Shown: one piece after another, positions 1 to 64,000 of the stretch
Layout of the letters: every line of letters begins with the position of its first letter
How positions within the stretch are numbered: the stretch's first letter is position 1
From: Acidimicrobiia bacterium
GTDB lineage: Bacteria > Actinomycetota > Acidimicrobiia > IMCC26256 > DASPTH01
Assembly: GCA_036502765.1 (NCBI GenBank)
Contig: DASXXX010000031.1
Coordinates: forward strand, 56,696 to 120,695
Reading direction: 5' to 3'
DNA length: 64,000 nucleotides
Made by a program: the position numbers and the translations under genes
Notes under the pieces: generated by a model
Seen by the model: the letters and a program-made list of their open reading frames with translations, nothing else
Database searches by the model: none
What the model was told of the DNA's origin: nothing

Positions 1-44
1 AGGGGGATCTTCTGCGTCCCCCCGCAGTCCACGCGTGTCATCCC

Positions 45-1292
45 TTGGGGGGATTCCCCGCCGTGCTCCCAGCAGTACGGTCGGTGTTCGTGTTGTCGAC
101 GGCCACCGCGCATCGCCTCTTCGGACCCTGCTCGCGATCGGGCGCGTTCCTGGACGTTGCGATCGCGATCGTCGCGCTTGCTGGGTCGCTGGCGCTGATC
201 TCCCACGGCGGCATTCCCGGCTCGGTTGCTCATGGCGGCGATCTCGACGCGCTCGGGATCCTGCTCGCAGCCTGCTCGACGCTTCCGGTCATCTTGTGGC
301 GCCGGTCTCCGATGGGTGTCTTCGTCGTGACCGCCGTGGCGAGCGTGCTCCTGGCGGGATTCGGCTATCGGGTCGGGGTGCCTCTCGGTCCTACGGCCGC
401 GCTCTACCTGCTGGCGGCGAGCCGCGACGACGAGAATCCCTGGACGCGGCGAATCACCTGCGCGGTCGTTGCGCTGTTCGTCGCCTACCTGGGCGCGGCT
501 GCCCTCGGCGACGGAGGCTTTCCCGGGACCGAGCTCTTGCACGCCGGCCTCGCGTGGGCGGTCGCCTGGTTCGCCGGCGAGCGAACCCGTCTGCGCCATG
601 AGCACATCGCCGAGTTGCGCGAGCGCGCGGTGCGTGCCGAGCGCGACGCGGCTCGGGAGGGCTTGCTTGCGGTTGCCGAGGAACGCGCCCGGATCGCCCG
701 CGACCTCCATGATTCGGCCGGACACGCGATCAATGTGATTGCCATCCGTGCCGGCGCGGCCCGTCTGCGCCACGAGCAGGAGCCCGATCGTTCGATCTTG
801 GCGCTGGAGGCGATCGAAGATCTCGCCCGACAGACTGCCGGAGAGATCGATCAGATCGTCGGCGCGCTGCGCGACCGCAGCTGTGAGAGCCGCGAAATGC
901 CAGCTCCTGCCGGGCTCGCGTCGCTACAGACGCTCGTCGGGCACCATGCTGGCGGTGGGCTCGATGTGACGGTCACGACCGCGGGGTCGCCGCGACAGCT
1001 CGGTGTTGCGGTCGACCTAGCTGCGTATCGGATCCTGCAGGAAGGACTGACGAACGCCGCCCGGCACGGGAAGGGTGCGGCGCGAGTCGAGTTGACGTTC
1101 GGCGACGCGGCGCTCGCCCTGACGATCACCAACCCCGTGCCGGATGGCGCGCTTGTCTCGACCAGCGGTGGGCACGGGGTGATCGGCATGTGTGAACGCG
1201 CGACCCTGCTCGGCGGCAGCCTCGACGCCGACCGCGTCAACGGTGCCTTTCGCGTCCGAGCCACGCTGCCCTACGCAGAGGATCTCTCGTGA
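45..1292 (+). CDS. Two-component sensor histidine kinase (HisKA_3 / NarL-partner type) with hydrophobic N-terminal half
   Basis: 415-aa ORF. It has an H-box ARDLHDSAGHAINVI, an N-box LQEGLTNAARHG and a G-box GGHGVIGMCERA. The stop overlaps the next gene start (GTGA at 1289-1292). The TTG start at 45 is uncertain. Confidence 0.85.
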   Translation: MGGFPAVLPAVRSVFVLSTATAHRLFGPCSRSGAFLDVAIAIVALAGSLALISHGGIPGSVAHGGDLDALGILLAACSTLPVILWRRSPMGVFVVTAVASVLLAGFGYRVGVPLGPTAALYLLAASRDDENPWTRRITCAVVALFVAYLGAAALGDGGFPGTELLHAGLAWAVAWFAGERTRLRHEHIAELRERAVRAERDAAREGLLAVAEERARIARDLHDSAGHAINVIAIRAGAARLRHEQEPDRSILALEAIEDLARQTAGEIDQIVGALRDRSCESREMPAPAGLASLQTLVGHHAGGGLDVTVTTAGSPRQLGVAVDLAAYRILQEGLTNAARHGKGAARVELTFGDAALALTITNPVPDGALVSTSGGHGVIGMCERATLLGGSLDADRVNGAFRVRATLPYAEDLS

Positions 1293-1965
1293 CGCGGGTT
1301 CTGATCGCCGACGACGACCATCTCATGCGCGCAGGGCTCATCGAGCTCCTCTCCGCCGACCCCTCGATCGAGATCATCGTGAAGCTTCGACCGGACGCGA
1401 AGCAGTGAAGAAAGCTCGGCGACTCGGCCCCGACGTCGTGCTCATGGACGTCCGGATGCCGGACCTCGATGGCATCACTGCAACACGCGAGCTGACGCAA
1501 TCCGCGCCCAGCGTACGAGTGCTGATCCTCACCACCTTCGAACAAGACGACTACATCTTCGGAGCGCTGCGCGCCGGCGCCTCCGGGTTCCTCCTCAAGC
1601 GAACCCGACCCGAGGACCTGATCGCGGCCGTCCACACCATCGCCGCCGGTGATTCCTTGCTCTCTCCCGCAGTCACCCGACGCGTCATCGACCGCATGGC
1701 CCAGCAACCCATTCCTGACCTCGCTCGTCAGGCCCGACTCGATCAGCTCACTGCACGCGAGGGAGAAGTCCTCGGACTCGTCGCGCGCGGCCTCTCGAAC
1801 CGCGAGATCGCTGCCACGCTCGTCGTCGAGGAGTCGACGATCAAGACCCACGTCAAGCGCATCCTGATGAAGCTCGGGCTCCGCGATCGCGTCCAGGTCG
1901 TGATCTTCGCCTACGAAACCGGCATGAACCAGCCTGTCGTCGTGACCCATCCGATCCCGCCCTGA
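1289..1965 (+). pseudogene. NarL/LuxR-family response regulator interrupted by a 1-nt frameshift near 1379-1381
   Basis: The receiver N-terminus VTRVLIADDDHLMRAGLIELLSADPSIEII is read from GTG 1289 and hits TGA at 1406-1408. The rest (EASTGREAVKKARRLGPDVVLMDVRMPDLDGI ... LuxR HTH LTAREGEVLGLVARGLSNREIA) continues in the frame of ORF 1192..1965. The junction ATCATC-GT-GAAGCT looks like a codon missing one base. Confidence 0.7.
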
Positions 1966-2183
1966 GCGCGCCCATCGTGGTTCGGCAGTGTCCGGCTGGC
2001 GTGCAGAGTGGTTCCGCCGATCGATCGTCTCGCGAGGTTTGCTTCCTGCCGGTCGGAGTGCGCCGTGGCCAAGTATCGAGATATCCGTACGGAGGAGTTG
2101 GATGGGCAACAACTCGGCGAGCGATGGGCAACCCCGCCGCTCGACCGGAAGAGTCCTCCAGCCTCTGACCGGCCGTTTCTCTG

Positions 2184-2255
2184 CGCCCCCGGAAGGATTC
2201 GAACCTCCGCGCACGGTTTAGGAAACCGATGCTCTATCCCCTGAGCTACGGGGGC
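2184..2255 (-). tRNA. tRNA-Arg (anticodon CCT)
   Basis: 72-nt cloverleaf on the minus strand. Acceptor stem GCCCCCG/CGGGGGC, D-arm GCTC-AGGGGATA-GAGC, anticodon loop TTCCTAA, T-arm GGAGG-TTCGAAT-CCTTC, discriminator G. CCA is not encoded. Confidence 0.9.
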
Positions 2256-2859
2256 GGGGCCGGCGCGATTGGTGCAAGAACACCCTGCGGCGGACTGCTC
2301 AGGATAGGGCGACGCGGGCTGGTCGAGCCGCGATCGGCGTGCTCTGCCTGGCCGACGCGGACGAAGCGATGCCGGGGCGCGCGAGGCACTTGCGGTCGGA
2401 GTGCCTGCGTCAGGCGGCGAGCCGGGGTACGCCCGAGACATGTCGAGTGCCGATCGGCGAGGACTACGAGCCTCGTGGCATCAGGCCACTAACGCGAAAG
2501 ACGTCGCCTCAGGCTCCAACGCCGCGTCACGCGCTTCGGAGGGTCGCCACGCTCGATGGATTCGCGCGGGGCAGCGGCACGACGGAGAGCGTCGCGCGTC
2601 GCTTCGAACTCTTGGGTCTCTCGAAGCGGATCAGCAGAGAACCTCATGGAACCTCTCACTGTATCCACGCGCGTGGAATCTCCCAAGTGCCGTCCCCAAG
2701 CCGTCTGGAGGTCCGAGCGTGATGGATCTGTGCGCGTCCGCCTGAAGGTGGGCGCGCTCGCGCGCGGCCCCAGGTGGCCGTCCCGAGGAGCTCGCTCATT
2801 GCTGCCCTCACGGGTGCCAGCGCACTCATCCGCCTCGGTTCTGCTCCTCGCTAGCGTAA

Positions 2860-2888
2860 TGTACAAGTATACATCTACAGTGCTACTG
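2860..2888. promoter_or_regulatory. AT-rich promoter/operator island upstream of the first substrate-binding-protein gene
   Basis: TGTACAAGTATACA (2860-2873, palindromic TGTAC..ATACA) is followed by the -10-like TACAGT (2876-2881). The 14-mer recurs 13/14 at 62124-62137. Confidence 0.4.
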
Positions 2889-2891
2889 ACT

Positions 2892-2916
2892 ACCCGGCCG
2901 CATTCGGCGGCCGGGT
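2892..2916 (+). promoter_or_regulatory. Perfect 10-bp stem / 5-nt loop hairpin in the putative 5' leader of the SBP gene
   Basis: ACCCGGCCGC-attcg-GCGGCCGGGT lies between the -10-like hexamer and the GGGGGAAG Shine-Dalgarno that precedes GTG 2937. Confidence 0.4.
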
Positions 2917-2936
2917 GACTGAACGGGGGAAGCACG

Positions 2937-4223
2937 GTGACGGATCAGAGGGGTAGACGGTTGCGCGCGCGCTGGTGGATCGCGGTGGTGTCGGCCGTCG
3001 CGCTGGTTGGGGTGGTGTCGGGCGCGGCTGCGGCCCGAACTGCGCCGCATGCACAGGCAACGCCTGGGTTCGACGGTAAGACGATCAAGGTGGCGGGGCT
3101 CGGTTTCGCCGCGAGCTTCAACCCTGACGCCGAGGTAGGTGCGCAGGCGCGGTTCGCGAAGGCGAACGAGAGCAATGAGTTGAACGGCGTGAAGATCGAG
3201 TTCGCCGAGTTCGCCGACGACAAGTCGGACGCGGCGACCTCGGTCAACGAAGCGCGGCGTCTGGTCGAGCAGGAGGGTGTCTTCGCGATTGTGCCGATGA
3301 TGTCTTCAACTGCACCGGGCACGTACATGAACCAGAAGCAGGTGCCGTACTTCGGCTGGGGAATCGACACCAGCTACTGCGGTCCTGGCGACAAGCTCTA
3401 CGGGTTCGGTTTCGACGGCTGTGTCCTGCCACCGAACGCGAAGGCGGTGCCAGATTTCTCGGCGGGGACGACGTACAAGTACATGACCGAGACGTTGGCG
3501 ATCAAGAAGCCGACGATCGCGACCGTCGGGTACGACAGCGCGGGCGGGAAGACGTCGAATCAGTCCTTCATCGCGCAGGCGACCGGCAGCGGTTTGAAGG
3601 TGGTGTGGGCGAAGACCGCTCTCCCTGCTCCGCCCGCAGTCGTCGGTGACTACTCGCCGTTCGTCCAGCAGATCCTCGCGGCGAACGGGGGCAAGGGACC
3701 CGACGCCGTGTGGTTGCCGTTGTCGTTCAACGACGTGTTGAACATGGTCAAGGCGCTGCGCAGCGCGAACTACCAGGGCACCATCGTGACCGCGCTGTAC
3801 TCGGATGCGTTGCTCAAGCCGCTCGCAAACACGATCGCCGTCGCGCCAATCGCGCCCTTCGAGCAGCACTCGGCAGGGACCGACGCGATGGTCGCCACGA
3901 TCAAGGCGTACAAGGCCGATGCGAAGCCATCGACCGTGATGGCTGTGGGTTACCTGTCCGCTGATTTCTTCGTCAAGGCCGTGAAGAAGCTCGGCACGAA
4001 GAACCTCACTCGCCAGGCGTTGCAGAAGACGGCAGCACGCATGACCTACGGGATCCCGAACACGGTCGGGCCGACGCAGTTCCCCAGGGCGTTCCAGGCA
4101 CTGAACACGTACTGCGCGGCACTGGTGACGAACGCCGACGGTTCAGCCTGGTCGGTCGCCGAGCCGTACACGTGCACGAACAAGTTCAACAAGGTCAAAG
4201 GCACTGCCACCGAAGTTGGGTGA
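2937..4223 (+). CDS. ABC transporter substrate-binding protein, LivK/Peripla_BP_6 family (paralog 1)
   Basis: 428-aa ORF with an N-terminal signal-like segment RRLRARWWIAVVSAVALVGVVSGAAAA. It aligns full-length by eye to ORF 13062..14336, with most positions identical. Confidence 0.9.
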   Translation: MTDQRGRRLRARWWIAVVSAVALVGVVSGAAAARTAPHAQATPGFDGKTIKVAGLGFAASFNPDAEVGAQARFAKANESNELNGVKIEFAEFADDKSDAATSVNEARRLVEQEGVFAIVPMMSSTAPGTYMNQKQVPYFGWGIDTSYCGPGDKLYGFGFDGCVLPPNAKAVPDFSAGTTYKYMTETLAIKKPTIATVGYDSAGGKTSNQSFIAQATGSGLKVVWAKTALPAPPAVVGDYSPFVQQILAANGGKGPDAVWLPLSFNDVLNMVKALRSANYQGTIVTALYSDALLKPLANTIAVAPIAPFEQHSAGTDAMVATIKAYKADAKPSTVMAVGYLSADFFVKAVKKLGTKNLTRQALQKTAARMTYGIPNTVGPTQFPRAFQALNTYCAALVTNADGSAWSVAEPYTCTNKFNKVKGTATEVG

Positions 4224-4238
4224 CACACGTCCCGAGAC

Positions 4239-4274
4239 GCTGGCTGGCGGTCGTGCCACTCACCGCCAGCCAGC
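4239..4274. terminator. Bidirectional hairpin between convergent genes
   Basis: Perfect 12-bp stem GCTGGCTGGCGG / CCGCCAGCCAGC with a 12-nt loop. It sits between the SBP stop (4223) and the stop of the minus-strand dehydrogenase (4274-4276). Confidence 0.55.
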
Positions 4275-5146
4275 TACGGGGCTTCAGGCGTGTATTCGAA
4301 GAATCCGCGACCGGACTTTCGTCCCAGCCGGCCCACTTGGTTCATCCGCCGGAGCAGCGGTGGCGGACAATATGCAGACTCGCCAAACTCGGCGTGGAGC
4401 GACTCGGCCATCGCGACCACGATGTCCACACCGATCAGGTCGCACAGTCGCAGCGGTCCCAATGGGTGGCCGAATGCGAGCACGAGTGCGTCGTCGATCT
4501 CCGATGCCGACGCGAGCCCTGCCTCGAGCATGCGAATCGCGTTGAGCAACATCGGGACGAGCAGCGCATTGACGACGAAGCCGGCTCGATCCTCGACCCG
4601 CACGACGTGCTTGCCCAGCGTGTCGCTCGCAAACGCCGTAGCCGCGCTCGTGACATGCGGGGCGGTCAGGAGCGTCGGAACTATTTCGACGAGTCGCATG
4701 ACTGGCACGGGGTTGAAGAAGTGGATGCCGAGGACGCGTTCCGGTCGGCTGGAAGAGGTGGCGATGTCGGTGACGGGGATCGACGACGTGTTCGTCGCGA
4801 GGATCGTGTCGGCGCCAACCACGGCGTCGAGTTCCGAGAAGACCTTGCGCTTCTCGTCCAGGTCTTCGATGACCGCCTCGAGGACGAGCTGCCGATCTGT
4901 GAGGCTTCCGAGACCGGTGACGAAGCTGACCTTGTTCAGCGCGAGGTTCTTCGTCTCGGCGGTGATCTTCTCGCGCTGGACGGCGCGGTCGAGCGAGCTC
5001 GTGACGCGATCGGTCGCGGCGTCGGCTCGCCGTTGATCCTGCTCGCAGAGGATCACGGAGAGTCCCGCCCGCGCACAGGTCTCGGCGATCCCGCACCCCA
5101 TGACCCCGCCACCGACGATTCCGACTCGATCGATGTCCAAGACCAT
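4274..5146 (-). CDS. 3-hydroxyacyl-CoA (3-hydroxybutyryl-CoA) dehydrogenase
   Basis: Rossmann motif VGIVGGGVMGCGIAE near the N-terminus, with family-typical FFNPVPVMRLVEIV and GFVVNALL segments. The alternative GTG start at 5173 would place the start inside the AT-rich island. Confidence 0.9.
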   Translation of the reverse strand: MVLDIDRVGIVGGGVMGCGIAETCARAGLSVILCEQDQRRADAATDRVTSSLDRAVQREKITAETKNLALNKVSFVTGLGSLTDRQLVLEAVIEDLDEKRKVFSELDAVVGADTILATNTSSIPVTDIATSSSRPERVLGIHFFNPVPVMRLVEIVPTLLTAPHVTSAATAFASDTLGKHVVRVEDRAGFVVNALLVPMLLNAIRMLEAGLASASEIDDALVLAFGHPLGPLRLCDLIGVDIVVAMAESLHAEFGESAYCPPPLLRRMNQVGRLGRKSGRGFFEYTPEAP

Positions 5147-5215
5147 CTCCAGACGAAACGTTGATACAGTCACTGTCTAGTTGCACAGCCTAGGGGTCCG
5201 TCAGAAGATGTCCGG

Positions 5216-6034
5216 ATGTCGGCCGACCGGGGGAACTTCATGACAGTCGACGTCAGCCTGACCGGACGGCGTGTTCTCGTCGTCGGAGGGTCTGGGGGCA
5301 TCGGGCGTGCCTCGGCCTTGAGCGCGGCAGCAGCCGGAGCCGAGATCACGGTGGTTGGACGAAGCCCTGAGAAGCTCGCGGAGGTGATCGCCACCGCCGG
5401 GCACGGCACCGCGATCTCCGCCGACGTCCGAGAGCCGAGCCGTTGCGTCAGCATGGTGAACGAGGCCGTCGAGGCGATGGGAGCGTTCGACGTCGTCCTG
5501 TTCGCAACGGGCATCACGCACCTGCTTCCAGTGGGCCGCGTCGATCCACAAACCCTGCAGGACATCTTCGCCGTCAATTCAGTGGCCCCGGCCCTGGTCG
5601 CGGATGCCGCTGTGCATCACTTGACCGAAACCGGAGTCATGCTCTTTCTCTCGTCGATGTCGGCCGGTACGAACTACCAGGGTCTCGGGCCGTACGCGGC
5701 GAGCAAGGCGGCGCTCGAACGAATCGTGCGGGCGTTCCAGTTCGAGCATCCCGAACATCGATTCATGTGCATTGCCGTCGGTGACACGTCGGGGACGGAC
5801 ATCGCACGAACGTACGACGTCGAGCTCACCGCCGACCTCCTGCCTCGGTGGCTCGCATCGGCCGTCATGTACGAGCGGCAGATGGAGGTCGCGGACCTCG
5901 GAGAGATGCTCGTCGAACTGACGGCGATGTTGTTGGCGCATCCCGGAATCTCGGTTCCCGAGATCGCAATGGTGCCGCCCGGCCCCATGCGCACGGGGAC
6001 CATGGAGGACTTCATGCGTTCGATGGCCGAGTAA
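5216..6034 (+). CDS. Short-chain dehydrogenase/reductase (SDR)
   Basis: VLVVGGSGGIGRA cofactor motif and YAASKAAL (YxxxK). An alternative start exists at ATG 5240. Confidence 0.85.
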   Translation: MSADRGNFMTVDVSLTGRRVLVVGGSGGIGRASALSAAAAGAEITVVGRSPEKLAEVIATAGHGTAISADVREPSRCVSMVNEAVEAMGAFDVVLFATGITHLLPVGRVDPQTLQDIFAVNSVAPALVADAAVHHLTETGVMLFLSSMSAGTNYQGLGPYAASKAALERIVRAFQFEHPEHRFMCIAVGDTSGTDIARTYDVELTADLLPRWLASAVMYERQMEVADLGEMLVELTAMLLAHPGISVPEIAMVPPGPMRTGTMEDFMRSMAE

Positions 6035-6486
6035 TGGCGGACTCACACGAAGCGAGGATCCTGCTCACGGGATTGGACTCGAACGGAAGGTCGTGTGTCG
6101 TCGGAACCGAACCCGTGGCCTTGGGATCAGACCCGTCAACCCCCGGCTTCTGGTTCGCGGAGATCTTCCAGACGTCCTCCGCGCCGCCACCTCCGCGAGC
6201 GGGTGGGCGAGGTGAGTGGCTGGATCTCGGACTCGATCCGGGCATCGTCCGATGGCAGATCATCGACTACGCGCCGTTGCGGACGTATGGGTTGCACCAC
6301 ACGGACACCATCGACATCGATCTGGTGCTCCGTGGCTCCATCGAGTTGCGGCTGGACGACGGTCCGCACTTCCTCGAAGCAGGCGACGGTGTCGTCGTCA
6401 CCGGCGTCGATCACACCTGGACGAGCGGTCCCGAAGGCTGTCGGCTCAGCGTGACGTTCATCGGCACGCCTCGGTCCAACAGCTGA
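6034..6486 (+). CDS. Cupin-domain protein
   Basis: 150 aa read from the ATG that overlaps the upstream TAA (TAATG). The C-terminal beta-barrel-like segment is HHTDTIDIDLVLRGSIELRLDDGPHFLEAGDGVVV..DHTW. Confidence 0.7.
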   Translation: MADSHEARILLTGLDSNGRSCVVGTEPVALGSDPSTPGFWFAEIFQTSSAPPPPRAGGRGEWLDLGLDPGIVRWQIIDYAPLRTYGLHHTDTIDIDLVLRGSIELRLDDGPHFLEAGDGVVVTGVDHTWTSGPEGCRLSVTFIGTPRSNS

Positions 6487-6514
6487 GCTCGCGCCGGCGT
6501 CCCGTCGCACCCGT

Positions 6515-7507
6515 CTAGAGGTGCTTCGCCACGAAGTCGTGCAGCTCGGCGTCGAGCTCGGCATCTTCGGGTGCAAAGCCGAAGAATCCGCCGTGGGGCA
6601 TGGCTTCGCCGACGTGGAGCTCCGCCTCGACGTCGGCGGCGCGCAGCTTGCGGTGGAAGCGAACCGTGTTCGAGAGGAAGAGGTCACGCGTGCCGGTTTG
6701 CAGGTACGTCGGTGGGAAGTGGCTCACGTCGCCGAACAAGGGGGAGAGGAACGGATCTTCGAGGTCGTGGCCGCCGCAGTAGAGGGCGATCGAGTCGGTG
6801 AGTCGGTGCACGAGCACATAGTCGACGCCGTGATTGGTCTCGAACGAGTCTCCAGATTCGGTGAGGTCGGCTTCCGGCGAGTTGAGCACGAGGCAGGCGG
6901 GCATCGGCAGACCTTCGGCGTGTGCTTTGAGCATCAGCGCGGCGGCGAGGTTGCCGCCTGCGGACGAGCCGCTCACCGCGATCTTCTTCGGAGGTCGCAC
7001 GTCGAGCAGGGCGCGGTACACGGTGAGACAATCGTCGAGCGGCGTCGGATACGGATGGTCGGGCGGCATGCGGTAGTCGACTGCCCACGTGACCAACCCG
7101 GCAGCTGTGGCCGTCACGGTTCCCATCGCCCGACACGCTTGTCCCCCGCCCGCGATGAGGCCACCGCCGTGGATGTCGTAGAGCAGTGGCGCGTCGTCGC
7201 CGTCGTCGGCGTCCGGCGGAGTGATCACGAACACGTCGATGCCTTCGATCGAGATCTGTTCCACCGTCGCGTCGATGGCCGCGATGCGGGCTTCGATGCC
7301 GATCAGGATCTGTTCGTCCATCGCCGCGATGGTGGCCTTCCACGCGGCGTGGTCGTCGAGGGCGGGAAACGCCTGCGGGGAGGTCAAGCGGTCCGACACC
7401 ATTTGACTGCCCATGACCATGAGGGCCTGAGCCTCCGGGCTCACTGACTGTGGCACTGGGATGCTGCGCGTCAGATGCAACGTTCCGTCGTCGGTCGGGT
7501 TGCTCAT
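6515..7507 (-). CDS. Alpha/beta hydrolase, hormone-sensitive-lipase-type carboxylesterase
   Basis: HGGG oxyanion motif (YDIHGGGLIAGG) and nucleophile elbow GSSAGGNLAAA. GGAGG Shine-Dalgarno upstream of ATG 7507. Confidence 0.85.
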   Translation of the reverse strand: MSNPTDDGTLHLTRSIPVPQSVSPEAQALMVMGSQMVSDRLTSPQAFPALDDHAAWKATIAAMDEQILIGIEARIAAIDATVEQISIEGIDVFVITPPDADDGDDAPLLYDIHGGGLIAGGGQACRAMGTVTATAAGLVTWAVDYRMPPDHPYPTPLDDCLTVYRALLDVRPPKKIAVSGSSAGGNLAAALMLKAHAEGLPMPACLVLNSPEADLTESGDSFETNHGVDYVLVHRLTDSIALYCGGHDLEDPFLSPLFGDVSHFPPTYLQTGTRDLFLSNTVRFHRKLRAADVEAELHVGEAMPHGGFFGFAPEDAELDAELHDFVAKHL

Positions 7508-7552
7508 GTGATCTGGGTGCCTCCGTGTAGTGGTCGGATTTCGGGACGCCGT

Positions 7553-8707
7553 TCAGCGTCCGCGTAGCCAGTCCTGGATGACGGCGTCGGTGTCGGCACC
7601 GAGTGCGGGACCGTTCGACGGGACGCGGAGCGGCGTAGCGAGCAGGTGCGGCGCGGGGGATGGGACGCGGAGGACACCGCTCTCGGGATCGTGGACCGTT
7701 GTGATGCTCGACCGTGCGCGCACCTGCGGATTCGCGTAGAGCCCCGCGATGTCTTGCACTTCGGTGACCGGAACTCGCGCATCGACGAGGGCGGTGACGA
7801 CGGTCGCCAGTTCGTGGCGGGCGACCCAGCCCGCGACCGCAGCATCGAGCTCATCGGCGTTCGCGTTCCGGTCGATGGCAGTGGCGAAGCGTTCGGTGCT
7901 TTCGTGGTTCGCGTCGATGACACTGAGCAACCTCGCCACCTGAGAGTCGGTCGGCCCTGAGATCACGACCCACCGGTCGTCGCTCGTCCGGTAGACGTTG
8001 CGAGGCGTGGCGACAGGTATCCGACTCCCCGTGCGACCCGGAGCAGGTTCGCCCGGTGACCAGGTGGCCATGGCCGGTCCGAGGAGTTGCAACACCGCTT
8101 CGTAGATCGACGCGTCGACGAACTGTCCCGTTCCGCCACGGGCGTCGCGCCAGTACAGGGCTGCGAGGACGCCTTGGAATCCGAAGCAGGCACCGAGATA
8201 GTCGCCGATCGGTACCGAGGACAGGATCGGCGGCCCGTTGGCTTCGCCCGTCATGTGCGTCAGACCTGCGAACGCCTCGAGCACCGTGCCGGTACCGGGT
8301 CGTTCGGCGTATGGTCCGTCGGCGCCGTATCCGCTCACGAGCACGACGACCGCGCCCGGATTGCGTTCGGCGATTGCCTCAGCGCTGCACGCCCACCGTT
8401 CGAGCACGTGCAAGGGCTGGTTCAGTACGACGACGTCGGCCACCTCGGTGAGGCGATGTACGAGCGCGAGGCCATCGGGGTCGTCGAGGTCGGCAACGAG
8501 CGACCTCTTGTTCCGGTTGGCGAGCGACCAGATGGAGCTGCGCGTGCCGCGCATCGCACCGGTGACGCGGAGCGGATCACCGGTGGGGGGTTCGACCTTG
8601 ACGACGTCGGCGCCGAGGTCGCCGAGCATCGCGGCGAGCATCGGGCCGGGCAGAAGTGTGGAGAGGTCCAGGACGCGCACACACTCCAGCGCGCGGGGAG
8701 CATTCAC
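7553..8707 (-). CDS. Family III (CaiB/BaiF) CoA-transferase
   Basis: N-terminus ...VRVLDLSTLLPGPMLAAMLGDLGADVVKVEPP. I trimmed the start to GTG 8707 because the upstream 83 codons of the ORF are Arg-rich and cross a hairpin plus an AT-rich island. Confidence 0.85.
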   Translation of the reverse strand: MNAPRALECVRVLDLSTLLPGPMLAAMLGDLGADVVKVEPPTGDPLRVTGAMRGTRSSIWSLANRNKRSLVADLDDPDGLALVHRLTEVADVVVLNQPLHVLERWACSAEAIAERNPGAVVVLVSGYGADGPYAERPGTGTVLEAFAGLTHMTGEANGPPILSSVPIGDYLGACFGFQGVLAALYWRDARGGTGQFVDASIYEAVLQLLGPAMATWSPGEPAPGRTGSRIPVATPRNVYRTSDDRWVVISGPTDSQVARLLSVIDANHESTERFATAIDRNANADELDAAVAGWVARHELATVVTALVDARVPVTEVQDIAGLYANPQVRARSSITTVHDPESGVLRVPSPAPHLLATPLRVPSNGPALGADTDAVIQDWLRGR

Positions 8708-8879
8708 GATCGCCGGGTCCGAGTGATCGCTGATTCCATCCGTGGTCGGCCGACGCTGCGACGGCAGCGCGTGCGAGAGTATGCGACTGAACAAGAGTAG
8801 TGCAGTTGTGTATGTCGCTCGACCTGCGACAACACCCGCGTCGACATTCCGTCGGCCATGCGATGACCGGGTGACGAAC

Positions 8880-8919
8880 GGAGGAGGATCGGCCCAGGGG
8901 GGTGTGCCGATCCTCCTCC
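8880..8919 (-). terminator. Strong hairpin downstream of the amidohydrolase/NTF2 operon
   Basis: Perfect 14-bp stem GGAGGAGGATCGGC / GCCGATCCTCCTCC with a 12-nt loop, 65 nt after the NTF2-like stop. There is no U-tract. Confidence 0.5.
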
Positions 8920-8983
8920 GTCGAACGCAGCGATGCCCGGGGCGAACCCCAGGCATTGCCGCGAATCCTCGTCGCCTGAGCCG

Positions 8984-9550
8984 TCAGCGCACCGCGACGG
9001 AATCCCAGAACGGTGCCCACGTCGAAAATGACTCGGGGAGCCGATTCGTCGTGATCGGATCGACGTCCGGTTCCATGCCGGCGCCGGGAGCTGGGCGCGT
9101 GAGTGCGTCAGTCTGGTACCACCGGTAGAACCTTCGCCGTTCGAATGCCCACGCCCCGTCGGTGCGGCGATAGGTGTCGTGGTACTGCAGCATCCCGACC
9201 TTCCACTCGCCGGTGTCGGGACATTCGACCTCGTCTCGGCAGTAGACGATGCCGTGCGCTCGGTCGTTGGCGTCGAAGTCGATGATGTGGTTCGCGACGA
9301 CGTGGACAGATGTTCGTACCTTGGTCATCGCGTCGGTGAACCATTCACGCAACGCTTCGCGGCCGGTCGCGGTGGCACCGACGCGTACGTCGGGCACGAA
9401 CAGCGTCACCAACATCGCGATGTCGCGCGAATCCAGCGCGAGTGCGTACCGCGGGGGGAGTTGGCGGATCGCAGCCAGCGATTCGAGCCGGTCGACACGA
9501 GCGTCGAGTGTCGCAGGCTCCCAGGTTCCGAGCTCCTGCTCGGGGGTCAT
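8984..9550 (-). CDS. NTF2-like / SnoaL-like fold protein
   Basis: 188 aa read from ATG 9550, which forms an ATGA overlap with the upstream stop. The pattern LPPRYALALDSRD...VHVVANHIIDFD...GIVYCRDE...DGAWAFERRRF is typical of SnoaL_4/ring-hydroxylating beta-subunit-like proteins. Confidence 0.75.
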   Translation of the reverse strand: MTPEQELGTWEPATLDARVDRLESLAAIRQLPPRYALALDSRDIAMLVTLFVPDVRVGATATGREALREWFTDAMTKVRTSVHVVANHIIDFDANDRAHGIVYCRDEVECPDTGEWKVGMLQYHDTYRRTDGAWAFERRRFYRWYQTDALTRPAPGAGMEPDVDPITTNRLPESFSTWAPFWDSVAVR

Positions 9551-10860
9551 TTCCCCCCGGTCATGACTGGTCCCATCCGCAGCTTCATGTCGCCGAACGT
9601 GATCGGTTTGCTGCCGGGCTTCGGGGCTCGTCCGGCTGCCACCTTCGGCGCGGAGAGGTCGCGGTCGCTGACCCGCTCGCGGAGCGCGCCGACCGTGCAC
9701 GCGTCGCGTCCGAGGCGGTCGACGGCGTCGTAGTGGAATCGCCGCGCGGCGTTCTGCCAACAGATGGCATCGACGTCCGCTTGGCTGCATCCTTCGAGCT
9801 GGGCGGCGAGCTGTTCTGCGGCGTCGGGCCAGGAGCTGTCGGAGTGGGGATAGTCCATCTCCCAACAGATCGTCCCGATCCCGATCTCGTCGCGGAGGCC
9901 GACACCGATGCGATCGCGGATGAAGCAGGCGAGGAAGTTGCGGCGGAACACGTCGGTGGGTGTGAGACCGTTGCCGAGGTCGTCGCCCGTCCAAGCCCGC
10001 TGCCGGGCATACGTGTCCTCGAGGCGTTCGAGCACGAAGGGAATCCAGCCGATGCCGCCCTCCGACATCGCGAACGTCAGCGTCGGGAATTCCTGGATCA
10101 CGCGGGAGAAGAGCAGGTCGGACGCGAACCGGACGGTGTCGATCGCGACGATCGCATTGAACGTCAGGTAGTTGGTCATGTCGGAGGGGACCGGTGCACC
10201 ACCCCCGGTGCCGATGTGGATGTTCACCACGGAGTCTTCGTCACTGCAGGCTGCCCACAGCGGATCCCAGTGAGGGTCCTGCCACGGTGGGCCGCCGTAC
10301 GTACCGATGTGCTGCGGCACGGTGATCGCTCGACAGCCGTTCGCGGCGAGGCGCCGGACTTCCGCCGCCGCGAGGTGCGGATCCCACAACGGCACGATGC
10401 CGAGTGGGATGAAGCGGTCGGGATACGCGCCACACCAGTCCTCGAGGTGCCAGTCGTTGTACGCCCGCACCATCACCTCTGAGACGTCGCGTTCGCCGTG
10501 CACCGTGAACATCGCTCCGGAGATGGTGGGGAACGAGGGGAAGCACAGCGAGGCGAGTACGCCGGCGACGTCCATGTCCTTGACCCGCTCGTGGATGTCG
10601 TAACAACCGGCCCGCATGTCGTCGAAACGTGTGGGTTCGAATCCCCATTCGTCATTCGGCCGGCCGGCCACGGCGTTGAGGCCGATGTTCGGAAGGCGCG
10701 CGCCCGCGTACTCCCAGGCGGAATCGCCGTTGTCGTCGACGATCACTCGGGGGGCTTGGTCGCGATAGCGCGCCGAGACCCTCCCCTCGAACATGTCGGG
10801 CGGTTCCACAGTGTGGTCGTCGATGCTGATCAGGACCAGATCGAGAGGTTCAATGCTCAT
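9547..10860 (-). CDS. Amidohydrolase-2 family metal-dependent hydrolase
   Basis: The N-terminus MSIEPLDLVLISIDDHTVEPPDMFEGRV matches this family's typical N-terminus. I chose ATG 10860 as the start; the upstream 28 codons of the ORF run into the AT-rich promoter island. Confidence 0.85.
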   Translation of the reverse strand: MSIEPLDLVLISIDDHTVEPPDMFEGRVSARYRDQAPRVIVDDNGDSAWEYAGARLPNIGLNAVAGRPNDEWGFEPTRFDDMRAGCYDIHERVKDMDVAGVLASLCFPSFPTISGAMFTVHGERDVSEVMVRAYNDWHLEDWCGAYPDRFIPLGIVPLWDPHLAAAEVRRLAANGCRAITVPQHIGTYGGPPWQDPHWDPLWAACSDEDSVVNIHIGTGGGAPVPSDMTNYLTFNAIVAIDTVRFASDLLFSRVIQEFPTLTFAMSEGGIGWIPFVLERLEDTYARQRAWTGDDLGNGLTPTDVFRRNFLACFIRDRIGVGLRDEIGIGTICWEMDYPHSDSSWPDAAEQLAAQLEGCSQADVDAICWQNAARRFHYDAVDRLGRDACTVGALRERVSDRDLSAPKVAAGRAPKPGSKPITFGDMKLRMGPVMTGGK

Positions 10861-10866
10861 GGATGC

Positions 10867-10898
10867 ACTGTAAGACAAACAATGTACAGAAGTACAGT
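10867..10898. promoter_or_regulatory. 32-bp AT-rich divergent promoter/operator element (copy 1)
   Basis: ACTGTAAGACAAACAATGTACAGAAGTACAGT is 27/32 identical to 32181-32212. The ends are reverse-complementary TAnnnT-like hexamers, and the internal palindrome is TGTAC-AGAA-GTACA. Confidence 0.55.
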
Positions 10899-10985
10899 CT
10901 CGGAGGGCGCGTCGCAGCACCTCGGAGCGGTGGTACGAAAGCACATGTCGTGTGTTAGCGTCCCGCCGCCGTCAGAGGCACGCTC

Positions 10986-11444
10986 GTGAATGGGGGAGCC
11001 ATGGGAACGAACCCGACCGGAGGGTCGTCGCAGGATCCAGTCGAGCTCCGGCCGCTGTGCCGCGCGACCTACGAGCTCGGCGCCACGGCAACGGTGTCGA
11101 ACGGCCCACTCGGAACCCGCCTGGTGAGCGAGATCGCAGCGGCACGGTTCGAAGGCGAACGGTTCCGCGCGTCTCTGGTCGGATCAGTGGCGGCCGACTG
11201 GGCCACCATCGAGCCGGACGGCAGGATCTGCATCGACGTCCGACTCACCCTGCAGACCGATGACGGTGCGGTTGTGCTCGTGACCTACCAGGGTCGCGGT
11301 GACGCCGCGACCGGGACGTCGTACTCCGCGCCGCTCTTCGAGACGGGCGACGAACGGTACGCGTGGTTGACGCGCATTCAAGCCGTGGGGAAGAGCACCT
11401 TCGACGGCGTCGAGCTGCACTTCGAGATGTTCGAACTGGTCTGA
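10986..11444 (+). CDS. DUF3237-family beta-barrel protein
   Basis: 152 aa. The segment GPLGTRLVSEIAAARFEGERFRASLVGSVAADWATIEPDGRICIDVRLTLQTDDGAVVLVTYQGR matches my recollection of the DUF3237 pattern. The exact start is uncertain (10986 or 11001). Confidence 0.7.
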   Translation: MNGGAMGTNPTGGSSQDPVELRPLCRATYELGATATVSNGPLGTRLVSEIAAARFEGERFRASLVGSVAADWATIEPDGRICIDVRLTLQTDDGAVVLVTYQGRGDAATGTSYSAPLFETGDERYAWLTRIQAVGKSTFDGVELHFEMFELV

Positions 11445-11469
11445 ACGCCCCAGAGGAGTGTCGTTCCGG

Positions 11470-12999
11470 TCAGCTCCAGCTGAGACTCTTGACCTCGGTG
11501 AACGTCTCGAACCCGAGGTGGCCCCACTCGCGGCCGATGCCGCTCTGTTTGAACCCGCCGAACGCACCCGACTGACCGATGCCGGCGGGCGTCGAACCCC
11601 AACCCGGTCCCTGGCCACCACCGGGACCGAGATCGCCTGAGGAGGACGCGCCGACGCCTTGGGCGCTCATCAAACCAGCCCGGATCCGGCGGGCGACATT
11701 GAACGCCCGCGCGGTACTCGCCGCGATGACGCGCCCGCCGAGCCCGTAGATCGAGTCGTTGGCCCGGCGCACCGCGTCGGTGTCGCTGCCCGAGTACGGG
11801 ATCACGGTGAGCACGGGACCGAAGATCTCTTCCTGCGCGATGCGCATGTCGTTGGTGCCGATCAGCACGGTGGGTTCGTAGAAGAAGCCGCGGTCGATGC
11901 CTTCCGGTCGGCGTCCTCCACAGACGAGCTCGGCGCCCTCGGCAATGCCGGCAGCGACCAGTGCTTCCACCTTGGCGCGTTGCTGCTCGCGAATCAGTGG
12001 CCCGAGCGTGGTCGTCGAATCGGTCGGATCACCGATCCGGACGTGAGCGCGCGCTTCCTCCACGCCATCGCGGTACGCGTCGAGCAGGTGCTCGGGGAGC
12101 AGCAGGCGCGTCTGCAGCACACATCCCTGGCCGCAGTGCATCAGCACTTCGCCGAACCCGATCGAGCGTGCGTAGTCCTCGCCGACGTCATCAAGGACCA
12201 CGTGAGCCGACTTGCCGCCGAGCTCGAGGTGCAGCCGCTTCATCGTCTCGGCACCCACGGCCATGATGCTCTTGCCCGTTGCAGTCGAGCCGGTCATCGT
12301 GATCATGTCGACGAGCGGATTCGTCGTGAGCTCCGTGCCGACCGCGACGTGGCCCGTGATCACGTTGAGGACACCCGGGGGCAGATCGGCATCGATCGCC
12401 GCCTGTGCGATCATGAACGCGTCGAGCGGCGTCCACGGGTGCGGTTTCAACACCACGGTGCAGCCGGCGGCAAGCGCAGGCGCGGTCTTGAGCACGTTCA
12501 GCATGAACGGGTAGTTGAACGGCGTGATCGCGCCGACGACGCCGACCGGTTCCCGCAGGATGGCTCGCCCGCTCATCCCCGTGGGTCCGGCGGTGGGCGG
12601 GTCGACCTCCATCCACTCGAAACCCTGCTCCGCGAGCGCCGCATTCGACTCGAACATGCCGATGGCGCCACCTGCCTGCACGTAGTCGGTCAGGACACCC
12701 ACGGTCCCGGTCTCGGCGACCACGAGCTCTCGGAGCTCGGCGGCGCGGGCCGTGAGTGCGTCACCCATGCGGCGCAGCGCGGCGGCGCGTTCCGCCGGCT
12801 TCATCCAGGGCCAGGGGCCTTCGTCGAAGGCAGCGCGTGCGGCAGCGATGGCCCGCGCCGCGTCCTTGGGCGTCGCGTCGGGAACGGAACCGATGACTGC
12901 TTCCGTGGCCGGGTTGAGGACCTCGATCGGCGTGCCGCCGGCTTCGCCCGGATCCCAGGTCCCGTCGATGAAGAGGTCGAAGTCCCATCGTGTGCTCAT
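11470..12999 (-). CDS. NAD(P)-dependent aldehyde dehydrogenase
   Basis: FNYPFMLNVLKTAPALAAGCTVVLKP, ELGGKSAHVV and the catalytic-Cys region MHCGQGCVLQTRLL. Start trimmed to ATG 12999 (MSTRWDFDLFIDG). Confidence 0.9.
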   Translation of the reverse strand: MSTRWDFDLFIDGTWDPGEAGGTPIEVLNPATEAVIGSVPDATPKDAARAIAAARAAFDEGPWPWMKPAERAAALRRMGDALTARAAELRELVVAETGTVGVLTDYVQAGGAIGMFESNAALAEQGFEWMEVDPPTAGPTGMSGRAILREPVGVVGAITPFNYPFMLNVLKTAPALAAGCTVVLKPHPWTPLDAFMIAQAAIDADLPPGVLNVITGHVAVGTELTTNPLVDMITMTGSTATGKSIMAVGAETMKRLHLELGGKSAHVVLDDVGEDYARSIGFGEVLMHCGQGCVLQTRLLLPEHLLDAYRDGVEEARAHVRIGDPTDSTTTLGPLIREQQRAKVEALVAAGIAEGAELVCGGRRPEGIDRGFFYEPTVLIGTNDMRIAQEEIFGPVLTVIPYSGSDTDAVRRANDSIYGLGGRVIAASTARAFNVARRIRAGLMSAQGVGASSSGDLGPGGGQGPGWGSTPAGIGQSGAFGGFKQSGIGREWGHLGFETFTEVKSLSWS

Positions 13000-13061
13000 C
13001 GTGTGCCTCGTTCTCGGCGCCGGCGTCGGCCACCGGCGGACGGTTGAGAATCGGAGAGAGG

Positions 13062-14336
13062 TCAGCCGACCTCGGAGGTGTCGCCCTTCACCTTGGAGAA
13101 GTGGTTCGTGCACGTGTACGGCACGGCGACGGTCCAAGCCGAACCGTCGGCGTCCTTGACCATTGCCGCGCAGTAGGTGTTCAGCGCTTGGAACCCCCTG
13201 GGGAACTGGGTGGGGCCCACTGCGTTCGGAATGGCGTAGGTCATGTGCGCCGCGGCGTTCTGCACCGCCTCGCGGGTGAGGTGCTCGAGACCAGCCTTCT
13301 TCACGGCCTTGATGAAGAAATCGGCAGAGAAGTAGCCAACGGCCATCGTGGTGGAGGGCTTGGCGTCAGGCTTGAACGCCTTGATGTCCGCCACCATCGC
13401 GTCGGTTCCCGCCGAGTGCTGCTCGAACGGAGCGATCGGTGCGACGGCGTACGTTCCCGCCAGCGGCTTGAGCAACGCGTCGGCGTAGAGCGACGTGATG
13501 ATCGTGCCCTGGTAGCCCGCAGCGGTCAGTGCCTTGGGCAGCCCCAGGGAGTCGCTGACACCGGACGCGATCCACACCACATCGGGGCCTTTCCCGCCGT
13601 TCGATGCCAGGATCTGCTGCGCATACGGCGAGTAGTCGCCCACGACCGCAGGGGGTGCAGGAAGGCTGTGCTTGGCCCAGACCACCTTGAAACCGCTTCC
13701 GGTGGCCTGTGCGATGAACGACTGCATCGCAGTGTTTCCAGACGCGCTGTCGGTGCCGATCCCGGCGATCGTGGGATGCTTGATGTCCAGCGTGTCGGTC
13801 GCGTACTTGAACGCTGTGCCCGCGGCGAAGTCAGGCACCACCTTCGGACTGGGCGGCAGGACACAGCCATCGAAACCGAGCCCGTAGAGCTGGTCGCCGG
13901 TTCCGCAGTAGCTCTTGTCGAAGCCCCATCCGAAGTACGGCACCTTCTTCAGGTTCAGGTAGTCGCCCGGAGCCGTCGACGAGACCATGGGAACGATCGC
14001 GAACACACCATCCTGCTCGACGAGTCGACGCGCCTCGTTGACGGACGTCGTCGCATCCGACTTGTCGTCGGCGAACTCGCCGAAGTCGATCTTGACGCCC
14101 TTCAACTCGTTGGTGTCGTTCGCCTTCTCGAACCGCGCTTGGGCACCGACTGCAGCGTCCGCGAAGTTCGTCGCGAACCCCAGCCCCGACACCTTGATGG
14201 TCTTGCCATCGAACCCCGGCGTCTGTGGCGCAGTGCCTGCGCCCGCGACGCCGACCGCGGTGGCCAGAAGCCCGATCACGATGACGAATGAGATCGCGAA
14301 CTTCGCGCGTGCGCTCTTCCTGCTCGTGGTTGTCAC
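13062..14336 (-). CDS. ABC transporter substrate-binding protein, LivK family (paralog 2)
   Basis: 424 aa with the signal-like segment FAISFVIVIGLLATAVGVAGAG. Collinear with 2937..4223, sharing blocks such as DDKSDATTSVNEARRLVEQ and QSFIAQATGSG. Confidence 0.9.
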   Translation of the reverse strand: MTTTSRKSARAKFAISFVIVIGLLATAVGVAGAGTAPQTPGFDGKTIKVSGLGFATNFADAAVGAQARFEKANDTNELKGVKIDFGEFADDKSDATTSVNEARRLVEQDGVFAIVPMVSSTAPGDYLNLKKVPYFGWGFDKSYCGTGDQLYGLGFDGCVLPPSPKVVPDFAAGTAFKYATDTLDIKHPTIAGIGTDSASGNTAMQSFIAQATGSGFKVVWAKHSLPAPPAVVGDYSPYAQQILASNGGKGPDVVWIASGVSDSLGLPKALTAAGYQGTIITSLYADALLKPLAGTYAVAPIAPFEQHSAGTDAMVADIKAFKPDAKPSTTMAVGYFSADFFIKAVKKAGLEHLTREAVQNAAAHMTYAIPNAVGPTQFPRGFQALNTYCAAMVKDADGSAWTVAVPYTCTNHFSKVKGDTSEVG

Positions 14337-14384
14337 TCGGTTCCCCCCGATCGACGCATCCGACCGCGACCAGCGGTCGGAGCA

Positions 14385-14418
14385 ACAAGACGTTCGATGT
14401 GTAGTTGTGCAGACACAA
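14385..14418. promoter_or_regulatory. AT-rich island upstream of a P450 gene, between divergent genes
   Basis: ACAAGACGTTCGATGTG (14385-14401) recurs with small indels at 41757-41776. It is followed by the palindrome TTGTG-CAGA-CACAA (14405-14418). Confidence 0.4.
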
Positions 14419-14495
14419 CATAGCCCGATCCCGTGGGTATGACCGGTCGCGTCAGGTCCCCACGAGGTGGTGGCATTAAGACATCAGGCGTTCTA

Positions 14496-15710
14496 ATGTC
14501 TCCCGGCATGGAGACGCTCGCGGAACGATTCGACGAACCCGCCTTCTACCTGCGTGATCCCCACGCCACCTACCGCCGGCTCCGGGCCGAGGACCCCGTG
14601 CACTGGTACGACGAGGGCCAGTTCTGGGTCATCACCAAGTACGACGACATCAAGTACATCTCGACGCATCCGTTGTTGTTCTCGTCGAAGGACATCGCGA
14701 TCATCTCGGGCCTCGTCGACCGACGTCACGGCGTTCCGAAGACCCCGATGCAGGAAAGTCCGGCCGTGATGTTCATGGACCCACCGGAACACGGTCCGTA
14801 CCGCAAGGTGGTCAGCCACCGCTTCACGCCGAAGGAAGTGGGCGCGCTCGACGATCACGTGCGCACGGTGATCCGTGAACTCGTGCAGGGGCTCCCGGAC
14901 GGCAAGTTCGACCTGGTCGAGCAGGTGGCAGAGCCGGTGCCGGTGTTCGTGTTCTCGAAGTTGCTCGGCATCCCCGCGAGCGAATGGCACCAGGTCGTGG
15001 AGTGGGCGACCATCATCACGAATCTGGGCTCGGGGCAGGGCACCCAAGACGACATGGATCTCGTCATGAACGTGGTCGGGCCGTACCTGTGGCAGCTGAC
15101 GATGGACCGGCGCGCCGATCCGACCGACGACCTGTTGTCCCTGCTGACGCAGGCAGAGTTCGACGGCCGGCCCCTCAACGAGGGGGAGATCATCGGATAC
15201 GCGACGACCCTCCTGGCGGCCGGAAGCGAGACGACCCAGAGCCTCATCGGCGGCTTGGGTCACGTCCTCACCCACTTCCCGGAGCAGGCCGACGAGTTCT
15301 TCGCCGATCCCAGCCTCTCGCTGGCGATGGTGGAGGAGACCATGCGTTGGTGGACGCCGGTGATGAGCATGGCCCGCGAAGCGACCGCGGACGTTGCCCT
15401 CCGCGACAAGGTGATCCGCAAGGGTGACGGTGTGCTCCTCCTCTACTCGGCTGCCAATCGCGACGAGGAACGCTGGGGCGACGACGCGGAAGAGTTCGTC
15501 CTTCGGCGCCCGGACGCGTCAGGCCAACTCGGCTTCGGCATCGGGGAGCACTTCTGCATGGGCGCGCACCTCGCCCGACGCGAAGCCCGCATCCTCCTGG
15601 AAGAGTTCGCGGCGCGGGGTCGACGACTCGACCCGGTCGGCGAAGGAGAGCTGCGATCGTCGACGTTGATCCACACCTACGACCGGCTGCCAGTCGAACT
15701 GGTGCGCTGA
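14496..15710 (+). CDS. Cytochrome P450
   Basis: Heme-ligand motif FGIGEHFCMGAHLAR and I-helix LLAAGSETT. I chose ATG 14496 as the start because upstream codons have low GC3 and because similarity to the paralog begins at ..SP(G/D). Confidence 0.9.
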   Translation: MSPGMETLAERFDEPAFYLRDPHATYRRLRAEDPVHWYDEGQFWVITKYDDIKYISTHPLLFSSKDIAIISGLVDRRHGVPKTPMQESPAVMFMDPPEHGPYRKVVSHRFTPKEVGALDDHVRTVIRELVQGLPDGKFDLVEQVAEPVPVFVFSKLLGIPASEWHQVVEWATIITNLGSGQGTQDDMDLVMNVVGPYLWQLTMDRRADPTDDLLSLLTQAEFDGRPLNEGEIIGYATTLLAAGSETTQSLIGGLGHVLTHFPEQADEFFADPSLSLAMVEETMRWWTPVMSMAREATADVALRDKVIRKGDGVLLLYSAANRDEERWGDDAEEFVLRRPDASGQLGFGIGEHFCMGAHLARREARILLEEFAARGRRLDPVGEGELRSSTLIHTYDRLPVELVR

Positions 15711-15740
15711 CCCGTCCGGCGGCCTCGCGAAAGGGTCTTC

Positions 15741-17378
15741 ATGTCCCTCGACGTTCCGCTGCGTGCTCCGAGCCCGGAGCTGCAGCACCGATACCGGGCT
15801 GAGCACCTGTGGCTCGACCGATCACTCGGAGGGTTCTTCGACGACTACCTCGCACGGGGCGCCGATCTCGAGGTCCGGTTCTGGTCCGAGACCGCGCCGT
15901 ACCGGGGAACGTTCGGTGACGTGCACCGGGAGGCGCGACGCTTCGCTGGCGGGCTCCAAGCCCGGGGGATAGCGATCGGCGATGTCGTGACCTATCAATT
16001 GCCGAACCGGGTCGAGGCGATGATCGCGCTCTACGGCGCGGCGATGGCGGGCGCGGTCGTCGTTCCCGTGGTCCACTTCTACGGCCCGAAGGAGCTGCAG
16101 TTCATCCTCGAGCAGCTCGGGGCGAGGGTGCACCTCACGACTGCAACCTTCGGCTCGTCCCGGTACCTGGATGCGCTCGACGGGTTCCGCACTGACGTGG
16201 CAACGCTGGAACACATCGTGCTGGTGGGTGACGGTACGGCGCCGTGGACGGAGCCTTTTGCCGACGTGCTCAGCGCGGCACCGCTTGACGATCTCCCGTC
16301 GACGGATCCGATGGCTCCGGCGATCATCGGCTACACGTCGGGTACCACGTCAGATCCGAAGGGCGTGGTCCATGTGGCGAACTCCTTCGTCGCCGAGGCC
16401 CTTCAGATGAAGGACTACGACGTCGGCCGGTCGCGGCCCTTGCTCACCGGTGCGCCTCTGGCTCATGCAATGGGGATCACCGGGGGAGCGGTGCTGCCGC
16501 TCATGCGGCACGAGCCGTCGCACCTCGTCGACCGCTGGGAACCTGATCGTGTCTTGGCGATCATGCTCGAAGCGGGCCTGTCGTCAGGGAGTGGAGCGAC
16601 CTACTTCCTCACCAGCCTCTTCGACGCTGCGACCTTCACGCCGGCTCATGCCGAGATCATGGAGGGGGTCGGTCTCGGGGGATCAACGGTCCCCGGCGCG
16701 GTGTGCGACCGGGCCGAGGATCTCGGCGTGGTGGCCGTCCGTTCGTACGGTTCGACCGAACATCCGACGTCGATCGGCGCCGTTCGGAGCGACACGCCGG
16801 AGCACCGCAAGTACACGGAAGGACGGCCGCTCGCGGGTTGTGAAGTGCGGATCGTCGACGACGCCGGGCGTGACATCTCTGATGGAGTCGCCGGGGAGAT
16901 CCTCAGCCGCGGGCCCGACCTCTTCTTCGGGTACGTCGATCCGATGCTGACCCGAACTGCGCTCGACCGTGACGGGTGGTACCACACCGAGGACCTCGCG
17001 ATCCGCGACCCCGACGGCTACATCACGATCGCCGATCGGAAGAAGGACATCATCATCCGCGGCGGTGAGAACATCAGCGCGAGTGAGGTCGAGGAGATCC
17101 TCCAGCGCATGCCGGGCGTCTCTGAGGTTGCGGTCGTCGCAGCACCCGACGACCGCCTGGGGGAGCGCGGTTGCGCGTTCGTGGCCCCGATCCTCGGACG
17201 AACCCCACCTTCGCTCGAAGATGTACGCGCGCACTTCCGCGAGAGCGGTGTCGCGCGTCAGAAGTGGCCAGAGGAACTCCGAGTCGTCGATCAGTTCCCG
17301 CGCACACCGTCGGGGAAGATCAAGAAGCAGGTGCTCCGCGCGGAACTCCAGGACCGAGCGAGGTCGACGACCTCGTGA
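15741..17378 (+). CDS. AMP-dependent acyl-CoA synthetase/ligase
   Basis: AMP-binding motif IIGYTSGTTSDPKGVVH, then GWYHTEDLAIRDPDGYITIADRKKDIIIRGGENI, with a C-terminal PRTPSGKIKK. Confidence 0.9.
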   Translation: MSLDVPLRAPSPELQHRYRAEHLWLDRSLGGFFDDYLARGADLEVRFWSETAPYRGTFGDVHREARRFAGGLQARGIAIGDVVTYQLPNRVEAMIALYGAAMAGAVVVPVVHFYGPKELQFILEQLGARVHLTTATFGSSRYLDALDGFRTDVATLEHIVLVGDGTAPWTEPFADVLSAAPLDDLPSTDPMAPAIIGYTSGTTSDPKGVVHVANSFVAEALQMKDYDVGRSRPLLTGAPLAHAMGITGGAVLPLMRHEPSHLVDRWEPDRVLAIMLEAGLSSGSGATYFLTSLFDAATFTPAHAEIMEGVGLGGSTVPGAVCDRAEDLGVVAVRSYGSTEHPTSIGAVRSDTPEHRKYTEGRPLAGCEVRIVDDAGRDISDGVAGEILSRGPDLFFGYVDPMLTRTALDRDGWYHTEDLAIRDPDGYITIADRKKDIIIRGGENISASEVEEILQRMPGVSEVAVVAAPDDRLGERGCAFVAPILGRTPPSLEDVRAHFRESGVARQKWPEELRVVDQFPRTPSGKIKKQVLRAELQDRARSTTS

Positions 17379-17393
17379 GCATCCGGTGGCCGT

Positions 17394-18605
17394 TCAGGTC
17401 AGGCGCACCGGAAGTCGATTGAACGTGGCGACGATCGTCGAATCGCGTCGCTCGACCGGTCCCGTGAGCTCGATGCCGGACGCTCGCCGTGCGAGTTCCT
17501 CGATGAGGATGCGGACCTCGCGTCGTGCCAGGTGCGCACCCAGGCAGAAGTGCTCGGCGAACCCGAACGCGAGGTGACGAGTGATCGACGGCCGGTCGAT
17601 GTTCCACTGATCGGCGTCATCACCCCACTCCTCCTCGTCCCGATTGCCGGATCCGTACGCGAGGAGCACCGCCTCACCGCTGCGAATGGTCTTGCCGCGC
17701 AACTCGACGTCTTCCTTCGCCTGGCGCGCCATGCTCACAACTGGCGTCCACCACCGCAGGGTCTCCTCGACTGCGGCAGCCGCGAGGCTGGGGTCGGCGA
17801 GAATGCGCTGCGCCTGATCGGGGTGCTGCGTCAATGCCCACACGAGCCCGGCGATGAGACTCTGAGTGGTCTCGCTCCCCGCGGCGAGCAGCGCGATCGC
17901 CCACCACACGACCTCGATGGGCGTGAGGGGCCGCCCGTACACCGTCGCTTCCGCGATGAGGGTGAGGAAGTCGTGGTCGGGTACTGCTCGGCGCTGCTCG
18001 AGGAGGTCCTCGAGGTAGGGAACGACCTCGGCGTACACCGCGGCCATGGTCTCCTGGGTCTCGGTGCCTCCACCTGATGCAGTGATCAGCGTTGCCCAGT
18101 GCAAGATCCGGCGCCAGTCCTTGCGCGGGACACCCAGCAGATTGGCGAACACGTTGACGGGGATGGGCTCGGCGAGGAGTTCGACGGCATCGAAGTTGCC
18201 GGCGGGGAGCGAATCGAGGGTCTCGCGGATCACGTCGCGCACCGGACCGTCGATCTCGTTGACGCGTGCAGGAGTGAGCTCCCGATTCAGCACCTTGCGG
18301 TGCTCGAGATGGTCGGGCGGATCCAGCAACATCAAAGATGTCCGCGGAGGACGCTCCATGCCTTCGCGGATCTTGATGATGTCACCCAGGATCGCGATCT
18401 CCGACGAAGGGAACAGCTCCGGGTGCTTCGAGACGAAGCGGATGTCCTCGTACTTCGTGATCACCCAGAACGGCCCGTCCTCGTACCAGTGCACCGGATC
18501 GTGCTGCCGGAGGTACGCGAATTGCTCGTTCGGAGCGTCGACGTAGAACTCGGCGCGGTCGTAGCGCGCCACCACCTCATCAGGTGAGACCGGTGTTGTG
18601 GGCAC
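17394..18605 (-). CDS. Cytochrome P450 (paralog of 14496..15710)
   Basis: FGFAEHFCLGAHLAR and LLAAGSETT. The N-terminal YDRAEFYVDAPNEQFAYLRQHDPVHWYEDGPFWVITKYEDI parallels the paralog. The start is set to GTG 18605, preceded by GGGGGA; alternatives are 18584 and 18581. Confidence 0.85.
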   Translation of the reverse strand: MPTTPVSPDEVVARYDRAEFYVDAPNEQFAYLRQHDPVHWYEDGPFWVITKYEDIRFVSKHPELFPSSEIAILGDIIKIREGMERPPRTSLMLLDPPDHLEHRKVLNRELTPARVNEIDGPVRDVIRETLDSLPAGNFDAVELLAEPIPVNVFANLLGVPRKDWRRILHWATLITASGGGTETQETMAAVYAEVVPYLEDLLEQRRAVPDHDFLTLIAEATVYGRPLTPIEVVWWAIALLAAGSETTQSLIAGLVWALTQHPDQAQRILADPSLAAAAVEETLRWWTPVVSMARQAKEDVELRGKTIRSGEAVLLAYGSGNRDEEEWGDDADQWNIDRPSITRHLAFGFAEHFCLGAHLARREVRILIEELARRASGIELTGPVERRDSTIVATFNRLPVRLT

Positions 18606-18768
18606 GGGATCCCCCGGGATCGTCGCCGCATGGACGGTAACACAGCAAGTGCACAGTCGTATTGCCCCCACCGTGGTCCGAGGGCTCTCATCTGATTGCC
18701 GGCGTTCCCCGAGGACGACCGTCCACGACGCTACGGTGACGACCGGCCGACGGCATGGGACGGAAGTG

Positions 18769-19392
18769 ATGGCGGCACGAGGATCAGTGGACGAAGACTC
18801 GACCCGCACGCGGATCCTCGATGCGGCGCTGCAGTGCTTCAAACAGCTGGGCATCGAGAAGACGAGCCTGCTCGACGTTGCCCGCACGGCCGATCTCTCA
18901 CGAGGAACCGTGTACCGGTACTTCTCCGATCGGCAAGCGCTCATCGACGCCACGGTGATCCACAACAGCGAGAACGACTACGCCGAGGCTCTGACCGTGA
19001 TGAGCTCCTACCCGACACTGGTCGAACAGGTCGGTGCGTTCGGTGAGGTCTTCGCCCGGAACATCGGCAACTACCGCCGGAACTGGTTGGTCAACGACGA
19101 CCGTGAGCTCCAACGCCTGATCGCCTCTGACCGTGAGGGCGGCCTGCGCCGGATGTCGGACTTCCTCGCACCGTACGTGGAGGCGAGCAAGCAGCGCGGA
19201 GAGATCAGCCCAGAGATCGACGCGGAGGAAGCGGGCGAATGGATCGCCCGGATGTTCATGTCGTTGACCCTCATGCCGGGCTCATCCGCGTTCGATGCCC
19301 GCAAGCCGAAGACGTTCCGTGTGTTCCTGGAGCACTACGTGGTCGACGGCCTCGCCCCGCCCCGCAAGCGGGCAAAACGCGCCAAGCGCTAG
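18769..19392 (+). CDS. TetR-family transcriptional regulator (paralog 1)
   Basis: HTH region TRILDAALQCFKQLGIEKTSLLDVARTADLSRGTVYRYFSDRQALI. It is divergent from the P450 at 18605 and collinear with the TetR at 56198. Confidence 0.9.
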   Translation: MAARGSVDEDSTRTRILDAALQCFKQLGIEKTSLLDVARTADLSRGTVYRYFSDRQALIDATVIHNSENDYAEALTVMSSYPTLVEQVGAFGEVFARNIGNYRRNWLVNDDRELQRLIASDREGGLRRMSDFLAPYVEASKQRGEISPEIDAEEAGEWIARMFMSLTLMPGSSAFDARKPKTFRVFLEHYVVDGLAPPRKRAKRAKR

Positions 19393-19406
19393 CCGGCGAC
19401 GGGGAC

Positions 19407-20591
19407 TCAGCCCGTCGGTTCGAGGATGATGGGCAGACTGGCGAGACCGCGCACGTTGCTGCTGTACGCGCGGACCACCGGCGACGTGATCTCGTAGCGG
19501 GGGAACCGACACAGCAATTCTTCGAAGGCTACGCGGGTTTCCAGCCGGGCGAGCGCGGCACCGATGCAGAGGTGCGATCCGAATCCGAATCCGACGTGGC
19601 GCTCGACCGTCCGATGGAGATCGAAGAGCTCGGGATCGTCGAAGACCCGTTCGTCGTGCTGGGCCGCGCCGGTGACGAGCACGACGCGGGAGTTGGCAGG
19701 GATCGTGACGCCGTGGAGGGTGACGTCCTCTTCCACCCATCGGCCCTGAAAGTGTGAAGGCGGATCCCACCGCAGCATCTCTTCGACGGCCTGTCCGGTC
19801 AGCCCCGGATCTTCCGCGAGCTCTCGCCGTTGGTCGGGATACCAACTCAGTGCGACGATTCCGTTGGCGATGAGCTTGGCGGTGGTCTCGTGCCCCGCGA
19901 ACGCAAGCTCGAGGAGCCGGATCGCCACCTGTTCGTGGGTGAGCGACCACTGTCGCCCTTCGTCGTCGGTGACGCGGGCCTCGAGCAACATGCTGGCGAT
20001 GTCGTCGCCGGGATGCTTGACGATGTCGGTGACCACGTCGAGGAGGAGCATGGTCATCTCCTGGGACGCGGCGATCGCGTCGGCCGGGGTTTCGGCGACG
20101 CCGTCGTCAGGCCGCGCGAGAGCTCGGTCGGACAGCTTGCGCAACTGGGTGCGAACTTCGATCGGCACTCCGAGCATCTCGGCGATGATCGCCATCGGAA
20201 GGTATCCGGAGAGCTCACCCACCACCTCGAGCTCGCCGCGCTCGCGGGCGTCCTCCAGTGCTTCGGCCGCGACGCGACGGACGGCCGGTTCGAGGTCGGC
20301 GATCGCGCGGGGTGTGAACACGCGCGACACGAGTTTGCGATGCCAGTTGTGCTCGGGATCGTCCTTCGTGATGAGCAGGTCAGCGCTGGCGGAGCCGGAG
20401 TCCTCGATGGTCACGCCATGGGACGACAAGAACGTCTTGGTGTCGAGATGCGCCTGGAGCACGTCGTCAAACCGCGAGATCGCGTAGAAGTCGACGTCCG
20501 GGTTGTGGTACACGGGGGCGTCGTCACGCAGCCATCGGTACACCGGGTACGGATTGATCTGAGTGTCGTGGGCGAACGGGTTGTATGCCAT
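19407..20591 (-). CDS. Cytochrome P450
   Basis: FGFGSHLCIGAALARLE heme motif and AFAGHETT I-helix. Start set to ATG 20591 (MAYNPFAHD), with AGGA 9-12 nt upstream. Confidence 0.9.
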   Translation of the reverse strand: MAYNPFAHDTQINPYPVYRWLRDDAPVYHNPDVDFYAISRFDDVLQAHLDTKTFLSSHGVTIEDSGSASADLLITKDDPEHNWHRKLVSRVFTPRAIADLEPAVRRVAAEALEDARERGELEVVGELSGYLPMAIIAEMLGVPIEVRTQLRKLSDRALARPDDGVAETPADAIAASQEMTMLLLDVVTDIVKHPGDDIASMLLEARVTDDEGRQWSLTHEQVAIRLLELAFAGHETTAKLIANGIVALSWYPDQRRELAEDPGLTGQAVEEMLRWDPPSHFQGRWVEEDVTLHGVTIPANSRVVLVTGAAQHDERVFDDPELFDLHRTVERHVGFGFGSHLCIGAALARLETRVAFEELLCRFPRYEITSPVVRAYSSNVRGLASLPIILEPTG

Positions 20592-20602
20592 GGCCGTGGT
20601 CC

Positions 20603-21361
20603 TCATGGTGTGGGCTGACCTGCGAGCACCTCGGTGGATTGGTCGCCGAGGTGCATGATCACCACCTCGCCGTTCGGAGCGTCGTCGGACACGAGTGGGA
20701 GCGCCGCCTCGGCGCACTCCTCGATCGTGGGGAGGCCGCGTGCGACGAGGTCATCGAGCATCCGGGGCGTCACCTGCGAGCGGACGAGGTCGGTGAGCGC
20801 CACGGGCGCGAACGCATTGACGCAGATCCCCGAACGCGCCAGTTCGAGGGCGAGGGTGAGCGAGAACGCGACCAGGGCACCCTTCGAGGCGGAGTACGCG
20901 GAAAAGCCTGCGCTGCCACGCACACCAGCTTCGGACGTGACGTTGAGGATCCGACCCCACCCGTTTCGTTGCATGTCGGGGACGGTCTCTCGCAACACAT
21001 TGCGGGGCGCCAACAGGTTCACGGCGAGGAGACGATTCCATTCTTCGTCGGAGCTGTCGAGGAAGAAGTTCCGGGTGGACGTCCCGGCGTTGTTCACGAC
21101 GATGTCGATCGGTCCCAGCCGGGCCCGGGTGTGCGCACAGAGAGCAGCAACCGCGTGGGGATCCGAGATCTCGCCGGCAACGCCGATGGCTCCCGAGATG
21201 TCTCGGGCTGCCGCGTCGGCGGCACGTCCGTCGCGTCCGTGGACGGCGACTCGTGCACCCTGCGCCGCGAGGCACCGCGCGATCGCGTTCCCGATCCCAC
21301 GCGTCGATCCGGTCACGAGAGCGACCCGTCCTCCGATGCTGCCCAGGCCCGACGCGCTCAT
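20603..21361 (-). CDS. Short-chain dehydrogenase/reductase (SDR)
   Basis: VALVTGSTRGIGNAIA and YSASKGAL. ATG 21361 forms an ATGA overlap with the upstream ATPase stop. Confidence 0.85.
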   Translation of the reverse strand: MSASGLGSIGGRVALVTGSTRGIGNAIARCLAAQGARVAVHGRDGRAADAAARDISGAIGVAGEISDPHAVAALCAHTRARLGPIDIVVNNAGTSTRNFFLDSSDEEWNRLLAVNLLAPRNVLRETVPDMQRNGWGRILNVTSEAGVRGSAGFSAYSASKGALVAFSLTLALELARSGICVNAFAPVALTDLVRSQVTPRMLDDLVARGLPTIEECAEAALPLVSDDAPNGEVVIMHLGDQSTEVLAGQPTP

Positions 21362-22206
21362 CGTTGCGACGCGGGCGCGGGTGCGGGTGTGTCGACGGGA
21401 TCGACCTCGCCCTCGCCGAGGTAGGCGTCGCGCACCTGCTGGTTCTGCTGGATCTCCTCGGGGAGGCCGGAAGCGAGTACCGATCCGAGGTCGAGCACGA
21501 CGATCCGGTCGCTGTGCTCCATGACGAAGCCGGCGTTGTGCTCGACCAGCAGGACCGCGCAGCCGGTTTCTCCGCGCACGGCTTCGATCTGTGCGCCGAG
21601 TCGCTCGATCTCGGTTTCGTCGAGGCCCGAGGCGGGTTCGTCGAGCAGGAGGACCTTCGGAGGATCCGCGATCGCACGCGCGAACTCGACCATGCGAGCG
21701 ACTCCGATGGGCAGGGAGCCGGCGAGCTCGTGTCGGAGGGGGAGAAGGCCGCAACGGTCCATCACCTCCTCGACTCGTTCGCGGCGGGCGCGCTCGCGGC
21801 GGTGTCGCGTCGGGAAGGTGACCAGGTCGGCGAGGAAGCCACCGCCACCGCCTCGCCATTCCAAAGCGGTGAGCACGTTGTCCTCGACCGAGAGCCACCC
21901 GAATGTCTGCACTCGTTGAAAGGTGCGACGCAATCCGCGACGGGCACGTCCAGCTGGCGCGCGCCGCGTGACGTCGGAGCCGTCGAGCACGACACGGCCC
22001 TGGTTCGGTGAACGGACCCCGGAGATCACGTCGAACAGGGTCGTCTTGCCTGCACCGTTCGGGCCGATGATTCCGAGGACCTCGCCGGGCGCGGCGTCGA
22101 AGCTCACGTCACCCAACGCGACGATGCCGCCGAACCTCACCGTGATCCCCTGGAGCTGGATCCTCGGATCGGCCCGTTCGTCGGCGTGCAGTTCGTCGGA
22201 CACGAC
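21358..22206 (-). CDS. ABC transporter ATP-binding protein, LivG-like, stand-alone
   Basis: LQGITVRFGGIVALGDVSFDAAPGEVLGIIGPNGAGKTTLFDVISG (Walker A), plus LLLDEPASGLD. Start set to GTG 22206, preceded by GGGGGG. Confidence 0.85.
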   Translation of the reverse strand, partial: VVSDELHADERADPRIQLQGITVRFGGIVALGDVSFDAAPGEVLGIIGPNGAGKTTLFDVISGVRSPNQGRVVLDGSDVTRRAPAGRARRGLRRTFQRVQTFGWLSVEDNVLTALEWRGGGGGFLADLVTFPTRHRRERARRERVEEVMDRCGLLPLRHELAGSLPIGVARMVEFARAIADPPKVLLLDEPASGLDETEIERLGAQIEAVRGETGCAVLLVEHNAGFVMEHSDRIVVLDLGSVLASGLPEEIQQNQQVRDAYLGEGEVDPVDTPAPAPASQR

Positions 22207-22300
22207 GCAGACCCCCCACGTGAAAGCGACTCGGCGTCGGCCAGCGAGCGCCGCGATCGATCGTAGCCGCTGAACGTGCAGAGCGACAGATGATGTCCTA

Positions 22301-24556
22301 TTGTTCCGTCCGATGGGGCCGACACCTTTTCTCTCCGGCCTGTCCGTGCTCGAGTTCGGCGACGGCGTCGCGGGGGCGGTCGCCGCCGGCACGCTCGCAC
22401 TGCTCGGGGCCGACGTCACCAAGGCGATCGAAGATCCACCCCGGCTCGCCCGCCACCAGCCGATGTTGGATCACGTCGGCGTTCCGCCCTGGCCCTTGCT
22501 GCCGTCGGTGCTCGACCGTTCGAAGCGACTCGTCGCGGCCGACGATCCGCGAGTGCACAACCTCTCGATCACCGCCGACATCGTCATCGACGACCGTGTC
22601 GACGGCATCGACGACGCCGAGACGTATCTCCGGCGAGTCGGCGAACGCAACCTGTCGGTCTGGCTCACGATCTCGCCGTTCGGCCTGAGTGGTCCTCGAA
22701 CTGCACGTCGAGGAGGTGAGCTGATCGCGCAGGCGGCGGGTGGTCTCCTTTCGACCATCGAACCCGTCGGTGGCGGGCGCCCGACGTCGCCGCCAGGGTT
22801 CGTCGCATTGCGCGCCGTCGGCCATGTTGCCGCGTTGGCGGCACTCCACGGGATCGACCGGTTCCGTGGCGACGGCTGCCCAACGCACGTCGATGTGTCT
22901 GCACAAGAAGCGGTGGTCTTCACGGGCGCGCTCCCGGAGTGCGCACACCTCTTGTTCCGGTGTCCCGGGCGCGCCGGGAGCGGACGGTACGTCGCGCCGT
23001 CGGGTCTCTTCCCATGTCGCGACGGACTGGTGCGCATTGCCGCCATCGAGGACCACCAGTGGAAGGGCATGGTCGCATGCCTCGGCACTCCCACCTGGAC
23101 CGAGGGCCTCGAGACCCGCCCGGCCCGAGCCGAGCACGCCGCGATGATCACCGAGCGGGTTGGCGAATGGAGCGCGCAGCAACGCAAGGCCGAATGCGCG
23201 GATCTCCTCCAGCGCAACGGTGTGCCGTCGACGCCGGTGAACGGTCCTGACGAACTGCTGACTTCGACGCAGTTCCAGAGCCGCGGGTTCCTGGTGCAAA
23301 CCGACGTCGACGGCGTGCGCGCGACGGTTCCCGGAGCGCCGTGGGTCGTGACGACGGTGGACCCCGCCCGTCGGGTGGGGCCGGCATCGCAGACTCCCGT
23401 GCCGCCACGGCTGGCGGGCCTCCGTGTGACCGAGCTCACGCACGTGCTCGCCGGTCCCATCGTCGGCTCCCTGCTCGGCGCGATGGGCGCCGACGTCGTT
23501 CGCCTCGAAGACGAACGTCGCCTCGACATCTACCGTCGAACCGGACCCTTCGCCGAAGGAGTCGCCGGCGTCGAACGAGGTGCCTACTTCGCGGCCGCGA
23601 ACTTCTCGAAGCGCAGCGTCGTGGCGGGCGCCGAAGAGATGGACGCCGCCGTCGCGCTCCTCCTGGACCGCACCGACGTCGTCATCGAGAACATCGGCCG
23701 TTCCCGCCTCGAGCGACTCGGTGTGCTCCCGGAGAAGGTGACGCACGAACACGACGCCCTGTTCCTGCACGTCTCCGGGTTCGGTACCGATGGACCCCTC
23801 GCCGAGTACCGCGTCTACGCGAACAACGTGCAGGCGTACGGAGGTCTCGCTCACCTCACCCGGGATGCACAGGGCGAGCCGGCACACCTGGCGACGGTGC
23901 TGGCCGACCCGCTCTCTTCGGTCGTGGCGGCAACGGCCGTCGCGGCGTGGGCGCTCGGACCTCAACGGGGTACGGGCGTCGACGTCGACCTGTCGATGGC
24001 CGAAGTGGTCGCGAGTCTGCTCGGCGAGTTCGTCGCCGAAGCATCCGCCAGCCGGAGTGTCACGGTGCCACTCGGAAACACGCTCGCACCGTTCTCGCCC
24101 CACGGTGTCTTCGCGTCTCGTGACGAGCGTTGGTTCGCGGTGGCGGTGCAGGCGGACGACGAATGGCGTCGCCTCGTCGACGCCCTCGACCACCCACCCG
24201 AGTTGACCGAGTCCAGATGGAATCGCGAGCCCGAACGATGGCGCGAACGCGACGTGATCGAGCGATGTCTGGCCGACGTGATCGCTCGATGGGACGCCGA
24301 CGCGCTCGACGAGGTGCTTGCCGCGGCCGAGGTGCGCGCGGCGGCGGTGCATCGTGCAGTCGACCTCCTCGCCGACGACCATCTCCGCGACCGGGGCTTC
24401 TTCCCGGCGTTCGCCCATCCCGACCCGGATCTGCACGATGCCCGCCTCGTCGGCATGCCGTGGCGCCTGGTGGGGGAGGGTCCTCTTGCGCAGGGCGCGC
24501 CTCCGCATCTTGGCGACGCCAACGCCGACTTCGACGTGAACGGGATGAGACGGTGA
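22301..24556 (+). CDS. Tandem two-domain family III (CaiB/BaiF) CoA-transferase fusion
   Basis: 751-aa ORF with two complete N-terminal signatures. The first is LSGLSVLEFGDGVAGAVAAGTLALLGADV (aa ~11). The second is LAGLRVTELTHVLAGPIVGSLLGAMGADVVRLE (aa ~371, nt ~23410). An alternative start exists at ATG 22313. Confidence 0.85.
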   Translation: MFRPMGPTPFLSGLSVLEFGDGVAGAVAAGTLALLGADVTKAIEDPPRLARHQPMLDHVGVPPWPLLPSVLDRSKRLVAADDPRVHNLSITADIVIDDRVDGIDDAETYLRRVGERNLSVWLTISPFGLSGPRTARRGGELIAQAAGGLLSTIEPVGGGRPTSPPGFVALRAVGHVAALAALHGIDRFRGDGCPTHVDVSAQEAVVFTGALPECAHLLFRCPGRAGSGRYVAPSGLFPCRDGLVRIAAIEDHQWKGMVACLGTPTWTEGLETRPARAEHAAMITERVGEWSAQQRKAECADLLQRNGVPSTPVNGPDELLTSTQFQSRGFLVQTDVDGVRATVPGAPWVVTTVDPARRVGPASQTPVPPRLAGLRVTELTHVLAGPIVGSLLGAMGADVVRLEDERRLDIYRRTGPFAEGVAGVERGAYFAAANFSKRSVVAGAEEMDAAVALLLDRTDVVIENIGRSRLERLGVLPEKVTHEHDALFLHVSGFGTDGPLAEYRVYANNVQAYGGLAHLTRDAQGEPAHLATVLADPLSSVVAATAVAAWALGPQRGTGVDVDLSMAEVVASLLGEFVAEASASRSVTVPLGNTLAPFSPHGVFASRDERWFAVAVQADDEWRRLVDALDHPPELTESRWNREPERWRERDVIERCLADVIARWDADALDEVLAAAEVRAAAVHRAVDLLADDHLRDRGFFPAFAHPDPDLHDARLVGMPWRLVGEGPLAQGAPPHLGDANADFDVNGMRR

Positions 24557-24813
24557 CGGCCACGAGACTTGACGATGTTGCCGCCGAGATGTGGGCCGCA
24601 ACGTGGATCTCGGGACCATGCCCGGTCGAAGGCTTCGGGAATGACGACGGCTACGCCGTGGCGTGGGTCCAGGTGGATGACGGACCGCGACTCCAGGCGC
24701 TCGTCGCCGGCGCGAACGCTCCTGCGCCCGGAACGCGCGGCTGGGTGAACCGCCACCTCGTCGGCGACGAATCCATCGACGTCTTCAGCGCGCGGGTTGG
24801 AACGTCGGAGTGA
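24553..24813 (+). CDS. Short DUF35-like OB-fold protein lacking the zinc-ribbon half
   Basis: 86 aa read from a GTG overlapping the upstream stop (GTGA). The segment GYAVAWVQVDDGPRLQALVAG...GTRGWV resembles the C-terminal OB-fold of DUF35 proteins. There is no CxxC. Its stop overlaps the start of the next thiolase-like gene. Confidence 0.55.
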   Translation: MTATRLDDVAAEMWAATWISGPCPVEGFGNDDGYAVAWVQVDDGPRLQALVAGANAPAPGTRGWVNRHLVGDESIDVFSARVGTSE

Positions 24814-25937
24814 TGTCAGCATGGGTCATCGGTGCCGGGATGCTGCCGTGCGGCAGGCACTCCGACACGCCGCTCCACGAGCTCGGTGCCGAGGCAGCAC
24901 GCCTCGCACTCGACGACGCGGGACTTCCGTACGACCAGGTCGGCGAGGTGTTCACGTCGTCGATGCTCGCACCGCCACAGACCGCTCTCCGGGTTGCCCA
25001 CTCGCTCGGTCGCACGGGAGTCCCCGTGACCGCGATCGAGAGTGCCTCGGCCGGAGGACTGGTGGCATTGCGTCATGCTGCGTGGGCGGTGTGGTCGGGC
25101 CGCTGCGAGACCGCGTTGGCCGTCGGGTACGAGAAGTCCACGATGCTCGAGCCGGGTGGTGTCGTCCCCAAGCCTCGAGACGTGTGGGACCTGTTCCCAC
25201 CGCAGCTCAGCTACGCGATCGACGCGACCCGGTTCCTGTACGAACAGGGACAGGGTCCAGAGCTGTTCGCCGCGGTCGCAGCGAAGTCATGGAACTGCGC
25301 GGCGCGCAACGAGCTCGCCGCACGGCGACCCGATCACGAGGTCACGATCGAGGAAGTGCTCGGGGCGAGGATGGTGGCGACGCCGCTCACTCGCATGATG
25401 TGTCACGCCTCCGTCGACGGTGCGGCCGCGGTCGTCGTGTCACGGGATGCCGTGCCGGAGGCAGTCGAACTGCTCGCCGTCGAGCAGACCAGCCTCGTGG
25501 AAGATGCGAGTTGGCCTCGCGTCGGACCGACCATCGGTCCGCCTTCGCAGACCGCTCGCACCGCGCGGCGGGCATTCGAGATCGCGGGCATCGCGCCGAG
25601 TGATGTCGGGATCGTCTCGTTGCACGACATGTGCGCCAGCGAGGAAGTGGTGACGCTGGTGGAGCTCGGGGTCTGCGACGCCGATGAGATCGCCGACCTC
25701 GTGTTCAGCGGTGGGCTCTCGGTCAAAGGTCGGTTGCCGACCAACGTCGACGGAGGGTGTCTCGCTCGCGGTCATCCGATGGGTGCGACTGCCTTGGCGC
25801 AGACCGTCGACGTCGTCCGGCAGCTCCGGGGCCGTGCGGCGGCGCGACAGGTCGCCGACGTGCACACCGGTGTCGTGCAGACGGTCGGCGGCGGTGGGTC
25901 CGCGGCGGTCGCGGTGTTGCGCCGCTCGGACGTGTGA
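24810..25937 (+). CDS. Thiolase-superfamily protein (SCP-x/Ltp-like), nucleophile Cys apparently absent
   Basis: 375 aa with a thiolase-like N-terminus WVIGAGMLPCGRH and VPVTAIESASAGGLVALRHA where thiolases carry ..C(A/S)(S/T)G. It is paired with the DUF35-like gene. Confidence 0.8.
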   Translation: MMSAWVIGAGMLPCGRHSDTPLHELGAEAARLALDDAGLPYDQVGEVFTSSMLAPPQTALRVAHSLGRTGVPVTAIESASAGGLVALRHAAWAVWSGRCETALAVGYEKSTMLEPGGVVPKPRDVWDLFPPQLSYAIDATRFLYEQGQGPELFAAVAAKSWNCAARNELAARRPDHEVTIEEVLGARMVATPLTRMMCHASVDGAAAVVVSRDAVPEAVELLAVEQTSLVEDASWPRVGPTIGPPSQTARTARRAFEIAGIAPSDVGIVSLHDMCASEEVVTLVELGVCDADEIADLVFSGGLSVKGRLPTNVDGGCLARGHPMGATALAQTVDVVRQLRGRAAARQVADVHTGVVQTVGGGGSAAVAVLRRSDV

Positions 25938-26710
25938 TCGTGGGATCAGCTGCTCGGGTCACGCTCGTCACCGGGGCGGGATCCGGCATGGGGCGCGCCC
26001 TGTGTGAACGGCTGGCGGCGCGAGGCGAGGCAGTCGTGGCTGTCGACATCGACGGTGCGAAGCTCGCGTGGACCGACGGATGGGCGGCGGTCGTCCCCCA
26101 CACCGCAGACGTCACCCATGAGGATGACAACGACGCGATGGTCGCGTTCGCGGTCGACCAGTTCGGTGGTCTCGACGCCGCCGCGCTGAACGCCGGGATC
26201 GATGTCGTCGGGACGGTCGACCAGCTGCCGATGGAGCGGTTCGATCGCGTGCTCGACGTCAATCTCCGCGGCGTGGTGCTGGGCATCCGATCGGTCATCC
26301 CGGCCCTGCGGGCCCGCGCCGGCGGTTCGATCGTGGTGACGTCGTCGATGGGTGGGTTGGTGGGGCAGGTCGGTCGGTCCGCGTACGGCGTCGCGAAGGC
26401 CGGCCTCGTGAACCTGGTGAAGACCGTTTCGCTCGAAGTCGGCCACGAGCGGATCAGGATCAACGCGGTGTGCCCGGGACCCATCCGCGACACGGACATG
26501 AGCGCGGGGTTCGACGTCCGCCATCCTGACCTGTACCGCGAGTTCGCCAACCGCACTGCACTCAAGCGCTTCGGCAGCGCCGAAGAGGTCGCAGCGGTCA
26601 TGGACTTCTTGCTGTCGCGCGCCGCGTCCTATGTCACCGGAGCCGCGGTCCCCGTCGACGGCGGAACGACTGCGGGTGCGGCATTGGATCAACCGCTGGG
26701 CAACCTCTGA
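25934..26710 (+). CDS. Short-chain dehydrogenase/reductase (SDR)
   Basis: VTLVTGAGSGMGRALC and YGVAKAGL. GTG 25934 overlaps the upstream stop. The 3' end overlaps the convergent ABC fusion gene by 22 bp. Confidence 0.85.
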   Translation: MIVGSAARVTLVTGAGSGMGRALCERLAARGEAVVAVDIDGAKLAWTDGWAAVVPHTADVTHEDDNDAMVAFAVDQFGGLDAAALNAGIDVVGTVDQLPMERFDRVLDVNLRGVVLGIRSVIPALRARAGGSIVVTSSMGGLVGQVGRSAYGVAKAGLVNLVKTVSLEVGHERIRINAVCPGPIRDTDMSAGFDVRHPDLYREFANRTALKRFGSAEEVAAVMDFLLSRAASYVTGAAVPVDGGTTAGAALDQPLGNL

Positions 26711-29634
26711 GCGGTCGGCGCCGCGGCACCGAGGTACGCGGCGGTCAGCTGGTGCAGGTCGGCCTCGGCCCGAGGCCCGCACCACACGATCCTGCCGAGC
26801 TCCATGTAGGCGATCACGTCCGCGATCTCCAGCGCGTTGCGCGCGTGTTCTTCGACGAGGAGCACGGCACATCCCCGATCCCGCAACTCCTCGATCGCTC
26901 GCATCACGACATCGGCGGCGAGTGGCGCGAGGCCGAGAGTCGGTTCGTCGGCGATGAGGACGTGAGGAGGATCGGCGAGGGCGGGGGCGAGGCTCAGCAT
27001 CTGCTGTTCGCCACCGGAGAGAAGCCCGGCGGTCTGCTTCCGCCGTTCCCGCAGGATGGGGAACCGATCGAAGGCGAGCTCCCGGAGGGCAGGATCCCGG
27101 AGGAGCACGGTGAGGTTGTCCTCGACGGTGAGCCCCGGGAAGATGCCCCGTGCCTCCGGCACGAGTTGCACCCCGAGCTTGCGGGCGCGGTCGAAGGGCA
27201 TCATCTTCGTGATGTCGTCGCCGTCGACGACCACCTTCCCGGTCTGGGCGTCCACGAGCCCGCTGGCAACCGCACAGAACGTCGACTTCCCGGCTCCGTT
27301 GGCTCCCAAGAGCGCAACGATCGTGCCGGGCGCGATCCCGAGCGTCACACCGTGGAGCACTTCGACGTCTCCGTAACCTGCGACCACACGCTCGAGGGAC
27401 AGCGCCGCGCCATCGAGGGTCGCCGCGCCGGTGGGGTCCGCGGGCCCAGGTCGGCCGCTCGTGTGCTGCTGTTCGTGTTCGGGGACCTCGCCTCCGTGCA
27501 CCTCGGCCTCGATGCGCTCGATGGCTGCTTCGCGCTCCTTCTTTCGGCGCTTGGCGAGGCGTTGTTGGCCGGAGAGCGCCAAGATCCCGTCGGGTTCCTG
27601 GGCGAGGTTGATCGCTCCGAGGCCGGACAGGATCGCCACGAAGTAGATGGAGTTCATGAGGTCGGTGACCGAGCCCTGCGGGAGGATGTCGGTCGCGAGC
27701 CAGTGGAAGATCGCGGGCGAGCACGCCAGCGCGAAGCCGGCGAGCAGCGCGCCGCCGGGTCGACGGATCCCGAAGGTGACGGCAAGGGACAGCCAGAAGA
27801 GCGTGACGTAGGGGCCGGCGCTCTTGTCGGTGAAGATGAACGTCTGCATGCCGAGGAACGCTCCGGCGAAGCCGGCGAGCGCGCCCGAGAACGCGAAGAG
27901 CAGGATCTTCGATCGTCCCGAGCGGATGCCGGTCGCCTCCGCGGCGACTTCCGAGCTGCGAACCGCGTACGTCGCCCGACCGGACGGCGAGCGCATGAGT
28001 GAGTGGATCAGGAGCGTGGCGACGCCGAAGATCACCAACATCACCAGGATCTGGTCTTCGACGCGCGCGAGGTCGATGATCGGTTGGGGACCCTTCACGA
28101 GCAGGTCGTTGATCCAGTTCAAGCCCGGGATGTCGATGGTGGGGGTGCGGATGGCCCAGCCGCTCGAGTCGTTGTTGAATCCGTTCTGGCTGAAGATCAA
28201 CACGTCCGCGGAGAACGCGAGCGCGAGCGTGCCGATCGCGAGGCTCGCTCCGCTCAGGCGCCGCACCGGGATTGCGACCAACGCGCCCGTGGCCGCGGCG
28301 ACGATCGCGCCGAGGAGCGCGGCGAGCAGGAAGTTGAGTTGGCCGTGGGTGGCCACCAACGGCAGGTCGAAGCCCCAGTCGTAATTCAGGGCCCAGCCCG
28401 CGGTCAGTCCACCGGCGGTGACGAAGGTCGCCTGCGCGAGGCTCACCATGCCGCCCATGCCGGTGATGACCACGAACGACAGAAAGATCAGCCCCATGGT
28501 CAAGCCGAGGACGATGAGTCCCTGCTCGTAGGAGTCGGCCTGCAGTGCGGGAACGTTGATCCAGTCGAGTGAGAACGCCACGAGGCAGATCGTCGCGATC
28601 ACCCATGGCAGCCGGCGCCGCCACGGCGGGAGCCCGGTGCGGTGGTCGGGGCGGGGAACGTCGTCGGCGACCGACCCGGCCTGCCGGTCGCGCTTGCGCG
28701 ACGAGACCCAGAAGAGCAACAAGAGCAGGGTGATGACGTACGGCACGGACGAGCGGAGACCGCTGAGGTTGGCCAGGAAGTCGGGAAGCACCTCGGTGCT
28801 GTAACCGGCGACGAGGTTGGCGACGATGCCGAGGAGGAGCCCGCCGACGAGGGCGATCGGGATCGAGCGGAGCCGCGCCAGCGCGACGGCGGCCAGCGAC
28901 CCGAGCACGATGAAGGTGATCGTCGTCTCGTCGAGTGAAAACAGCGGAGCGATCAGCACGCCACCGAGTCCGGCGAGGATCATCGTGAGGATCCACGCGA
29001 CCGCGGAGCTGCGTGCGGCATTGACGCCACGGAGCTGGGCCAACTGCTCGCGGTCGACGACGGCGCGCATCTCGAGGCCGATGCGGGTGCGCCGGAGCAC
29101 GAACCAGAGGAGGATCGCGGCGACGACTGCGCAGATCAGCACCGCGAGCTGGTCGGTGTTCAACGCGATGTGGTCGCTGATCCTGATGGTCTTCGCCGGC
29201 GATGGGCCGATCCCGGGGGGTTGGACGTTGCCCTGGTCTGCCTTGTTCGTGGGCAATCCGAGATCGAAGAGCCCGTTGCCCACCGCCTCGACGAGCCAGT
29301 TCGTGAGACTCGGCAGTGCCACCAGGAGACCGATCGTGCCGACGATCCGCGCGTAGACGGGAGCGTGTGCAAGTCGACGGAGCAGGATCCGGTCGAGGAA
29401 CAACCCGAGCAGGGGAGCGAAGACGAACACCGAGATGATGAGCGAGGGCACGATCGGGATTCCCTGGCCGACGTGCAGTTGGTAATAGAGGTACGCGACG
29501 GTGAACGCGACCGCGCCGTGCGCGAAGTTGAAGATGCCCGACGTCTGGTAGGTGAGGACGAGCCCTGCCGCCATGATGGCGTAGATCGAGCCGGTGACCG
29601 CGCCTGAGATGACGATGTCGATCAGCTTGTTCAT
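26689..29634 (-). CDS. ABC transporter triple fusion: LivH-like permease + LivM-like permease + LivF-like ATPase
   Basis: 981 aa read from ATG 29634 (AGAGGA upstream). LivH-like part: N-terminal MNKLIDIVISGAVTGSIYAIMAAGLVLTYQTSGIFNFAHGA. LivM-like part: central ITGMGGMVSLAQATFVTAGGL. LivF-like part: C-terminal VAGYGDVEVLHGVTLGIAPGTIVALLGANGAGKST ... LSGGEQQMLSLA ... LIADEPTLGLAP. Confidence 0.85.
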   Translation of the reverse strand: MNKLIDIVISGAVTGSIYAIMAAGLVLTYQTSGIFNFAHGAVAFTVAYLYYQLHVGQGIPIVPSLIISVFVFAPLLGLFLDRILLRRLAHAPVYARIVGTIGLLVALPSLTNWLVEAVGNGLFDLGLPTNKADQGNVQPPGIGPSPAKTIRISDHIALNTDQLAVLICAVVAAILLWFVLRRTRIGLEMRAVVDREQLAQLRGVNAARSSAVAWILTMILAGLGGVLIAPLFSLDETTITFIVLGSLAAVALARLRSIPIALVGGLLLGIVANLVAGYSTEVLPDFLANLSGLRSSVPYVITLLLLLFWVSSRKRDRQAGSVADDVPRPDHRTGLPPWRRRLPWVIATICLVAFSLDWINVPALQADSYEQGLIVLGLTMGLIFLSFVVITGMGGMVSLAQATFVTAGGLTAGWALNYDWGFDLPLVATHGQLNFLLAALLGAIVAAATGALVAIPVRRLSGASLAIGTLALAFSADVLIFSQNGFNNDSSGWAIRTPTIDIPGLNWINDLLVKGPQPIIDLARVEDQILVMLVIFGVATLLIHSLMRSPSGRATYAVRSSEVAAEATGIRSGRSKILLFAFSGALAGFAGAFLGMQTFIFTDKSAGPYVTLFWLSLAVTFGIRRPGGALLAGFALACSPAIFHWLATDILPQGSVTDLMNSIYFVAILSGLGAINLAQEPDGILALSGQQRLAKRRKKEREAAIERIEAEVHGGEVPEHEQQHTSGRPGPADPTGAATLDGAALSLERVVAGYGDVEVLHGVTLGIAPGTIVALLGANGAGKSTFCAVASGLVDAQTGKVVVDGDDITKMMPFDRARKLGVQLVPEARGIFPGLTVEDNLTVLLRDPALRELAFDRFPILRERRKQTAGLLSGGEQQMLSLAPALADPPHVLIADEPTLGLAPLAADVVMRAIEELRDRGCAVLLVEEHARNALEIADVIAYMELGRIVWCGPRAEADLHQLTAAYLGAAAPTAQRLPSG

Positions 29635-29755
29635 GCGTCCTCTGCGTGCTCGAACCGCTGTCGACCGCGACAGCCGGTGCCTTCGCGTTCCGTGGTCATG
29701 GCCCCCCAGCGCATCGACGCAGGTGTTCGCAATCATGTCGCGACGAGGCGCAACA

Positions 29756-29783
29756 TGTCAACAAACAATGCTCAATTGTACAG
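29756..29783. promoter_or_regulatory. AT-rich island upstream of the ABC fusion gene
   Basis: On the minus strand it reads CTGTACAATTGAGCATTGTTTGTTGACA. It contains a TTGACA hexamer (29761-29756) and shares the 10-mer ACAAACAATG (29761-29770) with 10875-10884. Confidence 0.35.
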
Positions 29784-29801
29784 CCACCGTGGGCTCACGG
29801 G

Positions 29802-30881
29802 TCAGCGATTCCGGAGCCAGTCCGCCACCGCGTCCCGGTGGCCGCCACGCCCACCGAGCAGCGCGGCAAGGACGGCGGCGCGGCGAAGGAACACGTGCGC
29901 GACGTGCTCCCACGTGTACCCGATGCCCCCGAAGACCTGGATCACGCCCTCCGGCACCGACCTCAAGGAATCCACGGCCCAGAAGGCCGCCAAGGACGTC
30001 AGCGCCGCGGCATCCGCCGCTTCTGACTCCACTGCGACCGCGGCACGCGCGACGAGTGCGCGGCTGACCTCGATGGCCGCCCGCTGGTCCACGAGTCGGT
30101 GCTTGATCGCCTGGAACGAACCGATCGGGCGATCAAACGCCACGCGGTGCTTCGCGTAGTCGACGCCGAGGGCATTGGCGCCGGCCGCAACGCCCGTCAG
30201 CTCGGCGGCCCATCCGAGGGTGAGCCGCTGCATCGTTGCCGCCCATCGGTCGACGGCTTCGTCGCCGAAGGCAATGACCTCGTCGTCGGAGGCCGTCACG
30301 TCATGGAGCTCGAGCGAGACGCTCGGCATCGCGTCGAGCGGGCGGAGCTCGGAGCGCTCGACGCCGATGGACTCGGTGGCGATCTGGAGGAGCGTCGCCG
30401 TGCCGTCTGGTCGCCGGGCGTGCACCAGCATTCGTTCGGCGACGTCGCCGTAGGGCACGAACCCATGTGACCCGGACACCACGACCTTGGCGCCTGCTTC
30501 GAGCGTCGCGGGTGTCGGCGACGGGACGGGGACGATCCCGACGGTTCCTTCCGTCTGGGGTCGTCCGGTGCACCAGTTCCCGACGGCGACGGGCACAAAG
30601 GGGATCGGCGCCGTCGACGCGCCGATGGACTCCGCGATCACGCAGAGGTCCGGCACGGTCCCCCCACCGTCTTCGGCCTCGAGCAGGATGTCGGCCCATC
30701 CGAGTCCGGCAACGGTGTGCCAGAGACCGACAGCCCAGGTCGGCGCCTCCGCGTCGAGCAGGTCGCGCGAGCGGTCCGCGGACCACTCCCGCGCGAGGAC
30801 GTCGTCGGCCATGGTTCGCACCGCGGTGAGATGCTCGGCCGCGTCGGCAAGCGCGAGGAGAGAAGCCGAGTCAGCGGTCAC
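29802..30881 (-). CDS. Acyl-CoA dehydrogenase family protein, beta-like partner subunit
   Basis: 359 aa, shorter and divergent, with an ACAD C-terminal helical-domain-like sequence (FQAIKHRLVD...). Its GTG start overlaps the end of the upstream ACAD by 11 nt. Confidence 0.8.
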   Translation of the reverse strand: MTADSASLLALADAAEHLTAVRTMADDVLAREWSADRSRDLLDAEAPTWAVGLWHTVAGLGWADILLEAEDGGGTVPDLCVIAESIGASTAPIPFVPVAVGNWCTGRPQTEGTVGIVPVPSPTPATLEAGAKVVVSGSHGFVPYGDVAERMLVHARRPDGTATLLQIATESIGVERSELRPLDAMPSVSLELHDVTASDDEVIAFGDEAVDRWAATMQRLTLGWAAELTGVAAGANALGVDYAKHRVAFDRPIGSFQAIKHRLVDQRAAIEVSRALVARAAVAVESEAADAAALTSLAAFWAVDSLRSVPEGVIQVFGGIGYTWEHVAHVFLRRAAVLAALLGGRGGHRDAVADWLRNR

Positions 30882-32115
30882 GGGGAAGTCCGAGGAGCTT
30901 TTCGCCGATCACGTTGCGCTGGATCTCGGAGGTGCCTGCGCCGAGTGTTGCGGCCCGCATCAGCAGGTAGCTCTTGGCGACGTTGCCTCCCTTGGCGGCT
31001 CCGTCGGAACCCCGTTGCAGCGTGCCGCTGACGCCTGCCATCTCCAGCCCGAAGTTGGCCATCGCCTGGTCCACCTCGGACGTCAGCAGCTTCGCGACCG
31101 AGGCTTCGGGTCCCGGAGCCGTGCCGCGAACGCCGGCGGCGGTTGCCTGCGCTGATATCTGGCGCAACGCCTCGACTTGCGCGGCGAATCGCACGAGGTG
31201 GTCGAGCGTCCACGGGTCGTCCATCGGGCAACTCCCGTCGGCTGCCGGGTCGGTTGCCGGCTCGGTTGCCATGGCGAGGAGGATCGCGAGTCGTCGTTCG
31301 ATCCGGTGCGTCCGACTCTGGCCGACGCGTTCGTATCCGAGCGTCGAGTTCGCGACCCGCCATCCCGCATCCACCGGACCGACGACGTTGGCGAGTGGCA
31401 CACGGACGTCGGTGAAGAACACCTCGTTGAACTCGGCGGTTCCGGTGATCTGGCGGATGGGGCGGATCTCGATGCCCGGTGTGCGGAGGTCGACGAGGAG
31501 GAAGCTGATGCCTTCGTGCTTGGGCGCGTCCGGATTCGTGCGGGCGAGGATGTAGATCCAGTCCGCGTACTGCGCCTTCGACGTCCAGATCTTCTGCCCG
31601 TTCACGAGGAAGTGGTCGTCGACGAGCTCCGCGCGGGTGCGCAGCGATGCGAGGTCACTCCCGGCGTCCGGCTCGCTGAACCCCTGGCACCAGACGTCAG
31701 CAGCGTTCAGGATCCGAGGGAGGTAATGCGCACGTTGCGTGTCGTCGCCCCACTGGATGATGGTCGGACCGAGCTGGTTGACGGCGCTGCGGTTGATCGC
31801 ATCCGGTGCGCGGTGGCGAGCAAGCTCCGCATTGAACACCAGCTGTTGCACGACCGTCGCGCCTCTCCCTCCGTGGACGACCGGCCAGCTCACCGCCGCG
31901 AGTCCCGCCGCATGGAGACGCCTCTGCCACTCGCGCAGCAACGCGACACGCTTGGCTTCGGATCGCTCCCGACTCGCGCTGACCAGCTCCGATGTCAGCT
32001 CGGTCTCGAGGAACGCGAGCACCTCGTTCCGAAACTCGCGGTCTTCCGGCGCGAGAGGAACGCCGAAGTCGTCGACGTCGCGACGGGACCCACCGGCGCG
32101 AGATCCGACCGTCAC
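30871..32115 (-). CDS. Acyl-CoA dehydrogenase, alpha-like subunit
   Basis: QGFSEPDAGSDLASLRTRAE, FLVNGQKIWTSKA, LGYERVG and C-terminal GAGTSEIQRNVIGEKLLGLPRD. Confidence 0.9.
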   Translation of the reverse strand: MTVGSRAGGSRRDVDDFGVPLAPEDREFRNEVLAFLETELTSELVSASRERSEAKRVALLREWQRRLHAAGLAAVSWPVVHGGRGATVVQQLVFNAELARHRAPDAINRSAVNQLGPTIIQWGDDTQRAHYLPRILNAADVWCQGFSEPDAGSDLASLRTRAELVDDHFLVNGQKIWTSKAQYADWIYILARTNPDAPKHEGISFLLVDLRTPGIEIRPIRQITGTAEFNEVFFTDVRVPLANVVGPVDAGWRVANSTLGYERVGQSRTHRIERRLAILLAMATEPATDPAADGSCPMDDPWTLDHLVRFAAQVEALRQISAQATAAGVRGTAPGPEASVAKLLTSEVDQAMANFGLEMAGVSGTLQRGSDGAAKGGNVAKSYLLMRAATLGAGTSEIQRNVIGEKLLGLPRDR

Positions 32116-32180
32116 GTTCCTTCCGACGACGTGCTCGTGCTTTCGAGCGCCACGTCGGAAGGGTCGGGAGCCATGGCGGT

Positions 32181-32212
32181 ACTGTATGACATCTCATGTA
32201 CAGAAGTACAGT
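32181..32212. promoter_or_regulatory. 32-bp AT-rich divergent promoter/operator element (copy 2)
   Basis: ACTGTATGACATCTCATGTACAGAAGTACAGT is 27/32 identical to 10867-10898. It contains the 12-mer TATGACATCTCA, which is also present as its reverse complement at 62146-62157. Confidence 0.55.
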
Positions 32213-32242
32213 GCGGTGGCGCCAAGCGAATGCTGCGGAGGA

Positions 32243-33133
32243 ATGCTCGTGGCCGACCAGGACGAGTTCGAGATCGACGAAGACTGGGTGCTCTACGACG
32301 TCGTCGCGCCACACATCGCTCGCATCACGATCAACCGGCCCGAACGTCGGAATGCGATCCTCTCGCCGGACATGCACGGGTTGTTCGAGGATCGCCTGCG
32401 CCGAGCCGAGAACGACGACGACATCAAGGTCGTCCTCCTCACGGGCGCCGGATCCGACTTCTGCGCCGGCGACGACGTGCGTCGCCTCCCCGTCGAGCGA
32501 GCCGGCCTCGAGAGGGGCTCGAAACTGCCCCAGACCGCCAGGATCGCCAACGCCCGGCGTCTCCACCGCCACCTGACCAACTGGCTGGAGTTTCCCAAGA
32601 CCGTGATCGCCGTCTGCCAGGGCACGACGCTCGGGGCCGGCTTCAACCTCGTGCTCGCTGCGGACCTCGTCATCACGGCAGAAGGAGCCACCTTCGGCCG
32701 CCCGCAGGCGCGGATCGGCTTCGCCGGCTTCAGCACCGCGATGCCGCTCGTCCTGTTGAAGCTGGGTCCGAACCGCGGGTACGAAGCGATGATCACCGGT
32801 CGACGCATCACGGCCGAAGAGATGCGGGACTGGGGCGTCGTCTCATCGATCGTTCCGGCCGCCGACCTCGAAGCAGAAGCGATGCGCTACGCGCAGGCGA
32901 TCGCTCACCATTCCGCCGACGGGCTGATGATCGGGAAGCAGGCGCTCATCACCTTCTGGCACGGCGTCGGCATGGCCGAGTTCGGCGACTGGGTGCAGAT
33001 GGCGCACCCGCTGTTCACGAACCTCGTCTGGCGCGATGACGAGTTCAACTTCTTCAAGGAACGGGGCGAGCGTGGCGCCAAGGGCGCGCTCACCGAGTTG
33101 CAGCGCCGCTATGCGGAGTGGGGCTTCGAGTAG
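32243..33133 (+). CDS. Enoyl-CoA hydratase/isomerase (crotonase fold)
   Basis: ARITINRPERRNAI ... VVLLTGAGSDFCAGDD. ATG 32243 directly follows GGAGGA, so the start is uncertain by a few codons. Confidence 0.85.
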   Translation: MLVADQDEFEIDEDWVLYDVVAPHIARITINRPERRNAILSPDMHGLFEDRLRRAENDDDIKVVLLTGAGSDFCAGDDVRRLPVERAGLERGSKLPQTARIANARRLHRHLTNWLEFPKTVIAVCQGTTLGAGFNLVLAADLVITAEGATFGRPQARIGFAGFSTAMPLVLLKLGPNRGYEAMITGRRITAEEMRDWGVVSSIVPAADLEAEAMRYAQAIAHHSADGLMIGKQALITFWHGVGMAEFGDWVQMAHPLFTNLVWRDDEFNFFKERGERGAKGALTELQRRYAEWGFE

Positions 33134-33167
33134 CGGCGGCGCCGCGACCTCATCTGTGATACACAAC

Positions 33168-33184
33168 AGAACACATAGTGTTCT
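33168..33184. promoter_or_regulatory. Perfect 7-3-7 inverted repeat, candidate TetR-type operator
   Basis: AGAACAC-ATA-GTGTTCT lies in an AT-rich patch 28 nt upstream of ATG 33212. The same GAAC-N7-GTTC architecture occurs at 56134-56148 and 57286-57300. Confidence 0.5.
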
Positions 33185-33211
33185 ACTGATTCAACGAGGG
33201 AGCACTGCGAC

Positions 33212-34117
33212 ATGGGGTTACTCACAGGACGCACCGCGGTCGTCACCGGGGCCGGACGTGGGATCGGTGCAGCCGTGGCCGTCGGCCTGGCGGCAGAGGG
33301 GGCATCGGTCCTCGTGTCCGACGCCGGGGTCGGAGTCGACGGGACCGGCTGCGACGCCGGACCGGCCGAAGCAACCGCAGCGCTCATCACTGCAGCAGGC
33401 GGCATCGGAGTCGCCGACGCGACCGACGTCACCGACTTCGACGCGTGCGGTCGCTTGATCGAACGCGCAGTCGGAGAGTTCGGACGGCTCGACATCCTTG
33501 CGAACGTCGCCGGGATCCTGCGCGACAGCATGATCTTCAAGATGCACGAGAGCGACTGGGACGCCGTCATCGACGTGCACCTCAAGGGCACGTTCAACAC
33601 GACGCGACATGCGTCGCAGTGGTGGCGCGAGCACCGGGGCGGTCAGTACCGCTTGATCAACTTCACCTCGTTGTCCGGGTTGCAGGGCGCGCCGAGTCAG
33701 CCGAACTACGCCGCCGCGAAGCTCGGCATCGTCGGCCTCACCTACTCGTGCGCCAACAGCCTCCGCAACTATGGAGTCACTGCCAACGCGGTCGCTCCCG
33801 TCGCGGGGACGCGCATGACCCAGGGCATCGGAAGTGGACGCGCGAGTCTCGACTACTCGGCCGAAAACCCGCGGCTTGCGCCTGAGAACGTCGTACCGCC
33901 GGTGCTCTACCTCGCGTCGGAGCGTTCAGAGTGGCTGAATCGGCGGATCATCTTCGCCGGCAACGGGCGCATCTCCCTGTTCTCGAATCCGGTCGTCGAG
34001 CGGGAGATCGTCTCCGAGTCCGGCACGTGGGACAACGAGACGGCGTTCGCCGAGATGGAGGAGTCGTTCAAGAGCGCGATCCTGTGGCCGAACTTCTTCG
34101 ACAAGCCCCGCGACTGA
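33212..34117 (+). CDS. SDR resembling the dehydrogenase domain of MFE-2/17beta-HSD4-type (3R)-hydroxyacyl-CoA dehydrogenases
   Basis: TAVVTGAGRGIGAAVA, AGILRDSMIFKMHESDWDAVIDVHLKGTFNTTR and YAAAKLGIVGL. Confidence 0.8.
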   Translation: MGLLTGRTAVVTGAGRGIGAAVAVGLAAEGASVLVSDAGVGVDGTGCDAGPAEATAALITAAGGIGVADATDVTDFDACGRLIERAVGEFGRLDILANVAGILRDSMIFKMHESDWDAVIDVHLKGTFNTTRHASQWWREHRGGQYRLINFTSLSGLQGAPSQPNYAAAKLGIVGLTYSCANSLRNYGVTANAVAPVAGTRMTQGIGSGRASLDYSAENPRLAPENVVPPVLYLASERSEWLNRRIIFAGNGRISLFSNPVVEREIVSESGTWDNETAFAEMEESFKSAILWPNFFDKPRD

Positions 34118-34121
34118 CGCC

Positions 34122-35354
34122 ATGGGTGCGTTGGACCACATCCGCATCTGCGACTTCGGCGGACAGCTCGCCGGAGCCGGTGCGACGAAACTGCTCGCCG
34201 CGTTCGGCGCCGAAGTGATCCGCGTCGAGGATCCGACCACGCAGGGACGCTGGGACATGATGCGCGTGGTCGGGCCGTACGTCGACGAACGTCGCGGTGT
34301 CGATCTCGGCGGCGGCTTCAACAACCACAACGTCAACAAACTCGGCGTCACGATCAACCTCCGCGCGCCGGAGGGTCCTGCCCTGCTGGAGAAGCTGCTC
34401 GCGGTGTGCGACGTCGTGACCGAGAACTTCGCCGCCGGAGTCCTCGACCGTCTCGGATTCGGCTACGAGGCACTCGCCGCCATCAAGCCCGACATCATCT
34501 ACGTCTCGAATTGCGGATTTGGCCACACCGGTCCCCACAGATCCTTCAAGACCTGGGGGCCCGTCGTGCAGGCGGTCAGCGGACTGACGTTCAACAACGG
34601 ACTTCCCGACGAGGAACCCGCGGGCTGGGGCTTCTCGTACATGGACCACGGCGCCGCGGGGTTCATGGCGATCGCCATCCTCGCCGCGCTGCATCACCGC
34701 GAGGTCACGGGCGAGGGACAGTGGGTCGACCTCGCGAGCACCACCGCGGGCATCACGATGCAACGCACCGCCGTCCTCGACTGGACCGTCAATGGCCGGC
34801 CGTCGCGACGCCCCGGGCAACCCAACGGCAACCACGCCGACTTCGACGCGATGGCACCTCACAACATCTACGCCGCGCTCGGCGACGACCGATGGGTCGC
34901 GCTCGCTTGTCGTGACGACGACGACTGGCGGGCGCTCTGCGACCTCGTCGACGACGACGATGCGCGTGCCGGCCGATTCTCGGGCCTCGCGGGCCGACTC
35001 GAACACCAGGACCAGCTCGACGAAATCATCGGGCGCTGGGTCGGCGGGCGTGAAGCCGGCGCCGCCGCGAGCGAGCTCGTCGCTGCGGGCGTTCCTGCCA
35101 GCGTCGTGAAGAGCCCTCGCGAACGGATCGACGAAGATCCCGACCTCGACGCCTGGGGGCTCTTCCCGAGCGTCGACCATCCGTTGATGGGTGAGGTGCG
35201 AGTCGAGGGGGTTCCGCTCCACTTCTCGGAGACGGACTGGTCCATCGACAAGGCCGCGCCGCTCCTCGGTGAGGACAACGACCGGATCTTCCGCGAGCTC
35301 CTGGATCTCGACGGCGCCGAGCTCGAACGCCTGCGATCCGAAGGGGTCGTATGA
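34122..35354 (+). CDS. Family III CoA-transferase (type A partner)
   Basis: IRICDFGGQLAGAGATKLLAAFGAEVIRVEDP, and later VSNCGFGHTGP and SYMDHGAAGFMAIAILAAL. Confidence 0.9.
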   Translation: MGALDHIRICDFGGQLAGAGATKLLAAFGAEVIRVEDPTTQGRWDMMRVVGPYVDERRGVDLGGGFNNHNVNKLGVTINLRAPEGPALLEKLLAVCDVVTENFAAGVLDRLGFGYEALAAIKPDIIYVSNCGFGHTGPHRSFKTWGPVVQAVSGLTFNNGLPDEEPAGWGFSYMDHGAAGFMAIAILAALHHREVTGEGQWVDLASTTAGITMQRTAVLDWTVNGRPSRRPGQPNGNHADFDAMAPHNIYAALGDDRWVALACRDDDDWRALCDLVDDDDARAGRFSGLAGRLEHQDQLDEIIGRWVGGREAGAAASELVAAGVPASVVKSPRERIDEDPDLDAWGLFPSVDHPLMGEVRVEGVPLHFSETDWSIDKAAPLLGEDNDRIFRELLDLDGAELERLRSEGVV

Positions 35355-36607
35355 GCTCCCTCTCCGGCCTCCGCGTGCTCCAACTCGTCGACGAGCGCAC
35401 CGTGGACGCCGGACGCATCCTCGCCGAGCTCGGAGCCGAGGTCGTTGTCGTCGAACCCGCCGGTGGTTCGCCGCTTCGCGACGAACCACCGTTCGTCTCC
35501 GATGAGCCAGGGCCTGAACGCAGTCTTCGCTGGTGGGCCGGAGCGGCTGGGGCCCGCAGCATCGAGCTCGACCTCGAGGGCGACGGGCTCGCCCTGTTCG
35601 ACGCGCTCCTCGACGCCAGCGACCTCGTGCTCGAGGGTCGCGGGCACGCGCTCGACGCGGTCGACGCCGGCTGGGACGCCCGCGGACGAACGCGGCCGTC
35701 GCTCATCTGGGTGTCGATCACGCCGTTCGGACGCAACAGCGTCCGTGCCGACGATCCTGCCACCGACCTCACGCTGCTCGCGGGCGGCGGACCCGTCTGG
35801 AACTGTGGCTACGACGACCACTCGATTCCGCCCATGCGCGGCAAAGGCAACCAGGCCTACAACATCGGTGCGATGTATGCGGTCATCGGAGCGCTGACCG
35901 CACTTGCGCACCGAGATCGGACCGGCCGTGGTCAGCTCGTCGACGTCAACATCAACGCCGCGTGCAACGTCACCGCAGAGCACGTCACGTACAACTGGCT
36001 GGTCGTCCAGAGTGTGATGAGCCGCCAGACCGGCCGACATGCCAGCTCCGCACCCACCGCCCCCGTGCAGGTCCGCTGTGCGGACGGCCGTTATGCAACC
36101 ACGGGTGTCCTGCCGAGATCTCCTGCGGAGTTCGGGCGGTTGCGGGCATGGCTCGACGAGCTCGGGCTGCTCGACCGTCTCCCCGAGGCCGTCTTCCTGG
36201 ATCTGGCGGCACGGCGCACGGAGACGGTCGAGATGGTCGATGTCGCCAGTGATCCGGAAGTTGCCGCCATTCTGGCTGCCGCGAGAGACGCAATGACCCT
36301 CATCGCCTCCGAACTCCCCGCCTACGACTTCTACGTCGCCAGTCAGCAGCACGGGTTCCCCTGCGGCGCGGTCGTCTCACCCGACGAAGCGTTCGAGGAT
36401 CCGCAGTTCGCCGCCCGTGGATTCGTTCACGAGGTCGATCATCCGGAACTGGAGCGGCCGTACCGCGCACCGGGCGTGGCGTACGTCTTCAGTGCGAGTC
36501 CGTGCCCGGCACCCGAGCGTGCTCCGCTCCTGGATGAACACCGCGACGAGTTGCTCGGTTCGATGCTCACGCGAGAGGACGAACGTTGGATCCGTCGCCA
36601 GCGATGA
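35351..36607 (+). CDS. Family III CoA-transferase (type B partner)
   Basis: The ATG overlaps the upstream stop (ATGA). LRVLQLVDERTVDAGRILAELGAEVVVVEP, then ITPFG...ATDLTLLAGGG. Clearly divergent from its neighbour. Confidence 0.9.
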   Translation: MSSLSGLRVLQLVDERTVDAGRILAELGAEVVVVEPAGGSPLRDEPPFVSDEPGPERSLRWWAGAAGARSIELDLEGDGLALFDALLDASDLVLEGRGHALDAVDAGWDARGRTRPSLIWVSITPFGRNSVRADDPATDLTLLAGGGPVWNCGYDDHSIPPMRGKGNQAYNIGAMYAVIGALTALAHRDRTGRGQLVDVNINAACNVTAEHVTYNWLVVQSVMSRQTGRHASSAPTAPVQVRCADGRYATTGVLPRSPAEFGRLRAWLDELGLLDRLPEAVFLDLAARRTETVEMVDVASDPEVAAILAAARDAMTLIASELPAYDFYVASQQHGFPCGAVVSPDEAFEDPQFAARGFVHEVDHPELERPYRAPGVAYVFSASPCPAPERAPLLDEHRDELLGSMLTREDERWIRRQR

Positions 36608-37053
36608 ATGCGGACGACAACCGCTTCACGCACGTGGGGTTGTGTGTCTCAGACCTCGACCGTTCGGTCACGTACTACTGCGACGTGCTCGGCTTCACCG
36701 AGGTCGCGCGCCGCTTGAACGTCACCGATGACGGCTCGGCCCGCCTCCTCGGACTCTCGTCGCTGGACGTGGAGCTGGTCTACCTGCAGCGAGATGGAAT
36801 CCGCATCGAACTGCTCTGGTACCGCGTGCCGGGCCACGACGGAGACGGGTCGCCGCGGCAGATGAATCTCCTCGGCCCCACCCACCTCGCGTTCCGCGTC
36901 GGCGACTTCGACGAGCTCTGCCAGAAGATCGAAGCCGCAGGTGGTTCGGTGCTGCCACAGACGATGACGACGTTCGGCTATGGCAACCGCGGCGTCATGA
37001 CCCTCGATCCGGACGGCATCCGCGTCGAGCTCATCGAACGTCCGCAGTCGTGA
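36604..37053 (+). CDS. VOC-family protein (glyoxalase/epimerase/dioxygenase fold)
   Basis: FTHVGLCVSDLDRSVTYYCDVLGF ... GPTHLAFRVGDFDELCQKIEAAGG. ATGA overlap with the upstream stop. Confidence 0.8.
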   Translation: MNADDNRFTHVGLCVSDLDRSVTYYCDVLGFTEVARRLNVTDDGSARLLGLSSLDVELVYLQRDGIRIELLWYRVPGHDGDGSPRQMNLLGPTHLAFRVGDFDELCQKIEAAGGSVLPQTMTTFGYGNRGVMTLDPDGIRVELIERPQS

Positions 37054-37529
37054 CTGCAGGACCGCAGCGCATGACGCTCGACGACGGGTCGTACCGGCCC
37101 GTACCCGCGATCAACGACCGCGACGCTCCGTATTGGACAGGAGGCGAACGCGGTCAACTCATGTTGCAGCGGTGTCGCAGTTGCGACCACGTCATCCACC
37201 CACCGGTCCTGCTGTGCCCCTGGGACCGTTCGCCAGACCTCGAATGGGAGGCGATGAGCGGGCGGGCCACGGTCGAGTCGTTCACCGAGAACCTGCACCC
37301 GTTCCTGCCCGGCTTCCCCGTACCGTCCGTCATCGCCCTCGTCGATGTCGAGGAGGATCCCACCGCGCGCATCCTGACCAACCTGATCGAGGTCGACGCC
37401 GCCGACGTGGCCATCGGCATGGCTGTCGAGGTCGTGTTCCAGCGACTCGAGTCCGACGACGGTCCCGACGTGTACCTCCCGCTGTTCCGGCCGCGTGGTC
37501 CCGTGACCGCCACTCACGGGGGAGACTGA
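37050..37529 (+). CDS. DUF35 OB-fold/zinc-ribbon protein
   Basis: PYWTGGERGQLMLQRCRSCDHVIHPPVLLCPWD is followed by an OB-fold-like ATVESFT...VIALVDVEEDPTARILTNL. GTGA overlap with the upstream stop. Confidence 0.85.
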   Translation: MTAGPQRMTLDDGSYRPVPAINDRDAPYWTGGERGQLMLQRCRSCDHVIHPPVLLCPWDRSPDLEWEAMSGRATVESFTENLHPFLPGFPVPSVIALVDVEEDPTARILTNLIEVDAADVAIGMAVEVVFQRLESDDGPDVYLPLFRPRGPVTATHGGD

Positions 37530-37530
37530 C

Positions 37531-38718
37531 GTGGTCGATCGCTTCGAACCCAAGGTGATCGTCAGCGGCATCGGCCAGTCACAGGTCGCACGCCGCATCG
37601 GTCGCGACCCGCTGCTGCTGACCGCCGATGCCTGCCTCGCCGCCATCGCCGATGCCGGGCTCGAGCCCGGCGCCATCGACGGCCTCAGCACCTACCCCGG
37701 TTCCAGCCAACCCGGCCCCGGCTTCAGCGGAGGCTCGATCCGCGAGGTGCACGACCTCCTCGGCCTGCATCCGAGATGGGTGTCGGGCGGGATCGAGCTC
37801 CCCGGCCAAGCGGGCGCAATCGTCAACGCCATGCTGGCCGTCGCCGGTGGAATCGCCGACCACGTGCTCTGCTGGCGCAGCATCTGGGAGGGCACTGCGC
37901 AAGGCAGCGGCGGCCGCAAAGGGTACGGCGCGGGCGCCAAGCGGGTCGACGGAGTTGCCGCATGGGAGCTGCCGTACGGCGTGACTGCACCGTCACTCGC
38001 GGCGATGCACATCCGCGCTCGGATGGACCGCTACGGCCTGACGCGCGAGCAGTTGGGCGCGGTGCCGATCGTGACGCGCGCGAACGCGGGCCTCAATCCG
38101 AACGCCGTGTACCGCGATCCGTTGACCCTCGAGGACTACCTCAACGCGCGCATGATCTCCTCGCCGTTGTGCCTCTTCGACTGCGACGTCCCGTGCGACG
38201 GCGCAACCGCATTCGTCATCTCGCGCGCGGAGCACGCCACGTCTCTTGACCATGCCGCGATCGGGGTCGAGGGCGTGAGCTGCGCACACGACGATCGATT
38301 CATCTGGCAATACGGCCAGGACATCACCCGCATCAGTTCGCGGTGGGCGAGCGACGTCTGGGAACACACGACGCTCACGCCCGCCGATGTCGACGTCGCA
38401 CAGCTCTATGACGGCTTCAGCATCATCACCCACTGTTGGCTCGAGGACTTCGGGTTCTGCGAAGTCGGCGAAGCCGGAGCGTTCGTCGAGGGCGGCACGC
38501 GGGTGGCCCGCGACGGGCAACTCCCGGTCAACACCGGCGGTGGGCAGTTGTCGGGAGGTCGTCTCCACGGGTTCGGCTTCCTCCACGAGGCATGTCTCCA
38601 GTTGCGCGGTGAGGGAGGCGACCGCCAGGTCGCCGGCGACCCTGAGGTTGCTGCGGTCGGCGTCGGAGCAGGGAACAGTGGCACGACCGCGATGCTCGTC
38701 ACGCGCGGCATTCGATGA
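37531..38718 (+). CDS. Thiolase-superfamily protein (Ltp/SCP-x-like), nucleophile Cys apparently absent
   Basis: 395 aa with N-terminal VIVSGIGQSQVARR. The region where thiolases carry the Cys reads IELPGQAGAIVNAMLAVAGG. Located 1 nt downstream of the DUF35 gene. Confidence 0.85.
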   Translation: MVDRFEPKVIVSGIGQSQVARRIGRDPLLLTADACLAAIADAGLEPGAIDGLSTYPGSSQPGPGFSGGSIREVHDLLGLHPRWVSGGIELPGQAGAIVNAMLAVAGGIADHVLCWRSIWEGTAQGSGGRKGYGAGAKRVDGVAAWELPYGVTAPSLAAMHIRARMDRYGLTREQLGAVPIVTRANAGLNPNAVYRDPLTLEDYLNARMISSPLCLFDCDVPCDGATAFVISRAEHATSLDHAAIGVEGVSCAHDDRFIWQYGQDITRISSRWASDVWEHTTLTPADVDVAQLYDGFSIITHCWLEDFGFCEVGEAGAFVEGGTRVARDGQLPVNTGGGQLSGGRLHGFGFLHEACLQLRGEGGDRQVAGDPEVAAVGVGAGNSGTTAMLVTRGIR

Positions 38719-39548
38719 ACACGAGAGAGGACAAGACCATGAAGGTCGATTTCTCCGGTAGGACCGCGGTGGTCACGGGCGCGGCGAGCGGTCTCGGCCG
38801 ATGTGTCGCCGAGCTCCTCGCGGACAGCGGAGCGCGGGTGATCGGTTTCGACGTCTCGCCCGTCGACGCCGCCGGCATCGACGGTCGCCGGGTCGACATC
38901 GGGGATCCCGACTCGATCGATGACGCGATCCGCAATCTCGACGGGCCCGTCGATGTGCTGTGCAACATCGCGGGTCTGCCCCAGACCAAGCCTGCGCTCG
39001 ACGTACTCCGAGTGAACTTCCTGGGCCTTCGCCATCTCACGGAATCGCTCGCGCCACTCATGGCTGCGGGCGGCTCCGTCACCAGCGTCTCCTCGAACGC
39101 GGGGAACGGTTGGCCGACGCGCCAGCCGCCGCTCGAGGCCGTGCTCGCGACCGGCGACTTCGCCTCTGGTCTCGAGCAACTGGAAGGGGTCGTCGGGGAT
39201 GCCGGCGATTCGTACATCTTCTCGAAGGAACTCGTGCAGCTGTACACCCTGCGTCGCTCGCACACGCTCTTCCGAGAGCGCGGCGTCCGAATGAACAGCG
39301 TGTCGCCGGGGGAGATGGAGACGCCGATGATGGCGGAGTTCCGCAAGGCGACGAGTGACAAGGTGATCGATGCGGTCGCGCAATCCGCGGCACTCGGACG
39401 TGCCGCGTCACCCGAAGAGGTCGCGCCGTCAGTCGTGTTCCTGGCGAGCGACCTTGCCGGCTTCTGTTGCGGGGCCATCTTCGATGTCGACGGTGGTTAC
39501 ACCGCGGCGCAGTTGACCGACCAGATCGATTTCTCGCGGTTCGCATGA
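38715..39548 (+). CDS. Short-chain dehydrogenase/reductase (SDR)
   Basis: TAVVTGAASGLGRCVA and YIFSKELV. ATGA overlap with the upstream stop; an alternative start exists at ATG 38739. Confidence 0.85.
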   Translation: MNTREDKTMKVDFSGRTAVVTGAASGLGRCVAELLADSGARVIGFDVSPVDAAGIDGRRVDIGDPDSIDDAIRNLDGPVDVLCNIAGLPQTKPALDVLRVNFLGLRHLTESLAPLMAAGGSVTSVSSNAGNGWPTRQPPLEAVLATGDFASGLEQLEGVVGDAGDSYIFSKELVQLYTLRRSHTLFRERGVRMNSVSPGEMETPMMAEFRKATSDKVIDAVAQSAALGRAASPEEVAPSVVFLASDLAGFCCGAIFDVDGGYTAAQLTDQIDFSRFA

Positions 39549-39559
39549 TCCCCCGCGCG

Positions 39560-40705
39560 TCACGCGCGGGGGAGACCCAAGACCCTCTGCGCGACGATGT
39601 TGCGCTGGATCTGTTGGGTCCCGCCGAAGATCGACTGCGCCCGCGACCACACGTAGACGTCCCACTCGAGACCTTCCTGGATGAGCGGACCCGAGCCTCG
39701 GAGGTCCATCACGGCGCGGCCGATCGTCTGGTCGGCGCGGGTCATCAGGAGCTTGTCGATCGATCCTTCGGCCCCGGGAAGCGCACCGTGCACGCGGTCG
39801 CTCAATGAACGTTGCACCTTCACCTGGAGCGCGCGGAGCTCGGCGTACGCCTCGCCGAGACGGGCGCGGGTGGCGTGGGTGTCGGCGATGACTCCCGACC
39901 TCACCTCGTCTTCGAGGGTCCGGAGGTGGAGCGACAACCGGGCGATCCAATTCACGTCACTCGGGCCGCGTTCATAGGCGAGGAGCTGATTGGCGATCGA
40001 CCAACCCTGCCCGCGTTCGCCGAGCAGGTTCGTCGCCGAGACCTCGACGTCGTCGAAGGTGACCTCGGCGAACTCGCGGTTGCGTGACGCGTTCACGATG
40101 GGACGGGCCTCGATTCCCACGGTGTCCATCGGCACGAGCAGCACGGAGATCCCGCGGTGCTTCGGTGCGTCGGGTTCGGTGCGACACAGGAGGAAGCACC
40201 AGTCGGCCGCGGCGGCGAAGCTGGTCCAGATCTTTCGGCCGTTGACCCGGAACGTTCCGCCGTCGGGACCCGGGACGAGGTCGGCCCGTGTCGTGAGCCC
40301 GGCGAGATCGGAGCCGGCGTCGGGCTCGCTGAATCCCTGGCACCAGCGCACCTTCCCCGAGAGCAGGCCGGGGAGGAGGTCGCGCCGCTGGTCCTCGGTG
40401 CCGAACAGCCGGATGGCGTTGCTCAAGTGCCCGACACCCTCGATGGGGGGCGCGCCGGCGCGGCCGAGCTCGTCGTTGAGGATCGCCTCGTACATGGGTG
40501 ATCGTCCGTGACCGCCGTATTCCACCGGGAACGACAGTGCGACGTAGCCGGCGTCGTACATGACCGAGTGCCACGCGTTCTGCGCGTCGGCGCGTGCCGA
40601 GGGATCGTCCGGGATCTCTGCATCGGGCACGTGCTCGTGCAGCCAGCGGCGCAGGTCGGTGCGGAACTCGGCTTCCTCGGGGCTGTCGTCGAAGTCCACG
40701 GTCAC
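39560..40705 (-). CDS. Acyl-CoA dehydrogenase, alpha-like subunit
   Basis: QGFSEPDAGSDLAGLTTRAD, FRVNGRKIWTSFA, LAYERGP and C-terminal GGTQQIQRNIVAQRVLGLPRA. GTG 40705 overlaps the upstream stop (GTGA). Confidence 0.9.
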   Translation of the reverse strand: MTVDFDDSPEEAEFRTDLRRWLHEHVPDAEIPDDPSARADAQNAWHSVMYDAGYVALSFPVEYGGHGRSPMYEAILNDELGRAGAPPIEGVGHLSNAIRLFGTEDQRRDLLPGLLSGKVRWCQGFSEPDAGSDLAGLTTRADLVPGPDGGTFRVNGRKIWTSFAAAADWCFLLCRTEPDAPKHRGISVLLVPMDTVGIEARPIVNASRNREFAEVTFDDVEVSATNLLGERGQGWSIANQLLAYERGPSDVNWIARLSLHLRTLEDEVRSGVIADTHATRARLGEAYAELRALQVKVQRSLSDRVHGALPGAEGSIDKLLMTRADQTIGRAVMDLRGSGPLIQEGLEWDVYVWSRAQSIFGGTQQIQRNIVAQRVLGLPRA

Positions 40706-41742
40706 ACCAGCTCCGGGTTCGCGAGCCGCAGGCGCGCGACTTCGTCGTACTGCACCGTCTCGTCGCCCCAGATCTGGCGATCGAACAATGTTCGGCGAAG
40801 GCGCAGATGTGACATCTGTTCCCACGTGATGGCGATGCCGCCGAACAGCTGCACCGTGACCTCGACCACCGCGAGCCCCGCCTTCGAGGTGTAGCCCTTC
40901 GCGGTTCTCGCGGCCAGGAGCGCCGTTGCCGGATCGCGATGGTCGATCGCCCATGCGGCGTACCAGCAGCAGCTCCGAGCGCCTTCGAGCAGCACGAGCG
41001 CGTCGGCCGCCAGGTGTTGCACCGCTTGGAACGTCCCGACCGGTACGCCGAACTGTCGCCGCTCCGCGACGTAGCCGACCACATCGTCCAGCGCGCCGCG
41101 CATGATGCCGACGAGGTCGGCTGCGACCATCGTCAACCCCAGCGCCATGACCATCGCCCAGCGCCCGGGCGCGATCGACGTTCCGAGATCACCGATCTCA
41201 ACCGCAGCAGCTCCTGCGTCGACGGCGACCAGGGTCCGGGTGAGGTCGAGTCCGTCGAGTGGCGCATCCGGCAGCGCGACTGCGACGAGACGCCGCTCGC
41301 GTCCGGAGCGGTCGACCGCGAGCCCATGGGTGGCGCCGGCAGCGTCGAACGCCACCAGGTCGTCACCGAGTTCGCCGAGGCCGGCGCAGTCACGGCGCAG
41401 CATCGGTGCGAGCCGCACATCGCCCGCGACCACGCGGTCCAGGAGCTCGGTTGCTCCCGCGGCGGTCAGCAGCTCGGGCACGACCAGGGCTTGGCCGACG
41501 ACGGGCGCGGTCGACAGGGTGCGACCGAACTCCTCGACGACGAGCGCAGCTTCGACCCCGCTGGCGTCGATCCCCGAGTGCTCGGGTGATCGAAGCGCGG
41601 GCACGCCGAGTTCGACCAGTGGGAGCCACGGAGCCTTCGCCCCCGTTTCCACTGCGTCCGCGCCGGGAGTCGCCAGGTCGTCGGCGAGGCGGGAGGCGGT
41701 CTCGCGCAGCAGCTCCTGATCGTCGGTCAGCGTCACGTCCAT
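40702..41742 (-). CDS. Acyl-CoA dehydrogenase family protein, beta-like partner subunit
   Basis: 346 aa read from ATG 41742 (MDVTLTDDQELLRETASRL). C-terminal ACAD-like FQAVQHLAAD...GGIAITWE. Confidence 0.8.
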   Translation of the reverse strand: MDVTLTDDQELLRETASRLADDLATPGADAVETGAKAPWLPLVELGVPALRSPEHSGIDASGVEAALVVEEFGRTLSTAPVVGQALVVPELLTAAGATELLDRVVAGDVRLAPMLRRDCAGLGELGDDLVAFDAAGATHGLAVDRSGRERRLVAVALPDAPLDGLDLTRTLVAVDAGAAAVEIGDLGTSIAPGRWAMVMALGLTMVAADLVGIMRGALDDVVGYVAERRQFGVPVGTFQAVQHLAADALVLLEGARSCCWYAAWAIDHRDPATALLAARTAKGYTSKAGLAVVEVTVQLFGGIAITWEQMSHLRLRRTLFDRQIWGDETVQYDEVARLRLANPELV

Positions 41743-41756
41743 GAGTGGGCAACGAT

Positions 41757-41796
41757 ACAAGAAACGTTCGACTGTGCGACAGCGGAGAAATACACT
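41757..41796. promoter_or_regulatory. AT-rich island upstream of a P450 gene, between divergent genes
   Basis: ACAAGAAACGTTCGACTGTG (41757-41776) resembles 14385-14401. The TACACT hexamer (41791-41796) ends 9 nt before ATG 41806. Confidence 0.35.
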
Positions 41797-41805
41797 GCAG
41801 CCTGC

Positions 41806-42990
41806 ATGGCTGACACCTTGAGCTACACGCCGTATTCGCGGGCGATCTTCGAGGATCCCTATCCCGTGTACCGGCGATTGCGGGACGAAGCACCGGTGTA
41901 CCGGGATCCCGACGGTCGCTGGTGGGTCATCTCGCGCTTCGACGATGTCTTCGAGGCACTGCGCGACTGGCAGACGTTCACGTCGGATCGTGGCCCGGCA
42001 CCCGAGAACCCCGATCGCGGCGGCGAGAAGTATTCGATCGTGTCGATGGACCCACCCCGACACGACGTGGTCCGAGGGATGCTCAATCGACTCTTCACGC
42101 CGAGAGCGGTCGAGGCGATGGACGACGCGTTGCGCACGATCGTGCGCGCGCACATGGATTCGCTCGAGCGCGGCACCACCGTTGAAGCGATGTCCGCGTT
42201 CGCCTTCAACATCCCCACCGATGTCATCGGAGACCTCCTCGGTGTACCGGCAGCAGATCGCGGCAAGCTCCGCGAGTGGTGGGAGCTCTTCCTCTCCCGC
42301 GACGACCAGACGGTTGCGCTCCCGCGCCGGGCGATCGACGCGAGCCGCGAGATCAGTGCCTACATCGGCGCCCTGATCGAAGAGCGGCGAACGGCACCGG
42401 GTGACGATCTCATCAGCCGTGTCCTCGCCGCGCAGTACGACGACCCCGCGTTGGGTGCGGTGTCGCTCTCACCGAACGAGGTGCTGATGTTCTGCAACCT
42501 CCTCTCGGCGGCCGGCTCGGAGACGACCCAGAAGTTGCTGTCGAACTCGTTGGTCGCACTCGACCAGCACCGTGAGCAATGGGATCTGTTGTGCGCGCAG
42601 CCCGCGCTGATCCCCCAAGCTGTCGACGAAGCACTCCGGTACGACTCGCCCACCCACTGGGTGGCCCGGAGCACCACACGCGACGTCGAAGTCGCGGGCA
42701 CGATCGTCCCCGAAGGAGATTGGGTGCTGTTGCTCCTCGGGAGCGCGAACCGCGACGAACGCCAGTACGAGGACCCCGACGACTTCATCGTCGAGCGGGC
42801 CCGTCGGCAGACCGTGTTCTTCGGGTGGGGTCGCCACGTGTGCCTCGGGCAGTGGCTGGCGCGCCGCGAGGCGGCCATGGTCCTCGAGGAGGTGACACGG
42901 CGCTTCCCCGGCTACAGCATCGGGGAGTGCGAACGGAAGCTGACTGCGACCGTGCGTGGCTACACGAGCGTCGAGATGACCTTGCGCTGA
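41806..42990 (+). CDS. Cytochrome P450
   Basis: FGWGRHVCLGQWLARRE heme motif and LLSAAGSETT I-helix. Confidence 0.9.
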   Translation: MADTLSYTPYSRAIFEDPYPVYRRLRDEAPVYRDPDGRWWVISRFDDVFEALRDWQTFTSDRGPAPENPDRGGEKYSIVSMDPPRHDVVRGMLNRLFTPRAVEAMDDALRTIVRAHMDSLERGTTVEAMSAFAFNIPTDVIGDLLGVPAADRGKLREWWELFLSRDDQTVALPRRAIDASREISAYIGALIEERRTAPGDDLISRVLAAQYDDPALGAVSLSPNEVLMFCNLLSAAGSETTQKLLSNSLVALDQHREQWDLLCAQPALIPQAVDEALRYDSPTHWVARSTTRDVEVAGTIVPEGDWVLLLLGSANRDERQYEDPDDFIVERARRQTVFFGWGRHVCLGQWLARREAAMVLEEVTRRFPGYSIGECERKLTATVRGYTSVEMTLR

Positions 42991-42994
42991 TCGA

Positions 42995-43795
42995 TCACGG
43001 CTCGAACACGCCGGGGGCGCTCGAGTAGTCGATTGCGGAGAGCTCCGTGAGGCCGCCGTCCGCGTGCATCACGGTGCCGGTCACGAACGCCGAGTCGTCG
43101 CTGGCGAGAAACGCGACCACCGGCGCGATCTCCGCGTCGGGATCCGCGCCGCGGCCCATCGGTGAGAGGTCGGCGGTCCGCGTGTAGTTGTCGAGCTCGG
43201 TGCCGATCATCCCCTGCTGGACCTCGGTGAGCGCGAACGGGCACATCGCATTGACGCGAACGTTCTGTCGTGCCCACTCGTTCGCCGCGACTCGGGTGAT
43301 GGCATGGATCGCGCCCTTCGCCGCTGAGTACGGCGCGGTGTACCGAATGCCGGCGAGCGCGGATCCCGACGTGAAGTTGATCACGGATCCGTGCCCGCTG
43401 TCGCGGAGGAACGGGAACGCGAGTTGCATGAATCGGAAGCTCGCGCGGGGTCCGGTGGACTCCGACAGCTCCCAGTCCTTCATCGAGACGACCTCGAAGG
43501 CCTTCGCGGGTGCGAAGTACTGGGCGGTGTTCACGAGCACCGCGAGGCCACCACTCCATTCCGCCGCGGTCTCCACCGTGCGCTGGATGGCGTCGTCCTT
43601 GGCGACGTTCGCCTGGACGAACTGGGCGTTGCCGCCTGCGGCCTCGATCTGGGCGACGCACTCGTTGCCCTTGTCGACGTTGATGTCGGCGACGGTCACG
43701 ATCGCACCCTCGGCGGCGAGCCGCTTCGAGATCGCCCGACCGAGGCCTTGGCCCCCACCGGACACCAGCGCCCCTCGTCCGCTCAGACGTTCCAT
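42995..43795 (-). CDS. Short-chain dehydrogenase/reductase (SDR)
   Basis: GALVSGGGQGLGRAIS and YSAAKGAI. GGAGG Shine-Dalgarno upstream of ATG 43795. Confidence 0.9.
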   Translation of the reverse strand: MERLSGRGALVSGGGQGLGRAISKRLAAEGAIVTVADINVDKGNECVAQIEAAGGNAQFVQANVAKDDAIQRTVETAAEWSGGLAVLVNTAQYFAPAKAFEVVSMKDWELSESTGPRASFRFMQLAFPFLRDSGHGSVINFTSGSALAGIRYTAPYSAAKGAIHAITRVAANEWARQNVRVNAMCPFALTEVQQGMIGTELDNYTRTADLSPMGRGADPDAEIAPVVAFLASDDSAFVTGTVMHADGGLTELSAIDYSSAPGVFEP

Positions 43796-43809
43796 GCTGA
43801 CCTCCGTCG

Positions 43810-43846
43810 GTACAAATGATCAATGGTTGTTCTATCATGCAGGTAC
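43810..43846. promoter_or_regulatory. AT-rich island between divergent SDR and hydratase genes
   Basis: GTACAAATGATCAATGGTTGTTCTATCATGCAGGTAC contains the inverted repeat ATGAT...ATCAT and a TATCAT hexamer (43833-43838). Confidence 0.3.
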
Positions 43847-43907
43847 GACCTCGCACCGGGTCGGCGGACGCGAAGCGAGGGTCCCACGAGGACCAGGACG
43901 GGACGCC

Positions 43908-44675
43908 ATGGCACCCAACGCAACGATCACCATCGAGAACGACGGGCCCGTACGGATCGTCTCGCTCAATCGCCCGGACCACGCGAACGCGGTCAACAAC
44001 GCGATGCACAGCAGCTTCGCCCGCATCTGGACGGAGATGCTGGACGACACCGACGCCCGCGCGGTGATGCTCACCGGTACCGGCAACAACTTCAGCGCGG
44101 GTGGCGACCTCGTGGAATGGCTCCACAACTACGTGGAGAACCCGGTGACCCGGCGGGCCGGGATGCGCGACGCCCGGCGGATCGTGCGCGACATGATCGA
44201 CTTCCCGCTCCCGATCGTCGCCGCGGTCAACGGTCCCGCCATCGGCTTCGGGTGCAGCATCGCGGTGCTGTGCGACATCGTGCTCGTCTCGGACCGGGCG
44301 TTCTTCGCCGACACCCATGTCGCCAGCGGAATCGTCGCGGGCGATGGCGGTTCGGTCGCCTGGCCGCTCCTCATGAGCCTGCTCAAGGCCAAGGAGTATC
44401 TGCTCCTGGGGGACCGGATCCCTGCGCAACTCGCCGTCGATCTCGGGCTCGCGAACCGCGTCGTCCCGCACGACGACGTCAAGACCGAGGCGTTGGCGCT
44501 TGCCCACAGACTCGCGGCGCTTCCCGCCCACGCAGTGCAGGACACCAAGCGCGCACTCAACTTGCACGTGCAACGAGCGATCAGCGGCATCCTCGAATAC
44601 GGACTCTCGGCGGAGAGCGAAGCCTTCACGTCGCCCGAGCACCGCGCCGCGATCGACCGGTTTCTCGAACGCTGA
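43908..44675 (+). CDS. Enoyl-CoA hydratase/isomerase (crotonase fold)
   Basis: VRIVSLNRPDHANAV ... VMLTGTGNNFSAGGDL ... PIVAAVNGPAIGFGC. Confidence 0.85.
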   Translation: MAPNATITIENDGPVRIVSLNRPDHANAVNNAMHSSFARIWTEMLDDTDARAVMLTGTGNNFSAGGDLVEWLHNYVENPVTRRAGMRDARRIVRDMIDFPLPIVAAVNGPAIGFGCSIAVLCDIVLVSDRAFFADTHVASGIVAGDGGSVAWPLLMSLLKAKEYLLLGDRIPAQLAVDLGLANRVVPHDDVKTEALALAHRLAALPAHAVQDTKRALNLHVQRAISGILEYGLSAESEAFTSPEHRAAIDRFLER

Positions 44676-44686
44676 TCGACGCCGTC

Positions 44687-44710
44687 GTTCGCGCCGGCGT
44701 TCGCGCCGGC
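44687..44710. repeat. Tandem direct repeat, 2 x 12 bp
   Basis: GTTCGCGCCGGC occurs twice back to back in the 36-nt gap between convergent genes. Confidence 0.6.
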
Positions 44711-44711
44711 G

Positions 44712-46292
44712 TCACAGGATCCGCGTCGGACGATCCGTCCAGTAGCGATCGCGGATCAAGCGCTTGTAGAGCTTGCCGTTGTCACCCCGGGGCAACGTCG
44801 GTGCGAAGTCGACCGCGCGCGGGCACTTGTGGTGAGCGAGTCGATCCCGACACCACGCGACCAGCTCGGCGGCGAGTGGCGCTCCAGCATCATCCCAGTC
44901 GACGGGTTCGACGACCGCCCGCACCTCCTCGCCCATCTCCTCGTGCGGGGTGCCGATGACAGCGACGTCGAGCACCTTCGGATGGGCGACGAGGACGTCC
45001 TCGATTTCCCGGGGGAACACGTTCACTCCGCCGGTCACGATCTTGTGGGTCCACCGGTCGGTGAGGAACAGATAGCCGTCGTGGTCGACGAAGCCGACGT
45101 CGCCGAGTGTCTGCCAACCCCGAGCGTGGGTGATCGCCGCGGTCTGCGCGGGGTCGCCGCGGTAGACGGCCTTCACCGGATGGTCGAACCAGACCGTGCC
45201 CTCGGTCCCGGCCGGGAGCTCGCAGCCGGAGTCGTCGGCGATGTGGATCGTCCCTCGTTGGGCGCGGCCGACCGAGCCTGGATGTTCGAGCCATTCGTCG
45301 GAGGTGATGGTGGTTGCGCCGACGCCTTCGGTGCCCGCGTAGTACTCGTCGAGGATCGGCCCCCACCAGGCGATCATCTGCCGCTTGACCTCCACCGGGC
45401 ACGGCGCGGCACCGTGGAGCACATGCTGCAGGGAGGTCACGTCGTACCGGTCACGAACTGCGCCGGGCAGCTTCAACAGGCGGACGAACATCGTGGGGAC
45501 GACGTGGGTGAACGTGACGCGGTAGTGCTCGATATACCGGAGCATCTCCTCGGCGTCGAAGCGCTCGGTCAGGACCACGGTGCCGCCGAACCGTTGCACC
45601 ATGGTCGAGAAGCCGATCGGGGCGGCGTGGTGCAGCGGACCCACCGTGAGGTGGACGGTCGACGGGCTGAAGCCGTACCGCTCCCCGTAGGAGCGCGCGA
45701 CGTCGTCCAGGGTGCCGGCCGGCGCATCCGGCAACGCCCGCAGCACGCCCTTCGGACGCCCGGAGGTACCGGACGAGAACCACAGCGGAGCACCCTCGCG
45801 CTCGTCGGGGAGGCGGGTCGGCGACATCGTCGCGATCGCGTCGTCCAGTGCCCGCCATCCGGGGAGCAGCGGTTCGAGCGAGAGGTCTCCGGTCGACCTG
45901 ACCGCGAAGCGATGCTCGAGCGCAGGCAGCGCGGCGGCGATTGCATCGCCCAGCGCGAGGAGGCGCGTCGAGCAGATCATGACGGGTGCCGACGCCGAGT
46001 CGACGATCTCGACGGCTTCGCCCGAGGTCAACATCGAGTTGACGAACGTGTAGCGCAGTCCGGAACGGAGCACCGCCCACACGATCTCGTACGCGGTGGG
46101 GTGGTTCTCGATGAGCAACGCGACGGTGTCGCCGGTTCGCAGTCCCACGTCACGCAAGAGACGAGCGATGCGGGTCGAGCGCTCGTCGAGCCGTCGCCAG
46201 GAGATCGCGTCGCCGGTGCGGGCCAGGACCACGGCGGGAGCGAACGGTCGCTCGTCGGCGTAGGTGGCGGGGTAGTAGCGCGGTTCGCTCAC
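44712..46292 (-). CDS. AMP-dependent acyl-CoA synthetase/ligase
   Basis: WFSSGTSGRPKGV, YYAGTEGVG and GDVGFVDHDGYLFLTDRWTHKIVTGGVNVFP. GTG 46292 overlaps the upstream stop (GTGA). Confidence 0.85.
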   Translation of the reverse strand: MSEPRYYPATYADERPFAPAVVLARTGDAISWRRLDERSTRIARLLRDVGLRTGDTVALLIENHPTAYEIVWAVLRSGLRYTFVNSMLTSGEAVEIVDSASAPVMICSTRLLALGDAIAAALPALEHRFAVRSTGDLSLEPLLPGWRALDDAIATMSPTRLPDEREGAPLWFSSGTSGRPKGVLRALPDAPAGTLDDVARSYGERYGFSPSTVHLTVGPLHHAAPIGFSTMVQRFGGTVVLTERFDAEEMLRYIEHYRVTFTHVVPTMFVRLLKLPGAVRDRYDVTSLQHVLHGAAPCPVEVKRQMIAWWGPILDEYYAGTEGVGATTITSDEWLEHPGSVGRAQRGTIHIADDSGCELPAGTEGTVWFDHPVKAVYRGDPAQTAAITHARGWQTLGDVGFVDHDGYLFLTDRWTHKIVTGGVNVFPREIEDVLVAHPKVLDVAVIGTPHEEMGEEVRAVVEPVDWDDAGAPLAAELVAWCRDRLAHHKCPRAVDFAPTLPRGDNGKLYKRLIRDRYWTDRPTRIL

Positions 46293-47236
46293 TCGTCGGC
46301 GTGCCCGAGGACCGCTACGGGCCAGTCGTCGATCGCGACGAGTCGTCCGGTCGACGCCAAGGTGATCACGAGCGCGTGATTCCGAGCATCGAATGCCACG
46401 TTCGTCGTCATCGGATCGTCGAGTGGAAGCGCGGCGAGGAGCTCTCCGGCGGGGGAGAAGACACTGATGCCGCCCGTCCCCAGCGTCGCCACGATGATGC
46501 GACCGTGGTCGTCGACGCAGCAGCCGTCGGCGCCACCGAAGTTCAGTGGACCACCGCTCGGCACGGTGGCGAGCCCTCGCGCGCCCTCGAGCTCGCCGTC
46601 GGCGCCGATGCTGAACTCCCAGACGCGACGGGTGCGCGTCTCCACCACGTAGAGCAGGTCCCCATCCGGTGACAGTGCGACGCCATTGGGCAGCTCGAGG
46701 GGAAACAGCACCTCGCGCAGCCGGAAGTCGGGCGTGCCGTAGAGCACGCCGGTGAGACCGCGTTTGCGGCCATGACCCGCGCCGCTGTCGGTCATCCAGA
46801 ATCCGCCGGTGCGATCGACGCACACGTCGCTGGGCCTTCCGAGCGGAAGCACCGCGCCGTCGCGGGCCACGAACGTGGCGACAGCAGTGTTGACGGTGCC
46901 GTCGGCCTCGACGACCTGGAGCCGCGGCTGCTCCGGAATGTCCGACGGGCCCGACGGGAGCGTCAGTTCCACCGAGCCGGGGAGGTCGAACGGCCAACGC
47001 CGCGCCGCCCAACTCGAGCCGCCGCTCTGGCACACGAGCATCCGACCATCAGGAAGCCGGGCGAGGCCGTTGGGACCGCCGCCCGTCGTCGCGAACGACG
47101 CGCGCGAACCGTCCGGACCGATCCGAGTGATGCAGCCACCAGCCAGCTCGCTGACGAGCACCGAGCCGTCGGCGCACACCACCGGACCCTCAGGGAAGCG
47201 CAGGTCGCGGGCGAGCTCGCGCACCCGCGGGGTCAC
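46289..47236 (-). CDS. SMP-30/gluconolactonase/LRE-like beta-propeller protein (putative lactonase)
   Basis: LRFPEGPVVCADGSVLVSE ... GGGPNGLARLPDGRMLVCQ ... PNGVALSPDGDLLYVVE. GTG 47236 overlaps the upstream stop. Confidence 0.8.
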   Translation of the reverse strand: MTPRVRELARDLRFPEGPVVCADGSVLVSELAGGCITRIGPDGSRASFATTGGGPNGLARLPDGRMLVCQSGGSSWAARRWPFDLPGSVELTLPSGPSDIPEQPRLQVVEADGTVNTAVATFVARDGAVLPLGRPSDVCVDRTGGFWMTDSGAGHGRKRGLTGVLYGTPDFRLREVLFPLELPNGVALSPDGDLLYVVETRTRRVWEFSIGADGELEGARGLATVPSGGPLNFGGADGCCVDDHGRIIVATLGTGGISVFSPAGELLAALPLDDPMTTNVAFDARNHALVITLASTGRLVAIDDWPVAVLGHADE

Positions 47237-47658
47237 GATCCCGACGGTTCCGGTTCGAACAGCAGGAGGTGACGGCCATCTTCGAGCGGCTCCCACGTGG
47301 TCCGGACCCGTTGCCCGACGTGTACGTCGGCGACATCACACCCGACCACGTTGGTCATCAGGCGTGGACCATCGTCGAGATCGACCAACGCCAACGCGTA
47401 GGGCACCATTGCTGTGAGCTCAGGTGCCGGTGCGCGGTGGTGGACGCTCACCGCGTAGACCGTGCCGAGCCCCGACACCTCGTCCCAGTGCAGGTCCTCG
47501 CTGAGGCATCCGGGGCAGAACGCCCGGGGGTACCAGACGAGCGACGCGCAGGCGTCACACCGTTGGAGGACCAGACGCCGTTCTCGAGTGGCATCCCAGA
47601 ACGGCTGGGAGATCTCTGACGGATCCGGCACCGTGCGGGATGCCGCGGCTTCGCTCAT
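47233..47658 (-). CDS. DUF35 OB-fold/zinc-ribbon protein
   Basis: Complete CxxC...CxxC ribbon (LQRCDACASLVWYPRAFCPGC) followed by an OB-fold-like region. ATGA overlap with the upstream stop. Confidence 0.85.
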   Translation of the reverse strand: MSEAAASRTVPDPSEISQPFWDATRERRLVLQRCDACASLVWYPRAFCPGCLSEDLHWDEVSGLGTVYAVSVHHRAPAPELTAMVPYALALVDLDDGPRLMTNVVGCDVADVHVGQRVRTTWEPLEDGRHLLLFEPEPSGS

Positions 47659-48827
47659 CGGACCTCCTCCGTCCCGAGCACCACGGTGGACGTCGCCGAG
47701 AGCACACCTCCGCAGCCGTGCGCGACCGCGGTCCTGGCCCCCTCGACCTGACGCGCGCCGGACTCTCCCCGCAGCTGTCGTACCGCTTCGACGAGGAGGA
47801 ACATCCCGAACGCTCCCGGATGGGTGAACGAAAGGCCGCCACCGGACGTCTGTCCGGGGAGTGCACCTCCGGGACCGAGCCGACCGTCGGCGACGAACGG
47901 CCCTCCTTCACCCTTGGCGCAGAATCCGAGGTCCTCCAACGCGAGGAGCACGGTGATGGTGAACGAGTCGTACAGCTCGACGACGTCGATGTCGCCCGGG
48001 GTGAGCTCGCTCATCGCAAAGGCGCGCGCGCCGGACCGGACGCCGGCGGTCGTGGTGAGGTCCGGCATCTGGCTGATCATGGAGTGCGTGTGGTTGGTCG
48101 CCGCTCCGAGCACCCAGATCGGCGCCTTGGCGCGATCTCGTGCGCGCTTGGCGCTGGTCACCACGATCGCACCCGCGCCATCGGTCACGAGGCAGTACTC
48201 GAGCTTGTGCATCGGCTCGGCCACGAACCCGGATCCGAGGACATCGTCGACCGTGATCGGCTCACGGGCGTAGGCCCGCTCGTTCATCGTCGCCCATCGA
48301 CGAGTGTCCACCGCGATCTGGGCGAGCTCCTCGGGCTTGGTGCCGAACTGCGCCATGTGGCGGTTGGCGGCGAGGCCGTACGCGCCGATGGGCAGGAAGA
48401 TCCCGTAGGGCGTCTCCCACTCGAGGCGTTCGGGGGTGGCGAGTACTCCCATGCCTGCACCGCCACGCTTGCGCGACGACCGCGGCGTGGACGCGTACAC
48501 GATGACCACCGTCTCGCAGAGGCCGGCGGCGATGGCGCTCGCGGCGTGTTCCACGTACAGCTCGTACGAAGCGCCACCGATCTGGGTCGAGTCCGTCCAG
48601 TCGGGCGCGATGCCGAGCTGCTCGGCGAGCTCCACCGAGTGCATGAGCGTCCCGCCGGTGCACATGCACAAGCCGTCGACCTCGGAAGGGGCGATGCCCG
48701 CGTCGGCGAGCGCGGCGCGCACGACTCGAGCCTCGAGGGCACGCAGCGGGAGGTCGATCTCACCGGTTGGTGACACCTCGTCGGCGACACCGACGACGGC
48801 GACCGCGCCGCGCAAGGGATGACTCAT
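47655..48827 (-). CDS. Thiolase-superfamily protein (Ltp/SCP-x-like), nucleophile Cys apparently absent
   Basis: 390 aa with N-terminal AVAVVGVADEVSPTG. The expected nucleophile region reads TQIGGASYELYVEHAASAIAAG. ATGA overlap with the upstream stop. Confidence 0.85.
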   Translation of the reverse strand: MSHPLRGAVAVVGVADEVSPTGEIDLPLRALEARVVRAALADAGIAPSEVDGLCMCTGGTLMHSVELAEQLGIAPDWTDSTQIGGASYELYVEHAASAIAAGLCETVVIVYASTPRSSRKRGGAGMGVLATPERLEWETPYGIFLPIGAYGLAANRHMAQFGTKPEELAQIAVDTRRWATMNERAYAREPITVDDVLGSGFVAEPMHKLEYCLVTDGAGAIVVTSAKRARDRAKAPIWVLGAATNHTHSMISQMPDLTTTAGVRSGARAFAMSELTPGDIDVVELYDSFTITVLLALEDLGFCAKGEGGPFVADGRLGPGGALPGQTSGGGLSFTHPGAFGMFLLVEAVRQLRGESGARQVEGARTAVAHGCGGVLSATSTVVLGTEEVR

Positions 48828-50326
48828 CGGTCGGTCACCGGAACGAACAGCTCCCGCAGACCAGGCTGGCTCACCTTCATGGACGGGGTCCGGGGCAGCG
48901 TGTCCACGACGCGCAACGCGGTCGGGACCTTGTAGCTGGGGAGGCGCTCGCGCAAGAACACAGAGAGGTCTGCTTCCGTGACGTCGGCCCCATGACGCAG
49001 CTCGACCGCGGCGACCGGGACGGCTCCGAGCCGTTCGTCGTCGATGCCGGTGACCCCCGCGTCGAGGACGGCTTCGTGAGACCGCAGGACGTCGACGATC
49101 TCATCGGGGAACACCTTGAACCCGCCTCGCACGATCGCATCGTCGCTGCGCCCTTCGATCCAGAGGAATCCGTCGTCATCGATCCGGGCGACGTCGGTCG
49201 TCCGAATCCATTCGCGACCAGGACTCCGGACTTCGAGCCGGCCGGTGGTCGCTGGTGCCCGCTCTGCTCCGGTCTCGGGATCGACGACGCGCAACTCACG
49301 TCCCGGTTGCGGGCGACCGACACTGCCTCGCTTGGTGGTGCCCCACTCGCGGTGCAGGGGCAGCGTCCATCCGGCAACACCGCCCGCGAACTCGGTTGCG
49401 CCGTACGACGGCAGCACCGCGATGCCGTACCTGGTCTCGAAGTCTTCCTGCACTTCGACCGGGAGCGCGGCGCTCCCTGACGTCACGACCAGGATGCTGC
49501 AGAGATCTTCGGGATCGACGTCGTCATCGAGCACCATCCGCAGCGCGGTCGGGACCAGGCTCACGGCCTTCGGTCGGTGACGGCGCACCAACTCGACGAA
49601 GTCTGCGACGCGGAACCGTTCCAGCAGCGCGATGCGTCGGCCGTCGGTGACGTTCAACAACGTTCGGAAGATGCCGGACATGTGGACGAGTGGCGACGCC
49701 ACGATCGCGACACCCGACCGGAGCCGAGGCGCGTCGTCGCGAGTGCCGTCACTGCTGTAGTGCGCACCGGCGGCGGCGATGGTCCGTTCGAACGACTTGT
49801 ACGACAAGGGCACCCGCTTGGGTGGACCCGTCGTGCCGCTCGTGAGCATCTCGACCGCGATGCCGGGAAGGGCCGCTCGAAAGGAGCCCGAACCCGGACG
49901 CTCGAGACCAGGGATGCTCGAGGCTCCAGCGGGAGTGATGGCGACTGCGACGCCGGCGCTGCCTGTCGCCCGGGCCGCGTCCGCGATCCCGGGGCGGATC
50001 CACTCGTCGGCGCCGCCGATGAGCACGGGCACCGCGAGGTGCCGGATCTCCGCCGCCAACGGCTCGTCGCCCTGATGGGGGTTGATCGTGACGACGCACC
50101 CACCCGCGAGCAACGTTCCGAGCACCGCTCCGATCAACGCGGGGTCGTTGCGGAGGAGCAGACCGATGGGTGAACCGGGTCCGACGCCGCTTCGCTCGAT
50201 GTGCTCGGCGACGCCGAACGCGACCGCGGCGAGATCGGCCCACGAAGACCAGTGACCTTCGAACTCGATCGCACCGGCTTCGGGCTCGAGTGAGAGCACG
50301 GCGCGGATCCGGTCGGCGAGTTCCAC
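48824..50326 (-). CDS. AMP-dependent synthetase/ligase
   Basis: LTSGTTGPPKRV, SYGATEFAG and ARIDDDGFLWIEGRSDDAIVRGGFKVFP, with C-terminal PRTPSMKV. Confidence 0.85.
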   Translation of the reverse strand: MELADRIRAVLSLEPEAGAIEFEGHWSSWADLAAVAFGVAEHIERSGVGPGSPIGLLLRNDPALIGAVLGTLLAGGCVVTINPHQGDEPLAAEIRHLAVPVLIGGADEWIRPGIADAARATGSAGVAVAITPAGASSIPGLERPGSGSFRAALPGIAVEMLTSGTTGPPKRVPLSYKSFERTIAAAGAHYSSDGTRDDAPRLRSGVAIVASPLVHMSGIFRTLLNVTDGRRIALLERFRVADFVELVRRHRPKAVSLVPTALRMVLDDDVDPEDLCSILVVTSGSAALPVEVQEDFETRYGIAVLPSYGATEFAGGVAGWTLPLHREWGTTKRGSVGRPQPGRELRVVDPETGAERAPATTGRLEVRSPGREWIRTTDVARIDDDGFLWIEGRSDDAIVRGGFKVFPDEIVDVLRSHEAVLDAGVTGIDDERLGAVPVAAVELRHGADVTEADLSVFLRERLPSYKVPTALRVVDTLPRTPSMKVSQPGLRELFVPVTDR

Positions 50327-50333
50327 GCGGCAG

Positions 50334-51407
50334 TCAGACCTTCGCCGATTCCAGCTCCGCCACGGCCGGCATCACTTCGCGAGCGAAGAGCTCCATCGAC
50401 GCCCGGACCCGGCTGCGATCCATGGCCCCGCCGCGACTCATGCGCAGCATGAGGTTCTGCCACCCCATGTCGACGATCGTCCCCATCTTCTCGATGACCC
50501 GGTCGGGGCTTCCCATCAGGGTGAGCGGCGCGTCGAGGATCTGCTCGTAGGTCTGCGCGTCGTGGTTGTCGAACCAATCGGCGTAGGCCTTGTAATCGGC
50601 CGGGATCTCTCCGCCGCGCTCGAACGGGTTCGAGTACTGGCGGTGCACCGCGATCGACATCTCGACGCTCTCACGTGGGTACGAGCGGGCGACGGCATCG
50701 TCGGGGTCGAGGAACGCGTTCAAGAGGGCCCAGACCTGATCCGTCGCACGCTCGAGACCACGGTCGGCGCGCGACTTCAGATAGAGGTCGAGACCGGTCG
50801 CGAGATCGACGTCGACCTGGTACGGGTTGCCGATGATGGCGCCGTACCCCGTCTCCGCGAGCCACTCGAAGCTCGACGGGGTCTTCATGACCGTGCACCA
50901 GATCGGGACGGGTTCCTGCACCGGGCGGGGGTGGACGGTGAGGTCGTCCACATGCCAGAACTCGCCGTCGTAGCTGAATCGTTCGTTGCCGAGCAGTCCC
51001 TCGACGATGGTGACGCACTCCTTGTACCGCGCGCTCGCCTCGTCCATCGAGATGCCGAACCCGGCGAACTCGTGCGACTGGTACCCACGCCCGAACCCGG
51101 CGTCGAACCGGCCGCCGCTCAACGCATCGGCCATCGCGATCTGCTCGGCGAGATGGATCGGGTCGTGGAAGGGCGCCACCATGCACGCGGTCCCGATGCG
51201 GATGCGCTCGGTCTGCGCCGCGATCGCGCTCGCGATCAGGGGCAGGTTGGCGAGGGTGCCGTACGCCGAGAAGTGGTGCTCGGCGAGCCAGACCTCGTCG
51301 AACCCGAGCTCCTCTGCCCATCGCGCTTCTTCGAGCACGTTGGCGAGGACCTCCTGGTGGCTCGACTGCGGCGGCTTGTCGCCCAGGATGAAGATGCCGA
51401 ATCTCAC
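50334..51407 (-). CDS. Luciferase-like (LLM-class) flavin- or F420-dependent oxidoreductase/monooxygenase
   Basis: VRFGIFILG... EARWAEELGFDEVWLAEHHFSAYGTLANLPLIASAIAAQTERIRIGTA. Start set to GTG 51407, preceded by AAGGGG. Confidence 0.85.
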   Translation of the reverse strand: MRFGIFILGDKPPQSSHQEVLANVLEEARWAEELGFDEVWLAEHHFSAYGTLANLPLIASAIAAQTERIRIGTACMVAPFHDPIHLAEQIAMADALSGGRFDAGFGRGYQSHEFAGFGISMDEASARYKECVTIVEGLLGNERFSYDGEFWHVDDLTVHPRPVQEPVPIWCTVMKTPSSFEWLAETGYGAIIGNPYQVDVDLATGLDLYLKSRADRGLERATDQVWALLNAFLDPDDAVARSYPRESVEMSIAVHRQYSNPFERGGEIPADYKAYADWFDNHDAQTYEQILDAPLTLMGSPDRVIEKMGTIVDMGWQNLMLRMSRGGAMDRSRVRASMELFAREVMPAVAELESAKV

Positions 51408-51504
51408 GTGGCGACCCCTTCTGATCGATGGCGCGTCTGATCGATCGCGCGGTCGTTCGGTTTCGCCTTGCGGCGACGCCTCACGATACTGCATGATCGG
51501 ACAG

Positions 51505-51514
51505 TTGACGTCAA
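51505..51514. promoter_or_regulatory. Perfect 10-bp palindrome in a divergent intergenic region
   Basis: TTGACGTCAA is flanked by imperfect extensions (ACAG..CTGT). It lies between the LLM gene (start 51407, minus strand) and the MaoC gene (start 51576, plus strand). Confidence 0.35.
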
Positions 51515-51575
51515 TCTGTTCCATCGGGCGACGAGCGTGTTCGTCGCCTGCGCCGGCTCATCAGGAGGCAATCGA

Positions 51576-52037
51576 GTGTCGACACCGATCGTGCTGAGCG
51601 GCCTCGCCGCAGTCCAGGAAGCGAAGGGCCGTCACCTCGGTCACAGCGACTGGCTGGAGATCACCCAGGACCGCGTCGACCAGTTTGCCGACGCCACCGG
51701 CGACCACCAGTGGATCCACGTCGACGTCGAACGGGCGAGGCAGGGACCGTTCGGCGGCACCATCGCCCACGGTTACCTGACGCTCTCGATGGCGAGCTTC
51801 TTCCTGCCTCAGATCGTGCGCTACGAGGGCTTCACCATGGCCGTCAACTACGGCGTCGACAAGGTGCGGTTCCCGGCCCCGGTGCCTGTCGGCGCCCGCA
51901 TCCGGGCCGGTGCCGAGATCACGGAAGTCACCGACGTCGGTACCGGCGTGCAGGTGAAGACGATCGTCACGATCGAGATCGAAGGGAACGAGAAGCCGGC
52001 CTGCGTGATCGAGTCGCTCTCGCGCTGGTTCGCGTGA
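51576..52037 (+). CDS. MaoC-like (R)-specific enoyl-CoA hydratase, hot-dog fold
   Basis: ITQDRVDQFADATGDHQWIHVDVERARQGPFGGTIAHGYLTLS. GTG 51576 lies 7 nt after AGGAGG. Confidence 0.85.
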   Translation: MSTPIVLSGLAAVQEAKGRHLGHSDWLEITQDRVDQFADATGDHQWIHVDVERARQGPFGGTIAHGYLTLSMASFFLPQIVRYEGFTMAVNYGVDKVRFPAPVPVGARIRAGAEITEVTDVGTGVQVKTIVTIEIEGNEKPACVIESLSRWFA

Positions 52038-52053
52038 GCACGAGGGACGACGA

Positions 52054-52803
52054 ATGATCGACGGGCGTGACGGGGTCGCGATCGTGACCGGTGGCGCTCG
52101 AGGCATCGGCGCCGCGATCACGGCGCGGTTCCTCGACGACGGCTACCGCGTGCTCGTCGTCGATGTGAATGCGAAGGCGCTCGCATCGCTGGAGTCGATG
52201 ATCCAAGCCTTTCCCGACCGCCTCGACGCGCGCCAGCTCTCGGTGAGCGACCGCACCGCGGTCGAGGATGCCCTCGGCGATCTCGTTGTCCGCCACGGGG
52301 GCATCGACGCGGTGGTGAACAACGCGGGGATGACGTTGCCGGCGACCTTCCTGGACCAGGACGATGCCGACTGGGACCGCATCGTCGACGTGAACCTCAA
52401 GGGCACCTTCGTCATGGCGCAGGTCGCGGCGCGCCAGATGGTGGAACAGGGTGCGGGATCGATCGTCAACATCAGCTCGGTGTCGGCGCACGGCGTCCGC
52501 ACCGGCCCGCCCGCGTATGCCGCCGCCAAGGCCGGGATCGAGGGACTGTCCCGTCTGATGGCCGTGCAGCTCGGGCCGCTCGGGGTGCGGGTGAACACGA
52601 TCGTCGTGGGGACGACGGCGACTCCCTGGCTGCTCGGGCGCAAGAGCGACGCCGAGCTCGAGGTCATGCGGACGACGACGCTGACCGGACGCCTCGGTGA
52701 GCCCGAGGACGTCGCGGGCATGGCGGCGTTCCTCTGTTCCGACGCGGCCCGCCACCTCACGGGTCAGATGATCTCGGTGTCCGGCGGTCAATGGATGCCG
52801 TGA
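52054..52803 (+). CDS. Short-chain dehydrogenase/reductase (FabG-like)
   Basis: VAIVTGGARGIGAAIT, NNAG and YAAAKAGI. Confidence 0.9.
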   Translation: MIDGRDGVAIVTGGARGIGAAITARFLDDGYRVLVVDVNAKALASLESMIQAFPDRLDARQLSVSDRTAVEDALGDLVVRHGGIDAVVNNAGMTLPATFLDQDDADWDRIVDVNLKGTFVMAQVAARQMVEQGAGSIVNISSVSAHGVRTGPPAYAAAKAGIEGLSRLMAVQLGPLGVRVNTIVVGTTATPWLLGRKSDAELEVMRTTTLTGRLGEPEDVAGMAAFLCSDAARHLTGQMISVSGGQWMP

Positions 52804-52819
52804 GCCGAGGGCGGAACGA

Positions 52820-52847
52820 TAGAACAAGTATTGATACAGTGTTACTG
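52820..52847. promoter_or_regulatory. AT-rich island with an extended -10-like TGATACAGT
   Basis: TAGAACAAGTATTGATACAGTGTTACTG lies in the 84-nt gap before ATG 52888. It shares ACAAGTAT with 2863-2870 and TGATACAGT with 5162-5170. Confidence 0.4.
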
Positions 52848-52887
52848 GCCGTATCGCGGCGCTGACCGTCGTGGGGGAGGAGCACGC

Positions 52888-53655
52888 ATGGACTTCGAGA
52901 CGATCCTGTTCGAGGTGTCCGACCATGTCGCGACGATCACGTTCAATCGGCCCGAGCGCCTGAATGCAACGAACGACACGTCGCGTCGGGAGCTCGGCGA
53001 GGCGTGGGGCATCGTGCGCGACGACCCCGAGATCCGAGTGGCCATCATCACCGGGACGGGCGACCGAGCGTTCTCGGCCGGGCAGGACATCCGCGCCACC
53101 GCCGAGTCCGGCATCCACAACAAGGTTCCTGGTTCGAGGCTCCACCACGGCGTGTGGAAGCCGGTCATCTGCGCGCTCAACGGCATGGTCGTCGGCGGGG
53201 GACTGCATCAAGTCTCGGACTCCGACCTCATCATCGCGGCGGAACACGTGGAGATCCTCGACACCCACTGCGCGGTGGGCAACGTCTTCGCGATGGAACC
53301 GGTCGGGCTCCTTCGGCGGATGCCGCTCTCGATGGTCATGCAGCTCGGGCTGATGACGAAGAGCGGGCGGATCAGTGCACAGCGCGCCTACGACATCGGA
53401 CTCGTCAACGAAGTCGTACCGAAGGAGCGGCTGATGCCGCGTGCACGCGAGATCGCACTCGACATCACCAAGCTCTCGCCCGCGACCGTGCAGGCGTCGA
53501 TCCGGGCGATGTGGACCAGCCTCGATGTCGGGCTCCGCCCCGCGTTCGATGTCGCGTACCGCTACGTCCTCCAGCACCAGCTCAAGCACCCGGACTACCA
53601 CGAAGGGATGCGCGCGTTCGCCGAGAAACGCGAGCCGCAGTGGGTCGTGGAATGA
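52888..53655 (+). CDS. Enoyl-CoA hydratase/isomerase (crotonase fold)
   Basis: VATITFNRPERLNA ... VAIITGTGDRAFSAGQD. GGGAGGAG upstream of the ATG. Confidence 0.85.
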   Translation: MDFETILFEVSDHVATITFNRPERLNATNDTSRRELGEAWGIVRDDPEIRVAIITGTGDRAFSAGQDIRATAESGIHNKVPGSRLHHGVWKPVICALNGMVVGGGLHQVSDSDLIIAAEHVEILDTHCAVGNVFAMEPVGLLRRMPLSMVMQLGLMTKSGRISAQRAYDIGLVNEVVPKERLMPRAREIALDITKLSPATVQASIRAMWTSLDVGLRPAFDVAYRYVLQHQLKHPDYHEGMRAFAEKREPQWVVE

Positions 53656-55310
53656 CCGGCGAGGTCGTGTCGAGCCGGCACTTCGAGCACGGGGAGCTCG
53701 GCTACGACGCCACGGTCCCCCGGATGCTCGAGGCCCTGGTCGCCGCGCACGGCGACAACGACTTCGTGGTGAGCACGACCGCCGACGGCTCGATCGACCG
53801 GGTGACGTACGCAGAGGCGGATGCTCGCTCAACCGAACTGGCCCGCACGTTGTTGGCGCTCGGCGTCGTGAAGGGCTCGCGGATCGGGATCCTGGCACCG
53901 AACGGACCCGACTTCGTGGTCGCATTTCTCGCCGCGACCCGCATCGGCGCGGTGGCGGTGCCGATCAACACGTTCTTCCAGGCGCGCGAAGTCGGTTGGG
54001 TCCTGCGCCACGCCGACATCCACACCGTGATCACCGTCCCCTCGATCCTCGGTCGCGACGTCCTCGATCGACTCGAGGCGAGCGTGCCCGGCCTCGTGGA
54101 CTCCCGCTCGGGCCCGCTGTCCATCCCCAGTACGCCCACGCTGCGCCACGTGGTCACCCTCGGCGTCACCGATCGCCAGTGGGTCACGGTGAGCGGCGAG
54201 CGCGCGAGTGCTGAGCTGCTCGCGTCGATGGAAGCCGCAGTCCGTCCCGCCGACGACCTGGTCGTGATCTACACGTCCGGGAGCACGTCGGATCCGAAAG
54301 GCGTGATCCACGCGCAGGGCACCTTGTTGCGTCACTCGCGGTTCATCGCCGACGGCCACGAGTGGACCGACCGCGACCGGGTGTACGTCCCGATGGCCTT
54401 CTTCTGGGTCGGCGGACTGATCTTCGGTGTGCTCGGCCCGATGCAGATCGGGGTCACCATCCTCACCGAGGAACGCTTCGACGCCGGAGAGGTGTTGCAA
54501 CTCCTGGAGAACGAGCGGGCGACCTACGCGACCGGGTTTCCCCACGTCGGCCCCGCCCTGGAAGCGCACCCACACTTCGCGTCGACTGATCTGTCGACGC
54601 TTCACGGTGGCTACCAGCAGAACCTGGTCGCGCCGGAGTTTCGCTCACCCGATCCGTCGCTCCGCGTCCGCCAACTGGGAATGACGGAGACCTGCAGTTC
54701 GCACACCTGGTGGCCGCCGAACGAGGAGCTCCCGGAGGAGAAGCGCGGATCGCTCGGCGTCACCGCACCCGGGTTCGAGCACAAGATCGTCGACGAGTGC
54801 GGCGCACGCGTCGCGCCGGGGGTTCACGGTGAGATCTGCGTCCGCGGGTGGCCCATGATGCGGGGAATGGTCGGTCGTAGCCGGCACGAGATCTTCGACC
54901 CTGACGGCTGGTACCACACGGGCGATTCCGCGTACTACGACGACGACGGTCACCTCTACTTCTCCGGCCGCCTCGACGACATGATCAAGACGTCAGGCGC
55001 CAACGTCGCGCCCGTCGAGGTCGAGAACGTGTTGTTCGAGATGCCGGAAGTGCGCGAGGCCTACGTCGTCGGAGTGCCTGACGACGACCGCGGCGCGACG
55101 GTCACCGGTGTCGTCGTTCTCCTGCCCGGGGCATCGGTGACCGCCGACGAGCTCGTGCGGCGATGCCGGAAGGTGCTCGCGGTGTACAAGGTCCCGAAGC
55201 GATGGACCATCCTTGCATCGGGTGACCCGCTTCCGTACACGACGACCAACAAGATCGACAAGCGGCGGTTGATCGAGCGGCTCGCCGACGGTGCACTTCC
55301 TGTCGCCTGA
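53652..55310 (+). CDS. AMP-dependent acyl-CoA synthetase/ligase
   Basis: The ATG overlaps the upstream stop (ATGA). IYTSGSTSDPKGVIH, GWYHTGDSAYYDDDGHLYFSGRLDDMIKTSGANV and C-terminal TTTNKIDKR. Confidence 0.9.
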   Translation: MTGEVVSSRHFEHGELGYDATVPRMLEALVAAHGDNDFVVSTTADGSIDRVTYAEADARSTELARTLLALGVVKGSRIGILAPNGPDFVVAFLAATRIGAVAVPINTFFQAREVGWVLRHADIHTVITVPSILGRDVLDRLEASVPGLVDSRSGPLSIPSTPTLRHVVTLGVTDRQWVTVSGERASAELLASMEAAVRPADDLVVIYTSGSTSDPKGVIHAQGTLLRHSRFIADGHEWTDRDRVYVPMAFFWVGGLIFGVLGPMQIGVTILTEERFDAGEVLQLLENERATYATGFPHVGPALEAHPHFASTDLSTLHGGYQQNLVAPEFRSPDPSLRVRQLGMTETCSSHTWWPPNEELPEEKRGSLGVTAPGFEHKIVDECGARVAPGVHGEICVRGWPMMRGMVGRSRHEIFDPDGWYHTGDSAYYDDDGHLYFSGRLDDMIKTSGANVAPVEVENVLFEMPEVREAYVVGVPDDDRGATVTGVVVLLPGASVTADELVRRCRKVLAVYKVPKRWTILASGDPLPYTTTNKIDKRRLIERLADGALPVA

Positions 55311-55317
55311 CGCGCGG

Positions 55318-56109
55318 ATGGGCACCGGGATTCGGGTCGTCAACCAGGGCGCGGTGTCCACCGTCGTACTCGACCGACCTGAGGTCATGAACCGATTCGA
55401 GGGCACGATGCGCGAGGGTCTCCTCGCGGCGCTCGAGGTCGCGGCGACCGATGCCGCCGTTCGTTGCGTAATGATCACCGGCGCGGGCTCTGCCTTCTCG
55501 GCGGGTGCGGACATCGAGGAACTCGTCCGATTGCACGAAGCGGAAGGGCGGGACGAGATCCGTCGGCGGGTCGAGGTCGGGGCAGAGATCGTGCGGCTGA
55601 TCCGCGCGATGGCGAAGCCAGTCGTCGCTGCGGTCGACGGCAATGCCGCGGGCGCGGGTGTCAACCTCGCGTTGGCCTGCGATCTCCGGGTGGGCTCGGA
55701 GCGTGCCGTGTTCACCGAGAGCTTCGTACGCATCGGCCTGATTCCGGATTGGGGAGGGTTCCACTCGCTCGTGCGGTTGGTCGGTGCGGGCCGAGCCGCC
55801 GACATGATGATGACCGGTACCCGGGTCGATGCCGTGACCGCGTACTCGCTGGGGATCCTGCAGCGGGTGTTCCCGACCGCGACGTTCCGTGCCGATGCCC
55901 TCGACTACGCGACGCGGCTCGCCGACGGACCACCGCGAGCCCTCGCTGCGATCAAGGAGGGGCTGCGGATCGCCGAGAACGACGCCATCGAGCGAGTCTT
56001 CGCACACGAACGGATGGTTCAGCCGGCGTTGTTCTCGGAGGCTGATTGCCTGGCGGGGTTGCGCGCGTTCCTCGAGAAGCGTCCGCCCGAGTTCCGGGGA
56101 TCTCGGTGA
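55318..56109 (+). CDS. Enoyl-CoA hydratase/isomerase (crotonase fold)
   Basis: VSTVVLDRPEVMNR ... VMITGAGSAFSAGADI ... PVVAAVDGNAAGAG. The alternative ATG 55291 would overlap the upstream gene by 20 nt. Confidence 0.85.
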   Translation: MGTGIRVVNQGAVSTVVLDRPEVMNRFEGTMREGLLAALEVAATDAAVRCVMITGAGSAFSAGADIEELVRLHEAEGRDEIRRRVEVGAEIVRLIRAMAKPVVAAVDGNAAGAGVNLALACDLRVGSERAVFTESFVRIGLIPDWGGFHSLVRLVGAGRAADMMMTGTRVDAVTAYSLGILQRVFPTATFRADALDYATRLADGPPRALAAIKEGLRIAENDAIERVFAHERMVQPALFSEADCLAGLRAFLEKRPPEFRGSR

Positions 56110-56133
56110 CGCCGGCGCCCGTGCTGGTCACAG

Positions 56134-56148
56134 GAACGTGCCCTGTTC
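56134..56148. promoter_or_regulatory. GAAC-N7-GTTC inverted repeat upstream of the second TetR gene
   Basis: GAACGTGCCCTGTTC ends 5 nt before a TAACAT hexamer (56154-56159), 50 nt upstream of ATG 56198. Confidence 0.45.
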
Positions 56149-56197
56149 TGGCGTAACATGACCCCCCGAGAGAGCGACGAACGCGAACGGGAGCACG

Positions 56198-56815
56198 ATG
56201 CCTCGAGGGTCACCAGCGATCAAGGATCCCGTCGTGTCCACTGACGACTCGACCCGGACCAAGATTCTCAAGGCCGCGCTCGAGTGCTTCATGCAGCTCG
56301 GCATCTCACGGACGAGCCTTCACGACGTCGCGCGGCACGCGCAGGTGTCACGCGGAACCGTCTACCGGTACTTCTCCGAGCGACAGGAGCTGATCGACGC
56401 AACGATCGAGCTCCGGGCGCAGAAGTACTACGACGAGGCCGCCAAGAAGATGGACGCGTTCGACACGTTGTCCGAACAGATCGGTGCGTTCGGTGAAGTG
56501 GTCGGACGCAACGTTGCCGACTACGTACGGCATCGTCTGCACGATGACGACTCCATGCTCATGCGACTCAGCGCCAGCGACCGGGATGGGGCGCTTCGAC
56601 GGATGACCCATTTCCTCGTGCCGTATCTCGAGGCGGCACGCACGCGGAGTGAGCTGCGCGCGGATGTCGATCCTGAAGAAGCCAGCGAGTGGCTGGCTCG
56701 GATGCTCATGTCGGTGACCGCGATGCAGTCTTCGACGGCCTTCGACGTCCGCCGACCCAAGTCCGTCGGGCGCTTCATGGCTCGGTACGGCGTGTCGGGT
56801 CTGTTGGGCGAGTGA
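56198..56815 (+). CDS. TetR-family transcriptional regulator (paralog 2)
   Basis: TKILKAALECFMQLGISRTSLHDVARHAQVSRGTVYRYFSERQELI. Collinear with the TetR at 18769. Its stop overlaps the next gene start (GTGA). Confidence 0.9.
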   Translation: MPRGSPAIKDPVVSTDDSTRTKILKAALECFMQLGISRTSLHDVARHAQVSRGTVYRYFSERQELIDATIELRAQKYYDEAAKKMDAFDTLSEQIGAFGEVVGRNVADYVRHRLHDDDSMLMRLSASDRDGALRRMTHFLVPYLEAARTRSELRADVDPEEASEWLARMLMSVTAMQSSTAFDVRRPKSVGRFMARYGVSGLLGE

Positions 56816-57237
56816 CCGAGGCCGCCTCCGCGGACATCGAGGCCGTCAAGATCGTGATGGCCCGGTACTTCCGCTTCATGGACACGAAGCAGTGGGACCT
56901 CCTTCGGGGGATCCTGGCCGACGACATGAGCATGGCGGCACCCGACGACGTCGCGGACTCCGAGCCGCTGGTCGGGGCGGATCGAGTCGTGCGCATGGTC
57001 GAACGCGTCCTCGGGTCCGCGGTGACGACTCATCGCGGCTACCTCCCGGAGATCGAGCTCGACGGGTCCGATCATGCTCATGGCGTCTGGGCCATGGACG
57101 ACCTCGTGGAGTTCGCCGCCACGCCCGACCAGAGCTTCCGCGGTTGTGGCCACTACCACGCGACCTACGTGCGCACCGACGACGGATGGAAGATCCAGTC
57201 GCTCGAGCTCCGGCGCCTCCGCCTGGATTCGGTCTGA
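56812..57237 (+). CDS. NTF2-like / SnoaL-like fold protein
   Basis: 141 aa. IEAVKIVMARYFRFMDTKQWDLLRGILADD ... GHYHATYVRTDDGWKIQSLELRRL. Confidence 0.75.
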   Translation: MTEAASADIEAVKIVMARYFRFMDTKQWDLLRGILADDMSMAAPDDVADSEPLVGADRVVRMVERVLGSAVTTHRGYLPEIELDGSDHAHGVWAMDDLVEFAATPDQSFRGCGHYHATYVRTDDGWKIQSLELRRLRLDSV

Positions 57238-57285
57238 CCCTTCTCGATGGCCCTGGGGCCGGAGGCCACGCGCCGAGGTACGATT

Positions 57286-57300
57286 GAGCACTCTGTGTTC
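57286..57300. promoter_or_regulatory. Imperfect 6-3-6 inverted repeat of the GAAC-N7-GTTC class
   Basis: GAGCAC-TCT-GTGTTC lies 26 nt upstream of GTG 57326. Confidence 0.4.
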
Positions 57301-57325
57301 ATCTGCCTAGCCCGAGGAGCGCCCC

Positions 57326-58609
57326 GTGGAGATCGAAAACGCCTGGCCGAACAACCCGGACCACGTCATCGATCTCGTCCCCGAGCCGCTCACTGCGCGC
57401 GTCTGGTACGGCGACGTCCTGCTGGCCGAGAGCACCGCGTCGTTCCGGCTGGAGGAGACCCGCCACGTCGACCGGCTGTACTTCCCCGAGGCCGACGTCA
57501 GGTGGGAGCACTTCGAGGAGTCGGTGGCCCACACCATCTGCCCGTTCAAGGGCGACGCGAGTTACTGGACGCTCACCGTGGCCGATGCGTCGGAGAAGAA
57601 CGTCGTCTGGACCTACCGGGATCCCTTCGACGAGGTGGCCGGCATCAAGGGGTACGTCTGCTTCTACCAGGAGCGAGTGCGAGTTGAACTGGTCGAGGCC
57701 TGGCCGGGGGATGGTGTGCTCGCGGTCGCGACCACGCCCTTCCCGGCGTGGGGCGATGCTGACGACCTCGTTCGTCTGATCGACGTCGAACCCAGCGGCC
57801 CGGGTCGCTTTGTCGGCCCGACCTACCGCGACACCGCTCGGAACGTCGTCGAGGGTGGCCAGATGCTCGCCCAGGCCATCGTGGCCGCGGAGAAGACGGT
57901 GCCCGATCAGCGGGTCACGTCCGCCTACATGATCTTCGCCAAGTCGGCGGCATTCGACTCGACGCTCGAGGTGGACGTCGAGGTCCTGCGGGGCGGGCGT
58001 ACCTTCTCGACCCTCGAGGTGAAGATCAGCCAGGACGACAAGCTCCGCAGCGCCGGAATGTTGCTGCTCGACTCGGGCACCACCGACGTGATCCGCGGTG
58101 AGATCCCCATGCCCGACGTCGGGGGCCCCGCGGACGCCGAGGAGATGAGCACCTTCCGCGTGACCGGTCGCGACATCCGCGTCCTCGACGGTGCGTACAA
58201 CGGCGATCCCGGCCTGGTCGGTTCGCCCGAGATCTACGCGTGGTGCCGGTTCCGGGACGCTCCCGCCGAGCGGTACCTGCACACCGCGTTGCTCGCGCAG
58301 TCCACGACGCACTGGACCATCGCCGCCGCCATGCGACCACACGCGGGGTTCGGTGAGGACATCGCGCACTCGACGCTCTCGACCGGCGTGATGTCGATCG
58401 CCATGGCGATGCACGAGGAGGTCGACGTGTCTCAGTGGCTCCTGTATGCGAATCCTGCGATCTACGCGGGGAACGGGCAGGCGCAAGGCGAGGGGCATGT
58501 CTTCACCGAGGACGGTCACCTCGTGGCGACCTACACGCTCCAAGCGATGATCCGCTCCTTCCAGCGCGACCCCTCCGACATGGGACTCGACTGGTCGAAC
58601 GCGATGTGA
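57326..58609 (+). CDS. Fusion protein: N-terminal DUF427 domain + C-terminal acyl-CoA thioesterase II (TesB-like double hot-dog)
   Basis: The first ~125 aa (RVWYGDVLLAESTASFRLEETRHVDRLYFPEADV...CPFKGDASYWTL...GYVCFYQERV) match my recollection of the DUF427 pattern. The remainder (GRFVGPTY...VVEGGQMLAQAIVAAEKTVP...RGGRTFSTLEV) is TesB-like. Confidence 0.8.
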   Translation: MEIENAWPNNPDHVIDLVPEPLTARVWYGDVLLAESTASFRLEETRHVDRLYFPEADVRWEHFEESVAHTICPFKGDASYWTLTVADASEKNVVWTYRDPFDEVAGIKGYVCFYQERVRVELVEAWPGDGVLAVATTPFPAWGDADDLVRLIDVEPSGPGRFVGPTYRDTARNVVEGGQMLAQAIVAAEKTVPDQRVTSAYMIFAKSAAFDSTLEVDVEVLRGGRTFSTLEVKISQDDKLRSAGMLLLDSGTTDVIRGEIPMPDVGGPADAEEMSTFRVTGRDIRVLDGAYNGDPGLVGSPEIYAWCRFRDAPAERYLHTALLAQSTTHWTIAAAMRPHAGFGEDIAHSTLSTGVMSIAMAMHEEVDVSQWLLYANPAIYAGNGQAQGEGHVFTEDGHLVATYTLQAMIRSFQRDPSDMGLDWSNAM

Positions 58610-58640
58610 GCGGCGTCACGGTCTGGTCGTACGGACGGTG

Positions 58641-59771
58641 TCAAGACACCGCGGCGCGGTTCGTCGGGGTCGCACTCTCGTGAGGGTGCTGCTCCACGGG
58701 TGTCACCACGCCACCTCGCCGATGGGAGCGCCGCGCCGCGGCCATGACCTCCTGGCAGCGGAGCCCATCGAGAAAGCTGGGCGTGAGCTGACGGCCAGCC
58801 GCTACGGCCTCCACGATCTGCTCCGCCCAGGCTTCGAGCGGCCCGCGGCTCGGGTGGGAGTGCACGACATCGGCGGCGAAGTGGCGTGTCGTGGCGTTTC
58901 CCGCATCGTCCACGATGCGCAGGAATCGATCGTTCTCGAGCACCGCGGTGCGCGACGTGCCGTACATCTCGATGCGCGGACCGATCTCCGCGCCGATGGT
59001 GCTCACGGAGTTGATCGTGCAGACGATCCCGGATTCCGTCGTGAGTCGCGCGCAGAAGCCGTCGTCCGCCGTGATGGGTGTGGTCGCTCCCGCCGAGGAC
59101 AGGTGCTCTCGCCTGACCTCGAGGTGCGCCGCGACGGAGCGGATCTCGCCGAACCACGCGCGCAACGCGTCGACGTAGTGCGACCCCATTGCGCCGAGCC
59201 AACCGCCTCCGTCCTCGCTGCGTAGCCACCATCCTTCCCGATTCATCACGGGGAAGCGCGCGCCGGCGACCATGGCGGTGACGACGACCTGGTGCACGTC
59301 CCCCAGGTCGCCTCGCTCGATGAGCGCCGCCAGCGCTCGGCGCGCGGGATCGGTGCGGAACTCGAAGTCGAGGAAGTGGAGGCGACGGGCTTCGGTCGCG
59401 CGTTCGAGCATCTCCAACGCCTCAGCCGGCCCCAGTCCGAATGGCTTCTCGCAGGCAACGTGCTTTCCCGCGTCGAGTGCCGTCAGTACTGCGTCGCGAT
59501 GAAGGTGTGGTGGCGTGGCGACGAACACGAGGTCGACATCGGCGCGCTCGCAGAGCTCACTCATCTGATCGGTGGCGAACGGAACACCGAGCCGTGCGGC
59601 CTCAGCACGCGCGCGGGTGAGGTTGCGGCTGTAGATGCCATTGACAGAGGCGCCCGTGGCCGCCGCGAATGCCGGCGCCGCGACGACGGTTCCGAACCCG
59701 GTGCCGATGATCCCGATGCCGACCGAGGTGTTCTTCAAGGGTCCACCCTCCGCGCGCGTGTGCCGTCGCAT
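58641..59771 (-). CDS. Gfo/Idh/MocA-family NAD(P)-dependent oxidoreductase
   Basis: VGIGIIGTGFGTVVAAPAF ... DLVFVATPPHLHRDAVLTALDAGKHVACEKPFG. The start is uncertain: ATG 59771, or TTG 59738 preceded by GGAGGG. Confidence 0.85.
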   Translation of the reverse strand: MRRHTRAEGGPLKNTSVGIGIIGTGFGTVVAAPAFAAATGASVNGIYSRNLTRARAEAARLGVPFATDQMSELCERADVDLVFVATPPHLHRDAVLTALDAGKHVACEKPFGLGPAEALEMLERATEARRLHFLDFEFRTDPARRALAALIERGDLGDVHQVVVTAMVAGARFPVMNREGWWLRSEDGGGWLGAMGSHYVDALRAWFGEIRSVAAHLEVRREHLSSAGATTPITADDGFCARLTTESGIVCTINSVSTIGAEIGPRIEMYGTSRTAVLENDRFLRIVDDAGNATTRHFAADVVHSHPSRGPLEAWAEQIVEAVAAGRQLTPSFLDGLRCQEVMAAARRSHRRGGVVTPVEQHPHESATPTNRAAVS

Positions 59772-59789
59772 CTCGTGCTGCGTACTATA

Positions 59790-59809
59790 CAACACGACGA
59801 ATTCTGTTG
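59790..59809. promoter_or_regulatory. Imperfect 20-bp palindrome in an AT-rich patch
   Basis: CAACACGACGAATTCTGTTG (CAACA..TGTTG arms around GAATTC) lies between the cyclase stop and the oxidoreductase start on the minus strand. Confidence 0.3.
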
Positions 59810-59849
59810 AACTGTGCACTCACACGCGCTCGAAGTGCTTTCGATCCGG

Positions 59850-60761
59850 CTACTTGATCGCGAGGGGATTGAGCGGCGTCCCCACCGCGTTCGCGAACTT
59901 CAGCACCGGCGCGCACAACAGGAACTCCCAGACCCCGTCTGCCGCGCAGTCTGCGGCGAGCGCTTCGAGGTCGAACATCTCCCCGAGCGTCATTCCCATG
60001 TCGCGGATCAGCACGTAGTGGACCGGGAGTTGTGCGTCGTCGAGGCCACTCGGATACCTCTCGACCGCCCAGTTGTCGACCGCCAGGGCTGCGACGTCGC
60101 GGGCGTGCAACCAGGCGCAGCAGTCGATGGTGAGCCCCGGCTCATTGGCCATGAACGCCTCGGCCGACACGTCGCGGAAGACCCGGGTCCATCCGGTGCG
60201 CACGAGCACGATGTCACCCGGGCGAACCTCGACGCCCTGGCGTTGCTCGGCTGCCTCGAGGTCGTCGGGACCGACGCCCTGTTGTGGAGGCAGACAGTCG
60301 ACGCCGTGGAGCGCAGCGATGTCGAGCAGCACACCGCGGCCGACGATGCCGCGCCCGAGCCGGTCGATCCCCAGACGTGACGCGCCGTGCGCGGTGATCG
60401 CCGAGACGGGGACGTCGTTGTAACAGCGATCGTCGTAGAACACGTGGGCCAGCCCATCCCACTGGGTCGCGCACTGCAACGGCATGAAGACGAAGTCGTC
60501 GGTGAACCCACCGCCGTCGGGGAAGCGGGGCTCGCCGGTCGCCGACATGAGGTGCACCGGGTTGGTCCGCCCACCGAGCCCCGTCTGCGGGCCGTCGGCG
60601 CCGAGGGTGTACCCGAGGTCGAACACCCTCCCGGTGCGGGCCAGGGTCGCGGCGGCGGCGATCCGTTCGGGCGTGATCAGGTTGACCGTCCCGATCTCGT
60701 CGTCCGCCCCCCATCGTCCCCAGTTCGACAGCTCCCGTCCCACGGTCCGGAACTCCGCCAT
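59850..60761 (-). CDS. Putative-cyclase-family protein (kynurenine-formamidase-like fold)
   Basis: LSNWGRWGADDEIGTVNLITPE ... VFDLG. The usual HxGTHxDxPxH region reads QCATQWDGLAH, with His positions replaced by Gln. An alternative start exists at 60791. Confidence 0.75.
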   Translation of the reverse strand: MAEFRTVGRELSNWGRWGADDEIGTVNLITPERIAAAATLARTGRVFDLGYTLGADGPQTGLGGRTNPVHLMSATGEPRFPDGGGFTDDFVFMPLQCATQWDGLAHVFYDDRCYNDVPVSAITAHGASRLGIDRLGRGIVGRGVLLDIAALHGVDCLPPQQGVGPDDLEAAEQRQGVEVRPGDIVLVRTGWTRVFRDVSAEAFMANEPGLTIDCCAWLHARDVAALAVDNWAVERYPSGLDDAQLPVHYVLIRDMGMTLGEMFDLEALAADCAADGVWEFLLCAPVLKFANAVGTPLNPLAIK

Positions 60762-60816
60762 CACCGCTCCCCCTCTCCACGTGCTCGGCACTGTCGATCC
60801 GGTGTCGTGGTGTCGC

Positions 60817-62082
60817 TCAGTAGGGCTGATCCACGCCGACGATCGGGCCGGGCGTGAACGTCGCCGACAGATCGACGAGGCCGGTCATCGCGGGACCGCC
60901 GATGTACTCGTGCACCTCGTCGACGTCGACGCGGTAGTCGGGAATCCGGTTGAGGACCTCGTGGATCTGCACTTCGAACATGGTGCGGGCGAAGTTGGAT
61001 CCGACGCACCGGTGCGGCCCGAGCCCGAAACCGAGATGGCGGTTCTCGGCTCGGTCGAGGATCACCTCATCGGGCCGCTCGAACGCGCTCTCGTCGTGGT
61101 TCGCCGACAACATGCTGATGAGCACGCGGTCGTTTGCCCGGAGCTCCTGTCCGCACAGCTCCACGTCTCGCGTCACGGTGCGAGCGAGCGTCTGGTTCAC
61201 GGTGTAGTAGCGCAGGAACTCGTCGGCTGCTCGCGGCAGCAGGTCGGGGCGCGCGATCAGCTGATCGCGGAGATGCGGGTGCGCGGCCAGGTGCCAGAGC
61301 GTCCACGACGTGAGGGCGGTCGTGGTGTCGACGCCGCCCCCGATGAGGTTCCAGAGGATGTCGATCACCTGGTCCTCCGTGAGTGGTGAACCGTCGATCT
61401 CGAGGTGCACGAGGAAGCTCGTGAGGTCATCGCGCTGCTGCACCCGACGGTCGGCGACGACCTCACGCAGCCGAAGGTCGAGCACGCTCGCGTCGACGAC
61501 GTCGTCCTGGCCGGGCGCGTCCGCAGCCGTCATCGTCGAGTGGAAGAACGCGGCGTAGAGCTTCCAGTCGTCGCAAGGTAGACCGAACATCTTCATGGTC
61601 AGAATCGCCGGCACCGGACTCGCGTAGTCGAGCACGAGGTCCATCCGACCGTCGGCGATCTTCTGGTCGAGGAACCAGGTGACTGCCTGCTCCATGAAGG
61701 GTCGCATCGCATCGACGGCCTGAGGGCTGAAGAAGGGGTTCAGCGCTCGGCGCAACGCGGCGTGGTACGAGCCGTCGACCTCGGCGACGCCGAGCGGCGG
61801 GAGACCCTCGGGGCGCGGAACGCCAACCGCGCCGCCATAGTTGAGGCCGTCCTGTGGGTCGGGTGCGTAGCGGTGGGAGAACGTCTCGTCGTCGCGCATG
61901 ACGGTGGCGACGCCTTCGTAGTTCGACACCATCCAGAACCCGCCGTACCGCGTGTTGAACGCGACCGGGCAACGATCGCGGACCTTCTCCCATTCCGTGA
62001 GCTCGTCGAGGTTGAACGCGTTCGTGTGGTGGTCGACGTCGACGAGCTTCTCGGGGCTCACGTCGGACGGTTTCGTGGTCAT
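60817..62082 (-). CDS. Cytochrome P450
   Basis: FGLGPHRCVGSNFAR heme motif and GGVDTT I-helix. Start set to ATG 62082, preceded by GGGGGG; the longer ORF extension crosses the promoter island. Confidence 0.9.
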   Translation of the reverse strand: MTTKPSDVSPEKLVDVDHHTNAFNLDELTEWEKVRDRCPVAFNTRYGGFWMVSNYEGVATVMRDDETFSHRYAPDPQDGLNYGGAVGVPRPEGLPPLGVAEVDGSYHAALRRALNPFFSPQAVDAMRPFMEQAVTWFLDQKIADGRMDLVLDYASPVPAILTMKMFGLPCDDWKLYAAFFHSTMTAADAPGQDDVVDASVLDLRLREVVADRRVQQRDDLTSFLVHLEIDGSPLTEDQVIDILWNLIGGGVDTTTALTSWTLWHLAAHPHLRDQLIARPDLLPRAADEFLRYYTVNQTLARTVTRDVELCGQELRANDRVLISMLSANHDESAFERPDEVILDRAENRHLGFGLGPHRCVGSNFARTMFEVQIHEVLNRIPDYRVDVDEVHEYIGGPAMTGLVDLSATFTPGPIVGVDQPY

Positions 62083-62121
62083 TGATCCCCCCGAACCCAG
62101 TGGGCGGCATCGCGCCGCCGG

Positions 62122-62157
62122 AGTGTACAAGCATACACTCACTGTTGAGATGTCATA
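62122..62157. promoter_or_regulatory. AT-rich divergent promoter/operator island
   Basis: AGTGTA-CAAGCA-TACACT carries back-to-back reverse-complementary TAnnnT-like hexamers. It contains TGTACAAGCATACA (62124-62137), and its TGAGATGTCATA (62146-62157) is the reverse complement of the 12-mer at 32185-32196. Confidence 0.45.
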
Positions 62158-62199
62158 GAGGGCGTGCCCGGGCGGATCGATCGCAGGCGGAGGAAGACG

Positions 62200-62655
62200 A
62201 TGAAGCGCAGCGGGTTGTTCCACGTGGGGATCGTCGTCCCCGATCTCGAATCGGCGTGCGACCACTTTGCCGACCTGCTGGGGCTCGAGTGGGGCCCGAC
62301 CATCGAGAGTGCCTTCGAGTTGCTCGATGGCGACGGCCAGATCGTCGCCGGCGACATCCGCGTGTGCAACTCGACCGAGCCTCCGTACATCGAACTGATC
62401 GAGGCGATTCCGGGCACCATCTGGGCGTGCAACGAGGTCTCCAACCTTCACCACGTCGCCTTCTACGCCGACGACGTGGCCGGCGGATCTGCCCAGCTCC
62501 TCTCCATGGGGTGTCCGCTCGAGATCTCGGGGCTCGAAGCTGGTGCCGGATTCGTGTACCACCTCGATCCACTGCGCGTGCGCATCGAGTACATCGATCT
62601 CGCGTTGCGCCCGGCGCTCGAGGCGTACAACTATCGGAAGTCGGCGTCCGGCTGA
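62200..62655 (+). CDS. VOC-family protein (glyoxalase/dioxygenase fold)
   Basis: LFHVGIVVPDLESACDHFADLLGLEWGP ... NLHHVAFYADDV. ATG 62200 is preceded by GGAGGAAG. Confidence 0.8.
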   Translation: MKRSGLFHVGIVVPDLESACDHFADLLGLEWGPTIESAFELLDGDGQIVAGDIRVCNSTEPPYIELIEAIPGTIWACNEVSNLHHVAFYADDVAGGSAQLLSMGCPLEISGLEAGAGFVYHLDPLRVRIEYIDLALRPALEAYNYRKSASG

Positions 62656-62749
62656 CACGGCCACGCGGGGAAGCATCGTCCGAGGGTTGACGCTCCGTCG
62701 CCCGGATGCGTTCAGCGAGCGGATCCGCGGTGCTGCAGCAGTGGTTCGG

Positions 62750-64000
62750 TTACGGCGTCTCGATCTCGTCGTACGGCTTCACCGCGTACCGCTTCGGGCT
62801 GCAGGAGAACGGTTCCACAACGCTGTAGCTGCCGGACTCGCCGTCCGTCTTCAGGACTGCATGGCACGACGGAGACGTGTACCTGTAGTTCGTCGGGTAC
62901 GTCGTCGGCCCGATCAGTCCCTTCCGCTCGTAGGTCATGTGCGACGCGACGTCCTGCAGCTTCTCGGAGGTGAGCTTCTCGCCCGTCTTCTGGAGCGCCT
63001 TCACGAACATGTCCGCGGCGAGCCATCCGCTCGAGGTGGTCAGGTTGACATTCGTTCCGGGCGCGTAGGCCTGGATGTCGTCAAGCATCCTCTTGATCTC
63101 GGGGTTGGTGTCCGCCGACTCGTTCGGTGCCCACGTCGTCCACGCATAGGACGGTCCGATGAGCTTGGCGAGCTGCGGGTCGGCTCCAGGGACGATGTAC
63201 ATGCCTGTGAAGCCGGTCAAGTTCAGGGCCTTGCCCAACCCGGTCCAGTCACGCGCCGGTCCCACCGGCACGATGAGGTCCGGATCAGTGGCGAGCATGT
63301 CCTGCACCCATGGGGTGTAGTCGAGGATCGGGTTCGGAGGCGCCGGCGTCGCCGCCTTCGCGTAGGCGATCGTCATGCCGTTGGCCTTCGCCGCCGCGGT
63401 GAACTGCGCGACGACGTCCTTCTCCTGGGCGCTGTCGGTCCCGATGATGGCGATCTTGATCCGCTGGCCACTGCGGACGATGCCTTCCTTGTAGACCGCA
63501 GCCTTCATCTCGACCACGTTGTCACCCGTGTGGGACGCGTCCTTCGGAGTCACGCAGCCGTTGAAACCGAAGAAGTAGCTCGTGTCGCCAGAACTACAGA
63601 ACGCGGCGCTCATCCCGTACCCGAACACGGGCGTGTGGCTCTGGTTCGGGATGCTGTCGTTGATCACCGTCGATGCGACGGGAACCAGGGCGAAGACCCC
63701 TTCTTGCTGCACGAGCCGGCGTACCTCCTGCACCGTGGTCGCGGGATCGACCTTGTCGTCGGCCCAGGCGACGATCTTGATCTTGCGCTTCCCCGGGATC
63801 TCGCCGGTCTTGTTGGCCCGCGCGAAGCGGGCCAGCGCACCGACGCCGGTCGTCGCCTCGGTGAAGCTCAGTGGCGTCGACTGGATGCCGGCGACCTTGA
63901 TCTCGGTCGGGGACACGCCTTGCGTGGTGCTGCGGCTCTGGGCGCCCACCCCGCCGCCCGCCACTGCGGCCGCAGTCACTGCGATCAGTGCCGCACACGT
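62750..64000 (-). CDS. ABC transporter substrate-binding protein, LivK family (paralog 3), 5' end outside the window
   Basis: The reading frame stays open to the window edge (..TCAALIAVTAAAVAGGG signal-like segment). It has periplasmic-binding-fold features and is more distant from the other two paralogs. Confidence 0.8.
   Translation of the reverse strand, partial: TCAALIAVTAAAVAGGGVGAQSRSTTQGVSPTEIKVAGIQSTPLSFTEATTGVGALARFARANKTGEIPGKRKIKIVAWADDKVDPATTVQEVRRLVQQEGVFALVPVASTVINDSIPNQSHTPVFGYGMSAAFCSSGDTSYFFGFNGCVTPKDASHTGDNVVEMKAAVYKEGIVRSGQRIKIAIIGTDSAQEKDVVAQFTAAAKANGMTIAYAKAATPAPPNPILDYTPWVQDMLATDPDLIVPVGPARDWTGLGKALNLTGFTGMYIVPGADPQLAKLIGPSYAWTTWAPNESADTNPEIKRMLDDIQAYAPGTNVNLTTSSGWLAADMFVKALQKTGEKLTSEKLQDVASHMTYERKGLIGPTTYPTNYRYTSPSCHAVLKTDGESGSYSVVEPFSCSPKRYAVKPYDEIETP

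Follow-up and report, generated by a model that had tools for sequence, protein, structure and literature searches.

Short AT-rich words that recur in distant intergenic regions of a catabolic gene island are best read, at moderate confidence, as pieces of one module of about 33 bp that is reused before most operons of the island and would be recognised by TetR repressors encoded in the island itself. The core of the module is a 14-bp palindrome, TGWWC-N4-GWWCA, with TGTAC-N4-GTACA as its strongest form, followed by a second element with a TAnnnT -10-like box, 19 bp away when counted from start to start. The motif is enriched in the promoter islands, keeps its position relative to start codons, is conserved in related loci and co-occurs with genes for TetR paralogues. 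Shared control of the module-bearing operons is supported by these observations, and it is probably exerted through TetR-type repression at sites overlapping the -35 and -10 regions. The window, by which we mean the whole stretch of 64,000 nucleotides analysed here, has a G+C content of 67%.

Results

The recurrent words map onto one promoter-operator module

A sequence-only reading of this DNA had listed four recurrent words, three of which are found exactly at the positions that it gave. TGTACAAGTATACA at 2860-2873 recurs as TGTACAAGCATACA at 62124-62137, the 12-mer TATGACATCTCA is located at 32185-32196 on the plus strand and at 62146-62157 on the minus strand, and the 10-mer ACAAACAATG occurs at 10875-10884 and 29761-29770. 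The fourth word, TAWGACAWC, is present at 14477, at 32185 and on the minus strand at 62149-62157, but the copy reported at 10871 reads TAAGACAAA and thus carries one mismatch. The labels given to the adjacent genes agree with Pfam, which identifies a Peripla_BP_6 substrate-binding protein gene (SBP1, 2937-4223), a P450 gene (60817-62082, minus strand), a Glyoxalase_4 gene (the VOC gene, 62200-62655, plus strand) and a gene for a permease-permease-ATPase fusion (the ABC fusion, 26689-29736, minus strand, start codon at 29736). Likewise, every copy of the words lies inside an intergenic AT-rich island, as had been claimed.

The treatment of the four words as separate motifs did not hold, as all of them, the copy at 14477 excepted, map onto one promoter-operator module. 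TGTACAAGYATACA is the operator palindrome itself (referred to as O1). Read as its reverse complement, ACAAACAATG runs in modules B and E from the end of O1 across the spacer TTGTT into the start of the second element. TATGACATCTCA and TAWGACAWC, likewise on the opposite strand, correspond in modules B and C to the spacer plus the TGTCW-TA sequence at the upstream edge of the -10; in module D this sequence is shifted by 8 bp relative to these two. The word at 14477 was discarded as a part of the module; it belongs to a different inverted repeat, AGACA-N13-TGTCT (14477..14501, plus strand), that surrounds the -10 TAATGT of P450_a (ATG at 14508), is conserved in locus L164 and does not fit TGWWC-N4-GWWCA.

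Sharing among islands exceeds chance as a whole

In shuffles of the whole window, 0.00, 0.00, 0.03 and 0.21 matches are expected for the four words in the order given above; this null is too lenient, as AT-rich words can only sit in the few AT-rich islands. When the islands themselves were shuffled 200 times, exact words of at least 10 nt were expected to be common to 0.415 island pairs, with a maximum of 4, as compared to 6 pairs in the window. The longest match in this null had a mean length of 9.3 nt and reached 13 nt. Hence, the earlier statement that the repeats are unlikely to arise by chance stands for the sharing as a whole and fails for a lone 9-mer or 10-mer, which is not significant. 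The 12-mer TATGACATCTCA is borderline by the same measure, and a 17-mer common to 10882 and 32196 exceeds the null.

A Gibbs sampler of width 14 that considered both strands of 14 intergenic islands, without any palindrome constraint, converged on the palindromic motif TGTWC-N4-GTRCA with one site in 14 of 14 islands. The information content of this motif is 14.05 bits, or 12.9 bits upon removal of the paralogous site C, as compared to 9.93±0.27 bits and a maximum of 10.5 bits for islands shuffled in 20-nt blocks. Moreover, TGWWC-N4-GWWCA is matched at 9 or more of its 10 positions in 7/12 islands, where 0.18 are expected and none of 5000 shuffles gave as many; this count is somewhat circular, the consensus being derived in part from the counted sites, and the de novo run and the orthologue data are free of that.

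The palindrome is followed by an element containing a -10-like box

The best copies of the palindrome are TGTACAGAAGTACA (10883 and 32197), TGTACAAGTATACA (2860), TGTACAAGCATACA (62124) and TGCTCAATTGTACA (29769). Two of these, at 10883-10896 and 32197-32210, are perfect copies of TGTAC-N4-GTACA, and those at 2860-2873 and 62124-62137 deviate from it at one position. A maximum at +19 in the score for a partner site is seen with the window, with related loci and with the TetR loci, but not with the controls. The second element located there usually holds a TAnnnT hexamer, such as TACAGT, TACTGA or TATCAT, and is weak as a palindrome (6-8 of 10 positions); it might be merely a -10 region. In actinobacterial promoters the -10 has the form TANNNT, and leaderless mRNAs are frequent.

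An E. coli-type promoter scan for TTGACA-N16-18-TATAAT did not reveal a sigma-70-type promoter in 10820-10990 or 32110-32250, where only an actinobacterial-style TAnnnT -10 is discernible by eye. In the same two regions no terminator-like site, that is a GC-rich hairpin with a T-run, was found. The sole Rfam match at gathering thresholds is a tRNA, and no Rfam family coincides with the module. Promoter and operator signals appear to be superimposed, as the putative -10 lies about 18 nt from where the left half of O1 is placed, and some of the conservation may therefore be promoter signal.

Sites in the window

Site A is located upstream of SBP1, with O1 at 2860..2873 on the plus strand (9/10 positions of TGWWC-N4-GWWCA). 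Written as O1 / spacer / second element towards the downstream gene, here and below, module A reads TGTAC AAGT ATACA / TCTAC / AGTGC TACT GACTA. The second element (2879..2892, plus strand) contains the -10-like TACTGA, assigned by sequence, and its conserved counterparts are CGTGCTACTGTCTA in L170 and CGTGCTATTGCCTA in L171:6244. TACAGT at 2876-2881 was considered as the -10 of SBP1 and set aside, the orthologue comparison favouring TACTGA/TACTGT inside the second element. In L170, which encodes a binding protein 80% identical to SBP1, the orthologue of site A (L170:342) reads TGTACAACAGAACA with GTGCTACTGTCTA after it, equally far from the start codon and within unrelated flanks, and the corresponding sequence in L172 is AGAACAACAGTACA.

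Site B, the perfect palindrome TGTACAGAAGTACA at 10883..10896, lies between an amidohydrolase gene (minus strand, ATG at 10860) and a DUF3237 gene (plus strand, 10986). Module B reads TGTAC TTCT GTACA / TTGTT / TGTCT TACA GTGCA, with the second element at 10864..10877 on the minus strand; its reverse complement contains the TAAGACA word. The amidohydrolase transcript is predicted to be leaderless, because the putative -10 TACAGT lies only 6 nt before the ATG. This TACAGT is conserved, and L031 has TAAGGT, which is still of the TAnnnT form. A weaker extra site closer to the DUF3237 gene, GGTAC GAAA GCACA (10932..10945, plus strand), has its counterpart TGTTCTGTCGTACA at the orthologous position in L001 and L031.

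Site C, again TGTACAGAAGTACA (32197..32210), is situated between an acyl-CoA dehydrogenase operon on the minus strand and an enoyl-CoA hydratase gene on the plus strand (ATG at 32243). Module C is TGTAC TTCT GTACA / TGAGA / TGTCA TACA GTACC, the second element occupying 32178..32191 on the minus strand with TACAGT as its putative -10; TATGACATCTCA at 32185-32196 is the reverse complement of the spacer and the left part of this element. Site D (62124..62137, plus strand) lies between the P450 gene on the minus strand and the VOC gene on the plus strand and does not differ in L081 and L082, two near-identical contigs. Module D reads TGTAC AAGC ATACA / CTCAC / TGTTG AGAT GTCAT. Its downstream part, TGTTG AGAT GTCAT A (62143..62157, plus strand), holds TGAGATGTCATA, a copy of the spacer and -10 flank of site C that is shifted by 8 bp with respect to O1. 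The register thus differs from that of module C, and the -10 position reads TAGAGG, which is poor.

Site E (29769..29782, minus strand; 9/10 of the consensus) lies 33-46 nt upstream of the start codon of the ABC fusion at 29736. Module E reads TGTAC AATT GAGCA / TTGTT / TGTTG ACAT GTTGC, with a -10-like TACAAT inside the palindrome, and ACAAACAATG overlaps the edge of the site. With a PWM built without site E, it scores 17.1 bits, as compared to a null maximum of 16.7 bits in 50 local shuffles.

Further modules are more divergent, among them GAACA-type versions at 33160, 43809 and 52813. Upstream of a short-chain dehydrogenase gene (33212), the module at 33160..33192 (plus strand) reads TACAC AACA GAACA CATAG TGTTC TACT GATTC, and the equivalent intergenic position has ATGTTCAGTCGAACAT in L003 and CAGAACAGAAGTACAC in Mycobacterium loci. 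The module at 43809..43841 (plus strand), GGTAC AAAT GATCA ATGGT TGTTC TATC ATGCA, precedes an enoyl-CoA hydratase gene and combines 9/10 and 8/10 matches with a -10-like TATCAT. Another enoyl-CoA hydratase gene (start at 52888), in the operon that contains TetR2, is preceded at 52813..52845 (plus strand) by GGAAC GATA GAACA AGTAT TGATA CAGT GTTAC, whose orthologue at L163:577 reads GGAACGATAGAACA. The Gibbs sampler also placed a weak module (7/10 and 7/10), GAAAC GTTG ATACA GTCAC TGTCT AGTT GCACA, at 5155..5187 (plus strand) upstream of the short-chain dehydrogenase gene at 5216. In the divergent region between P450_b and TetR1, a degenerate module, AATAC GACT GTGCA CTTGC TGTGT TACC GTCCA (18631..18663, minus strand), matches 7/10 positions in each half. 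A probable module at 59786..59818 (minus strand), upstream of a GFO/MocA oxidoreductase gene (start at 59738), is a weak match with less regular internal spacing.

In total, the module is found in 12-14 promoter islands, including those of SBP1, the ABC fusion, the amidohydrolase and the P450/VOC pair as well as those of acyl-CoA dehydrogenase and enoyl-CoA hydratase genes. The earlier proposal that one control logic ties the transporter genes to several enzyme operons is supported by this distribution.

The module is conserved in related loci and in Mycobacterium

A 16-nt block, ACTGTACTTCTGTACA, is invariant in five promoters, namely B and C of the window and those in L001, L031 and L003. 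At the amidohydrolase promoter the 5-nt spacer and the outer flanks vary, and the -10 keeps its TAnnnT form. The closest amidohydrolase loci are from MAGs labelled 'uncultured Actinomycetes' (92-95% identity), followed by those of Mycobacterium species (69-74%). At least 10 Mycobacterium loci keep RGTACAYAAGTACA between an enoyl-CoA hydratase gene and an SRPBCC-amidohydrolase operon. The Mycobacterium enoyl-CoA hydratase promoter equivalent to site C carries (C/G)AGTACA(T/C)AAGTACA, and other promoters of the same Mycobacterium gene set contain TGAACAATAGAACA or TGTTCAATTGTTCA. PWM matches of at least 13 bits are present in nearly all of the loci L001-L031, as compared to only 3 in 0.9 Mb of control loci (L032-L080, from Acidimicrobiia and others). 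A near-identical contig (99.97% identity) is present in a JGI metagenome. Conservation in orthologous loci and enrichment in promoters had been named beforehand as the properties on which the proposal of shared control depends; the motif shows both, the enrichment being over composition-matched nulls.

Promoters B and C can be aligned for about 70 nt beyond the promoter itself, into an ORF of 20 codons at site C, which is a frameshifted remnant of the 5' end of the amidohydrolase gene. In L003 and in Mycobacterium an amidohydrolase gene is still located at the position of the remnant. By this alignment, a single promoter was duplicated to give sites B and C, which are therefore paralogous and do not count as independent; the identity of the 17-mer is inherited. 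What is informative in the comparison of their sequences is the 16-nt core, which stayed unchanged while the remainder diverged.

The island encodes TetR paralogues as candidate repressors

According to Pfam, a dense catabolic island fills the window and extends over more than 64 kb. It comprises five or six P450s, five family III CoA-transferases, four acyl-CoA ligases, paired acyl-CoA dehydrogenases, several enoyl-CoA hydratases, one MaoC hydratase, short-chain dehydrogenases, three thiolases (two of them paired with a ChsH2-type DUF35 protein), a luciferase-like monooxygenase and an aldehyde dehydrogenase, together with three LivK-type substrate-binding proteins and the Liv-type permease-permease-ATPase fusion. 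As transcription factors, the window was found to contain two TetR paralogues and, at its left edge (3-1965), a two-component sensor kinase/LuxR-type pair; a tRNA-Arg(CCT) gene (2183-2255) lies between this pair and the island. A search of the coding gaps for unannotated small regulator genes yielded none, but instead a cupin-like ORF, a SnoaL-like ORF and a non-coding tRNA stretch. NCBIfam gave no equivalog for the TetR proteins or the enzymes, all matches being under the cut-offs.

TetR1 (18769-19392, plus strand) has a TetR_N helix-turn-helix domain (PF00440, 1.4e-13, on 18598-19392), as has TetR2 (56198-56815, plus strand; PF00440, 3e-14), for which the near-identical contig has a gene call beginning at 56234. 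The two proteins are 57% identical with near-identical recognition helices, and the PDB matches of TetR1 are all TetR-family proteins among the 60 matches listed. A protein 100% identical to TetR1 is assigned by NCBI to a MAG of an 'Acidimicrobiia bacterium'. By homology searches the family splits into three paralogue types, that is TetR1, TetR2 and a third type. Sister MAG contigs that bear the operator also encode members of it: L001 all three, and L003 TetR2 and the third type.

At the TetR1 orthologue loci L164, L166 and L167, the divergent P450/TetR1 region contains the block TGTACGGTAGCACA-GCACT-TGTACAGTCGTA (also written TGTACGGTAGCACA-GCACT-TGTACAGTCGTAC), which is identical between the loci within differing surroundings and comprises two sites at 9/10, 19 bp apart. 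Relative to this block, the copy at the TetR1 promoter of the window has three half-site substitutions. Homologues of TetR2 in metagenomic clusters of the same gene content are directly followed by TGTTCAACTGAACA-N5-TGTACTAnTGTTC modules, and ATACA-N5-TGTAC modules lie upstream of the third paralogue. No good site is present immediately upstream of TetR2 in the window, and no TetR1/2 homologue was found within 10 kb of the motif-bearing Mycobacterium loci. Within about 300 nt of these TetR genes, matches at 9/10 or better are 6.8-fold denser than elsewhere in the same loci, a raw density that includes the AT-richness of intergenic DNA. The right half-site varies with the paralogue: GTACA is found near TetR1, GAACA near TetR2, and ATACA or GTACA near the third type. 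This suggests that the paralogues may divide the sites among themselves by the right half-site. Taken together, the TetR paralogues appear to be the best candidates to bind the palindrome. Two other TetR assignments were dismissed: no TetR gene is conserved beside the Mycobacterium amidohydrolase loci, and the TetR adjoining a P450 in L015 and L004 has its own unrelated palindrome.

Discussion

A model for control by occlusion

Relative to the inferred transcription start of the amidohydrolase gene, the palindrome extends from about -23 to -36. At the divergent promoters B and C it also covers the putative -10 of the opposite promoter, and at site E the -10-like TACAAT is part of it. Class II activation is centred at -41.5. 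This placement fits repression by occlusion and not class II activation, and we therefore propose repression of the TetR type. In the proposed mechanism, dimers of the island TetR paralogues (TetR1, TetR2 and, in sister genomes, the third) would bind the palindrome over the -35/spacer region of one promoter and, where promoters diverge, over the opposite -10 as well, and the bound repressor would block RNA polymerase. A pathway intermediate, plausibly an acyl-CoA thioester, would release the repressor and thereby switch on the transport and enzyme operons together. An acyl-CoA thioester is suggested as the releasing metabolite by analogy with KstR, KstR2 and FadR-type TetR proteins.

A wider picture is possible, and we put it forward tentatively. 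Three paralogous TetR repressors may read operators of one common grammar, in which TGWWC-N4-GWWCA stands 19 bp from the -10, the variants GTACA, GAACA and ATACA dividing about 15 promoters of an island of at least 65 kb among them. Such a lipid or alicyclic regulon would be KstR-like but unrelated to that of KstR, and would range from uncultured actinobacterial MAGs to environmental Mycobacterium.

Alternative readings of the palindrome

The palindrome might be a shared operator with another reader, either a regulator encoded outside the window or a lineage-wide lipid regulator, the TetR paralogues controlling only their own neighbours. We regard this as unlikely, though it would account for the lack of TetR1/2 homologues within 10 kb of the Mycobacterium sites, for the degenerate copy at the TetR1 promoter of the window and for the lack of a clear site upstream of TetR2; in addition, a PadR-type operator, which we take to have the form ATGT-N8-ACAT, would fit site A exactly. 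It is, however, at odds with the modules that lie right next to each of the three TetR paralogue types, across at least 10 independent loci. Moreover, no further transcription factor recurs in the clusters, and the sensor kinase/LuxR pair is absent from the related ones. CRP/FNR, PadR and a GTAC restriction-modification motif were considered informally and rejected on account of the catabolic gene context and the conservation of the dyad as a unit; an SOS box was set aside in the same way, its half-sites having in addition the opposite orientation. Rather improbable, in our view, is that the module is mainly a promoter signature recognised by a particular sigma factor without any repressor, the left half of O1 being a -35-like element about 18 nt upstream of TAnnnT. 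The module does always point to the downstream gene with the -10 inside its second element, and an offset of 19 bp is near the -35/-10 spacing. Yet the best conserved part, the right half GTACA, would then lie in the spacer, where sigma makes few base contacts, and both the dyad symmetry and the 5-4-5 geometry suit a dimeric helix-turn-helix protein. Furthermore, a -10 lies inside O1 at site E and on the plus strand at B and C, and no sigma-70-type promoter was called.

That the words are relics of promoters duplicated along with gene duplication or rearrangement, with no common regulation now, would be in keeping with sites B and C, which are paralogous with homology extending about 70 nt into the amidohydrolase remnant, and with a cluster rich in paralogous enzymes with three paralogous binding-protein genes. 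Sites A, D and E have only the 14-bp core in common with B and C and not the flanks, and this core is invariant across genomes in which flanks and coding sequence have diverged by 20-30%, so that we consider this reading very unlikely. Chance matching among AT-rich intergenic sequences can practically be dismissed. It would suffice for single 9-10-mers, which are not individually significant against the island-level null (mean longest match 9.3 nt, reaching 13), but the aggregate statistics are far beyond that null and the sites are conserved in orthologues.

Significance and relation to known regulators

Control by TetR repressors acting on the shared palindrome, the reading that we prefer, would be a regulon of an ordinary bacterial kind, here a new instance in an uncultured actinobacterium, and it reveals no new regulatory principle. 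The motif marks the operons of this large P450/CoA-transferase/β-oxidation island that are probably switched together, among them those of three binding-protein genes and of an ABC importer that is unusual in being fused. Specific repressors are also nominated by it, and their ligand would tell which substrate the pathway uses; with the consensus, the extent of the same regulon can be mapped in related MAGs and environmental mycobacteria.

The mycobacterial repressor KstR (Rv3574) is a TetR protein that controls a large lipid regulon through the 14-bp palindrome TnnAACnnGTTnnA (PMC1995591). The likeness lies in a TetR-family repressor with a 14-bp palindrome in many promoters of a large multi-operon catabolic set of the lipid/steroid type in Actinobacteria, with operators that overlap promoters. 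In contrast, half-site and spacing are GAAC-N2-GTTC for KstR and TGWWC-N4-GWWCA here, where moreover three paralogous regulators seem to use one operator grammar. TetR1 and TetR2 are no close relatives of KstR, which is absent from the 60 PDB matches of TetR1 listed. Judged by half-site, spacing and protein sequence, the island is not a member of the KstR regulon.

According to PMC2723105, which cites Krug et al. 2005, AcnR of Corynebacterium and Mycobacterium is a TetR repressor with the operator CAGNACnnncGTACTG. This operator resembles the present one in being a 6-4-6 inverted repeat with a GTAC core and an N4 spacer, and its left half is matched by the mycobacterial variants CAGTACATAAGTACAG. 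The inner GTAC-N4-GTAC is common to both, whereas the outer bases differ (CA/TG vs. CT/AG). Moreover, the aconitase gene is the single target of AcnR, and Pfam found no such gene in the window. The sequence relatives listed for TetR1 do not include AcnR. Mce3R was also considered and rejected: it is a double TetR protein with a non-palindromic operator (PMC11667970), and no double TetR is encoded in the window. The literature searched for TGTACA-type TetR operators, a mycobacterial TetR survey included, yielded nothing usable.

A genome-context rule for TetR regulators places the target gene divergent to that of the regulator (PMC3511530). The divergent arrangement of TetR1 and P450_b, with palindromic sites between them in L164, L166 and L167, resembles the classical TetR-tetA organisation, from which it differs in the degenerate autoregulatory copy of the window and in the presence of the operator also at many distant promoters.

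Promoter modules and candidate operators

On the near-identical contig L081, two further copies of the roughly 33-bp promoter-operator module, composed of the palindrome TGWWC-N4-GWWCA and an element carrying a TAnnnT -10 box, lie between the gene for the third LivK-type substrate-binding protein (SBP3) and a luciferase-like monooxygenase gene (L081:11838-12056, corresponding to positions 64037-64255, just past the end of the window). One of them reads TAAACGATAGAACA..., the other AGAACGATGGTACA-TTTGC-TGTTTAGTTGCACT. The presence of these two copies indicates that the predicted regulon extends beyond the window.

The double site in the divergent promoter between the P450 gene and the gene of the candidate repressor TetR1 (18631-18663) has the same sequence in three related contigs that harbor TetR1 orthologues (L164:9860-9892, L166:2862-2894 and L167:1418-1450), whereas the copy in the window differs from these by three half-site substitutions. 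Judging from these exchanges, autoregulation may be weakened in the strain represented by the window.

In addition, we observed an inverted repeat, AGACA-N13-TGTCT (14477-14501, plus strand), around the -10 box TAATGT of a P450 gene with its ATG at 14508. The repeat is kept in L164 and is not a match to TGWWC-N4-GWWCA; we regard it as a separate candidate operator.

Upstream of genes of the TetR2 type, the pattern GGAAC(A)C-N~13-GTCGCGTAGCAT is conserved, both in the window (56110-56233), where it takes the form CAGGAACGTGCCCTGTTCTGGCGTAACAT, and at the TetR2 homologues in L102-L114. This pattern could represent the own promoter of these genes or an autoregulatory site. In Mycobacterium sp. 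HNNTM2301, a long palindrome, CAGCCTGAGAATT-N9-AATTCTCAGGCT (L015:17576-17650), belongs to an unrelated TetR gene adjoining a P450 gene.

A gene remnant and a possible boundary of the island

A leaderless ORF of 20 codons (MAPDPSDVALESTSTSSEGT; 32112-32174, minus strand), preceded by a TACAGT box 6 nt before its start, is a remnant of the amidohydrolase gene, to whose 5′-end its nucleotide sequence aligns with a 4-nt gap. In L003, a locus from a related MAG, and in Mycobacterium loci the amidohydrolase gene is still found at this position. The short ORF ends in a stop codon that overlaps the GTG with which the acyl-CoA dehydrogenase gene begins (GTGA).

A tRNA-Arg(CCT) gene (2183-2255, minus strand) separates the first catabolic promoter from a sensor kinase/LuxR regulator pair, and the surrounding ~900 nt (1966-2860) are devoid of coding signal. 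Together, the tRNA gene and its noncoding surroundings may mark the island boundary. In the LuxR-type response-regulator ORF (1192-1965, plus strand), the match to the receiver-domain profile begins only at position 26 and the initial ~60 residues appear out of frame, which suggests a frameshift or a wrongly assigned start.

Follow-up and report, generated by a model that had tools for sequence, protein, structure and literature searches.

A conserved, probable two-way promoter with a palindromic candidate repressor site, present twice in a catabolic gene island of an Acidimicrobiia bacterium

The window (the whole stretch of DNA that was analysed, 64,000 nt) is a catabolic island that encodes P450s, ACADs, hydratases, CoA-transferases and an ABC uptake system. 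We know of nothing reported about regulation in uncultured soil Acidimicrobiia. Two intergenic regions of this island carry nearly the same 32-bp element, which raises the questions of what the element does, why there are two copies of it and which protein could act on it. As argued below, the element is strongly conserved and probably a two-way promoter with a palindromic candidate repressor site, an ordinary kind of gene switch. The features discussed are collected in Table 1.

Table 1. Features of the two element loci, of the candidate regulator locus and of related sites (positions in the window)
Feature	Position	Strand	Basis or remark
Amidohydro_2 gene, probably leaderless	9547-10860	-	Pfam; identical gene call in JGI contig
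Copy 1 of the 32-bp element (ACTGTAAGACAAACAATGTACAGAAGTACAGT)	10867-10898	none	sequence as quoted
Leftward -10 hexamer, copy 1 (TACAGT on minus)	10867-10872	-	6 nt from ATG 10860
16-bp candidate TetR-type operator ATGTAC-AGAA-GTACAG, copy 1	10882-10897	none	invariant in all copies
Rightward -10-like hexamer TACAGT, copy 1	10893-10898	+	overlaps operator by 4-5 nt; faces DUF3237
DUF3237 gene, right of copy 1	11001-11444	+	Pfam; JGI gene call
First ACAD gene	30871-32115	-	Pfam; GTG start overlaps TGA of relic ORF
20-codon relic ORF (MAPDPSDVALESTSTSSEGT, then stop)	32112-32174	-	aligned to amidohydrolase 5'/3' ends, L012/L032
Copy 2 of the 32-bp element (ACTGTATGACATCTCATGTACAGAAGTACAGT)	32181-32212	none	ancestral position
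Leftward -10 hexamer, copy 2	32181-32186	-	6 nt from minus-strand ATG 32174
16-bp candidate operator, copy 2	32196-32211	none	palindrome matches
Rightward -10 hexamer, copy 2	32207-32212	+	for ECH/SDR/CoA-transferase operon
Enoyl-CoA hydratase (ECH), first gene of rightward operon	32249-33133	+	Pfam; 92% identical to L032
TetR1, TetR-family regulator	18769-19392	+	Pfam; 193 bp from divergent P450 gene
Degenerate TetR1-locus sites, ATGGAC-GGTA-ACACAG and GTGCAC-AGTC-GTATTG	18630-18664	none	alignment with relatives
Site 3, related palindrome TGTACAAGTATACA	2860-2873	none	upstream of solute-binding protein gene (2937, +)
Site 4, related palindrome TGTACAAGCATACA	62124-62137	none	between P450 and glyoxalase-like genes

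Both sequences were found exactly as the original prediction had quoted them, at the same coordinates. They are identical at 27 of 32 positions, with the mismatches confined to element positions 7 and 12-15, and each is the AT-rich patch of its divergent intergenic region, as had been claimed. The likeness of the two copies runs leftward into CATGG at both. Pfam searches agree with the proposed neighbourhoods: copy 1 has Amidohydro_2 and SnoaL_4 genes on one side and DUF3237 on the other, and copy 2 has two ACADs on one side and ECH, SDR and CoA-transferase III on the other. The Amidohydro_2 gene heads an amidohydrolase/SnoaL_4/CoA-transferase/hydrolase operon. Both regions are also present with 0 mismatches in separate JGI contigs (L155, L167), so the two-copy arrangement is not an artefact of one assembly.

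The two copies of the element are not there by chance. Scanning of the window with ACTGTA-N20-TACAGT (up to 2 mismatches) has found only these copies, with 0.18 matches expected, and 3 of 100 shuffles reached two matches. The 16-mer common to the copies (TGTACAGAAGTACAGT, up to 3 mismatches) also matches twice, against 0.03 expected, a count reached in none of 100 shuffles.

The ends of the element are outward-facing hexamers which had been read as -10 boxes. At copy 1 the leftward hexamer was measured to lie exactly 6 nt from the amidohydrolase ATG (10860), as claimed; copy 2 shares this geometry with ATG 32174, a point missed by the original prediction. The gap is also 6 nt in the related genomes L012, L032, L067 and L075, and this fixed distance to ATG in five genomes despite a variable spacer sequence argues for the reading as -10 boxes. 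More distant orthologs have a -10 box followed by 7 nt and a GTG. All eight occurrences of TACAGT/ACTGTA in the 64 kb lie outside every called gene. Mycobacterial transcription start sites have a TANNNT at 7-12 bp on their upstream side and lack a -35 consensus (PMC3898074). The arrangement of TACAGT, 6 nt and ATG, present at both copies and in all four relatives, has the geometry of leaderless mycobacterial promoters, in which likewise TANNNT ends 6 nt before ATG and there is neither a -35 consensus nor a Shine-Dalgarno sequence (PMC3898074). The ATG would then begin transcription and translation alike, the arrangement of actinobacterial leaderless SigA-type promoters. Here, in contrast, the host is an uncultured member of Acidimicrobiia and the amidohydrolase is the sole long ORF of the window with TANNNT, 6-7 nt and a start codon. 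An E. coli-type -35/-10 scan found nothing, which is expected for actinobacterial promoters and gives no positive support.

We infer the transcription starts from this geometry, and the element lies upstream of both of them. At copy 2 the predicted transcript would have some 30 nt ahead of the ECH start (GTG 32249, or ATG 32243 as called in L167), with GGAGG just before that start codon. At copy 1 the rightward hexamer possibly drives DUF3237, in which case the leader to ATG 11001 would be about 96 nt; this leader has no Rfam match. The element itself has no match in Rfam at E<=1, and its single-strand folds are not significant (z-scores from -0.8 to -1.4). With no stable conserved fold and no Rfam family, it does not belong to structured RNAs or cruciforms.

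Four related Acidimicrobiia-like genomes (L012, L032, L067 and L075) have one copy of the element each, at the orthologous site between the enoyl-CoA hydratase operon and the amidohydrolase-ACAD operon. ACTGTA and ATGTACAGAAGTACAGT do not change in any of the six copies, which come from five genomes (23 of 23 core positions), while no such constraint is seen in the 9 intervening nt, in the 6-nt spacer or in the flanks: lineages share 3-6 of 9 internal positions, 1-4 of 6 spacer positions and about 30-40% of the right flank. Copy 2 is identical to the L012 and L032 copies at 32 of 32 positions and to the L067 copy at 28 of 32. Three of the four relatives' copies were located with the exact 17-mer, so that identity over this stretch was built into their selection, unlike their ACTGTA arm, position and spacing. 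The L075 copy was located via a protein and not via the motif, so its perfect core is unbiased. The exact 17-mer scan covered 185,579 species genomes, a collection without the source genome, and returned 74 matches, about chance level, in which the true relatives were three Actinomycetes MAGs only. Each related genome gave one match, at the orthologous promoter. Most matches had no relation to the element and were discarded, among them a Bacillaceae repeat with multiple copies, a coding sequence of Caldilineaceae and dispersed AT-rich matches. As the copy 1 amidohydrolase is only 74-80% identical to those of the relatives, the identity of the copies reflects long-term conservation and not a recent duplication.

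The copy 2 locus suggests how two copies came about. The ancestral locus would have had one element between the hydratase operon and the amidohydrolase-ACAD operon. Where the relatives have the amidohydrolase, the window has a relic ORF, an in-frame fusion of the first ~12 and the last ~8 codons of the resident amidohydrolase; blastn synteny agrees. By these alignments, the resident gene appears to have been lost by an in-frame deletion that left the relic. The relic ORF retains a leaderless-type start and a GTGA stop/start overlap with the ACAD gene; L012 and L032 show the same stop/start overlap before ACAD, and L167, the JGI contig that is identical to the window there, has a gene call for a 414-aa ACAD at this position. 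The extra copy in the window would belong to an old amidohydrolase, either paralogous or xenologous, that sits 21 kb away with a promoter-operator of its own. The protein encoded there is 74% identical to the L032 amidohydrolase, although ECH is 92% identical. The original prediction had regarded the element as a shared promoter-operator cassette. Its structural elements have passed comparative testing, but the two copies are not independent: they appear to be paralogous, descending from one ancestral divergent promoter.

The right half of the element was correctly described as fully conserved, with the palindrome TGTAC-AGAA-GTACA overlapping the right -10 box, and it forms an invariant 17-mer in six copies. 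The 5-bp arms TGTAC/GTACA are perfect (10883-10896), and the 6-bp arms have one mismatch. The candidate operator shares 4-5 nt with the right TACAGT and spans about -22 to -37 of the predicted left promoter. It thus agrees with TetR operators, which are inverted repeats of about 14-17 bp, in being a short inverted repeat with dyad symmetry and in overlapping predicted core promoter elements. Whole-window enumeration of palindromes was uninformative, being dominated by codon-bias repeats (GTCGAC and similar). A directed search for TGTAC-N4-GTACA (up to 1 mismatch) gave 4 window matches against 0.19 expected, with 0 of 100 shuffles reaching this number, and all four are located at intergenic promoters. 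At site 3 the palindrome is followed by TACAGT at 2876-2881, and this site is, by its sequence, a possible further regulon member. Site 4 lies between the ATG of the P450 gene (62082, minus strand) and that of the glyoxalase-like gene (62201), overlaps the -10-like hexamers TACACT and TATGCT and adjoins a 12-mer common to copy 2.

The palindrome has the arms and spacing of IR1, the operator upstream of mmr. Rv3066, a TetR-family repressor of M. tuberculosis, binds TGTACATTTGTACA as seen by EMSA and footprint (PMC3467072). The two sites have the 14-bp form TGTAC-N4-GTACA in common (TGTACATTTGTACA there, TGTACAGAAGTACA here) and both are located in promoter regions of actinobacteria, nanomolar binding by a TetR dimer being a property of the M. 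tuberculosis system; they differ in the central 4 bp, and the targets are catabolic enzymes here and an efflux pump there (PMC3467072). No efflux pump gene is adjacent to the element according to Pfam. What is shared with the Rv3066/mmr system is arms and spacing, and neither an Mmr-type pump gene beside the element nor, among the best 60 PDB matches of the candidate regulator TetR1, an Rv3066 structure was found. The 16-bp palindrome is probably a repressor site, perhaps that of a nearby TetR regulator.

We consider it likely that the element has a promoter-plus-operator architecture and that its copies are of paralogous origin. It would be the full core of a back-to-back divergent promoter with a built-in repressor operator. 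The left -10 box (ACTGTA) would give a leaderless mRNA whose first base is the A of an ATG at 6 nt distance. This ATG belongs to the amidohydrolase at copy 1 and, at copy 2, to the relic ORF, which would be translationally coupled to the ACAD genes. At copy 2 the right -10 box TACAGT would serve the enoyl-CoA hydratase operon, and at copy 1 possibly DUF3237. From the position of the palindrome we infer repression: a TetR-type dimer on the 16 bp would keep RNA polymerase from both promoters until it is released by a metabolite of the pathway. The TetR encoded at 18769-19392 (TetR1) would be the likeliest protein to bind there.

When a TetR gene and a divergent gene are less than 200 bp apart, the regulator usually represses that gene (PMC3511530). 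In L156, L160, L161 and L162 the orthologous TetR1-P450 intergenic region contains a conserved block, ATGTAC-GGTA-GCACAG-CAC-TTGTAC-AGTC-GTAC(C/T)G. In these four relatives it holds two sites with 1-2 mismatches each, one of them overlapping the P450 -10 box. Such conserved similar sites within a divergent region of less than 200 bp make TetR1 the best candidate regulator. Its HTH is invariant among orthologs, and L156 and L162 have a perfect CTGTAC-CATC-GTACAG upstream of a luciferase-like gene that lies ~6.7 kb away from TetR1. When TetR1 was compared with the PDB, at full length and with the HTH only, the best 60 matches did not include the Rv3066 structures 3T6N, 3V6G and 3V78, and the comparison gave generic TetR matches only; TetR1 thus appears to be no close relative of Rv3066. 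On balance, the chance that TetR1 binds the operator seems close to even, if slightly short of it.

The other TetR candidates fared worse. TetR2 (56198-56815) was rejected as the regulator: GTAC sites are missing from its upstream region and from the orthologous loci L158 and L165, which have patches of the GAAC...GTTC type instead. P0019, a third TetR paralog, likewise lacks GTAC sites. The GC-rich palindrome CGACAC-TACG-GTGTCG, found at distant TetR1 orthologs, was discarded as an alternative operator, since a GC-rich spacer would have such a palindrome by chance with P of about 0.26 and scanning genomes for it gave noise. A TetR was also suspected upstream of the distant amidohydrolase orthologs, but the neighbour there is a small 140-aa ORF.

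The same architecture could instead be bound by another regulator encoded elsewhere (another TetR or, e.g., PadR), with the TetR1-P450 region as just another target. The TetR1-locus sites of the window are degenerate, with 4 mismatches each to CTGTAC-N4-GTACAG, and the more distant TetR1 orthologs L163 and L164, with the same HTH, lack GTAC sites near the gene. No TetR1 ortholog was seen on the part read of the 68.7-kb contig that carries the L075 copy (about 30 kb of it unread), where the only match in the TetR1 search was a TetR2 ortholog. Moreover, site 3 reads exactly ATGT-N8-ACAT, the sequence recognised by PadR. However, the 64-kb island yielded no gene for PadR or for any other repressor outside the TetR family, and the GTAC-type sites seen in the L032 genome all cluster around TetR1. 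Rv3066 is a TetR precedent for exactly this palindrome (PMC3467072), and the rule for divergent genes less than 200 bp apart points to TetR1 (PMC3511530). A binder other than TetR1 of this kind is possible but doubtful.

A more far-reaching reading adds to the element a portable promoter-operator travelling with its gene, a relic ORF selected as a translational coupler and non-neutral internal 9 nt; we regard this combination as somewhat more doubtful still. The divergent amidohydrolase would have come, or persisted, with its perfect 23-bp core and taken over the function of the resident gene. The relic ORF would be a leaderless 'starter', and ribosomes terminating at its GTGA would pass on to the ACAD gene. 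Two other promoters of the island share with the element a 12-mer and a 10-mer that overlap the internal 9 nt, and these repeats may hint at a second, modular factor.

Returning to the promoter with a built-in operator, could the 17-mer be kept purely for recognition by RNA polymerase and sigma factor, with no dedicated repressor? TACAGT is indeed a recurrent -10 box of the island and both element ends are -10 boxes, but the other TACAGT promoters (5165, 52835 and 2876) lack ATGTACAGAAG upstream, and the eleven further invariant bases, arranged with dyad symmetry, go beyond any constraint known for a -10-only promoter. Elsewhere the palindrome overlaps other -10 hexamers, namely TACCAT (L156/L162), ACGGTA (P450 promoter) and TACACT (site 4), which makes such a promoter-only explanation improbable.

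Slightly less probable again is an activator site, e.g., for the LuxR-type response regulator encoded at 1192-1965. GTACAG-AA-GTACAG can be read as a direct repeat and a HisKA_3/LuxR two-component pair is encoded in the island beside site 3. However, to judge from the geometry, the site would be centred near -15.5 of the right promoter and -29.5 of the left one, so it would overlap the polymerase footprint and not occupy typical activator positions; besides, similar sites near the response-regulator gene are limited to site 3, about 900 bp away.

Very improbable is a small mobile cassette that moved the amidohydrolase, with the element (ACTGTA...TACAGT) as its end or recombination site. The second copy lies exactly at the boundary of the relocated amidohydrolase, whose phylogeny conflicts with that of its neighbours. 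Against this stand the single exact matches in related genomes of the species collection, always at the orthologous promoter, the lack of a transposase, integrase or recombinase nearby (Pfam), viral and plasmid searches without association, the non-significant single-strand fold and the fixed 6-nt distance to ATG, which is a promoter property. The element is thus not assignable to mobile elements, MITEs or recombination sites. Finally, chance resemblance or a recent neutral duplication without function has nothing in its favour beyond the small sample and can be given practically no weight, being refuted by the shuffle controls, by protein divergence and by the 23 of 23 core positions kept across lineages whose linked proteins are 20-26% different.

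The preferred two-way promoter with its candidate TetR operator resembles known switches. In actinobacterial steroid and lipid catabolic islands, the TetR repressors KstR and KstR2 act through short palindromes at numerous divergent promoters in clusters of ACAD, ECH, CoA-transferase and P450 genes. Neither 32-bp copy contains their motifs, TnnAACnnGTTnnA for KstR and AnCAAGnnCTTGnT for KstR2. A separate GAACAC-N3-GTGTTC site at 33165-33181 is nearer to the KstR/KstR2 class but has another spacing. The TetR/tetO paradigm is similar in its ~15-bp palindromes in a divergent promoter region, where both directions are repressed, and in the operator copies between the TetR gene and its divergent neighbour (PMC3511530). 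It differs in that the main candidate operator here is 8-13 kb away from the TetR gene, at a remote divergent pair, and in that there is one operator per promoter here and two there.

The current understanding of TetR-type control remains unchanged by these results. An added point of interest is the in-frame gene relic, with a predicted leaderless start and translational coupling that it would have kept. What the analysis provides for a large catabolic island is a concrete candidate operator that can be tested, ATGTAC-N4-GTACAG, together with a candidate TetR and a small set of candidate regulon members. As the promoter-operator would move with its gene, regulon membership would be preserved when the gene moves, and the two loci may offer a clean natural example of regulon membership surviving gene relocation.

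The 32-bp element occurs twice in the window (copies 1 and 2). Both sequences and both positions of the original prediction are exact, as is the identity of 27/32, with mismatches at element positions 7 and 12-15. The window has a G+C content of about 67%, and within its divergent intergenic region each copy forms the AT-rich patch, as had been claimed. Scanning the window for ACTGTA-N20-TACAGT with up to two mismatches found only the two copies (0.18 expected), while the common 16-mer with up to three mismatches gave two matches against 0.03 expected, a number reached in 0/100 shuffles. Two JGI contigs (sample 3300036773) contain segments 7428-20860 and 29212-38117 with zero mismatches, so the arrangement is not an artefact of one assembly. 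The gene labels predicted around both copies were upheld by Pfam. The remainder of the window is a single large catabolic island including six cytochrome P450 genes, acyl-CoA ligases, hydratases and LivK-like binding proteins; it also contains two TetR genes and a HisKA_3/LuxR pair. A tRNA-Arg(CCT) gene (2183-2255, minus strand) marks the left edge of the island within an otherwise unannotated stretch of ~970 bp; tRNA genes are common island borders.

Coordinates of the element copies, related sites, promoters and flanking genes in the window (ECH, enoyl-CoA hydratase; ACAD, acyl-CoA dehydrogenase-type gene)
Feature	Position	Sequence	Context
Copy 1	10867-10898	ACTGTAAGACAAACAATGTACAGAAGTACAGT	
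Copy 2	32181-32212	ACTGTATGACATCTCATGTACAGAAGTACAGT	
Site 3	2859-2881	ATGTACAAGTATACAT palindrome, also perfect ATGT-N8-ACAT, then TACAGT	upstream of LivK-like solute-binding gene (2937+)
Site 4	62123-62157	AGTGTACAAGCATACACT palindrome	between P450 (ATG 62082, minus) and glyoxalase-like gene (ATG 62201)
Extended -10 promoter	5162-5170	TTGATACAGT	upstream of SDR gene
Extended -10 promoter	52832-52840	TTGCTACAGT	upstream of ECH gene
AT-rich patch	29751-29786		between ABC permease/ATPase gene and second ACAD; conserved in L012 7759-7799
TACAGT/ACTGTA hexamers	2658, 2876, 5165, 10867, 10893, 32181, 32207, 52835		
Amidohydro_2	9547-10860 (minus)		left of copy 1, then SnoaL_4, CoA-transferase III, alpha/beta hydrolase (Pfam)
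DUF3237	11001-11444		right of copy 1 (Pfam)
Two ACADs, fused ABC permease/ATPase			left of copy 2 (Pfam)
ECH, SDR, two CoA-transferases, glyoxalase-like, DUF35/ChsH2-like, thiolase			right of copy 2 (Pfam)

An exact-match scan for the shared 17-mer, one genome per species, gave 74 matches, about the number expected by chance, and the majority are unrelated. Three loci from 67-68% G+C 'uncultured Actinomycetes' MAGs (L012, L032, L067) carry the complete element; for these three, identity of the 17-mer was the condition of discovery, a condition that did not extend to the ACTGTA arm, the position or the spacing. No feature of the fourth relative, L075, was ascertained by the search, a motif-independent, protein-based one of metagenomes (80% amidohydrolase identity). 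All four share the gene order ECH operon, element, amidohydrolase, ACAD, ACAD. Among the six copies, the core (ACTGTA plus ATGTACAGAAGTACAGT) is identical at 23/23 positions in every pair; between lineages, the 9 nt separating its parts agree at 3-6/9, the 6-nt spacer to the ATG at 1-4/6, and the 30 nt right of the element at about 30-40%. In the long-read MAG loci L012, L160 and L162 several genes are split or read through (e.g., an 854-aa 'amidohydrolase' in L012, fragmented P450 and ligase calls), probably through indel errors that lowered some identity values. The same 17-mer also happens to be part of a ~90-nt repeat that is highly conserved and present in multiple copies in genomes of Peribacillus, Cytobacillus, Niallia and Bacillus (L002, L003, L006-L008, L013, L018 and others), often ~290-310 nt from contig ends. 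This Bacillaceae repeat, which probably belongs to an insertion sequence or an intron, is unrelated to the Acidimicrobiia element.

The left hexamer of copy 1 was predicted to end 6 nt before the amidohydrolase ATG; this distance to the minus-strand ATG is exact in both window copies and in 4/4 relatives, and the six bases in between are unconstrained. Among the long ORFs of the window only the amidohydrolase has this leaderless geometry. A scan for E. coli-type -35/-10 promoters found nothing, as expected for this phylum; the predicted promoters are thus called from geometry and conservation. For 73% of the primary transcription starts of M. tuberculosis, a TANNNT box is located 7-12 bp upstream; a -35 consensus was not found there, and leaderless mRNAs are frequent (PMC3898074). 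Amidohydrolase orthologs at a greater distance (68-74% identity) have a TAGAAT-like hexamer, then 7 nt, then a GTG start. Upstream of the orthologs in L076-L089 the leaderless-type -10 box is kept and the inverted repeat is different (e.g., GGAACAGATATACATTATCTGTTC), which would represent operator turnover at an orthologous promoter. All eight TACAGT/ACTGTA hexamers of the 64 kb lie outside called genes, seven in intergenic spacers adjoining gene starts and one (2658) downstream of tRNA-Arg, where the sequence is unannotated; TACAGT appears to be the preferred -10 box of the lineage or of the island. Two of them are extended -10 boxes (TGNTACAGT), of which that upstream of the ECH gene is kept in a related locus (L158, ~4552-4560).

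The palindrome predicted to overlap the right -10 hexamer is present and invariant: ATGTAC-AGAA-GTACAG (10882-10897 and 32196-32211), with perfect 5-bp arms. Since this candidate operator overlaps the right -10 box and, in the left promoter, extends from about -22 to -37, a single bound dimer would occlude both promoters. Conservation of the 17-mer purely as a promoter is unlikely: eleven additional invariant symmetric bases, which other TACAGT promoters lack, would be left unexplained, and elsewhere the same palindrome overlaps -10 hexamers of other sequence. An activator site is somewhat less probable still, its centre at ~-15.5 and ~-29.5 being a poor fit. The end of a mobile element or a recombination site is very improbable: each related genome has one copy, always at the orthologous position, and neither a recombinase nor viral or plasmid links were found. 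An RNA or cruciform structure is contradicted by insignificant folds and the absence of an Rfam match, and chance resemblance is excluded by the 16-mer shuffle control together with the six-copy core conservation.

The operator-type palindrome TGTAC-N4-GTACA, with at most one mismatch, has four matches in the window against 0.19 expected (0/100 shuffles), all at intergenic promoters: the two copies, site 3 (2860-2873) and site 4 (62124-62137). Site 3 may be another target of the same regulator or of a paralog; site 4 overlaps -10-like hexamers in both directions. TATGACATCTCA of copy 2 recurs as its reverse complement TGAGATGTCATA (62146-62157), 8 nt from the site 4 palindrome, and ACAAACAATG of copy 1 recurs at 29761-29770 within the conserved AT-rich patch, which has TTGTACAG at its end and may be an internal promoter containing a half-site. 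Within this genome, the variable 9 nt are thus not obviously neutral; the recurrences may reflect a second factor or a reshuffling of promoter modules. Another conserved palindrome, ACAGAACAC-N3-GTGTTCTACTG (33150-33198), lies between ECH and SDR within the rightward operon, and also in L032 (7406-7445) and, reverse-complemented, in L012 (~3090-3130). It appears to represent a second class of operator that is KstR-like; the region upstream of TetR2 contains a similar CAGGAAC...GTTCTG (56128-56150).

Rv3066, a TetR-family repressor of M. tuberculosis, was shown by EMSA and DNase I footprinting to bind the 14-bp repeat TGTACATTTGTACA (PMC3467072), and this operator, IR1, matches our palindrome in arms and spacing (TGTAC-N4-GTACA). 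TetR-family regulators usually repress a divergent neighbour when the distance to it is below 200 bp (PMC3511530). A conserved block, ATGTAC-GGTA-GCACAG-CAC-TTGTAC-AGTC-GTAC(C/T)G, lies in the 166 bp that separate the TetR1 ortholog from a divergent P450 gene in four relatives; it comprises two sites in tandem that deviate from the consensus by 1-2 mismatches, and the first of them overlaps the -10 box of the P450 gene. A perfect CTGTAC-CATC-GTACAG overlapping a TACCAT hexamer is found upstream of a luciferase-like monooxygenase gene ~6.7 kb from TetR1 (loci L156 and L162), and the TetR1 helix-turn-helix is invariant among orthologs. Taken together, these observations make TetR1 the best candidate regulator. 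Against it, the TetR1-locus sites of the window itself are degenerate, GTAC-type sites were not found near more distant TetR1 orthologs, no ortholog was seen on the part of the L075 contig that was read, and TetR1 and Rv3066 are not closely related, so the predicted binding has only a roughly even chance. TetR1 and TetR2 (18769-19392 and 56198-56815) are paralogs, 55% identical, with the same recognition-helix core SRGTVYRYF; a basic C-terminal tail (PPRKRAKRAKR) is conserved in TetR1 orthologs and missing from TetR2. TetR2 and a third TetR paralog were rejected, having only GAAC...GTTC-type patches at their loci.

Alignment to the relatives revealed next to copy 2 a 20-codon minus-strand ORF (32112-32174; MAPDPSDVALESTSTSSEGT, then stop). 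Its first ~12 codons correspond to the N-terminus of the relatives' amidohydrolase (MTIDPSELVLVS) and its last ~8 to the C-terminus (GTSTSSAGK, then stop); it still starts 6 nt past the -10 box, and its stop overlaps the ACAD GTG start (GTGA), as in the relatives. Since it matches both protein ends and keeps this overlap, the resident amidohydrolase was lost when about 417 codons were deleted in frame. The copy 1 amidohydrolase is not simply the resident gene moved: its identity to the L032 protein is 74%, against 92% for ECH. It has a slightly higher identity (80%) to L075, a more distant relative, is almost as distant from its own clade as are the outgroups (70-72%), and its phylogeny conflicts with that of its neighbours. 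Copy 1 therefore probably belongs to an old paralog or a laterally acquired xenolog with a promoter of its own. The two identical cores reflect long-term constraint rather than recent copying.

By analogy, the element would behave as a TetR operator within a divergent, partly leaderless actinobacterial promoter, which is the logic of tetO and the KstR regulons. It belongs to neither the Rv3066 nor the KstR system, since the candidate regulator is not orthologous to the former and the motifs of the latter do not match. The element would represent a known type of TetR operator in a lineage for which, to our knowledge, no regulation has been characterised. Most distinctive is its evolution: the promoter-operator stayed with a displaced gene, and both leaderless start and translational coupling are preserved in the in-frame relic ORF.

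Follow-up and report, generated by a model that had tools for sequence, protein, structure and literature searches.

Family III CoA-transferases have so far been described in homodimeric, heteromeric and tandem forms. The homodimeric members such as Frc, YfdW, CaiB, SUGCT and the protein of PDB entry 4ed9 contain two identical active sites on two chains. BbsEF of anaerobic toluene degraders (PDB 9fn0, 9fol and 9fun) is composed of two different polypeptides, of which one chain type carries the catalytic Asp (D178) and the other a Tyr at the same place. Tandem two-domain CoA-transferases, whose characterised members are DddD and PtmU4, constitute a recognised class defined by two tandem CoA-transferase domains on one polypeptide and a poorly conserved linker (2018, PMC6006322). 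PtmU4 forms a thiocarboxylic acid from an acyl-CoA and has an essential Asp430 in its C-terminal domain, and both characterised two-domain enzymes carry out chemistry beyond the simple transfer of CoA (PMC6006322). Since tandem and heteromeric forms have already been described, nothing known about family III is overturned by the locus presented here, and the novelty of the two-domain architecture implied by the original prediction was overstated, as tandem CoA-transferases are recognised and widespread and the present enzyme is a member of an uncharacterised clade.

The gene encoding this two-domain family III CoA-transferase is located on the forward strand at positions 22313 to 24556 of the window, which is the whole stretch of 64,000 nucleotides from an Acidimicrobiia bacterium that was analysed, and its product comprises 747 amino acids from the ATG at 22313. 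This start corresponds to NCBI's own call, and in the ORF listing the frame is open from a TTG at 22301 to 24556, yielding 751 amino acids. The GC content by codon position (0.77/0.51/0.80, with a window GC of 67%) is typical of coding sequence, and an identical 747-aa protein is present in NCBI (P0001, HEY3669620.1, 'MAG TPA: CoA transferase [Acidimicrobiia bacterium]') and on two JGI contigs. The whole protein matches the Pfam profile CoA_transf_3 (PF02515) with 364.7 bits against a cut-off of 23.3, and the domain search located two divergent domains of near full length on one chain, as had been proposed from the sequence, and not one intact domain only. The N-terminal domain (N-half; 22331 to 23356, forward strand, aa 7-348 in ATG numbering) aligns with profile positions 1-350 of 366 (145 bits, E 4.3e-42; aa 11-352 in TTG numbering), and the C-terminal domain (C-half; 23411 to 24517, forward strand, aa 367-735) with positions 1-364 of 366 (225 bits, E 2.3e-66; aa 371-739 in TTG numbering). 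The second domain, predicted to begin near aa 368 and nt ~23400, is thus placed by Pfam at nt ~23411. The two halves share only ~26% identity (BLASTP E 1e-9 to 3e-6) and are connected by an unconserved linker of 19 residues (23357 to 23413, forward strand, aa 349-367), in which none of the 19 columns reaches 90% conservation and the pLDDT of the predicted structure dips to 72-83. No stop codon separates the halves, which belong to one single ORF and not to separate polypeptides as in BbsEF. In a scan with curated NCBIfam models no cut-off is reached and no DddD model is returned, the best similarities being to succinate--glutarate and succinyl-CoA:mesaconate CoA-transferases, far under their cut-offs, and hence no substrate can be assigned to the enzyme.

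Tandem CoA_transf_3 domains, a poorly conserved linker and a conserved Asp in the C-terminal domain are features shared with DddD and PtmU4, and among solved structures BbsEF is closest to both halves. The N-half profile scores best with 9fn0_A, and the best PDB match of the C-half is 9fn0_B (E 1.1e-34), with an identity of only 28-29% for the best-aligned half. In Foldseek searches the best PDB chains, led by 9fn0_D/B of BbsEF, superpose over ~394 columns, which is the length of one domain, with a target-normalised TM of 0.85 for this one domain-length stretch. Unlike BbsEF, which is found in anaerobic toluene degraders, the fused enzyme is carried by Acidimicrobiia and mycobacteria.

The predicted nucleophile is Asp532 (codon GAC, 23906 to 23908, forward strand), whose aligned counterpart in the 9fn0_B-type chain is D178, the residue named in the PDB title of 9fol as a D178-CoA adduct, and which is invariant in 104 of 104 orthologues. 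At this column, equivalent to Frc D169, the N-half contains Leu166, and among 13 sampled orthologues Leu was observed in 12 and Asp in none; the corresponding residue is Tyr in 9fn0_A and in the product of gene 35351 of the window. A complementary distribution, again as in BbsEF, is seen at an upstream acidic column, which in the N-half is Glu (Glu136) in 103 of 104 orthologues and in 9fn0_A and 35351 is Asp, whereas the C-half has Ala in 104 of 104 orthologues and 9fn0_B and 34122 have Gly. This column (GGE136L in the N-half, VYA503NN in the C-half) had been considered as the position of the catalytic Asp, with the Glu-containing N-half as the live half, and was rejected because the 9fol title and the alignments to 9fn0 place the nucleophile column ~30 residues downstream, at D532. 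Residue pattern, HMM scores and tree agree in assigning one half to the Asp-bearing and the other to the Asp-less type of BbsEF subunit.

Conservation among the orthologues is distributed reciprocally between the halves, with 45% of the columns in the large domain of the C-half and 50% in the small domain of the N-half conserved at 90% or more, as compared to 22% in the large domain of the N-half and 12% in the small domain of the C-half. Such retention of C-large and N-small domains with relaxation of their counterparts would fit a single live active site across the interface. Selection is thereby visible in the sequences, acting in one half on the large domain with the catalytic residue and in the other on the lid domain. 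Among ~125 cluster representatives of two-domain proteins, the Asp is nearly always located in the C-domain and mostly missing from the N-domain, in agreement with the position of the essential Asp430 of PtmU4. As compared to the homodimeric enzymes, with which the C-half shares the fold and the catalytic Asp, the fused enzyme has one chain and presumably one active site. It offers a clean natural case of a homodimeric family that passed to a heterodimer in which one subunit is dead, and from there to a single-chain fusion.

AlphaFold (AF2) modelling of the whole 747-aa chain gave a pLDDT of 93.8 and a pTM of 0.95. The sole low-confidence segment of this model is the Gly-rich loop CPGRAGSGRY (22961 to 22990, forward strand, aa 217-226), with pLDDT below 50 at residues 223-225; it consists of invariant columns, begins the linker-1/small-domain stretch of the N-half and may cover the single active site as a lid. 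From the pTM value and homology, the two halves are predicted to interlock intramolecularly, and the description as a covalent pseudo-heterodimer holds with respect to the Asp confined to the C-half, the reciprocal conservation and the confident modelling as a single body.

Three other explanations of this architecture were weighed. Joining of two separate genes by an assembly or frameshift error could be suspected, as the source is a metagenome-assembled genome and adjacent split pairs with 4-nt overlaps are known elsewhere, but its probability is practically negligible, because the same two-domain architecture recurs in over 100 orthologues (690-750 aa), some of them encoded on complete Mycobacterium and Mycolicibacterium chromosomes, and three contigs, independent of one another, encode the identical protein. 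It is highly improbable that the enzyme is bifunctional, with a different active site in each half, given that the N-half large domain is the less conserved one and that Asp is lacking at its nucleophile column in every sampled orthologue of the clade, even if each half is a complete domain and in a minority of the other two-domain families both halves contain Asp. It is also improbable, to a lesser degree, that the N-half pairs with the C-half of another chain, generating a swapped dimer or a higher oligomer. The unconserved linker would allow either arrangement and BbsEF is itself reported to be an alpha2beta2 enzyme, but the AF2 monomer is confident as one body. Intramolecular pairing of a degenerate N-half with a catalytic C-half is considered the most likely arrangement.

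The gene context, built from ORFs, Pfam matches and 59 genome loci, provides indications about function. The neighbours of the gene are an ABC ATPase gene on the opposite strand and, downstream, genes for an OB-fold protein, a thiolase-like protein and an SDR, and the claimed operon with 4-nt overlaps is correct, the sequence GTGA being present at 24553, 24810 and 25934. The first downstream gene (24553 to 24813, forward strand), whose start overlaps the stop of the CoA-transferase gene, encodes an 86-aa protein with a predicted OB fold, which resembles the C-terminal domain of DUF35 proteins and is without any Zn-ribbon sequence. It scores 19.7 bits with Pfam OB_ChsH2_C, below the cut-off of 27.1, and six of its 16 orthologues match this profile, the best with 1.6e-5. 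An AF2 model from a three-row alignment (pLDDT 83) is a five-strand beta structure, whose top fold matches are the DUF35 chains 6ok1_B, 6esq_F, 5m3k_E, 9myr_B and 7pxp_B, at E-values of only 2e-3 to 0.1; no match was obtained for the family by hhalign against the full DUF35 protein of the window or by a profile search of the PDB. Fusions of the OB protein with the CoA-transferase occur in three cases (P0013, P0115 and L027). The next gene (24810 to 25937, forward strand) encodes a 375-aa thiolase-like protein of the SCP-x/BbsB type, in which Ser replaces the nucleophilic Cys. It matches BbsB (7pxp_C, 1.5e-33), and BbsA is among the DUF35 chains matched by the OB model. The last gene of the operon (25934 to 26710, forward strand) encodes an SDR oxidoreductase of 258 aa.

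A PimD/PimC-like pair of acyl-CoA dehydrogenase genes is located at 29802 to 32115 on the reverse strand of the window, and in the orthologous mycobacterial loci such a pair is found directly upstream of the fused CoA-transferase gene. The order of CoA-transferase, OB-fold and thiolase-like genes is retained in 50 of 57 related loci, mostly from mycobacteria, and the loci of Gemmatimonadota and Deltaproteobacteria lack both the OB and the thiolase-like gene. In dozens of species of mycobacteria the clade is conserved alongside an OB-fold protein and a thiolase-like protein of unusual type, M. vanbaalenii (locus L038) being one carrier of the cluster. Rv1866 of M. tuberculosis, an organism not among the genome loci, was considered as a possible further two-domain relative and dropped, as the literature provided essentiality tables only.

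With BbsB-like thiolase, BbsA-like OB-fold protein, SDR, acyl-CoA dehydrogenase and hydratase, the partners encoded near the fused enzyme resemble those of BbsEF, from which they differ in a thiolase-like partner without nucleophilic Cys and a DUF35 partner without Zn ribbon. DddD and PtmU4 are set apart by gene context: PtmU4 belongs to a thioacid cassette with a PtmA3-like acyl-CoA synthetase partner, whereas no acyl-CoA synthetase gene adjoins the present gene, the AMP-binding genes of the window being more than 20 kb away, and DddD is found in a context of DMSP catabolism, whereas the neighbours scanned contain no DMSP gene.

We consider it moderately probable that the enzyme is a tandem family III CoA-transferase, a single-chain BbsEF-like equivalent with one live site, which activates the substrate of a bbs-like module; the clade as a whole probably supplies the activating step of a beta-oxidation module of the bbs type. 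The halves would most likely pack against each other as subunits do in family III dimers. The one functional site would be formed by the large (Rossmann-like) domain of the C-half with Asp532 and covered by the small domain of the N-half with its Gly-rich loop, and the reciprocal site, composed of the N-half large and C-half small domains, would have lost its Asp and be decaying. CoA would be taken from a donor thioester via an anhydride/thioester intermediate at Asp532 and passed to a free acid, possibly a dicarboxylic or substituted succinate-type acid. The activated acid would then enter the bbs-like beta-oxidation module consisting of the PimCD-like acyl-CoA dehydrogenase pair, an enoyl-CoA hydratase, the SDR and the thiolase-like protein with its OB-fold DUF35 partner, and CoA would probably be donated by the acyl-CoA that the module releases in its final step. 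Transferase activity and CoA donor are predictions, and since the thiolase-like partner lacks the nucleophilic Cys, the pathway may end in a retro-aldol or another step instead of thiolysis, in which case the identity of the CoA donor would change.

Other chemistries on the same scaffold were compared with this transferase function. Use of the family III scaffold for reactions other than plain transfer, as in DddD and PtmU4, is unlikely. It would be compatible with the shared two-domain architecture and the C-terminal location of the Asp, and the invariant polar residues of the N-half (H179, H212, C217, R225, Y226 and HQW at 248-250) could serve a second reaction. However, the closest solved relatives, among them BbsEF and SUGCT, are true transferases, the missing acyl-CoA synthetase neighbour leaves no thioacid cassette, and the neighbours scanned (OB-fold, thiolase-like, SDR, acyl-CoA dehydrogenases, hydratase) include no sulfur-carrier or DMSP genes. 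A racemase or isomerase of CoA esters, similar to alpha-methylacyl-CoA racemase, is very improbable, as MCR, which belongs to the same Pfam family and is found among both fold and sequence matches, is matched far more weakly (E 1e-9) than the transferases (1e-34), and the place of its catalytic His126 is taken by Tyr502 of the C-half, if, as we assume from an alignment by eye, these columns correspond. Transfer of CoA by a BbsEF-like fusion remains the preferred function, and characterisation of the clade would annotate a widespread catabolic module. More tentatively, the CoA-transferase, the OB-only DUF35 mini-protein and the Cys-less thiolase-like protein might assemble into one physical complex, a rather doubtful arrangement in which the OB fold would tether the last enzyme of the pathway to the first, the released acyl-CoA would be channelled to the live site and the dead N-half would be kept as a lid and substrate-selecting wall. 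If true, CoA would be recycled by channelling in Acidimicrobiia and many mycobacteria.

The window also contains a split pair of single-domain CoA-transferase genes, 34122 (34122 to 35354, forward strand), of the catalytic, C-half-like type with Asp present, and 35351 (35351 to 36607, forward strand), of the non-catalytic type with Tyr at the Asp column and with 9fn0_A as its best PDB match. This pair has the same two subunit types as the fusion and is likewise followed by a DUF35 protein, here a full one, a thiolase-like protein and an SDR. The motifs quoted in the original prediction are present, I(S/T)PFG and (D/E)L..A.GG in the N-half and 35351, and VQA..GL in the C-half and 34122. Resemblance of the C-half to 34122 is borne out, both being Asp-bearing without the upstream acidic residue as in BbsEF chain B, and the neighbour-joining tree of the half-domains groups the C-half with 34122 and the N-half with 35351, with weak bootstraps of 23-30, which apply also to the links of the halves to the BbsEF chains. 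The resemblance of the N-half to 35351 stands as to the subunit type, defined by the opposite pattern shared with chain A, but direct similarity is weak, BLAST giving a 32-aa local match only and 35351 scoring lowest, at 50.6 bits, of the references compared with the N-half profile.

The N-half-like matches of 413-415 aa (P0154, P0156) appeared to be single-domain proteins and proved to be truncated fusions. Reversed-order fusions were hinted at by eight representatives with the best N-half-like stretch at the C-terminus and are not claimed, because the tree groups the N-domains of the sampled P0195, P0235 and P0242 with other N-domains.

The order in the fusion, non-catalytic and then catalytic, is the reverse of that in the split pair, as predicted, and the pair at the window's own locus is no simple read-through parent of the fused gene. 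With this reversed order, an identity to the halves of only ~24-29% and the short match of 35351 to the N-half, 34122/35351 is regarded as a distant paralogue and not as the parent. Split pairs in the order of the fusion and with a 4-nt overlap exist on Variovorax and Qingshengfaniella plasmids, and an origin by read-through fusion of such a same-order pair is therefore plausible.

The CoA-transferase gene at 22301-24556 (+), located in a window with a GC content of about 67%, comprises 751 open codons when counted from TTG 22301, while NCBI places the start at ATG 22313, which yields 747 aa; residues are numbered here from this ATG, so that the numbering of the original prediction is higher by four. 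The identical 747-aa protein is on record as HEY3669620.1 ('MAG TPA: CoA transferase [Acidimicrobiia bacterium]') and also occurs on two more JGI contigs. The predicted two-domain architecture was borne out by a Pfam search, with almost full-length matches to CoA_transf_3 in the N-half (145 bits, E 4e-42) and in the C-half (225 bits, E 2e-66), which excludes chance; the two halves share about 26% identity. An arginine-rich 773-aa ORF across the entire gene on the opposite strand, 22298-24619 (-), is a shadow ORF typical of high-GC DNA and no gene.

Assignment of catalysis to one half draws on BbsEF, the succinyl-CoA:(R)-benzylsuccinate CoA-transferase, for which PDB entry 9fol bears the title 'BbsEF, D178-CoA adduct'. 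Residue counts in HMMER alignments place D178 in the chain-B-type sequence (motif TNYTD178H), with Ala at position 178 of the chain-A-type sequence. With 13 N-halves and 13 C-halves aligned by MAFFT alongside six references, the D178 column holds Asp in every C-half, in BbsEF chain 9fn0_B, in 4ed9 and in window genes 34122 and 7553; it holds Leu in 12 of 13 N-halves (Leu166 in the fused protein) and Tyr in BbsEF chain 9fn0_A and gene 35351. D532 of the C-half is invariant in 104/104 orthologues. A column about 30 residues upstream displays the mirror-image pattern, being acidic in N-halves (Glu136, 103/104), 9fn0_A and 35351, and Ala or Gly in C-halves (Ala503, 104/104), 9fn0_B and 34122. Therefore, the fused chain reproduces the division of labour of the BbsEF heteromer and of the split pair 12 kb away. 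Profile searches give the same partition: with the C-half profile, 9fn0_B (176 bits) and 34122 (160 bits) score above 9fn0_A (68) and 35351 (34), and the N-half profile has 9fn0_A as top reference (90 bits) by a small margin. In a neighbor-joining tree, N-domains of two-domain proteins group with 9fn0_A and 35351 and C-domains with 9fn0_B and 34122, with bootstraps of only 23-30, and 35351 pairs with 9fn0_A at a bootstrap of 74. Judged from these residue patterns, the C-half is assigned as the catalytic half.

If the C-half site alone works, its large domain and the small domain of the N-half should be held and the other two relaxed. The share of columns at least 90% conserved in the 104-sequence alignment fits this expectation of a single working site, amounting to 45% in the C-half large domain and 50% in the N-half linker-1/small domain, and to 22% in the N-half large domain and 12% in the C-half linker-1/small domain. 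At the start of the highly conserved N-half stretch lies an invariant Gly-rich loop, CPGRAGSGRY (217-226), which is the sole low-confidence segment of the AlphaFold2 model (pLDDT below 50 at 223-225) and is probably a mobile lid. The N-half is a retained pseudo-subunit that probably supplies this lid. The model of the whole 747-aa chain, built from a 104-row alignment, reached a mean pLDDT of 93.8 and a pTM of 0.95, values that indicate one confidently packed body. Its best structural matches are the BbsEF chains, and solved family III chains superpose across about 394 columns, i.e., one domain length, with a target-normalised TM of 0.85. The halves would probably interlock intramolecularly, a swap of halves between chains rather than pairing within one being a possible alternative. 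The structural interpretation of the original prediction, a covalent pseudo-heterodimer in a single chain, is right, and the finding is real. Its premise of a family known solely from dimers of separate chains is out of date, because the tandem two-domain members DddD (a CoA-transferase/lyase) and PtmU4 have already been characterised, the latter in thioacid formation with an essential Asp430 in its C-terminal domain (PMC6006322; PMC7174347). The fused CoA-transferase is hence a further member of a known tandem class.

When the N-half alone was searched against 1.84 billion cluster representatives, 127 matched at E <=1e-30. Among the top 150 matches, almost all are 650-850 aa long with two matched stretches, and the few of 413-415 aa are truncated fusions; N-half-type domains are thus essentially confined to fusions. 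Among about 125 two-domain representatives, Asp is nearly always present in the C-domain and mostly absent from the N-domain. Megaplasmids of Mycobacterium branderi and Rhodococcus carry, within catabolic clusters, fused proteins of 672-695 aa that bear the plain annotation 'CoA transferase' and are 39-43% identical in the matched region. As to the origin of the fusion, a split pair on plasmid 3 of Variovorax sp. SRS16 (L062 5605-8090) is arranged as in the fusion: the non-catalytic gene comes first and shares 4 nt with the catalytic one, and genes for a thiolase and for an OB-fold protein with a Zn ribbon come next. The same cluster also holds an 847-aa two-domain CoA-transferase. A similar pair in this order, again with a 4-nt overlap, is found on a Qingshengfaniella plasmid (L063 5644-7985). 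Such pairs make it plausible that the fusion arose by loss of the stop codon between a non-catalytic and a catalytic gene. A split paralogue of the fused cluster lies within the window at 33212-39548, comprising an SDR, the CoA-transferases 34122..35354 (+) and 35351..36607 (+), a VOC protein, a full DUF35, a thiolase-like protein and an SDR. These two transferase genes are ruled out as the parent because of their opposite order and an identity of only about 24-29%.

The fused gene is the first of a + strand operon whose members overlap by GTGA at three junctions. It is followed by an 86-aa OB protein (24553-24813, +), which lacks a Zn ribbon and scores 19.7 bits against Pfam OB_ChsH2_C, below cut-off, with 6/16 orthologues matching that family. 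Its AlphaFold2 model is a five-strand beta structure (pLDDT 83), whose top fold matches, with marginal E-values, are DUF35 partners of thiolase-like enzymes (ChsH2, archaeal thiolase/HMGCS DUF35, PhlB, Shy and BbsA). In-frame joining of the OB domain to the CoA-transferase C-terminus at one genome locus (L027 8001-10289) and in database proteins P0013 and P0115 gives a Rosetta-stone hint of an association between the two. The thiolase-like protein (24810-25937, +) is closest to SCP-x-type thiolases and BbsB; its nucleophile Cys is replaced by Ser (IESASAGG) in 51/51 orthologues examined, and its paralogue in the split cluster, 37531-38718 (+), likewise lacks the Cys. The thiolase-like protein may be a retro-aldolase or other non-thiolytic enzyme like Ltp2. 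An SDR (25934-26710, +) follows. The order CoA-transferase, OB, thiolase-like is retained in 50/57 related genome loci, and mycobacterial loci contain an acyl-CoA dehydrogenase gene pair immediately upstream, with a hydratase, an SDR and P450s nearby. Overall, the set of genes has its parallel in the bbs operon, which serves anaerobic toluene degradation and encodes the BbsEF transferase, BbsG dehydrogenase, BbsH hydratase, BbsCD SDR and BbsAB thiolase (PMC10818641). The fused gene is part of a bbs-like module that is conserved and uncharacterised. Since the BbsEF donor is the succinyl-CoA released at the end of the bbs pathway, an analogous recycling of CoA is proposed for this module.

Elsewhere in the window, the acyl-CoA dehydrogenase pair 29802-30881 (-) and 30871-32115 (-) resembles the PimD (small)/IpdE2 and PimC (large) subunits; the best NCBIfam similarities, PimC/PimD, fall below curated cut-offs and hint at dicarboxylyl-CoA substrates. 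ORF 31739-33133 (+) overlaps this pair, and only its last ~295 aa (from ~32240) constitute a real enoyl-CoA hydratase. The 1015-aa ORF 26689-29736 (-) encodes a single polypeptide with an ABC ATPase domain and two permease domains of the LivH/LivM type; this fusion is conserved in the three related MAG loci L001, L002 and L006, where identity is 82-92%. Two AMP-binding enzymes of the acyl-CoA ligase type, of ~770 aa each, are encoded at 44712-47033 (-) and 53004-55310 (+); Pfam finds no match in the first ~245 residues of either, so their starts are probably over-extended. Similarly, the third family III CoA-transferase, single-domain ORF 7553-8956 (-), retains the catalytic Asp and has an N-terminal extension of ~88 aa ahead of the domain, so its start was probably over-called.
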